This document shows positions 1 to 64,000 of a DNA stretch of 64,000 nucleotides, one piece after another. The DNA is taken from contig CAVYRF010000002.1 in NCBI GenBank assembly GCA_963770895.1, positions 2,176,001-2,240,000 on the forward strand, read 5' to 3'. Made by a program: the position numbers and the translations under genes. Each line of letters starts with the position of its first letter. Position 1 is the first letter of the stretch. The notes beneath the pieces were generated by a model. It did no database searches and was not told where the DNA came from. It saw only the letters and a program-made list of their open reading frames with translations. The stretch comes from an uncultured Acidobacteriota bacterium. GTDB lineage: Bacteria > Acidobacteriota > Thermoanaerobaculia > Multivoradales > UBA5704.

Positions 1-33474
<33,474 letters not shown>

Positions 33475-34115
33475 CTTGAGGCCATCGACGGTGAGCGCCG
33501 GCCGGGCGGCGTCGCGCAGATAGAAGCGTGCCTGGCTGCCGGCGACGACGATCCGCACGTGGGTCCAGACACCGGGCTCGACGTCGCCCGGCTTCTCATA
33601 GACGCCGGGGCTCTCCTTGCGCAGGCGATCGAAATAGAAAGCCGGATAGGAGATGTACTGCACCACGTGGCTGCGGCGCACCGGGTCGTCGGCGTGCCCG
33701 TTGGTCATGCGCAGATAGATGCATTCGAAGCGCAGAGGGTCCTGCTGCACGTGGAAGGCGAGGCCGATGAAGCCGCGCGCATCGTCGGGCGCGCCGGGGA
33801 CCGGCGCGGCGGCGACGTCGAGGGTGACGGTGCCGTTCGCGAAGTCGGTGCCCTTGAGGATGGCGAGGGTGCGGCCGCCGCTGCCGCCGTGCGGCTCGTC
33901 GACCAGATGGATGGCCCGCCGGCCGCGGTAGTCGACCACCTCGCCCTTGACGCGGACCAGATCGAGGGCGGCCAGGGAGTCGAGCGGGACCGCACCCGAA
34001 GAGACCGGATGCGGTCCGCTGACGGCCATGAAGGCCAGGGCCGCCGCCGCCAGCGCCGCGAGCAGCAGCGGCGCGGGCGACGGCGGCGAGGGGATGCTCT
34101 TGCGGCTCACGCGGG

Positions 34116-35744
34116 CTAGTTCGACTCCGACGCGGCAAAGAAGATGTCGGGATAGCCGGTGCGGCTGTCGGTCCAGGCGGAGAAGATGCTGGTGCCCAGC
34201 GTATTGAAGCCGATGTAGTCGCCGAAGTTGGAGAGCAGGCCGTTGCCGAACGTGTAGGTGGCCTTGCACCAGTTGCTGGTCGCCGACGAAATCTTGATCG
34301 GCTTGCCGAAGCTCTCGCCGCCGTTGGTCGACTGCACCATGTAGGTGTTGACCAGCGACACCGCCGGGCCGCTGCGGGTGGCCGCCGGACCGATGCCGAC
34401 GTTGCACTCGACCACCGTCGGATCGGGGTTCAGCTGGACCTCCTGGCTTTCGAGATATTCGACGTCGACCTCGTTGTTGTCGCCGATCGCGATCGTCGGC
34501 CAGAAGCGCTTGAGGCCGGTGGGCGGCACCGGCGGCCCGATCGGCACCGGCGCGCTCCAGGTCACGCCGCCGTTGTCCGAGAAGATGATGAAGCTTTCGA
34601 TCGAGACCAGCGACTGCTTCGTCACCGGGCTCATCACCGGCTGCACGGGCTGGTAGTAGGAGAGATAGACGCGGCCCCAGTGGCGGCCGGAGGTGAGGAC
34701 CGCGAGGCGCGGCTGGTCGTTCAACCGGTTCTTGCCGTAGCCCACCGGCGGATCCTGATAGTTGGAGTTGATCAGCGCCGCCGGCGCCGGCGAAGAGAAG
34801 GTCTCGCCGCCGTCGACGGAGCGCGAGAAGTAGATGGCCGCGTTGGTGTTGAACGTGCCGTCGAGATTGATGTGCGGGCCGTACTGCCAGGCGACGTAGA
34901 CCTCGCCGCGCGGGCCGACGGTGACCGTGGAGGCGACCTGGAGGTTGCCGGAGGCGCCGCAGTTGGGATTGTTCGGATTCTGGTTGTCGGCGCCCTCCGG
35001 GCTCACGATCGCCGGCCCGAGCCAGGTGTCGCCGCCGTCGTGGGTGCGCCAGACCTCGATCTGTCCGGCGCCGGCGTTCGGCACGTCGCAGATGCCGATG
35101 GCGTCGTCCTCGACGACGTAGGCGGTGCGGCTGCCGTCCTTGGCCGTGGCGATCGACATGCGGGTGAAGGAGGCGTTGACGCTCGGCGGGGCCAGGTTGG
35201 TCGCGTCGTCCCAGCTGAACGAGTGACCGCTGAAGTGGCCGCGGTAGACGGCGAGGCCGCGCGGCGTGCCCTTGGTCGAGTCCCACAGGCGGGAGACCTC
35301 GAAGTAGGTCTCGTCGCTGGGGTTGTGATCGGAGGACTTGGCGGGCGGCATCACGTCGACCCAGGAGTGGCCGGCGGTCGACTCGTTGCCGATCGGAGCG
35401 AGCGCGCCGCCGTCGGTCCAGCTGTGCCCGCCGTCGGTCGAGAAGGCGAAGCTGCCGACCCCCGAGGGATCGGTCGGCGTACATGCCTTGCCGGAGGGTG
35501 GGCCGCAGAGCCCCTGCAAGCTGTCGAAGCCGATGAGCAGATTGCGGCCAGAGGCGCTGGGCGCGATGGTGGGCGAGCTGCGGCCGGTGAAGTTATCGGG
35601 GAACGGCTGTTGTGGGGCGTCGACCTGGACGTTTCTCCCCACTTCAACCTCGTTGCCGGCGGCGTACGCCGGAGCGGTGAATCCCGTGGCCAGAGCCAGC
35701 GCGCACAACCCGGCTCCAACCGCAGCTCTCCTCAACTCGAACAT
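34116..35744 (-). CDS. Secreted BNR/Asp-box beta-propeller (sialidase-family-like) protein
   Basis: AAGGAGG RBS, ATG at 35744, signal peptide ending AYA. Five Asp boxes (STDGGHSW, THDGGDTW, SVDGGETF, SDNGGVTW, STNGGESF) and a C-terminal GDY motif. Confidence 0.85.
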   Translation of the reverse strand: MFELRRAAVGAGLCALALATGFTAPAYAAGNEVEVGRNVQVDAPQQPFPDNFTGRSSPTIAPSASGRNLLIGFDSLQGLCGPPSGKACTPTDPSGVGSFAFSTDGGHSWTDGGALAPIGNESTAGHSWVDVMPPAKSSDHNPSDETYFEVSRLWDSTKGTPRGLAVYRGHFSGHSFSWDDATNLAPPSVNASFTRMSIATAKDGSRTAYVVEDDAIGICDVPNAGAGQIEVWRTHDGGDTWLGPAIVSPEGADNQNPNNPNCGASGNLQVASTVTVGPRGEVYVAWQYGPHINLDGTFNTNAAIYFSRSVDGGETFSSPAPAALINSNYQDPPVGYGKNRLNDQPRLAVLTSGRHWGRVYLSYYQPVQPVMSPVTKQSLVSIESFIIFSDNGGVTWSAPVPIGPPVPPTGLKRFWPTIAIGDNNEVDVEYLESQEVQLNPDPTVVECNVGIGPAATRSGPAVSLVNTYMVQSTNGGESFGKPIKISSATSNWCKATYTFGNGLLSNFGDYIGFNTLGTSIFSAWTDSRTGYPDIFFAASESN

Positions 35745-36052
35745 GCCGACCTCCTTATGAGAAGGGGCGCAACAGTACGGCCCTTGGGTACCTTGATGCA
35801 TCGATTATACGCAATCGCATACCTCAAGACCACGACCTGTTATTTCTCCGGTAGAAGACGATGATGCGCATAGGTGGGGGGAGTTTGGCGGCGCGGTTGC
35901 TGCGCTGGACACTGTGCGAAGCTCGTGCTTTACTAGCTTTAAGTGAAAGTCAATAGTTCCCTCGCCGCGACCTTAACTTTAAAATACATTCATTGTTGAG
36001 CTGTCTCTGCAGAGCCGGGCGTCCCCCGGCGCGTAGAGGAAAGGTTTCCGCC

Positions 36053-37153
36053 ATGGATTTCGGCCTGATGTTTTTCGCCAGCGACAAGATCGGCCAGAGC
36101 GGCAAAGGCGCCGAGCGCTATGCGCTGCTGCTTGCGGCGTCGCGCTTTGCCGACCAGCACGGCTTCAGCGCCATCTGGACCCCCGAGCGTCACTTCCATT
36201 CCTTCGGCGGCATCTTCCCGAATCCGGCGGTCACCAGCGCCGCGCTCGCGGTGACGACCGAGCGGCTGGAGATCCGGGCGGGTAGCCTGATCTCGCCGCT
36301 GCACGATCCGATCCGCATCGCCGAGGAGTGGGCGGTGGTCGACAACCTGTCCAACGGCCGCGTCGCGATCTCCTTCGGCTCGGGATGGAACATTAACGAT
36401 TTCATTTTCTTTCCCGAGCGCTATAACACTCGCCAAGCGGTGATGCACGAGCAGATTCGCGAAGTCAAGGAAATCTGGAAAACGGGTGTGGCGAAGCGCA
36501 CCAACAGCCGCGGCGAGCCGGTCGAAATTGCGATCTATCCGCGGCCGATCCAGGCCGAGCTGCCGGTGTGGATCACCTCCTCCGGCAACGTCGACACCTT
36601 CGTCAGCGCCGGCCGCGCCGGCGCCAATCTGCTCACCCATCTGATCGGCCAGGACCTGCCGACCCTGGCGACCAAAATCGCCAGCTACCGCGCGGCGCGG
36701 CGCGAGGCGGGGCACGACCCGGCCGCCGGGCGCGTGGCCCTCATGCTCCACACCTTCCTCGGCAACGACATCGACGCCGTCAAGGAGACGGTGCGCAAGC
36801 CGTTCACCGCCTACATCGCCTCCGCCATCCGGCTGGAAGAAAAGGCCGCGAGCGCCGGCGGCGTGATGAGCGGCGGCCGCCTCATGGACCCCAGCGGCGT
36901 GCCGAGCGAAGTCTTCGACGAGCTGCTCGAGCTGACCTTCGAGCGCTACTTCCACACCGCGGCCCTCATGGGCACGCCGGCCTCCTGCCGCCAGTTCGTC
37001 GGCGAGGTGGCGCGGGCGGGCGTCGACGAAGCGGCCTGCCTCATCGACTTCCTCGGCGACGAAGACGCCATTCTCGGCGGCCTCGACCTGCTCGATCGTC
37101 TGCGCCAGGACTGCGCCGCCGACAAAACTCTTTCGCAAGGGGGAAAAACGTGA
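36053..37153 (+). CDS. LLM-class flavin-dependent monooxygenase (MupA/Atu3671-like, natural-product associated)
   Basis: MDFGLMFF, WTPERHFHSFGGIFPNP, HDPIRIAEEWAVVDNLSNGRV, GANLLTHL and ACLIDF motifs. Confidence 0.9.
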   Translation: MDFGLMFFASDKIGQSGKGAERYALLLAASRFADQHGFSAIWTPERHFHSFGGIFPNPAVTSAALAVTTERLEIRAGSLISPLHDPIRIAEEWAVVDNLSNGRVAISFGSGWNINDFIFFPERYNTRQAVMHEQIREVKEIWKTGVAKRTNSRGEPVEIAIYPRPIQAELPVWITSSGNVDTFVSAGRAGANLLTHLIGQDLPTLATKIASYRAARREAGHDPAAGRVALMLHTFLGNDIDAVKETVRKPFTAYIASAIRLEEKAASAGGVMSGGRLMDPSGVPSEVFDELLELTFERYFHTAALMGTPASCRQFVGEVARAGVDEAACLIDFLGDEDAILGGLDLLDRLRQDCAADKTLSQGGKT

Positions 37154-37155
37154 CC

Positions 37156-38445
37156 ATGACTGCCGATTACAGCTCCGCCGTCCCGGCGTTTCCGGGCAGC
37201 TTCGTCTTCTCGCTGCCCTGCACCGGCTCCACCCTCCTGCGCCTGATCCTCGATACCCACCCCGAGATCTACTGCCCGGACGAGGTGCGGCTGGGCAACG
37301 TCGTGCGCGCGCTCCACCACACGACCGAAGGTCTTTACGAGGTCGTCGCCGCGCCGGCGGGCGGCCCCGCTGCCGCCGGCGGCGCCCCCGAAAGCGCCGC
37401 CGTCGTCGAGACCCGGCGCATCGTCTGCGACCTCATGGGCCAGGCCGCGGCGCGCAAGGGCAAGAGCCGCTGGTGCGACAAGTCGCCCAGCAATCTCGGC
37501 AGCATGAGATTGATCGCAAGGGTTTTGCCCGCGGCCCGCAACATCCTCCTGCACCGCCACTGCCTCGACATGACCCAGTCGTGCCTCAAGCGCTCGACCT
37601 TCGGCTTCTACCTCGCCATCGTCGAGGACTACGTGCGCAAGAATCACCGCGATTTCCTCACCGCCACCATCCTTGCCTGGGTCGAGCAGACCGAGGAGCT
37701 CCTGCGCTTCGAAGCCGATCACGCGGGCCTCTGCCACCGCCTGCGCTACGAAGACCTGGTCGGCTCCCCCGACGCCGCCGTGGAGAGCCTCTTTGGCTTT
37801 CTGCAGGTGCCCTTCACGCCTGCCATCCTCGCCGGCGTCTTCGCCTCCCCGCGCTTCCAGCGCCAGGGCTGCGGCGACGCCGCCGTGCGCTACTCGCAAG
37901 CCATCGTCGACACGAGCGTCGGCAGCGGCGCCGATCTCGCCCCGGCCCTCGGCCGCGTCCCGCGCGATCTCTTCCAGCGCATGAACGACCTCCTCGTCCG
38001 CCTCGGCTACCTCGCGGTCGACCGCACCGCCGAAGGCTTCGACACCCATCTCGCCCGCCGCCAGCCTCCGGCCCAGGCCGGTGACACCGCGCCCGCCGCC
38101 GCCGCCGCTCCCTCCCTCTCCCTCGCCGACGTCTTCACCGGCCTCACCGAGCGCCTCCGTCTCGACCCCACCTTCGCCCCCAAGGTCGGCCAATCCTTTC
38201 AATTCGACCTCACCGGCCCCGGCGGCGGCGTCTGGGTCCTCGACCTCACCGCCGCGCCCGGCGCCGTCCACACCGGCCCCGCCCCCTCCGACGTCCAGCT
38301 GACCCTCCCGGCCGCCGACTTCGCCGCCGTCCTGACCGGCGCCCTCAACCCCATCACCGCCATCAAGCAAGGCCGCCTCCAACTCGCAGGCAACGTCGAC
38401 GAGCGCGCCCTGCAACAGCTCTTCGCCGGCCTCTTCAGCGGCTGA
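37156..38445 (+). CDS. Sulfotransferase-family protein with a C-terminal SCP2 lipid-binding domain
   Basis: PCTGSTLLRLILDTHP, WCDKSP and LRYEDLV...FL motifs. The C-terminus FQFDLTGPGGGVWVLD...GALNPITAIKQGRLQLAG is SCP2-like. An alternative GTG at 37150 overlaps the LLM stop. Confidence 0.85.
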   Translation: MTADYSSAVPAFPGSFVFSLPCTGSTLLRLILDTHPEIYCPDEVRLGNVVRALHHTTEGLYEVVAAPAGGPAAAGGAPESAAVVETRRIVCDLMGQAAARKGKSRWCDKSPSNLGSMRLIARVLPAARNILLHRHCLDMTQSCLKRSTFGFYLAIVEDYVRKNHRDFLTATILAWVEQTEELLRFEADHAGLCHRLRYEDLVGSPDAAVESLFGFLQVPFTPAILAGVFASPRFQRQGCGDAAVRYSQAIVDTSVGSGADLAPALGRVPRDLFQRMNDLLVRLGYLAVDRTAEGFDTHLARRQPPAQAGDTAPAAAAAPSLSLADVFTGLTERLRLDPTFAPKVGQSFQFDLTGPGGGVWVLDLTAAPGAVHTGPAPSDVQLTLPAADFAAVLTGALNPITAIKQGRLQLAGNVDERALQQLFAGLFSG

Positions 38446-38520
38446 CCTCGGGCCGGAGGCGGACGGCCGCTTCCCTGTGCGCGGCGGCTCGGCGCCCCAT
38501 CGCGTGATACGGTCGAGGGC

Positions 38521-40887
38521 ATGAGCGCTACGCCGGCGCCGCGCTCTGTGCGCCCTCGTTCTTCGCGGACAGCGCGCGGCAGGCCGCTCGCCGAGCTGCT
38601 GGCGACCTGCCTGGAAGCGCCGCGCCGGATCGACCGGCGGGTGGTGGCGCGGCTGGTGCGCGAGCTGGCGCCGGGCGGCGCCGATCCGCGGCTCGCCCTG
38701 GTGCTGCTGGCTGCATTGGTCTATGCCCGGCCCGGTCTGCTGCGCGCCGGCGACACCGCGCTGCTCGACCGCCTGCAGGCGCTGTGGCACGAAGCCCTGA
38801 CAACCGACCTCGCGGCACCGCTGGGCGCCGCCGTGCGGGCGGTGGCACAGACCGCCCTCGGCCCGGCGCTGGCCGCCCGCCTGCTGTTGCCCGCGCCTGG
38901 CCCGGGTGCCTCCGGCGCCCCTGGTGGCGCGGCGGCGCCGCTCGCCGGCGAGCGGCTGGACTGGCTGCGCTTCTTGGTGACGCGGTATCCCGACTGGATC
39001 GACCTCGATGCGCTCATCCGCTGCTGCGGCGTCGCCGCCGGCATGGTCGACAGCGAACGGGTGCTGGGAGAGCTGGTCGAACCGCTTCTCCACCATGCGC
39101 CCGAATCCTTCACGCCGGCGCGCCTGGACGCGCTGCGCGCGGCGTTCGGTGCGACCGAGCGCTGGCGCTACTTCGCGGCCTTTCTTGCCACGGAGCCGGC
39201 GGCGCCGTCCGCCACCCGGCACCGCGCCGCGGCGGCGCTTGCCGGGCAGCTGCCACGGTGCGGCGAGGCGAGGCGGCTGCGCGGCGGGCCGATGCGCTTG
39301 GCGGTGGTGCAGAACGTCGTCTTCGGCCAGGGCGACGAGCTGATCCGCCTGGCGCCGCTGCTGCAGGCGTTGCTCGACGGCCTGCCGCGGCTCGCCATCA
39401 CCCTGCTGACGCCGCGCCCCTACCTGTACGACCACCCGCGCGTGCGGGTGCTGCCGATCGGCGACTCGGCCGGCGCCGCGGCGCTGGACGGCGACTTCGA
39501 CGGGCTGATCGAGCTCTGGGAGCCCGAGGTCGCCGAGCTGAACGTCGTACCGGCGCTGCACGAGCGGGCCCGGCTGCTGGCGGCGCGACGGCCGCTCCGC
39601 CTGGAGATCGCCTGCAACCTCGGCGTCAATCACTTCGCCTTCCAGAAGGTCGCCCTCGACGGCGTCGACATCGCCGCCCGCCTGGGGCTGGACCGCCGGA
39701 CGGCACGGCAGGTCTACGATCCGGTCCGCCGCTTGCTCGTCGAGCTGGGCCTGCCTTTGCGCCGCGAACACGCGCCGCCGGCGCGCTCGCTGCTGGTCGG
39801 CATTCCGTCGCCCGAGGCGGAGGCGGCCTGGCGCGCCTTGGCTCCGGCGGGCCGTCCGGTGGCGCTCGTCAGCCCATTCGGCGGCACCCGAGAGATCAAG
39901 GGATACGCCACCGACAGACTGGACATCCTGGCGGGTGAGCTGCGCCAGCTGGTGCGTCAGGGCTATCGCGTGGTGGTGCTGCCCAACGGCCAGCCCTGGG
40001 TGACGCCCGACGTCATGGCCGCCCTGGTGACGCGGCTGCCGGTCGCCGAGCGCCGCCACCTGGCGGTGGCTCCCGATCCGGCAGGCCCGCTTCGGGCACC
40101 GTTACCCGGCGTGGACGGCGAGCGGCCCGACCTGCGGCGGCCGGCCGACCGCGTCATGCGTTGGTTCAAGTACTTCGCCGCGCGTGCCGACCTGGTGGTG
40201 AGCGTCGAGGGCTGGCTGTCCCACCTCGGCTGGCAGCTCGGTCGGCCGCTGCGAGTGGTGCTGGCGGCGCAGTCGTACGACGAGGCGTGGTACCCGCCGG
40301 CGCGCGACCGCGCGCAGCGGATCGTGGACCGGATTGCAAGCTGCCCGCCGCAGCGCGGCCGAGGGCGGGCGCCCGATTTGCTTGGCGACGGCGACCGGCC
40401 GCCGCTTCCCGGCCGCGACCGCAAGCAGCTGCTGGTCGCCGCCCTCGCCGGGCTGGGCGCCGCGGGGGGAGCCGCGGTGGAGCCGCTGCTGCTGCGGGCC
40501 GCCGGCAGCGCCGACGAGGATGTGCGAGCCGCGGCGCTCGCCGCCCTGGGCAGGCTGCCGCAGCACGAGGGCATCCGCCGGACGCTGCTGGCGGCGCTGG
40601 GCGCAGCGGACCCCGAGGTGCGGGGAGCGGCGGCGGAAGGGCTCCTGGCAAGCGGGTTCGACTGCGCGCCGGAGCTTGGCGAACGCTATCGTGACGTGCT
40701 CACCGCGCACGTGGCGATCGCCGCGCGTGCCTGGGTGAGCGTCGACGATCTCGGCGCCCCGGCCATCCCGGCGCTGGCGGTCGCCGCCGCCGGGCGGGAC
40801 GACTTCATGCGCCGTGAGGCGCGCTGGCTCCTGGGCAGGCTGCTGCGGCGGCAGGTCAGGCCGTCGCGGCAGGCGGGCGGCCGGTGA
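38521..40887 (+). CDS. GT9 (heptosyltransferase-like) glycosyltransferase with helical N-terminus and C-terminal HEAT repeats
   Basis: GQGDELIRLAPLLQAL, LVSPFGG and ADLVVSVEGWLSHLGWQLGRP resemble GT9 motifs. DEDVRAAALAALG / DPEVRGAAAEGL / DDFMRREARWLLG are HEAT-like. Confidence 0.6.
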   Translation: MSATPAPRSVRPRSSRTARGRPLAELLATCLEAPRRIDRRVVARLVRELAPGGADPRLALVLLAALVYARPGLLRAGDTALLDRLQALWHEALTTDLAAPLGAAVRAVAQTALGPALAARLLLPAPGPGASGAPGGAAAPLAGERLDWLRFLVTRYPDWIDLDALIRCCGVAAGMVDSERVLGELVEPLLHHAPESFTPARLDALRAAFGATERWRYFAAFLATEPAAPSATRHRAAAALAGQLPRCGEARRLRGGPMRLAVVQNVVFGQGDELIRLAPLLQALLDGLPRLAITLLTPRPYLYDHPRVRVLPIGDSAGAAALDGDFDGLIELWEPEVAELNVVPALHERARLLAARRPLRLEIACNLGVNHFAFQKVALDGVDIAARLGLDRRTARQVYDPVRRLLVELGLPLRREHAPPARSLLVGIPSPEAEAAWRALAPAGRPVALVSPFGGTREIKGYATDRLDILAGELRQLVRQGYRVVVLPNGQPWVTPDVMAALVTRLPVAERRHLAVAPDPAGPLRAPLPGVDGERPDLRRPADRVMRWFKYFAARADLVVSVEGWLSHLGWQLGRPLRVVLAAQSYDEAWYPPARDRAQRIVDRIASCPPQRGRGRAPDLLGDGDRPPLPGRDRKQLLVAALAGLGAAGGAAVEPLLLRAAGSADEDVRAAALAALGRLPQHEGIRRTLLAALGAADPEVRGAAAEGLLASGFDCAPELGERYRDVLTAHVAIAARAWVSVDDLGAPAIPALAVAAAGRDDFMRREARWLLGRLLRRQVRPSRQAGGR

Positions 40888-42013
40888 GAAAGCGGCTGGC
40901 GGCCGGCGCACCCCCGGCCTGCGCCTCGGCCAGCTGGCGCTTGGTGCGGAACTCCAGCTCGCGGCCGCCGCCGCACGCCTCGGCGCGCCCGTAGCATGCG
41001 GCGCTCTCGGCGAAGCGCCCCAGGCGGAAGTTGCACAGCCCGGCGGCGTCCCAGGCGAGCACGCCGAAGATCCGCTCGTCGTGCGCCAGCTGCCCGGCGC
41101 AGAGCGCCGCCGGATCGACGGCGGTGAGGCGGGACAGCAGCGGCAGCGCCGCCTCCGGGCAGCCGCCGGCGAGCAGGTGGCGCGCCCGCAACCAGACCAG
41201 CGTCCACTGGTCGGGAAACGCCGCCGCGGCTTCGGCCAGCAGGCCGTCCACCGGCTCGCCCAGCTCCATCAGCACCTGCAGCATGCCGACGTAGACCAGA
41301 CTGTCGGTCGCCGCCGGCGCCCGGGCGGCGCGCACCACGGCGAGGCCGCTCTGGTAGGCGGTACGCGCCGCCTCCAGATCGCCGATGCCATGCAGCGTGC
41401 TGCCGAGGTGCCACCAGGCATAGACGTGCTCGGGCTCGGCGCGCAGCCGCGCCTCGAGCAGCGGCCGGTTGCGCCGGTGCTTGGCCGCCATGTCGCCGTC
41501 GTAGCCCAGGTGGTCGATCGCCAGGTCGCTCTCGCCGATGGTGCCGCCGCCCTGGCGCAGCAGCTCGCCGAGCGCCGGCAGGTGGCTCTCGTGGATGACG
41601 CCGCGGAAGCGCAGGCGCGGGTCGTTGCGGAACAGACGGTGCTCGCGGTAGCGGGTGAAGCCGCGCGCCGGCCGGAAGCGCACCGTGCAGGCCAGCAGGC
41701 GAGGATCGGCGAGCTGCTCGGCGAGGCGGGAGCGGCCGGCCTCGCACACCCGCTCGTCGGCATCGATGTAGAGGACCCACCTGCCGCGCACCGCGTCCAG
41801 CGCTGCGTTGCGTGCCGCGGCAAAATCCTGCCGCCACGGGAAGTCGACGACGCGGGCGCCATGGCGATGGGCGATCTCGCGGCTGCGGTCGACGGAGCCG
41901 GTGTCGGCGATCACCACCTCATCGGCGACGCCATGGAGCGACTCCAGGCAGCCGTCCAGGAAGCGCTCCTCGTCGCGCACGATCATCGCGGCGCTGAGCA
42001 GCAGCGAGCTCAC
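40856..42013 (-). CDS. GT2 glycosyltransferase with TPR region (SunS/ThuS-like architecture)
   Basis: AMIVRDEE, DTGSVD, DFAAARNAAL, IDADE, IHE, HLGY and KHRRN motifs, then TPR-like helices. GTG start at 42013 inferred. Confidence 0.88.
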   Translation of the reverse strand: MSSLLLSAAMIVRDEERFLDGCLESLHGVADEVVIADTGSVDRSREIAHRHGARVVDFPWRQDFAAARNAALDAVRGRWVLYIDADERVCEAGRSRLAEQLADPRLLACTVRFRPARGFTRYREHRLFRNDPRLRFRGVIHESHLPALGELLRQGGGTIGESDLAIDHLGYDGDMAAKHRRNRPLLEARLRAEPEHVYAWWHLGSTLHGIGDLEAARTAYQSGLAVVRAARAPAATDSLVYVGMLQVLMELGEPVDGLLAEAAAAFPDQWTLVWLRARHLLAGGCPEAALPLLSRLTAVDPAALCAGQLAHDERIFGVLAWDAAGLCNFRLGRFAESAACYGRAEACGGGRELEFRTKRQLAEAQAGGAPAASRFLTGRPPAATA

Positions 42014-42041
42014 CGGCGTTTCGGGGGCAGCGTGCCTGCCA

Positions 42042-42518
42042 CTAGTACGGCACGACGTAGACGACGATCTGGAAGACCGCGCTGTCACCGCCCAGCAGGT
42101 TGGCGATGCTGGCCTGCACCGTGCCGCCGCTGCCCACCGGCGGCGTCACCAGCGACCATGCCGGATCGCCGCTCAGCTTGGACGCCGAGACAAAGGTGGT
42201 CCCGGCCGGCAGGGGATCGACGAGCGAGACCGCCGGCGCCAAGCTGCCGGTGCAGTTCTGCACCGTGATGGTGTAGGTGAGGTTGTTGCCGGCGGTCACC
42301 TCGGCGGCGGAGACGGTCTTCTGGACGTCCACCAGCGGGCCGATGTTGGCGGCGCAGAGGTTCGATCCCTGGCCGAGGGCCTGCTCGGCGAGCAGGCCGC
42401 CGAGCGTGAAGGAGGCGACGAGCGGCGTCGCCCAGGCCCCTGCCAGCATGCGCAGGATGAACTGCCGCCGATCGGGGTCGACGTGCGGGAGGATCTGGGT
42501 CAGCTCTTCGGGCGCCAT
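42042..42518 (-). CDS. Twin-arginine-leader protein B with SNLC motif and C-terminally incomplete DUF11 domain
   Basis: MAP...PDRRQF leader; DVQKTVS..VTAGNNLTYTITVQN..VDPLPAGTTFVSAS..IANL..GDSAVFQIVV then stop. Confidence 0.8.
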   Translation of the reverse strand: MAPEELTQILPHVDPDRRQFILRMLAGAWATPLVASFTLGGLLAEQALGQGSNLCAANIGPLVDVQKTVSAAEVTAGNNLTYTITVQNCTGSLAPAVSLVDPLPAGTTFVSASKLSGDPAWSLVTPPVGSGGTVQASIANLLGGDSAVFQIVVYVVPY

Positions 42519-42916
42519 GGGCGTCTGCCTCCAGAGAGTCGAGTGGCGTGCGGCGGGCGGCGCAGGTACGCCAGCGCCGTCGCGGCCAGCAGCAGGCAGG
42601 AGATGACGAGCCCCGCCGGCGACAGCGCCGGCACCTGGGCGATCGGACCGCGATCGACCTGGGTGGTCGCGGTCGCCGTGCGGTGCACGGTGACGGTCGC
42701 CTGCGCCTGGTTGTTGCCGGTCTGCGGGTCGCTCTCCGAGGCGGTGACGCCCGCCGCGGCATCGATCAGGTAGTCGAGCGTCACCGTGTTGGTGATCTCG
42801 ACCGCGGCCCTGGCGCTGGGTGCGCCCAGGGTCCACAGCACCGCCAGGCAGAGCGCTGCCGCCGAGCGCGGCAGCAGGCGGCGAAGCGGCAAACCGGCGC
42901 CTTGCGGGTCCGCCAT
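42500..42916 (-). CDS. Small secreted IPTL-CTERM protein carrying the terminal DUF11 strands
   Basis: Signal peptide ending ARA; ITNTVT...SESDPQTGNNQAQATVTV; VPALSPAGLVISCLLLAATALAYLRR sorting signal. The ATG overlaps the upstream stop (TGATG). Confidence 0.78.
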   Translation of the reverse strand: MADPQGAGLPLRRLLPRSAAALCLAVLWTLGAPSARAAVEITNTVTLDYLIDAAAGVTASESDPQTGNNQAQATVTVHRTATATTQVDRGPIAQVPALSPAGLVISCLLLAATALAYLRRPPHATRLSGGRRPWRPKS

Positions 42917-43410
42917 CAGAGCACCGTCGCCTTGATCGCGAAGGTCGCGCTGGCGCCCTTCGCCAGGCTGTCGAAGACGCCCGCCACGGTACCGGCGAAA
43001 CCCACGGGAGGCGTGGACAGGTCGGTGACGGGGGGCCCGGTGAGCTGCGTGGCGGAAACGAAGGCGGCGCCCACGGGCACCTTCTGGTCGAAATTCACGT
43101 TGGTGGCCGTGCAGGGTCCGCAGTTGGTCACCGTCAGAGTGTAGGTGATGGTGTCGCCCGGCGACGCGGTCTGCGGCGACGCCGCCACTCCCACCGCGAC
43201 GTCGGCCATGGCCGGATTGCCGCAGATAGCGCCGGTGTTGGCGCACAGGTTGGATGCCTGCGCCCGCGCCGGTTCGACCAGCAGCCCGTCGAGCGAGAAC
43301 GAGGCGACGATCGGCGCCGCGTAGGCGGCACCCAGGAGCAGCCTGGAGAGGAACTGACGGCGGTCCGGAGCGAGCCCATCGAACCGTTGCGGTTTTGCGT
43401 CTGGCGCCAT
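42916..43410 (-). CDS. Twin-arginine-leader protein A with SNLC motif and C-terminally incomplete DUF11 domain
   Basis: MAP...PDRRQF leader; ADVAV..SPQTASPGDTITYTLTVTNCGP..ATNV..VPVGAAFVSAT..SLAKGASATFAIKATVL then stop. Confidence 0.8.
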   Translation of the reverse strand: MAPDAKPQRFDGLAPDRRQFLSRLLLGAAYAAPIVASFSLDGLLVEPARAQASNLCANTGAICGNPAMADVAVGVAASPQTASPGDTITYTLTVTNCGPCTATNVNFDQKVPVGAAFVSATQLTGPPVTDLSTPPVGFAGTVAGVFDSLAKGASATFAIKATVL

Positions 43411-43482
43411 GGATCGATCCTTTATTTCATGATCTGCGTGTCGCGAAAGGTCCAGAAATCCCTTGTTTTCTTCGCTTCCGCA

Positions 43483-43531
43483 GTGCCTTTGGCACAGTGC
43501 GCCGAACTTTGTGCATGGAACTTGTGCATGG
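43483..43531. promoter_or_regulatory. Possible operator motifs in the divergent intergenic region
   Basis: Inverted repeat GTGCC-TTT-GGCAC (43483-43495) and direct repeat TTGTGCATGG x2 (43509, 43522) in an AT-richer spacer. Confidence 0.3.
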
Positions 43532-43561
43532 TAAATATGCGGGCAATGGGGTGTCAAGCTT

Positions 43562-44305
43562 TTGCCGTACCTTAGAGCGGGCAGCTGGGATGACGCCATC
43601 TGGCGCTCGGTGGCGGACGATTATCCGGCGGTGCCTGCCCGCTTCGCGGCCGGCGACGTGGTGCTCGACCTGGGCGCGCACATCGGCGCCTTCGCCGCTC
43701 TCGCCGCCGCCCGCGGCGCACGCGTGGTGGCCTACGAAGCCAGCTGGCACAACCTGGCGCTGGCGCGTCTCAACACCGCCTCGCTGGCAGGGGTTGAAGT
43801 GCGGTGGGGCGCGGTCTGGCGCTCCGACCTGCCGCCGGCGCCCCGCTGGTACACGCCGGCGCCCAACGCCGCCAACACCGGCGGCGGCTCGGTGCTCTTC
43901 GCCGGTGCCATGGCGGTGAGCGCCGATGCCGGCGTCGACCCGTGGGGCGCCGGCACTGGCCGAGATGCCGAAGTTGAGGTGGCGCCGCGGGCGCACGCGG
44001 TGCCGGCGGTGCCGCTCGACGACATCCTGTGCGAGCTCGGCGCGGTGCGCCTGCTCAAGCTCGACGTCGAAGGTTCCGAGGTGCCGATCCTGGCCACCTC
44101 GCGCCAGCTCGCCAGGGTGGTGCAGATCACCGGCGAGGCACACGACCTGAGCGTCGGGCAGCAGGGCCGTCTGGCGCCCGACGCGCAGGTCGCGGGCGTA
44201 TCCTGCGATGCGAGCGGCCTTGCCGCAGTCCTCGGCGGCGCCGGCTTCACGGTGGCGATGACCGGTGCCGGGCCGCTGCGGCTGTTCAATGCCTGGCGGG
44301 CCTGA
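43562..44305 (+). CDS. FkbM-family methyltransferase
   Basis: VLDLGAHIG, VVAYEA, NTGG and LLKLDVEGSE motifs. Confidence 0.88.
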   Translation: MPYLRAGSWDDAIWRSVADDYPAVPARFAAGDVVLDLGAHIGAFAALAAARGARVVAYEASWHNLALARLNTASLAGVEVRWGAVWRSDLPPAPRWYTPAPNAANTGGGSVLFAGAMAVSADAGVDPWGAGTGRDAEVEVAPRAHAVPAVPLDDILCELGAVRLLKLDVEGSEVPILATSRQLARVVQITGEAHDLSVGQQGRLAPDAQVAGVSCDASGLAAVLGGAGFTVAMTGAGPLRLFNAWRA

Positions 44306-44343
44306 CCGGCGCGCCGCCCGCCACCCGCTGCCCGCCACCCGCA

Positions 44344-45261
44344 ATGAGCACGCCCGTCATCTGCCTCTACAACCGCTTCTTCGAGCGCTGGCCGGTCGCC
44401 GCCGAGATCGGCGCCGAGATCGCTTTCCGGTTTGGCGCCGAGACTCTTGCCGGCGCCGACGCCGTGGTCTTCCATCTGCCGACGCTGGGTGTGCTTCCCG
44501 AGCGCCCCAGAGCTGCGGCGGGCGCCGGCGCCCCGCCGCAGCTCTGGGTGGCCTGGTGTCTGGAAAGCGCCGTCGTCTGTCCGCGGCTCGCCGACCCGCG
44601 GGCGATGGGGCGTTTCGATCTGACCATGACCTACCAACGATCGAGCGATGTCTGGTGGCCTTACTTCGGGCCCGGCACGGTGCCGCACCTGCTGGCGCCG
44701 CCGGGCGTCAAGGGTCCTGGCGCGCCGGTCGTGCACCTGCAATCCAACCCCTTCGATCGCAGCGGGCGCAACCGCTTCGCCGCCGGGCTGATGCGGCGCA
44801 TCAAGGTGGACTCCTACGGCACCGTCCTGCGCAACCGGACCGAGGTCGTGGCGCCCAGCTATGCGGGTCGCACCGCGGTCATGGCCCGCTACAAGTTCAC
44901 CCTGGCGCTCGAGAACTCCATCGCGCACGACTATGTGACCGACAAGTTCTTCGACGCGTTGGCGGCAGGCTCGGTGCCCGTCTACCGCGGCACCCGCGAG
45001 GTGGCCGATCTCGCGCCCGCGCCCGGCTGCTACATCGATGCGGCCGACTTCGCCTCGCCAAGCGAGCTCGCCGCGCACCTCGACCGCCTAGACCGCGACG
45101 ACGCCGCCTATGCCGCCCATCACGCCTGGCGCCATGGAGGCTTCTCGGAAGCTTTTCTCCAGCACCTCCGCCGCCTCGAACGGCCGCCCTTTGCCCGGCT
45201 GGCCGAGCACGTCCAGGACTGGATCGCGGCCGGCCGCCCGCCGCGGCAACGATCGGACTAG
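44344..45261 (+). CDS. GT10 alpha-1,3/4-fucosyltransferase-like protein
   Basis: ADAVVFH, FDLTMTYQRSSDV, VDSYG and YKFTLALENSIAHDYVTDKFFDALAAGSVPVYRG (the FucT signature). Confidence 0.9.
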   Translation: MSTPVICLYNRFFERWPVAAEIGAEIAFRFGAETLAGADAVVFHLPTLGVLPERPRAAAGAGAPPQLWVAWCLESAVVCPRLADPRAMGRFDLTMTYQRSSDVWWPYFGPGTVPHLLAPPGVKGPGAPVVHLQSNPFDRSGRNRFAAGLMRRIKVDSYGTVLRNRTEVVAPSYAGRTAVMARYKFTLALENSIAHDYVTDKFFDALAAGSVPVYRGTREVADLAPAPGCYIDAADFASPSELAAHLDRLDRDDAAYAAHHAWRHGGFSEAFLQHLRRLERPPFARLAEHVQDWIAAGRPPRQRSD

Positions 45262-45336
45262 CCTTCACCGCCTGCCACACTCCCACCGCTGGCGAGGCCG
45301 CCGCCCGTCCCGCGCGGAGTGCGGTGCAGACCGCTG

Positions 45337-45696
45337 TCAAGCCTGAGGCGCGATGCCAGAGCCGCCGGCGCCGTCGGCGGATGGCGGCGCCGCCTCGTCG
45401 ACTCCTTCGATCAATCCTTCCGCGAGGAACTGCGCCAGACATTCCGCCACCTCGTCGCGCGGCGGCTCGGGAAGATGGAAGCTCCGCGCCAGGAAGGACG
45501 GCAGGGCGGCAGCGGGCGTTGCGCCATCGCACAGCGTGAGCAAAAGAGCCGCGGTCCGGTTCAAGTAATGCACGCGGTCCCGCTCCGGGTGATAGGCGAC
45601 GAACCCGTCGGTCACCTCGCTGAGCTCGACACCTGCGGCCAGCCGCAGCCGCATCTGCCAATCGACCGCGGCGCCCCGCTCCACCGTCTCTCCCAT
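45337..45696 (-). CDS. Stand-alone PqqD-family / RiPP recognition element (RRE) protein
   Basis: EVTDGFVAYHPERDRVHYLNRTAALLLTLCDG...EVAECLAQFLAEGLI, the beta3-alpha3 PqqD pattern. Confidence 0.88.
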   Translation of the reverse strand: MGETVERGAAVDWQMRLRLAAGVELSEVTDGFVAYHPERDRVHYLNRTAALLLTLCDGATPAAALPSFLARSFHLPEPPRDEVAECLAQFLAEGLIEGVDEAAPPSADGAGGSGIAPQA

Positions 45697-45871
45697 GCTC
45701 CCTAGTATCGGCGCCACACCGAGGCCCGTCAATCGCCGTCCATGGCCCACCGTCGGGCGCGCCGGCGCGACCTGCCGTCGCCCCGGTTTTCCCGCCTTGC
45801 CAGTGTATACTTGAAGAGGAAGGAAGCCCCAGCTAGCTTCCGGCCATGACCAACGCCTTTCAGAGTCAGAA

Positions 45872-46675
45872 ATGAGTCGACTCACTCTCCGATGGTTCAA
45901 TCTCACTCAGCGCGATGGGCAGGACCTATGTCTGAAGATCCCAATTTGCAACGTTTATGCTCCGATAATCGATCGGGCTTTTCCTGAAGTGACGCACATC
46001 GAGTGGAGGCAGGGCACGCAAGGCACCTGCTTCACCTATCTCAAGCATATAACCTCCGAAGACTTTGACTCCCTCAACGACTTCCTCCAGCTTCTCGGCG
46101 AGATTCGCTGTCTAACGCTGACCGATCACCTCGCTCCGCACTTTCAAGCCGAACTGGACGAAGCATATGCGCTAGACTTCAATTTTCAGACAGATCTCTT
46201 CCCTCTTGCCTACACGGAAATGGGCAGTCTCGAACACATTGCGAAGGAGCAACAGAATCGCGCCGCCATAGCTCAACTCAACATCCGGCTTGCCGAAGTC
46301 ATCCGCCGCCACCCCTCACTTTCCCGCGTTGAGTTCGTTGCGCCAATGCCGCCGCGCCCCTCAAAGAATTTTCATCTCCCTGTTGAAATGGCTAAGGGCA
46401 TAGGTGCGATCTTGGGGTGCCCAGTCGACCTGAGTCTCACCAAGGCGGAGCATCCGAAACTTCGAACGCTTCCCATTAGGCAGAAGGTCTCCGCGCTTGA
46501 GGAAGCCTTCTCGATTGGAGGCTCGGTTGAAGGTAAAGCCATTCTAATCGTTGACGACCTTTACCAGTCTGGCGCAAGTCTTTGGTCGCTCGCCAGGTTT
46601 TTGAAGTCCCGCGGAGCCCGACTAGTCTATGGACTGGCATGCGTCAAGTCGTGGAGTGATACCGACAACCAATGA
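45872..46675 (+). CDS. Phosphoribosyltransferase-fold (ComF-like) protein, putative defence toxin
   Basis: PRPP-binding motif ILIVDDLYQSGASL. Visibly lower GC than the flanks. Confidence 0.8.
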   Translation: MSRLTLRWFNLTQRDGQDLCLKIPICNVYAPIIDRAFPEVTHIEWRQGTQGTCFTYLKHITSEDFDSLNDFLQLLGEIRCLTLTDHLAPHFQAELDEAYALDFNFQTDLFPLAYTEMGSLEHIAKEQQNRAAIAQLNIRLAEVIRRHPSLSRVEFVAPMPPRPSKNFHLPVEMAKGIGAILGCPVDLSLTKAEHPKLRTLPIRQKVSALEEAFSIGGSVEGKAILIVDDLYQSGASLWSLARFLKSRGARLVYGLACVKSWSDTDNQ

Positions 46676-47646
46676 TGCAGCAAACTCAGTCCATTGAGTT
46701 CGTAGCTTTCTGTCTTCAGGCTGCGCCTGGAGTAGGCGCATCCACGCTTCGCATGGTTCTGAAACGCCTCGCTCAAGAACGGCTCGCACCAGAAGCCCTC
46801 TTCCAACTCGACGACCACGACTTGCTGTTGCGCTTCGGGCTCAAGCCCTCCGCTGTCGCTGCGCTCCGAGAGCCTTGCGACGAAACGCTGGAAACCTGGC
46901 AACGCCTCAAAGCGGAATCTGTGAAGATCCTTGTTTGGGGCCAGGCTGCCTACCCAACGCGGCTCTATACCCTCCTTCGCGACACTGCCCCTCCCTTGCT
47001 TTTTCTCGTCGGCGGGCTAGACAGTTTCGGACGTCCAGCAGTGGGCTTCTGCGGCTCCAGGAGGGCGTCTGAAAAGGGGTTGCGAGTAGCGCGCGATTGT
47101 GCGCATCTGCTGGCGAAACAACAAATCAATGTCGTCAGTGGTTACGCTCATGGCGTTGATCTCGCCGCGCATCGCGCAGCTTTGGAGGCGGGAGGTACTA
47201 CGACCGTCGTGTTGCCCGAGGGTATTCTTCACTTCCGGGTCAAGAGCGAAATTCGCGACTTGCTGAGCGCAGGAGACTTTTCGCGCATCGCCGTTGTGTC
47301 CGAGTTCCCTCCTGGCTTGCCGTGGCGGGCTCACAATGCAATGGCACGCAATCGTACGATCTGTGGCCTTTCACACGCGTTGGTCGTAATAGAATCAGGT
47401 CCGGATGGAGGCACATTCGAAGCAGGCAAAGCCGCACTTAAACTCGGTGAGCCTCTGTTCTGTATCGAATATGCCGAGACACCTCCAGAAGCGGCAGGTA
47501 ATCCGTACTTCTTGAAACATGGAGCCTTCAGTCTGAGGCGCGCGCCGAATGGCGAGCCTAACCTCTCCAGGCTCATGTCTGTCGTACGTGAGGGCGGCAG
47601 GAACTTTGGACAACCGCACCAGCAGGAGCTACTCCTGCACGAGTAA
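46672..47646 (+). CDS. DprA/Smf-family protein, putative antitoxin partner
   Basis: YPTRL, GFCGSR, VVSGYAHGVD, VVSEF, RNRTICGLS and ESGPDGGT motifs. ATGA overlap with the PRTase gene. Confidence 0.9.
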   Translation: MMQQTQSIEFVAFCLQAAPGVGASTLRMVLKRLAQERLAPEALFQLDDHDLLLRFGLKPSAVAALREPCDETLETWQRLKAESVKILVWGQAAYPTRLYTLLRDTAPPLLFLVGGLDSFGRPAVGFCGSRRASEKGLRVARDCAHLLAKQQINVVSGYAHGVDLAAHRAALEAGGTTTVVLPEGILHFRVKSEIRDLLSAGDFSRIAVVSEFPPGLPWRAHNAMARNRTICGLSHALVVIESGPDGGTFEAGKAALKLGEPLFCIEYAETPPEAAGNPYFLKHGAFSLRRAPNGEPNLSRLMSVVREGGRNFGQPHQQELLLHE

Positions 47647-47833
47647 TCAGGCTATTTCTGTAAATACCGCAATAAATTAAAACAGCTGATTCTGCGTGGC
47701 GGGGATCCGGCCGAGCTGCGCCTCTGGTTCCTCCCTTGAAGGCGCTTCATGCTCCAACGGCCCCAAAGTAAAGCGCGGCTCACGGGCTGTGCTTGGCCCG
47801 TCTGTATAAACTACGTAATCTGTGGTGTTTAGA

Positions 47834-47910
47834 TGGTGCGCCCAAGAGGATTCGAACCTCTGACCTACAGCTCCGGAGGCTGTCGCTCTATCCAGCTGAG
47901 CTATGGGCGC
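47834..47910 (-). tRNA. tRNA-Arg(CCG)
   Basis: Reverse complement GCGCCCATAGCTCAGCTGGATAGAGC...CTCCGGA...GGTTCGAATCC...GGGCGCACCA. Confidence 0.97.
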
Positions 47911-47933
47911 GGGGGGTGGGTTTTCAAGGGAGG

Positions 47934-48009
47934 TGGCCTGCCTGGAGGGATTCGAACCCCCGACCCGCGGCTTAGAAGGCCGCCGCTCTATCCACTGAGC
48001 TACAGGCAG
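47934..48009 (-). tRNA. tRNA-Arg(TCT)
   Basis: CTGCCTGTAGCTCAGTGGATAGAGC...CTTCTAA...GGTTCGAATCC...CAGGCAGGCCA. Confidence 0.97.
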
Positions 48010-48065
48010 CGGTTGCGGCCCGTCTTCCGCTTGGCCAGGGAGCTACCTCGGGTCAGCCGTCGGTA

Positions 48066-48139
48066 TCGGGGCGCCCAGATTTGAACTGGGGACCCCCTGC
48101 GCCCAAGGCAGGTGCGCTACCAGGCTGCGCTACGCCCCG
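48066..48139 (-). tRNA. tRNA-Pro(TGG), CCA not encoded
   Basis: CGGGGCGTAGCGCAGCCTGGTAGCGC...CTTGGGC...GTTCAAAT...CGCCCCGA. Confidence 0.95.
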
Positions 48140-48298
48140 ACGGAAACGCTTGGTGAGTCTAAGCTAGCGCGCGGAAAGGTGTCAAACGCGGCCGCCGGCG
48201 GTCCTCAAGGGCAGGACCCCGCCGGTGGTGCGCCGGCGCGGTCGGCAGCCGGTGGTGGCGGCAGCGGTCGACAGCCAAAGGGCGGCTGGTGGCGGCGG

Positions 48299-49726
48299 TC
48301 AGCCGTCGGCGGCTTCGGCGGTTCCGGCTGCGGTGGCGTTGGCGGCGGGGTCGGGGCGCTCGATGCGGAGGGTGGCGGCTTTTTGGTGGAGGTAGGTGCG
48401 CTGGATGCCGAGGAGGCGGGCGGCGGCGGAGAAGTTCCAGTTGGTGCGGCGGAGGACGGCTTCGAGGTATTCGCGCTCGCAGGCGGTCTTGAAGTCGCGG
48501 AGGGGGAGAACGGGGCGGTTTTCGACCAGGCGGACCAGGCCGGTTTCGGGGGCGACGGCGGTGTCGAGCAGGCTGATGGGGAGCTGGTCGACGGTCAGGG
48601 GGTCGGTGCCGAAGACGGCGAGGCGCTCGCAGAGGTTGCGCAGCTCGCGGACGTTGCCGGGCCAGGGGTAGCGTTTGAGGGCGGCGGGGACGGCAGGGTC
48701 GACGGTCTGGCGGCGAACGCGATGGAGGCGGGCGAAGTGATCCAGGAAGTGGGCGACCAGGAGGGGGATGTCCTGGGTGCGGTCGCGCAGCGGCGGGACC
48801 TCGATGGGGAGGTGGGCGAGGCGGAAGTAGAGGTCCTGGCGGAAGCGGCCGGCGGCGATGGCGCGGTCGAGGTCGCGGTGGGTGGCGGCGATGACGCGGA
48901 CGTCGACCTGGCGGTCGCGAGTCTCGCCGATGCGGCGGATGTGGCCGTCTTCGAGGACGCGGAGGAGGCGGGCCTGGAGGCCCAGGTCCATGTCGCCGAT
49001 CTCGTCGAGGAAGAGGGTGCCGCGGTCGGCTTCTTCGAACAGGCCGGGTTTGGCGGTGCGGGCGTCGGTGAAGGCGCCGCGGGCGTGGCCGAAGAGCTCG
49101 TCCTCGACGAGGTGGGCGGGGATGGCGGCGCAGTTGATCTTGACGAAGGGGCCGTCGCGGCGGGAGCTCTGGCGGTGGAGGGTGCCGGCGACCAGCTCTT
49201 TGCCGGTGCCCGTGGCGCCACTGATGAGGACGCGGCCGTCGGTGGCGGCGACGCGCGCGATGACCTGGCGGAGGCGGTCGGCGGCGGGGGAGGCGCCCAG
49301 GATGTCGGGTTCCTGGAGGAGCTTCGACTCCAGGACCGAGACCTTGCGGCGCAGGGCGGCGTTCTCCAGGGTGTTGGCGATGGCGCGCAGCAGTCTTTCG
49401 CGGCTGAACGGTTTCTCGATGACGTCGTGGACGCCGAGCTTGAGGGCTTCGACGGTCTCGCTGATCGAGGCTTCTCCCGAGATGATCACGGTCGGCGGCA
49501 GGCGCTGGCGCGGGGCCAGCTGGCGCAGCAGGTCGACGCCGCTCATCCGGCGCAGGCGCACGTCGAGGAGCAACAGGTCGGGGTGCGGCTCGGCGCTGCT
49601 TTCGAGCGCCGCCAGGGCTTCTTCGGCGCAGGTCATGGCGCGTACGGCGAAGCCTTCTTCGCGCAGCTGGGCAAAGAGGCTGGCGCGGATCTTGTCGTCG
49701 TCTTCGACCAGCAGGATGGCGGTCAC
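48299..49726 (-). CDS. Sigma54-dependent response regulator (NtrC/NtrX family; REC-AAA+-HTH)
   Basis: ILLVEDD, LLDV, GATGTGKE, NCAAIP, ELFGHARGAFTDA, LFLDEIGD and WPGNVREL motifs, plus a C-terminal HTH. GTG start at 49726. Confidence 0.95.
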   Translation of the reverse strand: MTAILLVEDDDKIRASLFAQLREEGFAVRAMTCAEEALAALESSAEPHPDLLLLDVRLRRMSGVDLLRQLAPRQRLPPTVIISGEASISETVEALKLGVHDVIEKPFSRERLLRAIANTLENAALRRKVSVLESKLLQEPDILGASPAADRLRQVIARVAATDGRVLISGATGTGKELVAGTLHRQSSRRDGPFVKINCAAIPAHLVEDELFGHARGAFTDARTAKPGLFEEADRGTLFLDEIGDMDLGLQARLLRVLEDGHIRRIGETRDRQVDVRVIAATHRDLDRAIAAGRFRQDLYFRLAHLPIEVPPLRDRTQDIPLLVAHFLDHFARLHRVRRQTVDPAVPAALKRYPWPGNVRELRNLCERLAVFGTDPLTVDQLPISLLDTAVAPETGLVRLVENRPVLPLRDFKTACEREYLEAVLRRTNWNFSAAARLLGIQRTYLHQKAATLRIERPDPAANATAAGTAEAADG

Positions 49727-50967
49727 GGCAGCGGCCTCCCTTCGCCCGCGCCCGGCGGCAGCAGCAGGCGGAAGACAGTTCCCGCCGCGGAGGTGGCGGC
49801 GAGCTCGAGGTCGCCGCCATGGTCGAGCAGGATCTTGCGCGAGATGGCCAGACCCAGGCCCATGCCTTCGCCGACGCGCCGGGTGGTGGCATAGGGCTCG
49901 AAGAGCCGCCCCCGCACCTGGGGGGCGACGCCCGGGCCGTCGTCGGCGACGTTGAGCACGACCCATTCCGCGCCGGCGGCCCAGCTGAACCGCACGGTGT
50001 TGCCGCCGGCGCTGGCGCTGTTGTCACAGAGGTTGACCAGCACCTGGCGGAGCAGGTCGCGGTCGAACGCCGCCCTGGTCACGGCCGGCGCGGAGGGCGG
50101 CACCCCCGCCGCCTCGCTCGCCGCGGCGCCGTCGATCCGCAGGACCAGGCCGGGCCAGGCGCCGGCGAAGCACAGGGCGAAGTCGCGCACGAAGTCGCCC
50201 AGGTCGCTGTCTTCGAGGCGCGGTCGCGGCAACCGGCCGAAGGATGCAAACTGCTTGGTGAAGCGCGCCAGGCGGTCGACCTCCTGCACGACGCTCGCGG
50301 CGAGCTGCCGCTCCTGGTGGCTCCCCGCGGCTTCCAGGAGGCGGTCGAGCCGGTCGAGCTCGAGGCGCGCCGCGGTGAGCGGCGTGCGCATCTCGTGGGC
50401 GTGCCGGCGCGCCGCTTCCTGCCAGGCGGCCAGGTTTTCCAGCGACGCCAGGCGCCGCCGGTCGCGCGCCATGGTGTGCGAGGCTTCTTCGATCATGTCG
50501 GCCAGGCGCCCCAGGAGGTCGCGCCGCCGCGGCTCTCCCACGCCGATGTCGGTGTCCCCCGCGGCCAGGCGCGCGAGGGCGGCGCGCAGCCGGGCGAGCC
50601 GCGCCTGCTCGCGCGCCTTGGCGATCAGGTAGGCCGCGACCCCCGCCCCCGCCAGGGCGGCGAAGACGACCAGCAGCGCCGTCCGGTACCGTCCGGCGAT
50701 CTCCTCGCGGTTGTACTGCAGGATATGCAGCCGGCCGACCAGCGCCTCGATGCGATCGAAGTGCCGGCGGTAGGCGGCGGCGTGCGCCGGATCGGCTGCC
50801 GCGAGCCGCTTCTGATCGCCCAGGGCGAGCTCCAGCTGGGTCATGACTTCGGGGTGGGTGCCGAACGCGAGCCAGCCCCCGGTGAGCTGGCGCACCGCCA
50901 TCTCGAAGAGCAGCACGGCGCCGCACAGGAGCACGCCGACCACGGCCATCGCGCGCCCGAGGCTCAC
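49723..50967 (-). CDS. Sensor histidine kinase (NtrY-like)
   Basis: Two TM segments, HAMP-like region, AWQEAARRHAHEMRTPL, QVLVNL, DDGPG and GMGLGLAI motifs. Confidence 0.93.
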   Translation of the reverse strand: MSLGRAMAVVGVLLCGAVLLFEMAVRQLTGGWLAFGTHPEVMTQLELALGDQKRLAAADPAHAAAYRRHFDRIEALVGRLHILQYNREEIAGRYRTALLVVFAALAGAGVAAYLIAKAREQARLARLRAALARLAAGDTDIGVGEPRRRDLLGRLADMIEEASHTMARDRRRLASLENLAAWQEAARRHAHEMRTPLTAARLELDRLDRLLEAAGSHQERQLAASVVQEVDRLARFTKQFASFGRLPRPRLEDSDLGDFVRDFALCFAGAWPGLVLRIDGAAASEAAGVPPSAPAVTRAAFDRDLLRQVLVNLCDNSASAGGNTVRFSWAAGAEWVVLNVADDGPGVAPQVRGRLFEPYATTRRVGEGMGLGLAISRKILLDHGGDLELAATSAAGTVFRLLLPPGAGEGRPLP

Positions 50968-51704
50968 GGCGGCGCACCTCCGGCCGGCGCCGGCGCCGGA
51001 GCGGCCCCGGCGGCGACGTCGGCGTGCCAGTCGAAGCTGACCACGCTTCGCCGCTTGATCGAGGTGGCGACCAGCATGTCGAGCACACCGCCGACCGGGC
51101 CGGTCGTCACGGTCTCCTCGCTCCGCGTGTCCGCCGCCGGCGCGCCGGCGACCGAACGCGACACCCAGTCCTGGGTCTGCGCCTGCTCACCGCGCGAGAA
51201 AGGGCTCACGGCGAGGTGGGCGACGATGTGCCAGGGTCCCGGCGCGAACGCTCGCCCGGCCGCCAGCACGGGGAGCCGCAGCGCCTGCCACCAGGCGATC
51301 AGGCGGTCGAGCGTCGGCAGGCTGGCCTGCATCCGGCGCCCGTCGCTGCCCACGGCGGTGGCCAGGAAGACTTCGTCCCAGAGCTCGTATCGCACCTCGA
51401 CCAGGCCGCCGCCGCGCGCCTTCTTCCCCTGGGCGTCGGTGGCGGTGACCGAGAGCGCCAGGCTGGTGGTGAGCCCCGAGGTCAAGCGGGGCTTGACCTC
51501 GGAGTGGGACAGGACGTACGCCGGCAGCGCCGCGAACAGCACGCGATCGGCGCCGACCTCGAAAGCCGGCCGCGCCGCAGGCGCGGCAGCCGTGGCAGGC
51601 GCGCCGGCCGGCCCGGCCGCCGGTGGGGCGGTCTGAGGTCCCGGTGCGGCCGCCCCGCGGGCGCCCCGCGCCGCCAGCGTCAGCGCCAGCGCCGCCACGG
51701 TCAC
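50964..51704 (-). CDS. Secreted hypothetical protein (DUF4390-like position and composition)
   Basis: C-terminal part of ORF 50964..53030. GGAG RBS, GTG at 51704, signal peptide, RLTSGLTTS...VRYELWDEVF. Stop overlaps the kinase start. Confidence 0.6.
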   Translation of the reverse strand: MTVAALALTLAARGARGAAAPGPQTAPPAAGPAGAPATAAAPAARPAFEVGADRVLFAALPAYVLSHSEVKPRLTSGLTTSLALSVTATDAQGKKARGGGLVEVRYELWDEVFLATAVGSDGRRMQASLPTLDRLIAWWQALRLPVLAAGRAFAPGPWHIVAHLAVSPFSRGEQAQTQDWVSRSVAGAPAADTRSEETVTTGPVGGVLDMLVATSIKRRSVVSFDWHADVAAGAAPAPAPAGGAPP

Positions 51705-51745
51705 GGCTCCTTTCCAATGGGACGGGCCCGCCGCTCGCGCGGCGG

Positions 51746-53005
51746 TCAAGGCGCCACCTGACCCGCATAGGTGAAGGTCAGACGCACCAGGCCCCACTGG
51801 TTGCGGTACACGGCGCCGATGCTGGCCGCGACCTGCGTGAAATACAGCCTGGGGCCGTTGGCAACCACCGGAAAGCCGTGCAGCAGGCTCTTGCCGAGAC
51901 TCGCTTCGAAGCGCAGGTCGCCCAGCCGGCGGCTGGTGGCGTCGTCCCACAGGCTTGCCGAGTAGAGCAGGGCGGCGCTGCCGCCTTCGCCCGAGCCAGG
52001 GTTGAAGTAGAACAGGTAGGTCCCCTGCTCGCGCAGGCCAAACCCCTGGAGATTGACACCCACGGATTGGCGAGAGGTGAGCGGCCAGTAGTTGGTGGCG
52101 CTCAGGTTCAGCTGCTCGACCTGTGCGTAGCCTTTGAAGTTGCCGTAGCCGAAGATCTCGTCGAAATTGGTGTACGAGCCGAGCGCGGTGGCCTCGATGT
52201 CGGCGCCGCGGGTGGGGATGATGGGATCGTCGGTGGTGCGGTAGATCACGCCGACGCTTGTCGCGTAGTCGTTGCTGACCGCGGCGAGGCCGTCGATCGT
52301 GACCTTGGTCCATTGCGGCGAAATGACCAGGGTGAGGTTGGCGCTGAGCGGGATGCCGACAGTGCCGGACAGGTTGGGCACCGACGAAAGGTGCGGGTCC
52401 CAGGACTCGGCGGCTTCCAGCGTCGCATAGCTGCCGTTGCCGAACAGGTTGTACTGCGTGTACCCCACCGACACGGTCTTGGCATCGCCGGCGCCGTAGC
52501 CGACCGATTCGAAGGCGAAGCCGCCGGCGCCGACGAACTGGCGCAGCGACACGGTCTCCTGGCTCGCCCAGTGGAGGCCGGAGATGTTGGTCGGATAGTA
52601 AGGCGGTTGCTGGTAGGTGGCGGTCGGCGTGGCCTCGACGAACAGCGGCCGCGTCTCCTCGACGATCACCACCAGCTCGTAGCTGCCGCGCACCGATCCC
52701 TTGCGCAGCGTGAGGTCGGCTTCGACGACAAAGGGCAGCCGTTTGACGCGGTAGACGGCCTCCTGCAGCTCGCGCTCGGTGTAGCTTTGCCCGGTCTTGA
52801 GGTAGGACTGCGAGATGACGATGGCCTGGGCGCTGCTGCTGTTGACGCCCTCGACCTTGATCGATTCGATGAGGAATCGCGGCGCCTGCGCCGCCGCCGG
52901 CCGGGTTGCCGCCGCGGCAAGCCAGGATGCGAGCGCCATTGCCACGACCGCCGCGAGCCGCGGCAGCTTGAACCTGGGTGAAGCCAAAGAAGCGGAGCGC
53001 CACAT
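51746..53005 (-). CDS. Outer-membrane protein with one POTRA-like domain and a beta-barrel region
   Basis: Signal peptide; IESIKVEG...LKTGQSYTERELQEAVYRVKRLPFV...LVVIVEET (POTRA); YTQYNLFGNG; DDPIIPTRG; alternating aromatic strands. Confidence 0.7.
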   Translation of the reverse strand: MWRSASLASPRFKLPRLAAVVAMALASWLAAAATRPAAAQAPRFLIESIKVEGVNSSSAQAIVISQSYLKTGQSYTERELQEAVYRVKRLPFVVEADLTLRKGSVRGSYELVVIVEETRPLFVEATPTATYQQPPYYPTNISGLHWASQETVSLRQFVGAGGFAFESVGYGAGDAKTVSVGYTQYNLFGNGSYATLEAAESWDPHLSSVPNLSGTVGIPLSANLTLVISPQWTKVTIDGLAAVSNDYATSVGVIYRTTDDPIIPTRGADIEATALGSYTNFDEIFGYGNFKGYAQVEQLNLSATNYWPLTSRQSVGVNLQGFGLREQGTYLFYFNPGSGEGGSAALLYSASLWDDATSRRLGDLRFEASLGKSLLHGFPVVANGPRLYFTQVAASIGAVYRNQWGLVRLTFTYAGQVAP

Positions 53006-53061
53006 CGTCGAGTCTCCTTGCTCGGGCCAAGGCCCGTGTTCACTACGACGTGGTGGTCCAG

Positions 53062-53078
53062 GGCAAGGCGGCTGCCAG
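53062..53078 (-). promoter_or_regulatory. Sigma54 (-24/-12) promoter
   Basis: The minus strand reads CTGGCAGCCGCCTTGCC (GG-N10-GC with TGGCA and TTGC), about 57 bp upstream of the ATG at 53005. Confidence 0.7.
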
Positions 53079-53209
53079 TCCGGTCAGGCTCCCGGCACGG
53101 TCCATGGCTCCAGGTTCAAACCCTTCGATCTTCAGCTGCTTACCCCTCCCGCACCGAGACACGGCGGGGATTGCGTGCGCCTTCGCATGCGCAAGTATAC
53201 GCAGACACC

Positions 53210-53227
53210 TGTATGAAGATTCATACA
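53210..53227. promoter_or_regulatory. Palindromic candidate enhancer (UAS)
   Basis: TGTATGAA-GA-TTCATACA with perfect 8-bp arms. An adjacent TGCG-N8-CGCA lies at 53188-53203. Confidence 0.55.
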
Positions 53228-53328
53228 CCTGCGGTGGCGCCTCCGGGCGGGTCCGGCGGGCGGTGTCTGGCGGGTCCGGCGGGGTCGGGCGGGGTTGTCG
53301 CTGGCCGGCCCGCCGCCGGGTGGCTGCG

Positions 53329-55167
53329 CTACTCGCCGGCCCAGAGGGCGGGGACGTCGCCGTGGCGGGTTTCGATGGCGATGGAGAGGGGGGCGCCGCT
53401 GGCGGGGAGGTTGACGTGGAGGTGCTGGATGGCGCTGGTGCGCACGTCGAAGGTGCCGAAGCGGATGGATTGGGGGGCGGTGGCGGGACCGGTGATGTGC
53501 TCGGGCAGGTAGAGATAGCCGACGGGGTGGTCGGGGAAACGGACGGTTTCGGCGGTGGGGCCGGTCCAGCGGTATTGGGCCAGCCGGTCGCCGTGCTGGA
53601 AGGTGAGGCGGGCGTAGGTGTAGGGGTAGCCGCCGATCGAGGTGGAGCCCAGGATCTTGCCGCCGGTCCAGGGGCCCAGGAGGTGCTCGAACAGGCGGAT
53701 GGTGGCCTGGAAAGGCTTTGCGACCTGGGGGGCGGGGAGTCCGAAGAGCGTCGCCAGCGGCTCGTAGTCGGCGTGCTGGGCTCCTTCGATGGCGTCCTGG
53801 ACCTTTTGCGAGCGCATCTTCATCAGGTCCTGCTCTTCTTCGTCCTGGCCTTCGAGGAGGAGGGTCAGGCCTTCCTGGCCTTCGGCCCAGACTTGCAGGC
53901 CAAGGCCTGCCAGGGTCAGGCGCAGCTGCTCGCCCGAGGGGAGGGCGAAGCGGCCGGCGCAGCGGCGGAGCTGGGCGGCGTCCAGGCGGATCGCCTGCGG
54001 GGGCTGCGGGTCGGGTTCGTGGAAGTAGCGGCTTTCCAGGTGCGGGCCCATGGAGACGGCGGAGAAGTCGGCTTTGTTGGAGCTGGCGACGAGGACGACC
54101 TGGTCGTCGATATAGCGGCGGACGTCGGTTTCGAAGACGCCGTTGCCGCCGGTGTGCGAAGCCAGCCGCGAGCCGGTGGGGCCGTGAATCATCGACCAGC
54201 CGTAGCCGTAGCGGGAGGGGGTGTTGGGGCCTTCGCGGACGTAGGGGGTGAGGATCTTGCGCCGCTCGTCGGCCGGCAGGACGGTGTTGCCGGCCAGGGC
54301 CAGGTGCCAAAGGTAGAGATCTCCGGTGGTGGAGAGCACGCCGCCGTTGCCGCGCAGGTTCCAGTAGGGGCCGTCGGGGGCCCAGCGGTGGTCGAGCGGG
54401 GTACCCCAGGGGCCGTCCAGACCATAGCCGTGGGCGAGGGTCCAGCGGTCGCGGGCGGGGAGGCGAAAGCCGGTGTGGCGCATGCCGGCGGGCAGGAAGA
54501 GCTGCTGCCGCATGAAGTCGCCCAGGGGCTGGCCGGAGGCGATTTCGACCACGGCGGCGAGCAGGCTGTAGCCGGCGTTCGAGTAGCGGAAACGCTTGCC
54601 CGGCGCGCCCAGCAGGCGGGTCGCGAACAGGCGGCGCACCATTTCGTCGCGCCCCAGCGGCTCGTATTCGGCGCCCAGGACGTCGACGAAGCCGGCGGTG
54701 TGGGTCAGGACCTGGTGGAGGGTGATCGCGGCCTTGTCGGGCGGCGCCGCGGGAAAGAAGCGCGACAGCGGGTCTTCGACGTGGAGCTTGCCTTGCTGTT
54801 CGAGCTTGAGGAGGGCGGCGGCGGTGAACTGCTTGGAGACGGAGGCGATATCGAACAGAGTCCCAGCGGTGTAGGGGGTGCCCGCGTCCTGGTCGGCCCA
54901 GCCGTAGCCCTTGTTGAGCAGGACCTGGCCGTGGCTGGCGACCAGGACCGATCCCGAAAAACCGAAGGCTTCCAGCCGGCGCAGGTAGTCGTCGAAAGCG
55001 GCGCCCACCGGCCCCCGTACGCCGCCGCGGGTGGTGCTCTGCCAGAGAGTGCGGCCGGGATGGTGGCCGGCGAAGACCAGCAGGAGAGCCCCCAGGAGGC
55101 AGGCTGCAGCGGCCCGCGGTGCCGGCCTCGGGCGCGTGCGGCGCGACGAGGAGGGGGCTTCGCCCAT
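53329..55167 (-). CDS. Serine hydrolase, beta-lactamase class C / peptidase S12 family
   Basis: FDIASVSKQF (SxxK), LTHTAG, YSNAGY and HTGG motifs; N-terminal signal. Confidence 0.92.
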   Translation of the reverse strand: MGEAPSSSRRTRPRPAPRAAAACLLGALLLVFAGHHPGRTLWQSTTRGGVRGPVGAAFDDYLRRLEAFGFSGSVLVASHGQVLLNKGYGWADQDAGTPYTAGTLFDIASVSKQFTAAALLKLEQQGKLHVEDPLSRFFPAAPPDKAAITLHQVLTHTAGFVDVLGAEYEPLGRDEMVRRLFATRLLGAPGKRFRYSNAGYSLLAAVVEIASGQPLGDFMRQQLFLPAGMRHTGFRLPARDRWTLAHGYGLDGPWGTPLDHRWAPDGPYWNLRGNGGVLSTTGDLYLWHLALAGNTVLPADERRKILTPYVREGPNTPSRYGYGWSMIHGPTGSRLASHTGGNGVFETDVRRYIDDQVVLVASSNKADFSAVSMGPHLESRYFHEPDPQPPQAIRLDAAQLRRCAGRFALPSGEQLRLTLAGLGLQVWAEGQEGLTLLLEGQDEEEQDLMKMRSQKVQDAIEGAQHADYEPLATLFGLPAPQVAKPFQATIRLFEHLLGPWTGGKILGSTSIGGYPYTYARLTFQHGDRLAQYRWTGPTAETVRFPDHPVGYLYLPEHITGPATAPQSIRFGTFDVRTSAIQHLHVNLPASGAPLSIAIETRHGDVPALWAGE

Positions 55168-55532
55168 GGGTCCGGTTCAGGCCCGGCCCGGCTGTCCGGC
55201 CGCCGGGTTGGGGAGCGGCAGGGGCAGGGCACTCATGCGGTGAGGGGCGGTCGAGATCGGCAAGGTCTGCGCAGTGCCGGCGCATCCCGGCCCGCCGGGT
55301 GCGCGAAGCGCCAGGGAGCCTATCACCACGTGTGCCGCCTTGCCGCCGTCGCATGGCCGGGAGCCTGCCGTTGCAGAAAAGCATCGGAGCCCATGAAAAC
55401 GGCGCGATGGCCTCATCCCTGGAGGGGGGCGGGGGCTGAGGGCGGAACGCCCTCAGCCCAAACACGACCGACCGCTGTCTCGGCACATCTCCATTGCGGG
55501 GAGGATGCGCTGCGAGGGATCAGACCTCAGCC

Positions 55533-56084
55533 TTACGGTTTCGACGCGGCGAGGCTCCTGTCGAACTCGTCCGGGGTGATGAACCCGTTGTGGTCGGTGT
55601 CCATCTGATCGAACTCATATTTCAAGACGGCTGCTTCGTTGGCCTTGGTGGCCTTCATGCCGGCCGGCAGCGAGGTCTTGTCCACGTGGCTCAGCCAGGG
55701 CTTCTTCTGCTTGTGCGCCCAGGCCGACATCTCCTCGTGAGAGATCTTGCCGTCATGATTGGTGTCGATCTCGTCGAACCTCGCCTTGGCCACCTGCTTG
55801 GCCGCGTCACTTTCGCAAGGCGTCGAGAAGTAACACTTGTTGTTCGTATTGTAGGTGTTCATGCCGCATGGCAGGTTGCAGTTGCAGGCAAAGACATTGC
55901 ATACCGGCTCCTGCGCGCCGCATACGCAATTGCTGCTGCCGCTAATGCAGAATTCACAAAGCGTCGAGGTGCAACATGCGGCAGCCGGCGAGGGCGACAG
56001 CATCATGCCGAGCATGAACAGACAGGTCGCAATGCCCAGGGTGACCGCGGTGACGTGACCCTCCCTTGAAAGACAGGAATTCAT
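55533..56084 (-). CDS. Secreted Cys-rich protein with two EF-hands
   Basis: Signal peptide; 12 Cys in about 55 aa; DTNHDGKISHEE and DTDHNGFITPDE EF-hand loops; AGGAG RBS. Confidence 0.85.
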   Translation of the reverse strand: MNSCLSREGHVTAVTLGIATCLFMLGMMLSPSPAAACCTSTLCEFCISGSSNCVCGAQEPVCNVFACNCNLPCGMNTYNTNNKCYFSTPCESDAAKQVAKARFDEIDTNHDGKISHEEMSAWAHKQKKPWLSHVDKTSLPAGMKATKANEAAVLKYEFDQMDTDHNGFITPDEFDRSLAASKP

Positions 56085-56447
56085 AGCCACTTTCTCCTTT
56101 CCGGTCGTGATTCGATCGGGCCATCGTTACGATGAAAGAAGTTGAAGCACAAGCTCGTGAACACATTGTAATAAGACGATGATTGCCGGCCTGGCGCCGA
56201 TCTCGATTACCAGCCGCGCCCCGTCCACCGCCCTGCCGCCCTGCGGCCTTGCCGTCGTGCCCAAGCTCCTGCCGCGGTCATGCCCGGCTCCCGCGGTTCC
56301 CGGGCTCAACGGGGTTCCCGGCGTTCCCGCCCCGGCCTGGTAGACGACACACCTGTCTGCTAGCATCCCAGCGCCGATCCTCTTGATGTCGTGACGGATG
56401 ATGATGGGGACCCCGGACCCGCAGCGCATTCCCAGGAAGGGACGAAC

Positions 56448-57743
56448 ATGCCAGGCAGCCCGCTTCGTGCCGACGCCGTGCCAGCCACCCCTACCACCGT
56501 CCCTCGGCAGTGCACGCACGCACTTCGGGGCGGGCAGCGCCGCCAGCGGTTGGCCGCGGGCCTGTCTGGCCTGGGCCTGATCGCGGTCCTTGCATGCGGC
56601 GCGCTGGCGCTCGCCGTGGCGGCGCCGTCGCCGGCGCTGGCCGATGGCTCCGCGTCCGCAGCCGCGTCCGACGCGGTGGTCGGCCAGGTCCTGCAGATGC
56701 TGCAGGGCGGCGTGACCTCGCCGGTCATCCTGGCCTGGCTGCAAAAGACGGGCAAGCGGCCGGCGGCGATCGAAAGCGCCGACCTGGTAGCGCTGCACAA
56801 GGCGGGCGGCAGCGACCAGCTGCTGGCCAAGCTGATCGACCTGGCGCAGCCGCCGGCGTCGGGGGGGCCGACTTCGCCAGACGCCGGCTCCGCCGCTGCC
56901 GCCGCTCCTCCTCCGGCCCCGCCGGCCGCCGCCGCACCGCGGTCCGCGCCAGCCTCGGCGGCGGCGGCGCGGCCGGCCGCGATCCCGGCGCCTCCGGTGG
57001 CGCCGCCGCCCCCTTCGCCGGCGGCCATCCCGGTGGCGCCTCCGGCACCCCCGTCGGCCGCCGCGATCGCCGCGCCGCCGTCCTCGCCGCCGCCGGCGCC
57101 TGCCGCGCCCCCGGTTGGCGCCGCCGCCGCGGCGGCGGGCGGACCGGTGAACGTGCAGGTTGCGGTCACCTACCGGCCGGTGTTTGCCGAATACGAGGAG
57201 CCCTGGTCGCTGTACGTGTACGTGGACGGCCGGCTGCTCACGGTGGTCGATCCGGGGCCTGCGATGCTGCCGCTGCCCGCCAAGAAGTTCGAGCGGCTGC
57301 TGGAGCCCGGCAAGCACGTGCTGCGCGTGACGCAGGAGCGCCACCGCCGCTACAACCGGATCGTCGGCTATCTCACCCCCTCGCGCGTCGACCCGAACGA
57401 CTTCGCCTTCGAGCTGGTGGCGGGGACGCCGGCGCAGATCCGCATCCACTTCGGCGAAAAGAGCTTCCGCCATCCGGGCCCGGTGTCCGTGCGCATCGAG
57501 CAGGGCGGGCGGGAAATCGTCAACTCGGAGCCGGCGGCGGGCAACGAGGAGACCTGGCAGGCGCTGTGCGAAGACGTCACGGCCAGCATGCCGGCCGACC
57601 AGCCCTTGCGCGGTGCGGCGCGCAAGGACAAGGACCGTTGCGTGGCCTGGCCGGCGCTGTGGCCTTCGGTCGCCGCGGTGCCGTCGCGCGACGAGGTGCG
57701 GGCCGAGATCGATCGCCAGCGCCACGCGCAGGACTCCAAGTAG
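56448..57743 (+). CDS. Secreted hypothetical protein with a Pro/Ala-rich linker
   Basis: Hydrophobic signal, helical N-domain (DLVALHKAGGSDQLLAKL), PA-rich tract and beta-rich C-domain. Start uncertain. Confidence 0.65.
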   Translation: MPGSPLRADAVPATPTTVPRQCTHALRGGQRRQRLAAGLSGLGLIAVLACGALALAVAAPSPALADGSASAAASDAVVGQVLQMLQGGVTSPVILAWLQKTGKRPAAIESADLVALHKAGGSDQLLAKLIDLAQPPASGGPTSPDAGSAAAAAPPPAPPAAAAPRSAPASAAAARPAAIPAPPVAPPPPSPAAIPVAPPAPPSAAAIAAPPSSPPPAPAAPPVGAAAAAAGGPVNVQVAVTYRPVFAEYEEPWSLYVYVDGRLLTVVDPGPAMLPLPAKKFERLLEPGKHVLRVTQERHRRYNRIVGYLTPSRVDPNDFAFELVAGTPAQIRIHFGEKSFRHPGPVSVRIEQGGREIVNSEPAAGNEETWQALCEDVTASMPADQPLRGAARKDKDRCVAWPALWPSVAAVPSRDEVRAEIDRQRHAQDSK

Positions 57744-57771
57744 CGCCGCCCCGGCCTCGGTCGATCGGTCC

Positions 57772-60156
57772 ATGAACCGGCCTGGGAAGCCTCGTCGCCT
57801 GCTGGTCGCCGCCGGCTGCACCGCCGGGCTCGCGGCGGCGCTGTGGCTGGTCTCGACTGCGCCCATGTTGTCGCAGCCGCGATCGGCTCGCGATCCACGG
57901 CCGTCGCCGGCGTCGACCGAGCCGCCGCTGCCGGCGTCCTCGGCATCGCAGGCGGCCCTGCCGTCCGCTTCACCGCCCGACCCTGCCCCCGGCTTTTTGG
58001 ACCAGTACTCCGCCTCCCAGCGCTTCACGCTCGGGGCGCCGCAGTCGATCCAGATCGCGCCCGGCGGCGCGGCGGTGGTCTTCCTGCGCTCGGCGCCGCG
58101 CTCGCCGGTGACCGACCTGTACGAACTCGACCCGGCGACGGGCCAGGAGCGCCTGCTGGCGAGCGCCGAGCGGCTGCTGGGCGGCGGTGAAGAGCACCTG
58201 TCGGCCGAGGAGAGGGCGCGGCGCGAGCGCTCGCGGACGGCGACGCGCGGCATCACGTCCTACGATCTGTCGCAGGACGGCACCCGCGTGCTGGTGCCGC
58301 TGTCGGGTCGTCTGTTCGTCGTCGAGCGGCGCTCCGGGGTGGTGCGTGAGCTGCCGTCCGCGGGCGGCTTTCCGCTCGACCCCCGCCTGTCGCCGGACGG
58401 TTCCCGCGTCGCCTGCGTGCGCGACGGCGATCTGCACGTCATGGACGTCGCGACGGGAACGGACCGCCGGCTGACCACCGGCGCCGGCGCCACGCTCAGC
58501 CACGGCCTTGCCGAGTTCGTGGCGCAGGAGGAGATGGGGCGCCGCGAAGGCTACTGGTGGTCGCCGGACGGCGGCACGATCGCCTTCGAGGAGTCGGACA
58601 CCAGCCAGGTCGAGGTGTTCCACATCGCCGACCCGATGCACCCCGATCGGCCCGCCGAGGCGTCGTCCTACCCGCGGCCCGGCCGCAACAACGCGGTGGT
58701 GCGCCTCGGCCTGGTGAGCGCCGCCGGCGGCGCGGTGACGTGGGTCGATTGGGACCGCCAGACGTTCCCGTACCTGGCCGCCGCCACCTGGACGCAGGGC
58801 GGCCCGCTGACGCTGCTGGTGCAGAACCGCGAGCAGACCGAAGAGCGCCTGCTGGCGGTGGCTCCCGGCGGCGGCACCCGCACGCTGCTTGCCGAAAGCG
58901 ATGCGGCGTGGCTCGACATCAACCATTCGGTGCCGCGGTGGCTCCCCGACGGCAGCGGCTTCCTGTGGCTGAGCGAGCGCACCGGCGAAGCGCGCCTGGA
59001 GCTGCGCGCGGCCGACGGCACGCCGCGCCGGCTGTTGACGCCGCCTGGGTTCGGCTTGCAGACGCTGGCCGGCCTGGACCCTGCCGCCGCGGGCGGCGGC
59101 TCGCTGGTGGTGGTGGCGAGCACCGACCCCACGCAGCCGCGGCTGTGGCGCCTGCCGCTCGATGTCGGAGTCGGCGGAGTCGGCGGAGTCGGCGCCGGCG
59201 CCGGTGCCGCCGCGGCGCCGGTCCTGCTCACTCCCGCGCCGGGGGTCTACGGGGCGGTCGTCGCGCGCGACGGGGGCGCCTCGGTCTGGTCGGAGGCGCT
59301 GCTTTCGGGTGAGCGCACCTGGAGCGTGCGGCGGCGCGACGGCAGCGAGGCGGGGCGGCTGCGCTCGGTCCTGGAAGCGGCGCCCTTTTCGCCGCGGCTG
59401 GAGCTGACGACGCTCGGTCCGCTGGGTTTTCACGCCGCCCTGGTGCGCCCGCGCACGTTCACGGCGGGGCACAAGTATCCGGTGCTGGTGCGCGTCTACG
59501 CCGGCCCCGGCGTGCGTCTGACCGAGGCCGCGCCGCGCACCTACCTGCTGGATCAGTGGATGGCCGACCACGGCTTCATCGTGTTCAGCATGGACGGGCG
59601 CGGCACGCCCGGGCGCGGCCGGGATTGGGAGCGCGTGATCAAGGGCAGCTTGATCGAGGTGCAGCTGGCCGACCAGGTGGCCGGTCTGCAGGCGGCGGGG
59701 GCGAAATATCCCGAGATGGACCTGTCGCGGGTGGGGATCGTCGGCTGGTCGTTCGGCGGCTATTTTTCCGCCATGGCGGCGATGCGGCGCCCCGACGTGT
59801 ACCGGGCGGCGGTCGCCGGCGCTCCGGTCTGCGACTGGCACGACTACGACACCCACTACACGGAGCGCTACCTGGGCCTGCCGCAGACCAACCCGACAGG
59901 GTACCGCGACAGCTCGGTGCTGACCTATTGTCCCAACCTGCGGGTGCCGCTGCTGGTGGTGCATGGCACCGCCGACGACAACGTGTATTTCATGCACAGC
60001 CTCAAGCTGACCGACGGCCTGTTTCGCGCCGGCCGGCCCTACGACTTTCTGGTGCTGCCGGGCTTCACCCACATGGTCCCGGACGCCGCGGTGCAGCGCG
60101 CCCTGCAGGATCGCATCATGAGCTTCTTCGTCGCCCACTTGGGCGTCGCCAGCTGA
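57772..60156 (+). CDS. Dipeptidyl peptidase IV (S9B) family peptidase
   Basis: AQEEM, WWSPDG, YPRPG, GWSFGG, YDTHYTERY, HGTADDNV and the catalytic His in GFTH. Confidence 0.95.
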   Translation: MNRPGKPRRLLVAAGCTAGLAAALWLVSTAPMLSQPRSARDPRPSPASTEPPLPASSASQAALPSASPPDPAPGFLDQYSASQRFTLGAPQSIQIAPGGAAVVFLRSAPRSPVTDLYELDPATGQERLLASAERLLGGGEEHLSAEERARRERSRTATRGITSYDLSQDGTRVLVPLSGRLFVVERRSGVVRELPSAGGFPLDPRLSPDGSRVACVRDGDLHVMDVATGTDRRLTTGAGATLSHGLAEFVAQEEMGRREGYWWSPDGGTIAFEESDTSQVEVFHIADPMHPDRPAEASSYPRPGRNNAVVRLGLVSAAGGAVTWVDWDRQTFPYLAAATWTQGGPLTLLVQNREQTEERLLAVAPGGGTRTLLAESDAAWLDINHSVPRWLPDGSGFLWLSERTGEARLELRAADGTPRRLLTPPGFGLQTLAGLDPAAAGGGSLVVVASTDPTQPRLWRLPLDVGVGGVGGVGAGAGAAAAPVLLTPAPGVYGAVVARDGGASVWSEALLSGERTWSVRRRDGSEAGRLRSVLEAAPFSPRLELTTLGPLGFHAALVRPRTFTAGHKYPVLVRVYAGPGVRLTEAAPRTYLLDQWMADHGFIVFSMDGRGTPGRGRDWERVIKGSLIEVQLADQVAGLQAAGAKYPEMDLSRVGIVGWSFGGYFSAMAAMRRPDVYRAAVAGAPVCDWHDYDTHYTERYLGLPQTNPTGYRDSSVLTYCPNLRVPLLVVHGTADDNVYFMHSLKLTDGLFRAGRPYDFLVLPGFTHMVPDAAVQRALQDRIMSFFVAHLGVAS

Positions 60157-60187
60157 CCGCGCAACCCCCGCAAGCCTGCCGTCGTCG

Positions 60188-60775
60188 TCAATGCCGGGCC
60201 AGCGCGGCCTCGATGGCGGCGACCACCTCGGGTGCGTCGGGGGAGACCGGCGGTCCGAAGCGGGCCGTGATCTGGCCGTCGCGCCCGACCAGGAACTTGG
60301 TGAAGTTCCAGAAGATCTGGCCGCCAAACTTGGGGTCGGTCCTGTCGTCGGTGAGGAACTGGTACAGCGGCGCCTTGTCGCTGCCCCGCACCGAGATCTT
60401 GGCGAACATGTCGAAGGTGACGCCGTAGTTCTTCTGGCAGAAGGTGCCGATCTCGGCGTTGGTGCCTGGCTCCTGCCACAGGAAGTTGTTGGCCGGGAAG
60501 CCCAGGATGACAAATCCCTGCGGATGGTATTTCTGGTAGAGCTCTTCCAGCGCCTTGTATTGCGGTGTGAAGCCGCAGCGGCTGGCGGTGTTGACGATCA
60601 TCGCCACCTGGCCCTGATAGCGCGCCAGATCGACCGCCTGGCCGGTGAGGCTGGGCATGGTGAAGCGCCACACCGGCGCGGCTTGCGAGGGCGACGCGCC
60701 GCGCGCCGGCGGCGCGGTCACGGCGAGCGGTCCCACGATCAGGGCGACGGCGACGAACAAGATCAGGCGCACCAT
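60188..60775 (-). CDS. Glutathione peroxidase-family protein with signal peptide
   Basis: NTASRCGFTPQY, LGFPANNF and WNFTKFLV motifs. Confidence 0.93.
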   Translation of the reverse strand: MVRLILFVAVALIVGPLAVTAPPARGASPSQAAPVWRFTMPSLTGQAVDLARYQGQVAMIVNTASRCGFTPQYKALEELYQKYHPQGFVILGFPANNFLWQEPGTNAEIGTFCQKNYGVTFDMFAKISVRGSDKAPLYQFLTDDRTDPKFGGQIFWNFTKFLVGRDGQITARFGPPVSPDAPEVVAAIEAALARH

Positions 60776-60964
60776 GTCTGGCTCCTTCTTTTCAGCCTTC
60801 AGCGTCATCTTACCCTGGCGCTCGCCGCGCCGGCGCTGGTGCCGGCGCCAGTACACCCCGCCTCCGGCAGATGCAACTTGCCGGCTGCGCCGGCGTATTG
60901 ATCACGGAGACCCGTACCCATTTCCGCAGCACAAACCGTGCGATGTGCGATGAGGAGACCCATA

Positions 60965-62515
60965 GTGAACAGAGCTCTTGTATGGCTGCTGGCCGCCGCG
61001 ACGGTTGCGGGCGGCGTCGCAGCCCGCGCCCAGGAACGGCCGGACGGTGCCGGCGCCGGCGCTGACGCCAAAAAGGCGCCGCATGAGGCGCCGAAGCCCG
61101 AACAGTCCGCAACGCAGCACAGCATCGTCGTCGGCGGCAAGACCGTCAACTACACCGCCACCGCCGGCACGCTGATCCTGCGCAACGACAAGGACGAGCC
61201 CACGGCCGCCGTCGGCTACGTGGCCTACACCCAGCGCGACGTATCCGACCTGTCGCACCGCCCGATCACCTTTGCCTACAACGGCGGCCCCGGTTCGGCG
61301 TCGCTGTGGCTGCACATGGGCGCCCTGGGGCCGCGCCGCATCGTCACCAGCGATGCCTCTCCCACGCCGCCGCCGCCCTACCGGGTGGTGGACAACGCGT
61401 ACAGCATCATCGACAAGACCGACCTGGTGATGATCGATCCCGTCGGCACCGGCCTGAGCCGTGCGGTCGGCGATCACAAGGACAGGGAGTTCTGGGGCAC
61501 CGACCCCGACATCGAATCGGTGAGCCGCTTCATCACCCAATACGTGTCCGACAACCTGCGCTGGAACTCGCCCAAGTACCTGCTCGGCGAGAGCTACGGC
61601 ACGACCCGTTCGGCAGGGGTGGTGGAGTACCTGCAGTCGCGTGAAAACATGGCGTTCAACGGCGTCATCCTGGTGTCGGTGGCGATGGATATCGAATCGA
61701 TCTTCGAGTGGCCGGGCAACGAGCGGCCCTTCGTGCTCTACCTGCCGACGTATGCCGCCGTGTCGTACTACCACCACGCCTTGCCGCACCAGCCGCCGGC
61801 GCTGGTGCCGTTCCTGGACGAAGTGCGCAAGTTTGCTCTCGGCGAATACGCCTCGGCCCTGCTCAAGGGCGACTCGCTGAGCGAGCAGGAGCGCGACGCC
61901 GTCGCCGCCAAGATGCACGAATACACCGGCCTGTCGATCGAGTACCTGAAGCTGGCCAACCTGCGGGTGCGGGAGTCGCAGTTCACCCAGGAGCTGCTGC
62001 GCGGACATCGCGAGACGGTGGGACGGCTGGACGCGCGCTTCCTGGGCGTGTCGTTCGATCACCTCTCGGAGGACGCGGACTACGACCCGCAGTCTGCCGC
62101 CATCAGCGCGCCGTTCACCGCCGCGTTCCTCAACTATCTGCACGGCGAGCTGAAGTTCGGCCAGGGCAAGACCTATAACACCAGCGCCGAAGTGTTCCCG
62201 TTCTGGAAGTTTGAGCACAAGCCGCCCGGCTTCCCCTTCCCGCTGCCGGTGGCCGACACCGCTCTCGACCTGGCCCACGCCCTGGGTTACAACCCGGGCC
62301 TGCGGGTGCTGGTGCTCAACGGCTACTACGACCTGGCGACGCCGTTCCTGGGCACCGAATCGACGTTCGACCACCTCGGCCTGGAAAAGGAGCTGCGCGA
62401 TCACGTGCAGATGAAGTACTACGAGGCGGGGCACATGATGTACGTCAACGAGCCGGCGCTCAAGCAGTTCAAGAGCGACATCGCCGGCTTCTACGACGCC
62501 ACCACGCACCAGTAG
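60965..62515 (+). CDS. Peptidase S10 serine carboxypeptidase
   Basis: NGGPGSAS, IDPVGTG, GESYG, GYYDLATP and YEAGHMMY motifs; GAGGAG RBS before GTG 60965. Confidence 0.93.
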   Translation: MNRALVWLLAAATVAGGVAARAQERPDGAGAGADAKKAPHEAPKPEQSATQHSIVVGGKTVNYTATAGTLILRNDKDEPTAAVGYVAYTQRDVSDLSHRPITFAYNGGPGSASLWLHMGALGPRRIVTSDASPTPPPPYRVVDNAYSIIDKTDLVMIDPVGTGLSRAVGDHKDREFWGTDPDIESVSRFITQYVSDNLRWNSPKYLLGESYGTTRSAGVVEYLQSRENMAFNGVILVSVAMDIESIFEWPGNERPFVLYLPTYAAVSYYHHALPHQPPALVPFLDEVRKFALGEYASALLKGDSLSEQERDAVAAKMHEYTGLSIEYLKLANLRVRESQFTQELLRGHRETVGRLDARFLGVSFDHLSEDADYDPQSAAISAPFTAAFLNYLHGELKFGQGKTYNTSAEVFPFWKFEHKPPGFPFPLPVADTALDLAHALGYNPGLRVLVLNGYYDLATPFLGTESTFDHLGLEKELRDHVQMKYYEAGHMMYVNEPALKQFKSDIAGFYDATTHQ

Positions 62516-62704
62516 GGGGCCGTAGACGGTCGTGGGGGGGTGCGGGGGGCTGTGGGTGGGGGGCCGTCAGGACGCCGCTACGACCGCACGGTTGTGTGTC
62601 GGGCGGCGGCGGCCCCTGTCCTGCCCCCGCCGTCCCCACCCCGGCCTGCAAAGCGTGTTATCATGCCAACTTGAGTAGCGCCGGGTTCCTGTAGGAGGTC
62701 CTAG

Positions 62705-63361
62705 ATGCTGCGCAAGACGACGCAATCCACGCACCTGCCGGCCGCCGCCCCCGCGGTCGCGGCTCCTCTCCGGCGTTCGCCGCGCGCGGCGCTGGCGACG
62801 CTTGGCTCGTTAAGCATGCTGGCTGTCCTGGCGTTCGCCGTCGCCGTCCCGGCGCAGGCCGAGGTCTTCCACGTGAAGCTGCGCAACGGCACCGTGGTCG
62901 ACACCGCCTACCAGCCGCAGCAGGCGCCCTGGGATGCCAGCCTGGTGGTGTTCCTGGACGAATCCGGCAACTGGATCGGCCTGCCGCAGAAGGACATCGA
63001 AACGGTACAGTCCGAATCGCAGCTGCGCGGCTTCGGCGTCTCCCTCAACTTCAACACCGTGGCGATCGGCTGGGCGCCCAACGACGCCATCGACCCGGCG
63101 ACGGCCAAGACCGACCCCAACGCGGCAACCATGCAGGCGCTGCAAAACATCTACAGCCAGCAGCAGGAGCAGGCGCACTACTCGGTGCAGCAGTTCGTCA
63201 ACGCCGAGCAGACCACCTCGACGTCGGGCATCCCGTCGGCCTTCATCGGCGGCGGCCGCGTGCCGCAGGTGACGCCGCCGCCGGCACCGCCGCCGGTGGT
63301 GTTGCAGGCCGCTCCTGCGGGTGGTGCCGGTCCCAGCGGTGGGGCCGCGCCTCCCAGCTAG
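62705..63361 (+). CDS. Secreted hypothetical protein
   Basis: AGGAGG RBS, signal peptide ending AQA, HVKLRNG small beta domain and Pro-rich tail. Confidence 0.7.
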   Translation: MLRKTTQSTHLPAAAPAVAAPLRRSPRAALATLGSLSMLAVLAFAVAVPAQAEVFHVKLRNGTVVDTAYQPQQAPWDASLVVFLDESGNWIGLPQKDIETVQSESQLRGFGVSLNFNTVAIGWAPNDAIDPATAKTDPNAATMQALQNIYSQQQEQAHYSVQQFVNAEQTTSTSGIPSAFIGGGRVPQVTPPPAPPPVVLQAAPAGGAGPSGGAAPPS

Positions 63362-63474
63362 CGGCCCCCCTCCGCTTCCTGCCCGCCGGTTCCGGCTCCT
63401 GCTATCATCGCCGGCGATCGTTCCGTCGTTCTGAACGTCGCCGGCCCTCCGCCGTGGAGGGTTCTATTTGAAAA

Positions 63475-63700
63475 ATCGACGGTGAGGTGACGGCACGGCT
63501 GTGTGCAAGCAGCCGTGCCGCCAACGCCTGCGGGCAAAACCGCGGGCAAGAGGGAAGCCGGTGCAAAACCGGCGCGGCCCCCGCCACTGTAACCGGGTAC
63601 GAAACCGGAGATGCCACTGCGTGCGGCGGATCCCCCCAGGGGGGTTGCTCACGCGGGAAGGTCCGGGAGTAGGAAGATCCGGGAGCCAGGAGACCTGCCT
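63475..63700 (+). ncRNA. Cobalamin (B12) riboswitch
   Basis: AGGGAAGCCGGTGCAAAACCGGCGCGGCCCCCGCCACTGTAA, GCCACTG...GGGAAGG and the B12 box GAGCCAGGAGACCTGCC. Confidence 0.95.
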
Positions 63701-63808
63701 CACCGTCCGACGCCACCCGCGGGGCGCGGGGATGGGTTGCGTGCTCCGGTGTGCGCGCGCCTCCTCTCTCGGCTAGTCGCGAGGCGTCGCATTTGCGAAG
63801 GAGCACGC

Positions 63809-64000
63809 ATGCGTCAAATCCTTCTCGCCGCCGGTCTCCTCGGGGGGGTGATGCCGGCACTGTGGGGGCAAGCACCCCCCAGCGCCACGGCACCCACCCC
63901 CAATCCCGGCCTGTCGGCTGTCGCCAACGCGCCGAGTCCCAGTTTTTCCGACAGCGTCGTGGTCACCACGTCCCCCGACCGGGAGCCTGAATCCCGCGAC
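63809..64000 (+). CDS. TonB-dependent receptor, probably BtuB-like (3'-truncated)
   Basis: AAGGAG RBS, MRQILLAAGLLGG signal and a TonB-box-like DSVVVT directly downstream of the B12 riboswitch. Not in the ORF track because it has no stop in the window. Confidence 0.75.
   Translation, partial: MRQILLAAGLLGGVMPALWGQAPPSATAPTPNPGLSAVANAPSPSFSDSVVVTTSPDREPESRD

Follow-up and report, generated by a model that had tools for sequence, protein, structure and literature searches.

The window analysed here is a stretch of 64,000 nt, in which genes were called on the basis of GC3 and domains were assigned by Pfam and NCBIfam scans of positions 38521–45696. Three small genes, A (42916–43410, 164 aa), B (42500–42916, 138 aa) and C (42042–42518, 158 aa), follow one another on the minus strand. 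Protein A consists of a leader (residues 1–50), a Q-x-S-N-L-C segment and a truncated DUF11/CLIPPER β-sandwich (residues 70–164); C is its paralogue, with 45% identity. The anchor protein B has a signal peptide, a DUF11 terminal strand segment, a linker and an IPTL-CTERM-like tail. The TGA of A overlaps the ATG of B (TGATG), and the ATG of C, with a GGAGG ribosome-binding site 8 nt upstream, is found 18 nt inside B; the three genes are translationally coupled. A sigma-70-like promoter match upstream of A (43528–43557, minus strand; TTGACA, an 18-nt spacer and TACCAT, 10 of 12 positions) is located in the 151-nt divergent intergenic region common to A and the neighboring FkbM gene. A second one (45704–45732, minus strand; 9 of 12 hexamer positions) precedes the PqqD gene. 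Both are consensus matches only, two being found where 0.2 were expected in the 5.6 kb scanned.

Around these genes, the sequence-only reading had listed a stand-alone PqqD protein and several glycan-modifying enzymes, all of which are present. The PqqD-family RRE protein (45337–45696, minus strand, 119 aa; Pfam PqqD 29.4 bits, cut-off 23.4) starts at an ATG at 45696 preceded by a GGGAG ribosome-binding site. On the plus strand are a GT10 fucosyltransferase-family protein (44344–45261, 305 aa; Pfam Glyco_transf_10 106.7 bits, Glyco_tran_10_N 42.8 bits) and an FkbM-family methyltransferase (43562–44305, 247 aa; TIGR01444 51.1 bits, cut-off 37.7). Downstream of C lies GT2-TPR (40856–42088, minus strand), a GT2/GT-A glycosyltransferase with TPR repeats (Pfam Glycos_transf_2, 70.3 bits, plus TPR), convergent with a 788-residue HEAT-repeat protein, HEAT788 (38521–40887, plus strand; Pfam HEAT_2 at residues 639–708). 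A gene for a sulfotransferase and SCP2 protein (37153–38445, plus strand; Sulfotransfer_3 95.3 bits, SCP2 48.8 bits) is a possible accessory member of uncertain membership. Farther out, a MupA-type luciferase-like monooxygenase is encoded at 35993–37153 and NRPS genes at 1–33474. The same reading found no pqq, lasso, radical SAM, YcaO, peptidase or ABC exporter gene, which holds for ORFs of at least 70 aa between 33.4 and 51.5 kb; S9 and S10 peptidases are found at 57–62.5 kb.

The core genes PqqD, A, B and GT2-TPR stand in this order at one further locus of the genome (L009) and in four Acidobacteriota MAGs (L010–L013); with the window, this gives six complete loci from five genomes in which core order and tight spacing are kept and the accessory glycosyltransferase set varies. 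Three metagenome fragments, carrying A-B-C-GT2TPR-HEAT (L020), GT10-PqqD-A (L021) and A-B (L031), agree with the core except that one is without GT2-TPR. A PqqD orthologue is beside or near A in all seven loci having an upstream flank. Where a downstream flank is available, B follows A in 8/8 loci and GT2-TPR comes next in 7/8; its orthologues directly after B in six other loci are 56–82% identical. The module is rare and conserved, and because the gene arrangement is kept in other genomes it is not due to chance. Conserved synteny thus supports a functional link among PqqD, the leader-bearing proteins, the IPTL-CTERM protein and GT2-TPR. Among the accessory genes, GT10 orthologues adjoin PqqD in L012, L013 and L021, an FkbM orthologue (44% identity) is directly beside A in L010, and HEAT788, confined to window-type loci, has an orthologue at the equivalent position in L020. 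Elsewhere the accessories are soluble glycosyltransferases (Anp1-like, GT4, GT32-like) and methyl- or sulfotransferases; the sulfotransferase that flanks the second locus (L009:7539–8594) is unrelated to that of the window. One variant locus, in G009, retains PqqD and GT2-TPR and adds an HprK-like kinase; its leader occurs as a 56-aa peptide of its own, with VPHGS at the end, and DUF11 and B have been lost. Therefore, the leader travels with PqqD and the glycosyltransferase, and the DUF11 body with B. Together, the complete loci, the fragments and this variant make up the synteny on which the functional link rests.

The leader common to A and C resembles a twin-arginine signal, with DRRQFL, a moderately hydrophobic stretch and an AxA|Q cleavage site. 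Across 48 sequences it is conserved at least as well as the DUF11 domain, with R17, R18, F20, P33, V35, A36, S37, F38, Q51, N54 and C56 invariant or nearly so. A leader-only profile search recovered 51 clusters, of which 47 are 154–177 aa long, short peptides falling outside the length range covered. The proposal that this is a Tat leader fared unevenly: the leader has the motif and TatC is encoded elsewhere in the genome (216.9 bits), but curated Tat models hardly see the leader, with PF10518 matching 1/48 sequences (E=0.19) and TIGR01409 3/48 (best E=0.23). TIGR02811 matches it in 6/48 (best E=0.04). The Tat nature of the leader is weakly supported; A and C would probably be exported by Tat.

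The best NCBIfam match of the PqqD protein is TIGR04353, the HPr-rel-A PqqD chaperone (29.9 bits, cut-off 35). In the predicted complex of PqqD with the leader, ipSAE is 0.39 (0.38–0.39 in three runs) versus 0.01 for the best of three controls, with contact agreement of at least 83% between runs and partner pLDDT of at least 51. Of 157 solved complexes, 116 reach the mark used for such models, as do 2 of 215 mismatched pairs; at scores of 0.60 or below, only 18 of the 157 and both passing mismatched pairs reach it. Structures of RRE-leader complexes have already been solved, so the score may partly reflect likeness to them. The model weakly supports the proposed binding of the leader by the PqqD-type RRE.

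The bodies of A and C were expected to be surface-anchored Ig-fold proteins; instead, each is a DUF11/CLIPPER domain cut short at its C-terminal end, and the missing strands are found on the anchor protein. A aligns to positions 1–84 of the 114-position Pfam DUF11 profile, and B to positions 65–114 (E=0.0022). Neither A nor C has the closing ~32 residues of the DUF11 unit (the final two strands) or an anchor of its own, and the missing segment is carried by the mature N-terminus of B. The AlphaFold2 model of A, of low confidence over residues 30–60 and with pLDDT >90 over residues 70–164, has seven strands, in contrast to the nine given for the CLIPPER crystal structure (PMC12617251). The expected continuation is found in canonical DUF11 domains: in a reference set of 150 multi-repeat proteins, the motif [ILVF]xNx[AVTS]x[VILA] comes within 30 aa after 510 of 704 A-like units, versus 714 of 5000 random windows, and the next unit begins 30–39 aa after the A-like unit in 558 of 635 cases. 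When an HMM of these canonical tails was run against 853 ORFs, its top six were six of the eight B ORFs, with window B at rank 2 (E=0.0077). Only 2/8 B proteins are individually significant (E<0.01), and the HMM misses B from L020 (E=10, rank 19) and B from L031 (E=29, rank 45).

The strand segment of B (ITNTVT...) includes the equivalent of the CLIPPER Asn that forms an isopeptide bond, and this Asn is present in 8/8 B proteins. One alignment goes the other way: when the A profile is aligned to 9IFR with HMMER, Asn-806 falls opposite the last strand of A, not beyond it; the structural alignment, pairing residues 60–164 of the model of A with entry residues 18–109, does not fix the register. 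Window C keeps the triad's counterparts of Lys and Asp, which in window A are replaced by Val75 and Gln109; both are present in 33/48 bodies, and Lys is absent in 15/48. Given these losses, a covalent bond between A or C and B cannot be general. The tail of B comprises VPALSPAGL, a hydrophobic helix and RR, with hydrophobic 19-aa windows starting at residues 92–101 (maximum Kyte-Doolittle 2.04). Its assignment to IPTL-CTERM stands for the family better than for this member: 4/5 orthologous B proteins pass PF18203, but window B is below both curated thresholds (TIGR04174 17.8 versus 20.5; no Pfam match at E≤0.01). The genome has 11 IPTL-CTERM matches above cut-off. We infer that A and C would be joined to B by strand complementation.

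GT2-TPR, presumably the priming enzyme, resembles GmaR and SunS-type enzymes in sequence. Its closest solved relatives are GmaR (6.6e-23), 7msk (1.4e-14) and SunS (~1e-13), and SunS is also its best NCBIfam match (57.6 bits, cut-off 350). As the alignments to relatives begin at residues 24–36, the true start may be downstream of 42088. The GT9-like assignment of HEAT788 is visible by fold only: residues 1–600 have no Pfam match even at E≤1, but Foldseek with the AlphaFold2 model (pLDDT 80, pTM 0.78) returns GT9 heptosyltransferases in the top nine rows (E 6.6e-7 to 1.5e-5), with SPY and OGT next in the list. The model consists of a helical-repeat arm, a GT-B core (GT9-like, residues ~258–602) and a HEAT arm. 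A natural fusion of a HEAT788-type protein with GT2-TPR exists in P0206 (50% identity over 370 residues, E=3e-95). No module enzyme has a TM-like segment. The glycosyltransferases look like protein-directed, soluble enzymes, and A and C would, as had been proposed, be glycosylated in the cytoplasm.

We consider it about an even chance that this conserved module encodes the production and surface display of a small glycosylated protein. A and C would be made with the twin-arginine-like leader, and PqqD would bind it in the cytoplasm and hand the protein to GT2-TPR. This enzyme would attach the first sugar, whose acceptor may lie in the invariant S-N-x-C segment that closely follows the cleavage site. 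Soluble accessory enzymes would extend and decorate the glycan: here the GT9-like HEAT protein, GT10 and FkbM, and at other loci Anp1-like, GT4 or GT32-like enzymes or sulfotransferases. The glycan might, as the sequence-only reading proposed, carry fucose and O-methyl groups. The modified protein would then be exported, probably by Tat, and its leader removed by signal peptidase. B, exported separately and retained at the surface via its IPTL-CTERM tail, would supply the missing strands with its mature N-terminus, completing the fold of A or C and tethering it. Where Lys and Asp are kept, as in window C, the Asn of the B strand could form an intermolecular isopeptide bond and make the tether covalent.

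Could the enzymes act on something else? LPS and EPS pathways often include GT2, GT4, GT9-like and GT10 enzymes, and MupA-type monooxygenases, such as the one near the module, are typical of secondary-metabolite clusters. Both loci of this genome are within 5–10 kb of NRPS genes (L009:16634–19927 at the second locus), so that in this organism a connection with NRPS products is possible. The glycosyltransferases, methyltransferase and sulfotransferase might make or modify a polysaccharide, a lipid-linked glycan or the NRPS product, with the DUF11 proteins merely adjacent and PqqD serving another partner. We regard this as improbable. No NRPS match occurs within ~10 kb of the module in five of five loci from other genomes (L010–L013, L018), and the order and tight spacing of the four core genes stay constant as the accessory glycosyltransferases change. 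Scans of 50 of the 94 flank ORFs found no flippase (Wzx), polymerase (Wzy), oligosaccharyltransferase, ABC or initiating phosphoglycosyl transferase match, and all but the last were likewise sought, and not found, at 33–51 kb of the window. The kinship of GT2-TPR with GmaR and SunS, and a leader that accompanies PqqD and GT2-TPR even without a DUF11 body, also argue against it. The G009 peptide and the HPr-rel-A match of PqqD could also be taken to mean that the product is a small modified peptide, a true RiPP made from the leader and a short segment, with the DUF11 body a carrier or secondary acquisition with no role in surface display. This is very unlikely, given that 47 of the 51 leader-bearing clusters are full DUF11 bodies (in a search whose length range leaves out short peptides), that B is strictly adjacent and holds both the missing strands and the IPTL-CTERM tail, and that neither a protease dedicated to the leader nor an ABC exporter was found at 33–51 kb.

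A third alternative keeps the decoration and changes the architecture. Instead of a 1:1 tether there would be a fibre, covalent or strand-exchanged: Q-x-S-N-L-C-x-N at the mature N-terminus of A or C might be a donor strand for the open groove of the next subunit, possibly with an Asn54-Lys isopeptide bond, and B would occupy the groove of the cell-proximal subunit and so anchor the fibre. It would account for the invariant or nearly invariant S53, N54, C56 and N58, otherwise unexplained, and for two body paralogues per one B in the window; x-N-x-[CA] is also, by eye, loosely like the T-N-T-A strand motif of B. There are natural precedents: in archaeal threads, donor-strand complementation goes together with isopeptide bonds between molecules (PMC11607397), and Tafi pili are Tat-dependent, assembled by strand donation and equipped with a separate anchoring subunit (PMC12337348, PMC11821415). 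Yet the N-terminal extension is only ~20 residues long, against ~32 for the two missing strands, most loci pair a single A with each B, and the monomer model is of low confidence in this region. Such a fibre is unlikely.

The full-text papers searched contained no description of the module. If A and C are glycosylated surface proteins tethered by B, as we propose, the splitting of their domain, with the bodies in A and C and the missing strands on B, changes how surface display would work.

Because the window has about 75% G+C, genes were called by third-position G+C, together with Pfam and NCBIfam scans, for all ORFs of at least 70 aa between 33.4 and 51.5 kb. Within 38521–45696, a 788-aa HEAT-repeat protein (HEAT788) is encoded on the plus strand, followed by four minus-strand genes: a glycosyltransferase with TPR repeats (GT2-TPR) and the small genes C, B and A. 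The FkbM and GT10 genes, divergent from A, are again on the plus strand, and a stand-alone PqqD gene is on the minus strand. This gene set, reported earlier by a sequence-only reading, is confirmed by the gene calls and by both domain scans. A (164 aa) and C (158 aa) are leader-bearing proteins with a truncated DUF11/CLIPPER domain and share 45% identity; B is a small protein with a signal peptide, a strand segment and an IPTL-CTERM-like end. The stop codon of A overlaps the start codon of B (TGATG), and the start of C lies 18 nt within B. Promoter-like sites are found upstream of A and of PqqD (two, compared with 0.2 expected). The start of PqqD is most likely the ATG at 45696, 3′ of a GGGAG site, the same position at which the sequence-only reading had ended the cassette. 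A single frameshifted pseudogene spanning the overlapping DUF11 ORFs, three in number, was considered and rejected, since every ORF begins with a start codon of its own, with a ribosome-binding site or start–stop overlap, B has its own signal peptide, and layouts of three or two such genes are found again in other genomes.

No dedicated leader protease or ABC exporter was found among the ORFs of at least 70 aa between 33.4 and 51.5 kb. The earlier statement that the region has no peptidase gene holds for this interval; peptidases do occur farther off, at 57–62.5 kb. That part of the window encodes a beta-lactamase-fold protein (53329–55176, minus strand), a DPP-IV/S9 peptidase (57331–60156, plus), a glutathione peroxidase (60188–60901, minus) and an S10-like carboxypeptidase (60902–62515, plus). 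The genes of 53329–62515 look like ordinary housekeeping or periplasmic genes.

The CLIPPER domain is divided between two proteins. A aligns with Pfam DUF11 (55 bits for A and C) over profile positions 1–84 of 114, ending at its stop codon, and thus does not hold the complete single-chain domain (profile positions 1–114, up to nine strands). The ORF of B aligns with positions 65–114. The AlphaFold2 model of A shows a confident seven-strand sandwich, the folded part of which spans about 95 residues. Among the model's Foldseek matches the CLIPPER structure 9IFR ranks first (E=1.8e-3, 26% identity), and VIA aligns the two at Z=8.5 and an rmsd of 2.2 Å over 92 residues. The authors of 9IFR renamed DUF11 as CLIPPER (PMC12617251).

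For a Pfam-independent test of the split, an HMM of A's domain was run on 150 giant DUF11 proteins. These were the best 150 of 54,762 matches (975–7,647 aa) from a HMMER search with the full-length A alignment, which returned nothing on the leader family and was dominated by giant tandem DUF11 proteins; they served as the canonical DUF11 repeat set. The HMM gave 705 matches that reach both model ends, 704 of them with enough downstream sequence to score. The pattern [ILVF]xNx[AVTS]x[VILA] occurs in the next 30 residues of 510/704 units, compared with 714/5000 random windows, and in 558 of 635 cases the next DUF11 unit starts 30–39 residues downstream. The consensus of this tail (...TITNTATVSSTTTDPNPANNSATATTTV...) is the pattern of the mature N-terminus of B. 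When a tail HMM was run over 853 ORFs from the window and nine loci, six B proteins ranked 1–6 (E 6.3e-7 to 0.27) and the best non-B match had E=2; the B proteins of two metagenome fragments, L020 (E=10) and L031 (E=29), were undetected among these ORFs. The cassette does include a protein with an IPTL-CTERM-like tail, much as had been proposed, and the route by which the Ig-fold proteins were thought to be surface-anchored needs amending, with the missing strands located on B.

The Lys-715 column of 9IFR is occupied by Lys in 33 of 48 bodies, and the column equated with Asp-748, by count and to within one residue, is Asp in all 33. Both bond residues are lost in the window's A (Val75, Gln109) and in three relatives, which have Val or Ile with Gln; C keeps both. 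The strand Asn is present in all eight B proteins. Its register relative to 9IFR is ambiguous: the HMMER alignment places Asn-806 of 9IFR opposite the last strand of A, and the structural aligner pairs model residues 60–164 with 9IFR entry residues 18–109.

The IPTL-CTERM signal is clearest in the orthologues of B. In four of five loci (L009, a second locus in the window's own genome, and L011, L012 and L013, each from a different MAG), the B protein scores 24.2–28.1 bits against PF18203 (cut-off 20.8); the B protein of L010, from a fourth MAG, has no match. The window's own B, described earlier as an IPTL-CTERM protein, falls under both curated cut-offs, with 17.8 bits against TIGR04174 (cut-off 20.5) and no Pfam match to PF18203 at E≤0.01. 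Its tail is tripartite, consisting of VPALSPAGL, then LVISCLLLAATALAYL, then RR. The hydrophobic helix has a Kyte–Doolittle value of 2.04 in 19-aa windows starting at residues 92–101. The genome contains 11 other IPTL-CTERM matches above cut-off. A confirmed S-layer protein in Methylomirabilis carries IPTL-CTERM (PMC8671808).

In the 48 family members, conservation of the N-terminal 58 residues equals or exceeds that of the domain. R17, R18, P33, V35 and F38 are invariant, and F20, A36, S37, Q51, N54 and C56 are found in at least 90% of the sequences. A search with a leader-only profile, covering proteins of at least 110 aa, identified 51 protein clusters, 47 of which are 154–177 aa long; none of the 51 is an A+B fusion. 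A 230-aa candidate for such a fusion, P0184, was rejected, as its extra C-terminal part is unrelated and the protein is encoded on an 828-nt contig. By inspection the leader has a Tat-like layout: D-R-R-Q-F-L, a moderately hydrophobic stretch (maximum 19-aa Kyte–Doolittle value 1.53) and an A-x-[AG]|Q cleavage site, with the A-x-[AG]-Q pattern in 7/7 leader sequences inspected. The window's genome encodes TatC (216.9 bits, G000:C2:3276701-3277333). Curated Tat models applied to the 48 members matched one with PF10518 (E=0.19), three with TIGR01409 (best E=0.23) and six with TIGR02811 (best E=0.04). Because these models detect few members, Tat export of A and C is predicted from the motif.

The predicted mature N-terminus, Q-x-S-N-L-C-x-N (residues 51–58 of A), is invariant or nearly so in the 48 sequences; Cys97 (NCGP) is invariant as well in this alignment. 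Residues 51–58 could possibly provide a glycosylation site, a Cys56–Cys97 disulfide or a donor strand. A reading of S-N-L-C as a lipobox was rejected by inspection: the lipobox consensus disfavours Leu at position −1, where this sequence has it.

A PqqD-fold RRE is encoded in the cluster, as indicated by the Pfam PqqD score of 29.4 bits (cut-off 23.4). The RVHYLN strand and the TAALLLExCDG helix are conserved in seven PqqD orthologues. The modelled complex of PqqD with residues 1–62 of A gave an ipSAE of 0.39 (0.38–0.39 in three runs), compared with 0.01 for the best of three controls, a weak mark in a band (≤0.60) passed by only 18 of 157 solved complexes and by both mismatched pairs that passed at all. 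At least 83% of the contacts agree between runs, and the partner pLDDT is at least 51.

A variant locus in a second genome of the phylum (G009, L018, contig C142, 7451–10023, minus strand) comprises PqqD, an HprK-like kinase, a 56-aa leader peptide and GT2-TPR. The peptide has the same leader, continues for just six residues beyond the AQ site, and ends ...AQVPHGS. Both the DUF11 body and B are absent from this locus; therefore, the leader travels with PqqD and the glycosyltransferase, and the body travels with B. This pattern lends comparative support to the predicted binding of the leader by PqqD. The variant cassette, with a GT6 enzyme and further GT- or MT-like genes upstream, is possibly a small-peptide relative of the system.

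GT2-TPR, the presumed priming enzyme, contains a Glycos_transf_2 domain (Pfam, residues 32–158) and TPR matches (residues 208–369). Its closest solved relatives by sequence are GmaR (6.6e-23), 7msk (1.4e-14) and SunS (about 1e-13), and the alignments with SunS (7msp, 7msn) and 7msk extend over approximately 200 residues. The best NCBIfam match is the SunS model TIGR04195, at 57.6 bits over profile positions 61–265 of 421, far under the equivalog cut-off of 350. GmaR is the O-GlcNAc transferase of Listeria flagellin, and the S-glycosyltransferases SunS and ThuS modify glycocin peptides; like that of GmaR, their substrates are polypeptides. No TM-like segment was found in PqqD, GT2-TPR, GT10 or FkbM.

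In the AlphaFold2 model of HEAT788 (pLDDT 80), an alpha/beta core lies between a helical arm and a HEAT arm. The model's nine best Foldseek matches are GT9 heptosyltransferases (WaaF, WaaC and 3tov; E 6.6e-7 to 1.5e-5), with TM-scores normalised to the target of 0.51–0.57, and the next are SPY and bacterial OGT homologues. The nearest Atlas clusters are GT9 (score 0.78), a lead only. Residues 1–600 match no Pfam family at E≤1, and so neither PF01075/GT9 nor GT41. The GT9 likeness noted previously is thus visible in the fold and invisible to Pfam. HEAT788 resembles OGT and SPY in joining helical-repeat arms with a GT-B core, but its repeats are HEAT, not TPR. TibC and Aah are GT9-like autotransporter heptosyltransferases. 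A natural fusion, P0206 (1139 aa, metagenome), ties GT2-TPR and HEAT788 to one pathway: over residues 1–375 it shares 50% identity with the GT2-TPR of the window (E=3e-95), and its remaining part, a HEAT788-like GT-B protein, can be aligned with HEAT788. Another candidate GT2-TPR fusion, P0204 (1097 aa), was rejected.

The module recurs in other genomes. L009, which lies on another contig of the window's genome, contains a third A-like gene, in the order Anp1-like GT, PqqD, A-like, B-like, GT2-TPR. A pattern scan in which each species was represented by one genome returned 13 matching stretches, of which four were confirmed (L010–L013), all in Acidobacteriota or Thermoanaerobaculia MAGs. The order PqqD, A, small B gene, GT2-TPR is observed in all four. 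A metagenome scan gave 12 confirmed loci; three belong to the leader family and the other nine encode ordinary tandem DUF11 proteins. The three are L020 (A-B-C-GT2TPR, convergent with a homologue of HEAT788), L021 (GT10-PqqD-A) and L031 (A-B, on a 1.2-kb contig). Among the loci in which the flank concerned is available, A is followed by B in 8/8 and further on by GT2-TPR in 7/8, and PqqD is upstream in 7/7. Conserved synteny, whose absence the sequence-only reading had named as a refutation, is therefore present, with the order kept in other genomes. The sole miss is L031, which has no GT2-TPR in the remaining 750 nt, where the contig switches to unrelated sequence. There, at about 430–1182, the B-like gene, lacking a stop codon, enters lower-GC sequence that resembles the Walker-B region of an SMC-type ATPase. 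The contig is probably a chimeric or rearranged assembly; it is still counted as a miss.

The genes surrounding this core vary. GT10 is found in the window, L012, L013 and L021; an Anp1-like GT in L009, L012 and L013; GT4 in L010 (three genes), L011 and L013; and a GT32-like gene in L010. FkbM is shared by the window and L010, a sulfotransferase by the window and L009, and HEAT788 by the window and L020. No flippase, polymerase, oligosaccharyltransferase or ABC exporter was detected in the 50 Pfam-scanned ORFs of 94 candidate flank ORFs. The leader occurs in two of 401 genomes sampled from the phylum, one of them the window's own, and in a single copy in each of the four MAGs. The module is rare.

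Upstream of the cassette, the window is occupied from 1 to 33474 (plus strand) by a single ORF of 11,158 codons that runs off the 5′ end. Methyltransferase, adenylation, carrier and condensation domains in its last 1,157 residues identify it as a giant NRPS. The three genes separating it from the cassette encode a weak BNR/sialidase-like protein, under the Pfam cut-off (34116–35804, minus), a MupA/Atu3671-type luciferase-like monooxygenase (35993–37153, plus, 454.7 bits) and a sulfotransferase with a fused SCP2 domain (37153–38445, plus). L009 also has an NRPS-like ORF (L009:16634-19927, minus), 305 residues of which align with the last module of the window at 40% identity; both it and a luciferase-like monooxygenase (L009:13382-14278, plus) lie a few kb from the module. 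Directly beside PqqD, on the other side, is a low-GC patch (45872–47646, plus; 57% compared with about 75% elsewhere). It contains phosphoribosyltransferase-like and DprA/SLOG-like genes (PADLOC PsyrT/ShosT 1.3e-10, PsyrA/ShosA 1.8e-49) and is likely a horizontally acquired defence or toxin–antitoxin pair. The interval 48299–51186 (minus) encodes a sigma-54-dependent response regulator with receiver, AAA+ and Fis-type HTH domains and, directly upstream, a histidine kinase whose gene overlaps the regulator's start; no link to the cassette was found.

The account we find best supported, and to which we give about an even chance, is RRE-assisted cytoplasmic glycosylation followed by export and tethering through strand complementation by B. 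The RRE would read the leader, and the small secreted CLIPPER body would be glycosylated in the cytoplasm. After export, B, a peptide anchored by its IPTL-CTERM tail, would supply the strands that the body lacks and so hold it in place; where a member has both Lys and Asp, the two may be joined by an isopeptide bond. The previously proposed RRE-guided glycosylation with surface display is partly supported and is retained here, along with its genes and their synteny, and its mode of anchoring is changed. The module could also be a natural two-gene 'catcher and tag', in which a leader-bearing Lys/Asp body, glycosylated in the cytoplasm with RRE guidance and exported folded by Tat, and a Sec-exported Asn peptide anchored by IPTL-CTERM would be joined covalently outside the cell. 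This we hold possible, while leaning against it.

Other readings of the same genes were weighed. The subunits might exchange strands to build a fibre anchored by B, which we consider unlikely. Ordinary tailoring of a glycan or of the NRPS product by the glycosyltransferases is suggested by the NRPS genes near both loci of the window's genome; it is weakened by the five loci from other genomes, all of which keep the synteny with no NRPS near the module, and appears to us quite unlikely. A true small-peptide RiPP is very improbable: an RRE-dependent RiPP pathway has a dedicated leader protease and/or ABC exporter and a small-peptide product, whereas neither kind of domain was seen between 33.4 and 51.5 kb and the folded domain of the substrate is some 95 residues long.

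Parts of the proposed system resemble known ones. In architecture, GT2-TPR is similar to SunS/ThuS and GmaR, with a TPR-like domain after the GT-A (GT2) catalytic domain; like them, it is predicted to act in the cytoplasm on ribosomal peptides or proteins. To our knowledge, glycocin systems have no RRE, act on short helical peptides and use an ABC or peptidase exporter, whereas here we find a stand-alone PqqD, a signal-peptide-like leader, a folded-domain substrate and several extending glycosyltransferases. HPr-rel-A is an uncharacterised system defined in silico. Its PqqD family, TIGR04353, is the best match of the window's PqqD, and an HprK_rel_A-like kinase (TIGR04352) lies between PqqD and the leader peptide in G009. 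However, the scores are under the cut-offs (29.9 bits compared with 35 for PqqD, 45.5 compared with 200 for the G009 kinase), and no kinase is present in the window or in L009–L013. No mention of an 'HprK-related kinase' was found in a full-text literature search.

Canonical CLIPPER domains are single chains of up to nine strands with all three bond residues, and usually form tandem repeats in giant adhesins (PMC12617251). Here, in contrast, two genes share the coding of a single unit, and the strand with the Asn belongs to an anchored peptide of its own. The arrangement of a body with Lys and a catalytic acid and a separate strand with the partner residue recalls SpyTag/SpyCatcher and DogTag/DogCatcher. 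In such pairs, made by splitting isopeptide domains, strand complementation is followed by spontaneous formation of an amide bond; they are laboratory constructs from Gram-positive CnaB-type domains and an S. pneumoniae adhesin. In the module the domain would be CnaA-like and naturally split, and the bond is hypothetical. Among archaeal surface structures, threads combine donor-strand complementation, intermolecular isopeptide bonds and glycans (PMC11607397), and the Tat-exported subunits of Tafi pili assemble by strand donation, with a separate anchoring subunit (PMC12337348, PMC11821415). Both share with the module, as proposed here, a beta-sandwich surface subunit completed by a strand from another polypeptide. 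They are, however, archaeal homopolymeric filaments of unrelated folds, with no RRE or dedicated cytoplasmic glycosyltransferase cassette, whereas the module is bacterial, apparently heterodimeric and predicted to be anchored by IPTL-CTERM.

In a full-text literature search we found no published description of the module or of its combination of parts, and no report that brings together an RRE, a glycosyltransferase and twin-arginine export. The glycocin/RRE and Tat/glycoprotein literature among the matches listed describes no such system in titles or abstract openings. The RRE-Finder paper mentions RRE–glycosyltransferase fusions in Fig. S7 only (PMC7470986), and its supplements may bear on prior sightings.

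If the proposed account is correct, RRE-based substrate recognition would reach beyond small-peptide natural products, to the glycosylation of a folded surface protein, and the module would be a bacterial case in which a protein is glycosylated in the cytoplasm and, coupled to this, exported as a finished glycoprotein. The naturally split isopeptide (CLIPPER) domain would act as a surface tether, a counterpart of the engineered tag/catcher pairs and a possible source of orthogonal ones. RiPP-style recognition, a signal peptide that doubles as a leader and spontaneous intermolecular isopeptide ligation would then be combined in one display system, a small one with a core of four genes. It would also provide a concrete substrate for the uncharacterised HPr-rel-A-related PqqD family and for IPTL-CTERM sorting.

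Follow-up and report, generated by a model that had tools for sequence, protein, structure and literature searches.

Can an Ig-like isopeptide domain be divided in nature between two genes, so that a small membrane anchor completes the fold of a separately exported partner and thereby holds it at the cell envelope? Autocatalytic isopeptide domains are known as intramolecular staples, and their split forms, SpyTag/SpyCatcher among them, were devised in the laboratory. In SpyTag/SpyCatcher and SnoopTag/SnoopCatcher, a short strand peptide docks in an incomplete Ig-like domain, with which it forms an autocatalytic Lys-Asn(Asp) isopeptide. The question is raised by three consecutive genes of an uncultured Acidobacteriota bacterium (GCA_963770895.1), located in a 64,000-nucleotide stretch of contig CAVYRF010000002.1 that is called the window throughout. 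A first-pass annotation had proposed that two related proteins, A and B, both starting with an RRQF-type N-terminus, lack the end of a DUF11 domain, which is encoded by the gene between them. The ORF check located all three genes on the minus strand in this order (A, anchor, B), and the gene structure of the region is established as follows:

Positions 42916-43410, minus strand: protein A, 164 aa, with the RRQF leader at residues 1-52 (43255-43410), then CLIPPER/DUF11 strands 1-7.
Positions 42500-42916, minus strand: anchor protein, 138 aa, with a Sec-type signal peptide, the last two CLIPPER strands, a linker and IPTL-CTERM.
Positions 42686-42805, minus strand: anchor residues 38-77, the proposed donated hairpin.
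Positions 42554-42634, minus strand: probable IPTL-CTERM sorting signal, anchor residues 95-121, based on HMM scores and a predicted helix.
Positions 42042-42518, minus strand: protein B, 158 aa, with the RRQF leader at residues 1-52 (42363-42518), then CLIPPER/DUF11 strands 1-7.
Positions 40856-42088, minus strand: GT2 glycosyltransferase with TPR repeats (GT2-TPR), SunS-like, downstream in the same operon.
Positions 45337-45696, minus strand: PqqD-like (RRE-type) small protein.
Positions 43562-44305, plus strand: FkbM-family methyltransferase, divergently transcribed; locus L016 has this neighbour too.
Positions 44029-45261, plus strand: GT10 (fucosyltransferase-like) glycosyltransferase.

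The ATG of the anchor gene overlaps the TGA of A, and B overlaps the end of the anchor gene by 19 nt. Further out, the start codon of the GT2-TPR gene is uncertain because its ORF runs into the end of B. The PqqD-like ORF is open up to position 45906, and comparison with locus L036 makes Met71 of this ORF the likely start. The true start of the GT10 gene probably lies inside ORF 44029-45261.

DUF11 (PF01345) is now named CLIPPER and is an intramolecular isopeptide domain whose structure is represented by PDB 9IFR (PMC12617251, accessible text). As the first-pass annotation had read it, A and B (hereafter the clients) hold the N-terminal and central strands of this domain and then stop. A matches Pfam DUF11 at profile positions 1-84 of 114 (E 1e-14, 55.3 bits) and B at positions 3-84 (E 5.8e-13, 49.6 bits), both above the gathering cutoff of 24.6 bits. 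Neither of them contains the nine-strand sandwich in one chain, since both stop at profile position 84. The middle gene likewise proved to encode its own signal peptide, the DUF11 ending and a probable IPTL-CTERM: its C-terminal Pfam match covers positions 65-114 of 114 (E 6.9e-4), at 20.4 bits and thus under the cutoff. While Pfam DUF11 is matched by 14/14 members of the client family, at E<=1 it is reached by only one of the seven anchors, the others matching a lineage-specific profile only. On such a profile, built from 51 intact DUF11 repeats of relatives, B occupies nodes 4-92 and the anchor nodes 89-134 of 136. The colinearity with intact domains is equally firm. In all 11 anchor-matched intact repeats of relatives, the B match lies directly upstream of the anchor match on the same repeat, with a gap of -7 to +9 residues in ten of them and of 30 residues in the one where the B match ended early. 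The family end point is identical as well, all 14 aligned members stopping just past strand 7. Complementary coverage of the domain by client and anchor is real and recurs in other genomes.

Such a pattern at a single locus might reflect the local decay, frameshift or misassembly of a once-intact signal-DUF11-anchor gene, and intact proteins with a signal peptide, DUF11 and a C-terminal TM segment do exist elsewhere (P0022, P0023, P0027). The first-pass annotation had itself named intact single-ORF homologues as the sign of decay, and had suggested looking for the same split in other genomes. The search found a client with an adjacent, separate anchor gene bearing its own signal peptide at 7/7 assessable loci (the window, L002, L016/L034, L035, L036, L037 and L044), which belong to several genomes and include a paralogous cassette on another contig of the same genome (L002). 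Homologues are therefore not always intact single ORFs. Two independent contigs from different studies span positions 41900-43600 with 76 and 88 substitutions; their indels are confined to non-coding sequence and the outermost edge of the ATG of A, and no indel was found in either contig inside the three genes. The conservation at seven loci, the paralogous cassette and the indel-free independent contigs rule out gene decay or assembly error, to which, given also the anchor's own signal peptide and the shared end position of the family, we assign a next to negligible probability. Programmed frameshifting or readthrough that would join client and anchor was rejected on other grounds. Spacers and relative reading frames vary among the loci, so that client and anchor are separate genes without a recoding site, and the signal peptide of the anchor would lie inside the fusion.

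The search for unsplit forms pointed in the same direction. No fused client-anchor form was present among 28 near-length matches, and no leader-bearing unsplit form among the proteins of at least 278 aa searched with residues 1-60, the latter being weak evidence. Among the best 150 of the 920 representatives of the leader family, none was unsplit. DUF11 occurs in 12 of these 150, of which 11 end 0-5 residues past the B-like match; the twelfth, P0008 (230 aa), diverges after GTTF, lies on an 828-bp contig and looks like a frame-shifted fragment. The arrangement is narrowly distributed. With B as query, just 3 of the 401 class-level genomes, the window's own among them, gave a full-length match. 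A search of 41 genomes of relatives, again including its own, returned full-length B matches only in that genome and in G029, all remaining matches being intact multi-repeat DUF11 proteins.

Is the anchor, then, the missing part of the clients or an independent neighbour? Its ectodomain is little more than the two missing strands. The hairpin consists of an ITNTVT strand with N43, a 10-residue insertion, a DP..NN loop and the last strand, and N43 and T46, which directly follow the signal-peptide cleavage site in the seven anchors, are invariant in 7/7. An AlphaFold2 (AF2) model of the anchor alone is disordered over residues 35-94 (pLDDT below 50) and helical at 100-119. The sorting signal (TIGR04174 / PF18203) scores 17.8 bits by hmmscan and 20.9 bits in a six-frame genome search against a cutoff of 20.5, compared with 24.2, 27.0 and 20.1 bits for the paralogue and orthologue anchors. 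PF18203 is matched by five of the seven anchors, and both anchors of the window's genome are among its 12 IPTL-CTERM matches. Compared with PDB sequences, the anchor had no match better than chance (4ehc, E 0.18).

Protein B alone is modelled by AF2 with high confidence as a sandwich of seven regular strands (domain pLDDT 84-93), with 9IFR as the best PDB match (E 1.2e-4, TM 0.50/0.62). This is what would be expected if A and B were self-sufficient seven-strand secreted or periplasmic Ig-like proteins, relics of a gene fission, and the anchor a separate small surface peptide that is adjacent only because of shared regulation or shared modifying enzymes, e.g., glycosylation by GT2-TPR. Seven strands are common among Ig-like folds, and the anchor hairpin has changed more quickly than B: the window and L044 versions share only about 40% identity (manual count), as opposed to 80% for the B orthologues. 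However, an ectodomain that is mostly two missing strands and predicted to be disordered on its own is difficult to reconcile with an independent peptide, as are the invariance of N43 and T46 and the overlapping or closely spaced client and anchor genes at all seven loci. In addition, if no Asn strand were supplied, the core of B-type clients would contain a Lys and an Asp with no partner. We thus regard two independent products as unlikely, while keeping them as a serious alternative.

The multimer prediction that the first-pass annotation had suggested for B and the anchor bears on the same choice. For B(53-158) with anchor(38-94), ipSAE values of 0.56, 0.54 and 0.52 were obtained against 0.00 for the best control, with at least 88% of contacts in agreement between the runs and a partner pLDDT of at least 68. 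The pass mark was reached by 58/80 solved complexes and 2/110 mismatched pairs, and of these passes, only 7 of the 80 solved complexes but both mismatched pairs lay at 0.60 or below. The prediction (0.54 versus 0.00 for the best control) passes in a low range and is graded as weak support; this weakness also counts in favour of two unrelated products. Moreover, when the intact domain has been solved, a predictor may rejoin its halves simply because it has been trained on that fold. Taken with the colinearity and the conserved adjacency, strand complementation in trans between client and anchor is likely.

The triad of the domain was considered next to the fold. According to the accessible text of PMC12617251, 9IFR contains a Lys715-Asn806 isopeptide bond with Asp748 as the catalytic residue. 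The first-pass annotation had assigned the corresponding roles to K67 and D101 of B and N43 of the anchor. The first two residues (codons AAG at 42318-42320 and GAT at 42216-42218, minus strand) align with the Lys and Asp of 9ifr_A. For N43 (codon AAC at 42788-42790, minus strand), the assignment agrees with hhalign, which places the TNT of the anchors on the NTA of the repeats (probability 68.7%, E 4.5e-5), but not with the ungapped single-sequence profile alignment, in which the window and L044 anchors have Ala at the Asn node. N43 comes to this node only if the 10-residue insertion in the window anchor and its L044 orthologue is accepted. For Lys and Asp, and for Asn on the profile-profile alignment, the triad is homologous to that of intact domains: the intact repeats of relatives have Lys in 49/51, Asp in 51/51 and Asn in 51/51, and the clients have Lys in 11/14 and Asp in 13/14. 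A was correctly described as lacking the Lys, with Val in its place, and it also has Gln at the position of the catalytic Asp. Since Lys is missing from A, P0014, P0015 and the clients of L035-L037, a covalent bond is not the general mechanism. Judged from residue positions, a covalent Lys-Asn bond between B and the anchor is plausible only.

A further possibility is a pilus-like polymer built by donor-strand exchange, in which the N-terminal extension of each client would fill the groove of the next subunit and the anchor would serve as the basal, membrane-tethered strand donor. In chaperone-usher and type V pili, an Ig-like subunit that lacks its final strand receives one in trans from another polypeptide. 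The window has two clients for one anchor, and many C-type clients carry in their mature N-terminal extension an SNVTVPNTS-like stretch that resembles the TNTxTV of the anchors. Moreover, archaeal threads are heavily glycosylated and combine donor-strand complementation with a proposed intermolecular isopeptide (PMC9715654, accessible text). On the other hand, A and B have no SNVTVPNTS-like motif in their extension, which could in any case replace a single strand where two are absent. The scanned cassette neighbours included no gene for an usher, a chaperone or a pilin protease. A polymer of this kind is improbable in our estimation.

The reading that we favour by a narrow balance of probability is that a CnaA-like isopeptide Ig domain of the CLIPPER (DUF11) family is divided between two genes in a conserved arrangement, and that the anchor completes and tethers the client. 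For the export routes, the client-anchor binding, a possible covalent bond and the cytoplasmic maturation, we infer the following course. The clients A and B, with strands 1-7 behind a Tat-like RRQF leader, would be matured in the cytoplasm before export, probably by glycosylation, with the PqqD-like protein and SunS-like GT2-TPR as the maturing factors. The anchor would be exported via its Sec-type signal peptide, its mature N-terminus presenting strand 8 (xTNTxTV, with the isopeptide Asn), followed by strand 9, the linker and IPTL-CTERM as the membrane or sorting anchor. Once exported, the otherwise disordered hairpin would insert in the open sheet of the client and finish the fold, and the completed fold would hold the client at the envelope. 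Where a client has both Lys and Asp (B, paralogue C and that of G029), a Lys-Asn isopeptide could arise in trans within the pocket, whereas A and the Lys-less subclade would be held non-covalently. A stricter version, to be taken as tentative and rather doubtful, is a natural tag/catcher pair of a Tat client and a Sec anchor, in which an autocatalytic K67-N43 isopeptide with D101 as catalyst would irreversibly attach a cytoplasmically matured, probably glycosylated client to the IPTL-CTERM-sorted anchor.

The RRQF N-terminus, which the first-pass annotation had left without comment as a module, is a widespread leader module associated with a PqqD-like protein and with a glycosyltransferase that resembles SunS. 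The leader family comprises the 920 cluster representatives mentioned above. R17, R18 and F20 are invariant in 14/14 members of the client family, and short-peptide relatives have KR in place of RR. Behind the leader comes an invariant SN-x-C, in whose vicinity candidate glycosylation sites lie. TatC is encoded in the genome, and the Tat-like designation derives from the RRxFLK-like motif alone; the Tat-signal HMMs of Pfam and NCBIfam gave no match at E<=1. GT2-TPR is kept adjacent to the leader family at other loci. Among NCBIfam models it comes closest to the SunS S-glycosyltransferases (TIGR04195, E 9.8e-16), at 57.6 bits against an equivalog cutoff of 350, so that it is SunS-like in architecture only. 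The PqqD-like protein exceeds the cutoff of the PqqD family (PF05402, 29.4 versus 23.4 bits) and stays under that of the HPr-rel-A subtype (TIGR04353, 28.4 versus 35). In L002, L035 and L036, its gene immediately precedes the RRQF gene.

Several known systems share features with this locus. CLIPPER 9IFR has the same fold and sequence family, the same triad positions for Lys and Asp and, on the profile-profile alignment, for Asn, and the same context of an envelope or surface protein with a sorting signal, which is a probable one in the window's anchor. Yet 9IFR and all 51 intact repeats unite nine strands and the triad in one chain, whereas the present locus puts strands 1-7 (Lys, Asp) on one product and strands 8-9 (Asn) on another that has a different export signal. 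SpyTag/SpyCatcher, SnoopTag/SnoopCatcher and isopeptag/pilin-C resemble it in their proposed working principle, but they are laboratory constructs, mostly from Gram-positive CnaB-type domains; the present case is a natural, conserved, CnaA-like two-gene arrangement in a diderm, with a proposed bond. Chaperone-usher and type V pili rely on dedicated chaperone/usher or protease machinery and form non-covalent polymers; in our case, the proposed donor is a dedicated membrane anchor, and it would have to supply two strands. As in SunS-type glycocin and PqqD/RRE systems, a PqqD-family protein and a SunS-like GT2 are found beside leader-bearing substrates, although the substrates here include folded domains, the leader resembles a Tat signal and the glycosylation is putative. 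The archaeal thread of Sulfolobus acidocaldarius (Saci_0406) shares donor-strand complementation, a proposed spontaneous intermolecular Asn isopeptide and a glycosylated surface structure. [quoted passage not shown] Tag/catcher pairs have been obtained by splitting isopeptide domains (PMC5487036, abstract), and the word "split" has no occurrence in the accessible text of the CLIPPER paper (PMC12617251). Our literature search found no description of a natural two-gene split or of the leader/PqqD-like/SunS-like module.

The module, with its 920 representatives, points to an undescribed leader-dependent maturation route before export. If the split works as proposed, bacteria themselves would use the tag/catcher trick, placing the reactive Asn on a dedicated membrane anchor that fastens a separately exported protein to the envelope. 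Small IPTL-CTERM proteins would thereby gain a concrete role, and a new covalent or fold-complementation pair on a CnaA-like scaffold would become available. Should the tag/catcher version also be true, it would be the first natural split isopeptide Ig domain for covalent surface display.

Three tightly packed, head-to-tail genes of the minus strand encode two clients with an RRQF leader (A and B) and, between them, an anchor protein:

42916-43410, minus strand: client A, 164 aa
42500-42916, minus strand: anchor, 138 aa; its ATG overlaps the TGA of A
42042-42518, minus strand: client B, 158 aa; 19-nt overlap with the end of the anchor gene

The first-pass annotation had described these genes and singled out K67 and D101 of B and N43 of the anchor as a candidate isopeptide triad; the description is correct, and the codons were confirmed in the sequence. 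On the Pfam DUF11 profile of 114 positions, A covers 1-84 (E 1e-14), B 3-84 (E 5.8e-13), and the anchor 65-114 (E 6.9e-4; 20.4 bits, under the 24.6 cutoff). The anchor C-terminus is IPTL-CTERM-like, with 17.8 bits in hmmscan and 20.9 bits in a six-frame genome search (cutoff 20.5). On a reference profile of 136 nodes, made from 51 intact DUF11 repeats of large proteins of relatives, A covers nodes 1-92, B 4-92 and the anchor 89-134. By blastp the anchor matched 11 intact repeats, with B matching directly upstream on the same repeat in 11/11; the gap between the two matches was -7 to +9 residues in ten of these and 30 in the remaining one, where the B match ended at query residue 59. Judged by sequence, client and anchor sum to one DUF11 domain.

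The split recurs in a paralogous cassette on another contig of the same genome (locus L002, G000:C1:1121555-1125031), with the following gene order in locus coordinates:

959-1396: PqqD-like gene
1501-1980: RRQF client C, 159 aa
1997-2263: anchor, 88 aa, with a clear IPTL-CTERM (24.2 bits)
2273-3415: GT2-TPR, a GT2 glycosyltransferase with TPR repeats

The client and anchor pair is also present in L016/L034, L035, L036 and L037, from MAGs labelled Thermoanaerobaculia or Acidobacteriota, and the metagenome contig L044 repeats the order A-anchor-B-GT with a B copy 80% identical. The search for the same split in other genomes, suggested in the first-pass annotation, was thus successful: two separate genes stand side by side in 7/7 loci with the flank present (L045, which ends inside the client gene, was left out). 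All 14 aligned family members end 2-4 residues past strand 7. The spacers and relative reading frames vary among loci, which marks client and anchor as separate genes. The stretch 41900-43600 is covered by two contigs, each from a different study, with 76 and 88 substitutions; their sole indels, of 8 and 7 letters, fully explain their gap letters and lie just downstream of the stop of B and at the edge of the ATG of A. Decay as the cause of the split is ruled out by its retention in all seven loci, the paralogous cassette among them, and by these two independent contigs. No fused leader-bearing form was found among near-length matches, longer proteins searched with the leader, or the best 150 of 920 leader-family representatives. 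Intact single-domain proteins with signal peptide, DUF11 and C-terminal TM exist elsewhere without the RRQF leader (P0022, P0023, P0027) and are a picture of the unsplit design. The split family is rare, with full-length matches in 3/401 class-level genomes, the window's own counted. In the same genome, a large DUF11 protein with many repeats (1556-aa open frame) ends in a last-strand and IPTL-CTERM segment (L010, G000:C2:214862-215065) that resembles the anchor (E 1.7e-4); the anchor gene may plausibly have evolved from it.

DUF11 has gone by the name CLIPPER since 2025, and the available text of the CLIPPER survey (PMC12617251) describes the crystal structure 9IFR as a nine-strand CnaA-like sandwich with a Lys715-Asn806 isopeptide and Asp748 close by. 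The AF2 model of B alone has seven strands (domain pLDDT 84-93), with 9IFR as best PDB match (E 1.2e-4, TM 0.50/0.62, 99 columns). For the anchor ectodomain alone (residues 35-94) disorder is predicted (pLDDT < 50), with a helix on either side, one in the signal peptide and one in the C-terminal TM. Sequence and fold identify a CLIPPER domain, carried on two chains where the class is defined by one.

K67 and D101 of B align in sequence with the Lys and Asp of 9ifr_A. The intact repeats hold K in 49/51, D in 51/51 and N in 51/51; among the 14 clients K is retained in 11 and D in 13. A carries Val and Gln at these positions, bearing out the earlier claim that it lacks the Lys, and the L035-L037 clients have Ser in place of K. 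N43 and T46, immediately past the signal peptide, are invariant in 7/7 anchors. Aligned with the intact repeats by hhalign, the anchors place their TNT motif on the repeats' NTA (probability 68.7%, E 4.5e-5), with ten residues of the window's anchor counted as insertion. Single-sequence alignments match this placement in 5/7 anchors; those of the window and L044 align ungapped with Ala at the Asn node, and for this reason N43 is probably, though not certainly, the triad Asn of the window's anchor.

In the L002 anchor the insertion is absent, and TNT falls ungapped on the Asn node. The window and L044 anchors have roughly ten extra residues (in the window 42758-42787, region of anchor residues 44-53) after the TNT strand and before the DP..NN loop, and AF2 hints at a short helix spanning residues 50-54. 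Both of these loci carry two clients, A and B. All aligned members of the split family share a Cys pair, in SNxC after the leader and in NC where strand 2 ends (in B, C55 at 42354-42356 and C89 at 42252-42254), and are missing the pair invariant in the intact repeats (51/51); a different disulfide may tie the N-terminal extension down.

Complex prediction was run on one pair, B 53-158 with anchor 38-94, an alignment being supplied for each. The pair scored above controls (ipSAE 0.56, 0.54 and 0.52, against 0.00 for the best of three), with at least 88% contact agreement between runs and partner pLDDT of at least 68; the result was graded as weak support. The ipSAE mark was reached by 58/80 solved complexes and 2/110 mismatched pairs, and at 0.60 or below by just 7 of the 80 and both mismatched pairs. 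Since intact domains of this fold have already been solved, the pass may reflect likeness to a known fold rather than binding. We infer that the anchor binds its client, as this would account most simply for the anatomy. C-type clients (L035-L037, P0009-P0016) carry a SNVTVPNTS-like stretch just past the leader, and its resemblance to the anchors' TNTxTV strand led us to propose a donor-strand polymer of clients as a rival.

In A and B, the first 55 residues make up a module of wide occurrence, with an invariant RR-x-F, an A-P-x-V-A-S-F stretch and then S-N-x-C:

43255-43410, minus strand: RRQF leader of A, residues 1-52
42363-42518, minus strand: RRQF leader of B, residues 1-52

With a threshold of E<=0.001 the module profile matched 920 cluster representatives, and 115 with E<=1e-10. 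Among the best 150 of the 920, the majority are peptides of 54-127 aa, and 12 have the truncated DUF11; ten longer members scanned gave pentapeptide repeats in two and no Pfam match in eight. Leader peptides in metagenome contigs are often tandem and directly upstream of GT2-TPR (L053, L058, L060). Tandem peptides of 57-67 aa with an RRQF/KRQF-APxVASF leader end a few residues past the conserved SN, have the SunS-like GT2-TPR directly downstream and matched no Pfam or NCBIfam model:

L053:962-1573
L058:163-537
L060:1287-1687
L049:2989-3177

On two alphaproteobacterial MAG contigs (L042:3616-5851, L043:2741-6303), the leader precedes unrelated cargos, with a PqqD-like gene on one side and GT2-TPR on the other; a further PqqD-like ORF is present in L043, whose ORF 2741-3943 presumably resembles HprK-related kinases.

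The window's own GT2-TPR (40856-42088) scores best in NCBIfam against the SunS S-glycosyltransferase family (E 9.8e-16), well short of the equivalog cutoff. A small gene at 45337-45696 belongs to the PqqD family, and the interval between these two also holds a GT10-like gene and one for an FkbM methyltransferase. The leader agrees with the twin-arginine consensus, and TatC is present in the genome; the Tat HMMs of Pfam and NCBIfam had no match in the leader proteins. A low-GC island at 45900-48000 (0.56-0.58 vs 0.70-0.78 around) may be horizontally acquired:

45872-46675: phosphoribosyltransferase-domain (ComF-like) gene
46672-47646: DprA-family gene

If the anchor does capture its clients, the working principle is that of engineered tag/catcher pairs and donor-strand complementation. 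The nearest natural analogue found is the archaeal thread, for which the available text (PMC9715654) describes donor-strand complementation together with glycosylation and a proposed intermolecular isopeptide; the thread is a homopolymer, and its chemistry is different. The available text of the CLIPPER survey (PMC12617251) does not mention split domains ('split' has 0 occurrences), and the literature searched, supplementary files aside, yielded no description of such a natural split or of the leader-PqqD-SunS module.

The first-pass reading of an anchor that completes and tethers its clients is partly supported, by the conserved split and the sequence homology of the triad, and less securely by the predicted complex and the placement of N43. 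Completion of the client fold in trans is slightly favored; a covalent B-anchor bond is plausible but less likely than not. Clients would undergo cytoplasmic maturation, probably glycosylation with the PqqD-like protein as guide, then be exported folded via Tat and captured by the Sec-exported anchor; such a route would explain the splitting of the domain.

Follow-up and report, generated by a model that had tools for sequence, protein, structure and literature searches.

The window, meaning the whole stretch of 64,000 nucleotides that was analysed, carries two paralogous genes, here called A and B, on its minus strand. The genes and features discussed below are the following, in window coordinates:

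42916..43410, minus strand: gene A (P0001, 164 aa), a leader followed by a truncated DUF11/CLIPPER domain
43240..43410, minus strand: leader of A (residues 1-57), with DRRQFL, the hydrophobic stretch LLLGAAYAAPIVASFSL, ARA before Q at the putative cleavage site, and SNLC
42042..42518, minus strand: gene B (P0003, 158 aa), a leader followed by a truncated DUF11/CLIPPER domain with Lys67 and Asp101 retained
42351..42518, minus strand: leader of B (residues 1-56), with DRRQFI, a hydrophobic stretch, ALG before Q at the putative cleavage site, and SNLC
42500..42916, minus strand: small partner (P0002, 138 aa), with its own signal peptide, the last DUF11 strands, a linker and an IPTL-CTERM-like anchor
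40856..42088, minus strand: GT2 + TPR glycosyltransferase (GT2-TPR), the proposed modifying enzyme, directly downstream of B (PF00535, E 2e-19, plus TPR matches)
45337..45696, minus strand: PqqD-like protein, the proposed leader-binding chaperone (reading frame open to 45906, probable start 45696)
43562-44305, plus strand: FkbM-type methyltransferase (TIGR01444, E 2e-13)
within 44029-45261, plus strand: GT10 fucosyltransferase-like gene (PF00852, E 3e-30; PF17039, E 1e-10)

The coordinates and sequences of A and B are as an earlier note on this DNA gave them, and the translations bear out that both proteins start with MAP, carry RR at residues 17-18, share SNLCA (residues 52-56, A by its own numbering) and have a second Cys in TVxNC, which reads TVTNC in A and TVQNC in B. 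The acidic residues that the same note had placed in the leader are present, not within the hydrophobic stretch but after it, in the c-region. Overall identity between the two proteins is 45% (BLASTP, E 7e-38), and the impression that the leader is the better conserved part holds in the A-B alignment, with 28/43 identical residues (65%) over residues 14-56 against 39/100 (39%) in the mature part (Fisher p = 0.006); the first 13 residues share 4/13. Among 12 full-length family members, leader identity exceeds mature identity in 60 of 66 pairs, which are not independent of one another, with means of 69% and 58%. Codon usage at identical residues rules out both a recent duplication and gene conversion, the same codon being found at 14/28 positions in the leader and 16/39 in the mature part. 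Since divergence at synonymous sites is equal in leader and mature part, selection rather than a recent copy accounts for the difference. Moreover, the two proteins belong to different subfamilies with closer relatives elsewhere, namely P0039 for A and P0005-P0008 (70-80%) for B.

In a 15-sequence alignment of the family, the invariant leader residues are D16, R17, R18, F20, L25, A28, P32, V34, A35, S36, F37, G41, L42, A47, N53 and C55, and C89 of the mature part is likewise invariant. The AF2 model of B gives leader residues 29-58 a pLDDT below 50, and a helix at residues 15-29 is the sole defined structure of the leader. Not described in the earlier note were the truncation of the DUF11 mature domain, the missing strands encoded by the gene in between and the Tat grammar of the leader.

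The leader family and its conserved motif

Used alone as a search profile, the leader retrieves other cargo, as the earlier note had expected. In a library of 1.84 billion representatives it matches 686 representative proteins at E<=1e-3, which are clusters at 50% identity, and 30 at E<=1e-10. The cargo behind it comprises DUF11, pentapeptide repeats, Peptidase_S74, Hint and unknown domains, and many matches are just 54-70 aa long; the tail is <=25 aa in 42 of 142 matches, down to 5-20 residues in some. Judged by these comparisons, A and B each carry, in their first ~55 residues, a copy of a leader module that is widespread and has no name. The profile recovers both leaders from their own genome (A, E 5e-22; B, E 4e-19), and its distribution is patchy: in a phylum search of 401 genomes the leader was found in five, two of them convincing (G000, which is the genome of the window, and G048), and the full-length form, among 41 relatives, in G000 and G029 only. 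A search for longer proteins (278-2000 aa) bearing the leader of B found none, which is weak evidence, and no account of the leader family was found in the literature. A conserved leader, a variable core, short precursors and tandem leader genes (12 of 80 metagenome loci) are traits that resemble those of RiPPs. A and B themselves, at 158-164 aa, are unlike the short precursors of the family.

The family consensus, ..VD.SRRxFLKKLxxGxAFAAPxVASFSMxGLxxxxAxAQxSN-x-(S/T/C), resembles a twin-arginine signal. Over 150 aligned stretches (profile numbering), the second Arg and P34 are present in 150/150 and an R or K at the first position in 147/150, F39 is found in 147 and S38 in 134, the AxA site has A49 in 126 and A51 in 122, and the positions after RR hold F in 111, L in 102 and K/R in 126. 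The n-regions of A (PDRRQFLSR) and B (PDRRQFILR) conform to the Tat consensus (S/T)-R-R-x-F-L-K, and each is followed by an uncharged h-region, which spans ~16 residues in the family and reads LLLGAAYAAPIVASFSL in A, and by an AxA-type site, ARA before Q in A and ALG before Q in B. Against a Tat reading, the c-region of ~10 residues is longer and more acidic than usual; in Tat signals a basic residue is frequent there. Curated Tat models, including PF10518 and TIGR01409, gave no match to A or B at E<=1, nor did Tat-signal models match the leader of B alone at E<=10; among 46 leader-family members, TIGR02811 matches 16, TIGR01409 11 and PF10518 (Pfam TAT_signal) 2. TatC is encoded in G000 (202.8 bits, above cut-off). 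Both A and B must leave the cytoplasm, since their cargo belongs to a cell-surface type of domain and their partner bears a Sec signal, and the leader is the only hydrophobic N-terminal segment that either protein has.

Just behind the conserved AxA site the family reads (S/G)-N-x-(S/T/C). The Asn (profile N55) is conserved in 102 of 111 aligned stretches, and the second residue after it is S, T or C in 81 of 125 (T 35, S 28, C 18); that these residues are missing at +2 in 35% of family members counts against the reading preferred below. In the tails, N-x-(S/T/C) occurs 232 times as against 111 +/- 9 in 200 shuffles (maximum 137). In the light of this family motif, SNLC is the Cys variant of a sequon-like motif. 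The suggestion that SNLC is a modification site is thus plausible, and the disulfide that the earlier note had offered as an alternative fits as well: of 31 DUF11-type members, 30 retain C55 together with C89, and C89 stands where complete DUF11 repeats usually have an Asn of TVTNNGP.

The PqqD-like and glycosyltransferase genes

The best NCBIfam model for the GT2-TPR protein is the SunS family TIGR04195 (E 1e-15), at 57.6 bits against a cut-off of 350, and by this measure the enzyme is a relative and not a member of that family; with a score so far below the cut-off, neither acceptor nor sugar can be inferred from SunS. Its closest PDB relatives are GmaR (22ao, E 7e-23), ThuS (7msk, E 1e-14) and SunS (7msn/7msp, E ~1e-13 to 5e-13). 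The true start of the gene probably lies after the listed GTG. The PqqD-like protein matches PF05402 (E 1e-6, 29.4 bits against 23.4) and, under the cut-off of 35 bits, TIGR04353 (E 2e-6, 28.4 bits), and it aligns with the PqqD genes of loci L001-L005. A complex prediction of its residues 1-100 with the leader of A scored 0.42 in three runs, but a control in which the partner was unrelated reached 0.32, and the outcome weighs neither way on binding. In the window, two opposite-strand genes lie between the PqqD-like gene and A, which counts against the reading preferred below; these FkbM-type and GT10-like genes (43562..45261) are possible candidates for glycan-tailoring genes of the system.

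The cassette of PqqD, leader-DUF11 protein, small IPTL protein and GT2-TPR also occurs on contig C1 of G000 and in three Acidobacteriota MAGs, and a Geminicoccaceae MAG has the same cassette with non-DUF11 cargo. Among 80 metagenome loci, picked by one peptide pattern that biases them to the PVVASF subtype and including several near-duplicates, 61 have GT2-TPR and 41 have PqqD. Where the flanks are long enough, PqqD lies upstream in 23 of 24 loci (>=2 kb upstream), GT2-TPR downstream in 28 of 35, and both are present in 15 of 19; in nearly all loci the glycosyltransferase starts 10-340 nt past the leader gene. It is missing in seven of the 35 loci with enough downstream sequence, among them L031, L033, L060 and L062, each with an adjacent PqqD, and glycosylation is therefore not universal in the family. 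A protease or transporter was not found among the 11 annotated ORFs of L071, L074 and L045 or in the ORF lists of seven loci. The proposal that the leader is a recognition sequence gains comparative support from these data, as it sits on unrelated cargo and almost always has PqqD-type and GT2-TPR neighbours.

Proposed recognition, modification and export of the leader proteins

From the observed conservation, gene linkage, enzyme relatives, motif statistics and presence of TatC, we infer binding, modification and export, and hold with slightly better than even confidence that the leader is a Tat-type signal doubling as the recognition sequence for cytoplasmic glycosylation before export. The RR-x-F-L-K motif, the uncharged stretch and the AxA signal-peptidase site would provide the Tat grammar, and P32, VASF and GL would be what is recognised by the PqqD-like chaperone and the SunS/GmaR-like GT2-TPR enzyme of the same cassette. 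The chaperone would bind the leader in the cytoplasm; the enzyme would modify the motif behind the cleavage site, at the Asn or at the S/T/C two residues on (S-N-L-C in A and B), and the glycan may be lengthened by other transferases. The modified and folded protein would leave by Tat, a route open to proteins that cannot be threaded through Sec, and signal peptidase would cut after ARA or ALG to give a new N-terminus, Q-x-S-N-L-C, whose C55 probably pairs with C89 of the domain. In a narrower version, regarded as somewhat unlikely, GT2-TPR would attach an N-linked glycan to the conserved Asn of (S/G)N-x-(S/T/C) while the protein is still in the cytoplasm, with the PqqD-bound Tat leader as guide and Tat as exporter; the known relatives of GT2-TPR make O- or S-linkages, not N-linkages.

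A rival explanation would make the leader an ordinary Tat (or Sec) signal that common ancestry has preserved and that plays no part in recognition, with SNLC merely supplying one half of a structural C55-C89 disulfide. RR-x-F-L, a hydrophobic stretch and AxA are ordinary signal grammar, the leader of the AF2 model has no defined structure beyond its helix, and the joint retention of the two Cys, with C89 in the place of an Asn, speaks for a disulfide. Ordinary signals, however, are not kept across unrelated cargo as this leader is over 150 aligned stretches, and they are not tied to PqqD and GT2-TPR genes or placed on peptides whose tails of 5-20 residues are too short to fold; moreover, with T or S at +2 in 63 of 125 stretches and C in 18, a disulfide is no general explanation of the motif. 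This explanation is considered unlikely.

If instead the leader were of RiPP type and purely cytoplasmic, with no more than an outward likeness to a Tat signal, and if it were bound by the PqqD-like RRE and removed by a putative protease and the product exported by another route, then the adjacency of PqqD, the tandem short precursors and the failure of A and B to match any Tat model would be accounted for. HprK-like and NTP_transf_5 genes, which occur in many loci and are known from modified lasso-peptide clusters (pseudomycoidin), point the same way. Against it stand the invariant twin Arg and the conserved hydrophobic stretch and AxA; the annotated proteins include no dedicated protease or transporter, and A and B carry a type of domain found outside the cytoplasm, with a Sec-secreted partner, which makes this possibility decidedly unlikely. 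A lipobox reading of SNLC, with Cys55 lipidated after Tat export as in a Tat-dependent lipoprotein, draws on the invariant Cys a few residues past the hydrophobic region. The lipobox, [LVI][ASTVI][GAS]C, wants a small residue (G/A/S) at -1, whereas here S-N-L occupies -3 to -1 with Leu next to the Cys; the AxA site lies 4-5 residues ahead of the Cys, and the family has T or S here far more often than C. Lipidation is rejected on these sequence grounds as extremely improbable.

The favoured reading, a Tat-type leader that guides glycosylation, shares features with several known systems. In glycocins (SunA/SunS of sublancin, ThuA/ThuS of thurandacin), a cytoplasmic GT2 with a helical or TPR C-terminal part modifies a ribosomally made substrate whose gene lies next to its own, as is proposed here, and a Cys or Ser/Thr lies within the conserved motif. 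In contrast to glycocins, the window leader follows Tat grammar, an entire folded domain can serve as cargo, and a conserved Asn stands in the motif. Glycocins have double-glycine leaders and ABC/C39 exporters; no ABC/C39 exporter was seen in the annotated loci, and an RRE or PqqD has, to our knowledge, not been described for glycocins. Among the papers listed by a literature search, none joined glycocins or SunS with twin-arginine. GmaR, the flagellin O-GlcNAc transferase of Listeria and the best solved relative of the GT2-TPR catalytic domain, is a cytoplasmic GT2-TPR that glycosylates flagellin, a protein bound for export by the flagellar apparatus; unlike the system proposed here, it works without a leader and without PqqD. 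In NGT/HMW1C, cytoplasmic glycosylation occurs at an N-x-S/T sequon, which the family motif N-x-(S/T/C) resembles in sequence; NGT is a GT41 enzyme, not GT2, and the cassettes showed no gene of NGT type.

Tat signal peptides are bound by the dedicated cytoplasmic proteins TorD, DmsD and NapD until maturation is complete. The principle proposed here, a chaperone that holds a family-specific Tat leader until maturation, would be the same, and membership of those families is not claimed: they have other folds and serve cofactor insertion, whereas the candidate here is of PqqD/RRE type and the proposed modification is glycosylation. The PqqD genes match best the model TIGR04353 of the NCBIfam HPr-rel-A system (TIGR04352, HprK-related kinase A; TIGR04353, PqqD family peptide chaperone), at E 2e-6 in the window and 5e-7 in L071, and in many metagenome loci an HprK_rel_A-like P-loop gene lies between PqqD and the leader gene, accompanied by NTP_transf_5. 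All these scores, however, are under the model cut-offs (28-31 against 35 bits; 37 against 200), and the window cassette lacks a kinase; PF14907 genes are present in the genome, though not near the cassette. No paper on the HPr-rel-A system was found in the literature.

Should the favoured reading be right, a large unnamed family (686 clusters) would mark cytoplasmic glycosylation of peptides and whole domains and their folded export via Tat, and three hitherto separate fields would be joined: protein glycosylation, Tat proofreading and the biosynthesis of RiPPs under the guidance of an RRE. Were the Asn indeed N-glycosylated, bacteria would have a third route to N-linked (or sequon-directed) glycosylation, and no RiPP-like pathway before it would have borrowed a Tat signal as leader. 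The leader profile together with its PqqD and GT2-TPR neighbours is a simple handle for genome mining, and the short precursors, with a core down to Q-x-S-N-x-S, make the chemistry accessible to mass spectrometry.

The truncated domains and their small partner

The mature part of A matches PF01345 over residues 70-163 (E 1e-14, 55.3 bits against a gathering threshold of 24.6), covering profile positions 1-84 of 114, and also TIGR01451 (E 6e-14); that of B matches PF01345 at E 6e-13 and 49.6 bits against the same 24.6, over positions 3-84 of 114. In the AF2 model of B there are 7 strands over residues 63-155 (pLDDT 82-92), and the best solved fold is the CLIPPER structure 9IFR (E 9e-5). All 19 inspected members stop 1-4 residues past the F-x-(L/I)-V-V-x-V strand, and a complete DUF11 repeat extends to position 123. 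By profile, and for B also by model, the DUF11/CLIPPER domains of A and B end with their seventh strand. The complete CLIPPER domain has nine strands, a Lys-Asn isopeptide bond and a catalytic Asp (10.1101/2025.04.25.650565). In B, K67 aligns with the isopeptide Lys of 9IFR and D101 is present, and the Asn strand is absent. A has neither the Lys nor the Asp, its beta-1 segment being VAVGVAAS and its Asp position Q; the Lys is missing in A and 8 other members.

The gene of P0002 lies between A and B, its start overlapping the stop of A by 1 nt and its end overlapping the start of B. Its strand segment, EITNTVT...NNQAQATVTV, matches PF01345 at positions 65-114 of 114 (E 7e-4) and aligns to positions 77-123 of a complete DUF11 repeat; it contains, in ITNTVT, the Asn that corresponds to the isopeptide Asn (N43), and TNTxTV is invariant in 6 partners. 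The C-terminus, VPALSPAGL...RR, matches the IPTL_CTERM model TIGR04174 at E 0.003 and 17.8 bits, under the cut-off of 20.5. A search for partners gave 8 proteins in all, PF18203 is found in six of eight P0002 relatives, and the L093 partner carries IPTLSP.

P0002 probably completes and anchors the truncated A and B domains in trans, and for DUF11-type members such as B it is fairly likely that the strands are completed in this manner after export. That a spontaneous intermolecular isopeptide bond then forms between Lys67 of B and Asn43 of the IPTL-CTERM partner is a more tentative idea and on the doubtful side. Engineered split isopeptide pairs, isopeptag/pilin-C and SpyTag/SpyCatcher, divide labour in the same way as B, with its Lys and Asp, and the partner, with its Asn strand; the putative split differs from them in being natural, in lying on two genes and in having a different export signal on each part. 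A literature search for split isopeptide domains of natural origin gave none. If real, the split CLIPPER pair would offer a protein-ligation device of natural origin, a counterpart of SpyTag/SpyCatcher and a ready tool. A similarity of 35 bits, mostly from the domain start, between PLVASF...SNLC of the leader and the final strands of a preceding DUF11 repeat was treated as chance, because the same leader also stands before non-DUF11 cargo.

The leader shared by A and B

The paralogues A and B and the small gene between them are tightly packed on the minus strand, followed by the gene of the proposed modifying glycosyltransferase, GT2-TPR:

43410..42916, minus strand, A (P0001), 164-aa translation
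42916..42500, minus strand, P0002, small gene, 138-aa translation
42518..42042, minus strand, B (P0003), 158-aa translation
42088..40856, minus strand, GT2-TPR gene, next after B

The sequence strings and coordinates reported for A and B in the earlier note proved exact, and both proteins indeed start with MAP, have RR at residues 17-18, and carry SNLCA behind ARA in A and ALG in B, each a small-x-small site, as well as a second Cys in TVxNC. The PxVASFxLxGLLxE segment of the leader had also been judged by eye to be better conserved than much of the mature domain, and the counts for the leader agree: overall identity is 45%, with 28/43 residues identical in leader residues 14-56 (65%) and 39/100 in the mature part (39%; Fisher p = 0.006), while the extreme N-terminus matches at 4/13. 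The leader excess is explained neither by simple recent duplication, the alternative named in that note, nor by gene conversion: where A and B have identical residues, the codon is also identical at 14/28 leader and 16/39 mature positions, and closer relatives lie elsewhere, P0039 for A and P0005-P0008 for B.

A portable module and its neighbours

Profile A2, built from seven leaders, gave 686 matches at E<=1e-3 and 30 at E<=1e-10 against 1.84 billion representatives. Among the 150 matches listed, four long proteins with many partial internal matches (P0040, P0069, P0085, P0182) were not counted as members, and the remainder have the leader at the N-terminus.

Conservation at alignment columns of the A2 search (150 aligned stretches)
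Second Arg: 150/150
First Arg or Lys: 147/150
P34: 150/150
A37: 125
S38: 134
F39: 147
G43: 115
L44: 126
A49: 126
A51: 122
Q52: 73
S54: 75
N55: 102 of 111

As the earlier note had proposed to check, other cargo is found on the leader: the profile search returned DUF11, pentapeptide repeats, Peptidase_S74, Hint and domains without a Pfam match, and among the matches listed 42/142 tails have at most 25 residues, such as Q-G-S-N-L-S-G. The leader is covered by no Pfam or NCBIfam model and gives only weak matches to Tat-signal models (TIGR02811 in 16, TIGR01409 in 11 and PF10518 in 2 of 46 family members).

The cassette of a PqqD-like gene (the proposed leader-binding chaperone), a leader-DUF11 gene, a small IPTL protein and GT2-TPR also occurs on contig C1 of the window genome and was found in three MAGs of Acidobacteriota; in one from Geminicoccaceae, a leader with non-DUF11 cargo stands between PqqD and GT2-TPR. 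In addition, 80 metagenome loci, many of them short contigs and several near-duplicates, were retrieved by the pattern F[AV][AV]PVVASF and scored with HMMs built from the cassettes.

Cassette genes at metagenome loci (HMM)
GT2-TPR anywhere in locus: 61/80
PqqD anywhere in locus: 41/80
PqqD, loci with at least 2 kb upstream: 23/24
GT, loci with at least 1.5 kb downstream: 28/35
Both PqqD and GT, loci with both flanks: 15/19

With two exceptions, the start of the GT lies 10-340 nt downstream of the leader gene. Loci L031/L033 and L060/L062 depart from the linkage: PqqD is adjacent and the cargo is larger, but a GT is missing. PqqD lies 33-80 nt upstream, or ~0.9-1.2 kb upstream with an intervening P-loop gene that weakly resembles HprK-related kinase A (E 2e-9, far below cut-off). 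Genes for GT4, NTP_transf_5, GT87 and mannosyltransferases often lie nearby, and no protease or transporter was seen in the annotated loci.

In most short-precursor loci (L013-L092), PqqD and the precursor are separated by an HprK-related-kinase-like P-loop gene, and NTP_transf_5 (PF14907) is present as well, for example at 5085-5966 in L071 and at 4838-5662 and 7603-8760 in L074. Such a pair phosphorylates and then glycosylates lasso peptides, and by analogy some family branches may carry phospho-linked sugars.

The SNLC motif, the enzyme and a proposed double role of the leader

The first Asn past the AxA site stands three residues on in 71/125 tails, and the residue two after it is T in 35, S in 28 and C in 18 (81/125), 17/142 tails having been excluded as cut off or without such an Asn. 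The tails, 10,892 residues in all, contain 232 instances of N-x(not P)-(S/T/C), versus 111 +/- 8.9 in 200 within-tail shuffles (maximum 137), so that SNLC can be read as a sequon-like motif in its Cys form. GNMT, ANTT or SNLT is repeated within some tails. In DUF11-type members the SNLC Cys (C55) goes together with C89, the two being kept in 31/31 and 30/31.

No signal or membrane segment is visible in the window GT2-TPR. Its nearest solved relatives, GmaR (E 7e-23), ThuS (1e-14) and SunS (about 1e-13), glycosylate proteins or peptides; as it scores far below the SunS model cut-off, the enzyme is, judged by sequence, a cousin of SunS rather than a family member.

Given their extracytoplasmic domain type and Sec-secreted partner, A and B must be exported from the cytoplasm. 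The leader has Tat and signal-peptidase grammar, with an invariant twin Arg in RRxFLK context, an uncharged stretch and AxA, and TatC was found in the window genome. Conservation beyond this grammar and the near-constant PqqD/GT neighbours suggest that the leader also serves as a recognition sequence, as the earlier note had supposed, with binding a presumed step. Taking grammar, conservation and linkage together, we lean towards a Tat signal that doubles as a handle: the leader would direct glycosylation, in the cytoplasm, of the motif that directly follows the cleavage site, and the glycosylated product would then leave through Tat. The observed part comprises conservation, linkage, the statistics on the motif and the kinship of the enzyme; the presumed part comprises binding and cleavage of the leader, the chemistry with its acceptor residue, and the route of export. 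Against this reading, neither A nor B is matched by a Tat-signal model, the c-region is acidic as well as long, S/T/C at +2 is absent in 35% of members, the GT is absent from some loci, and the enzyme's known relatives make O- or S-links.

The cassette resembles the glycocin pathway in having a SunS-like enzyme acting on a ribosomal substrate, here joined to an RRE-guided leader and Tat proofreading, but by membership tests it belongs to none of the glycocin, RRE-guided or Tat-proofreading families. The nearest named set is the NCBIfam HPr-rel-A system, with all matches below cut-offs. The portion of the literature covered by our search holds no description of the leader/glycosylation system.

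A probable split DUF11 domain, and other features of the window

A and B match PF01345 (DUF11; E 1e-14 and 6e-13) and TIGR01451, with the TVxNC Cys in place of the first Asn of the usual TVTNNGP motif, but the matched part of the profile is limited to positions 1-84 of 114. For B, AF2 predicts seven strands with confidence (63-155), and the chain ends 1-4 residues past the same strand in 19/19 family members inspected. P0002 covers the opposite profile end (65-114); relative to a complete repeat, P0020, B corresponds to positions 7-87 and P0002 to 77-123. P0002 and five counterparts share a Sec-type signal peptide, an invariant T-N-T-x-T-V strand starting almost directly past it, a second strand, a Pro/Ala linker and an IPTL-CTERM-type anchor. 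The partner gene is directly downstream in 6/6 DUF11-type loci with context (window A, L005, L001-L003, L093); B lacks a separate partner gene and is flanked by P0002 and the GT. In the unsplit relatives P0022 and P0027, a single chain comprises a signal peptide, a complete DUF11 domain and a C-terminal anchor.

P0002 overlaps the start of B by 19 nt (window 42500-42518) and its tail (RRPPHATRLSGGRRPWRPKS) is longer than the usual IPTL-CTERM domain end, which fits an insertion of B between partner gene and GT. The same long tail is present in P0190, a near-identical relative of P0002.

The best solved fold for B is 9IFR, a CLIPPER (= DUF11) domain. When complete, this domain consists of nine strands and contains an isopeptide bond between Lys and Asn, with an Asp as catalytic residue (preprint 10.1101/2025.04.25.650565). 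In the HMMER alignment of B to 9IFR, K67 pairs with the Lys at chain position 10, and the LNDTL Asp pairs with D101; as the counted Asp is one residue off the published number, D101 is the probable, not certain, equivalent of the catalytic Asp. Chain position 101 (Asn) of 9IFR lies within the xxNTATV motif of complete repeats, and this type of motif is here carried by the partner (N43 of P0002). Among 31 DUF11-type leader proteins, Lys is kept in 22 and Asp in 28; A and P0039 have neither, and Lys is absent from L001-L003, P0014, P0015, P0096 and P0098. Retention of Lys and Asp in a chain that lost the Asn strand suggests that the isopeptide bond may still be formed, in this case linking two chains, and a natural split isopeptide domain would be the boldest corollary of the finding. 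The A subfamily (A residues 56-100, P0039) has four Cys (SNLC, AICG, NCGPC) versus two, and two disulfides may serve as stabiliser instead of a covalent partner link.

Elsewhere in the window, an open frame of >11,000 aa (1-33474, plus strand) runs off the window start and is a giant NRPS, as Condensation, AMP-binding and PP-binding domains recur in its C-terminal 4,000 residues together with a methyltransferase domain. Adjoining it are a MupA/Atu3671-type luciferase-like monooxygenase (35993-37153) and a sulfotransferase-SCP2 fusion (within 36568-38445); the sulfotransferase may serve either the NRPS product or the glyco-cassette. A low-GC island (45872-48140; 56-58% GC vs about 71-73% around) with a phosphoribosyltransferase (ComF-like) and a DprA/SLOG-like gene lies beside a tRNA-Arg(ccg), tRNA-Arg(tct), tRNA-Pro(tgg) cluster and looks like a small acquired two-gene module. 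Convergent with the GT2-TPR gene, 38521-40887 (plus strand) encodes a 788-aa protein whose sole family match is to C-terminal HEAT repeats.
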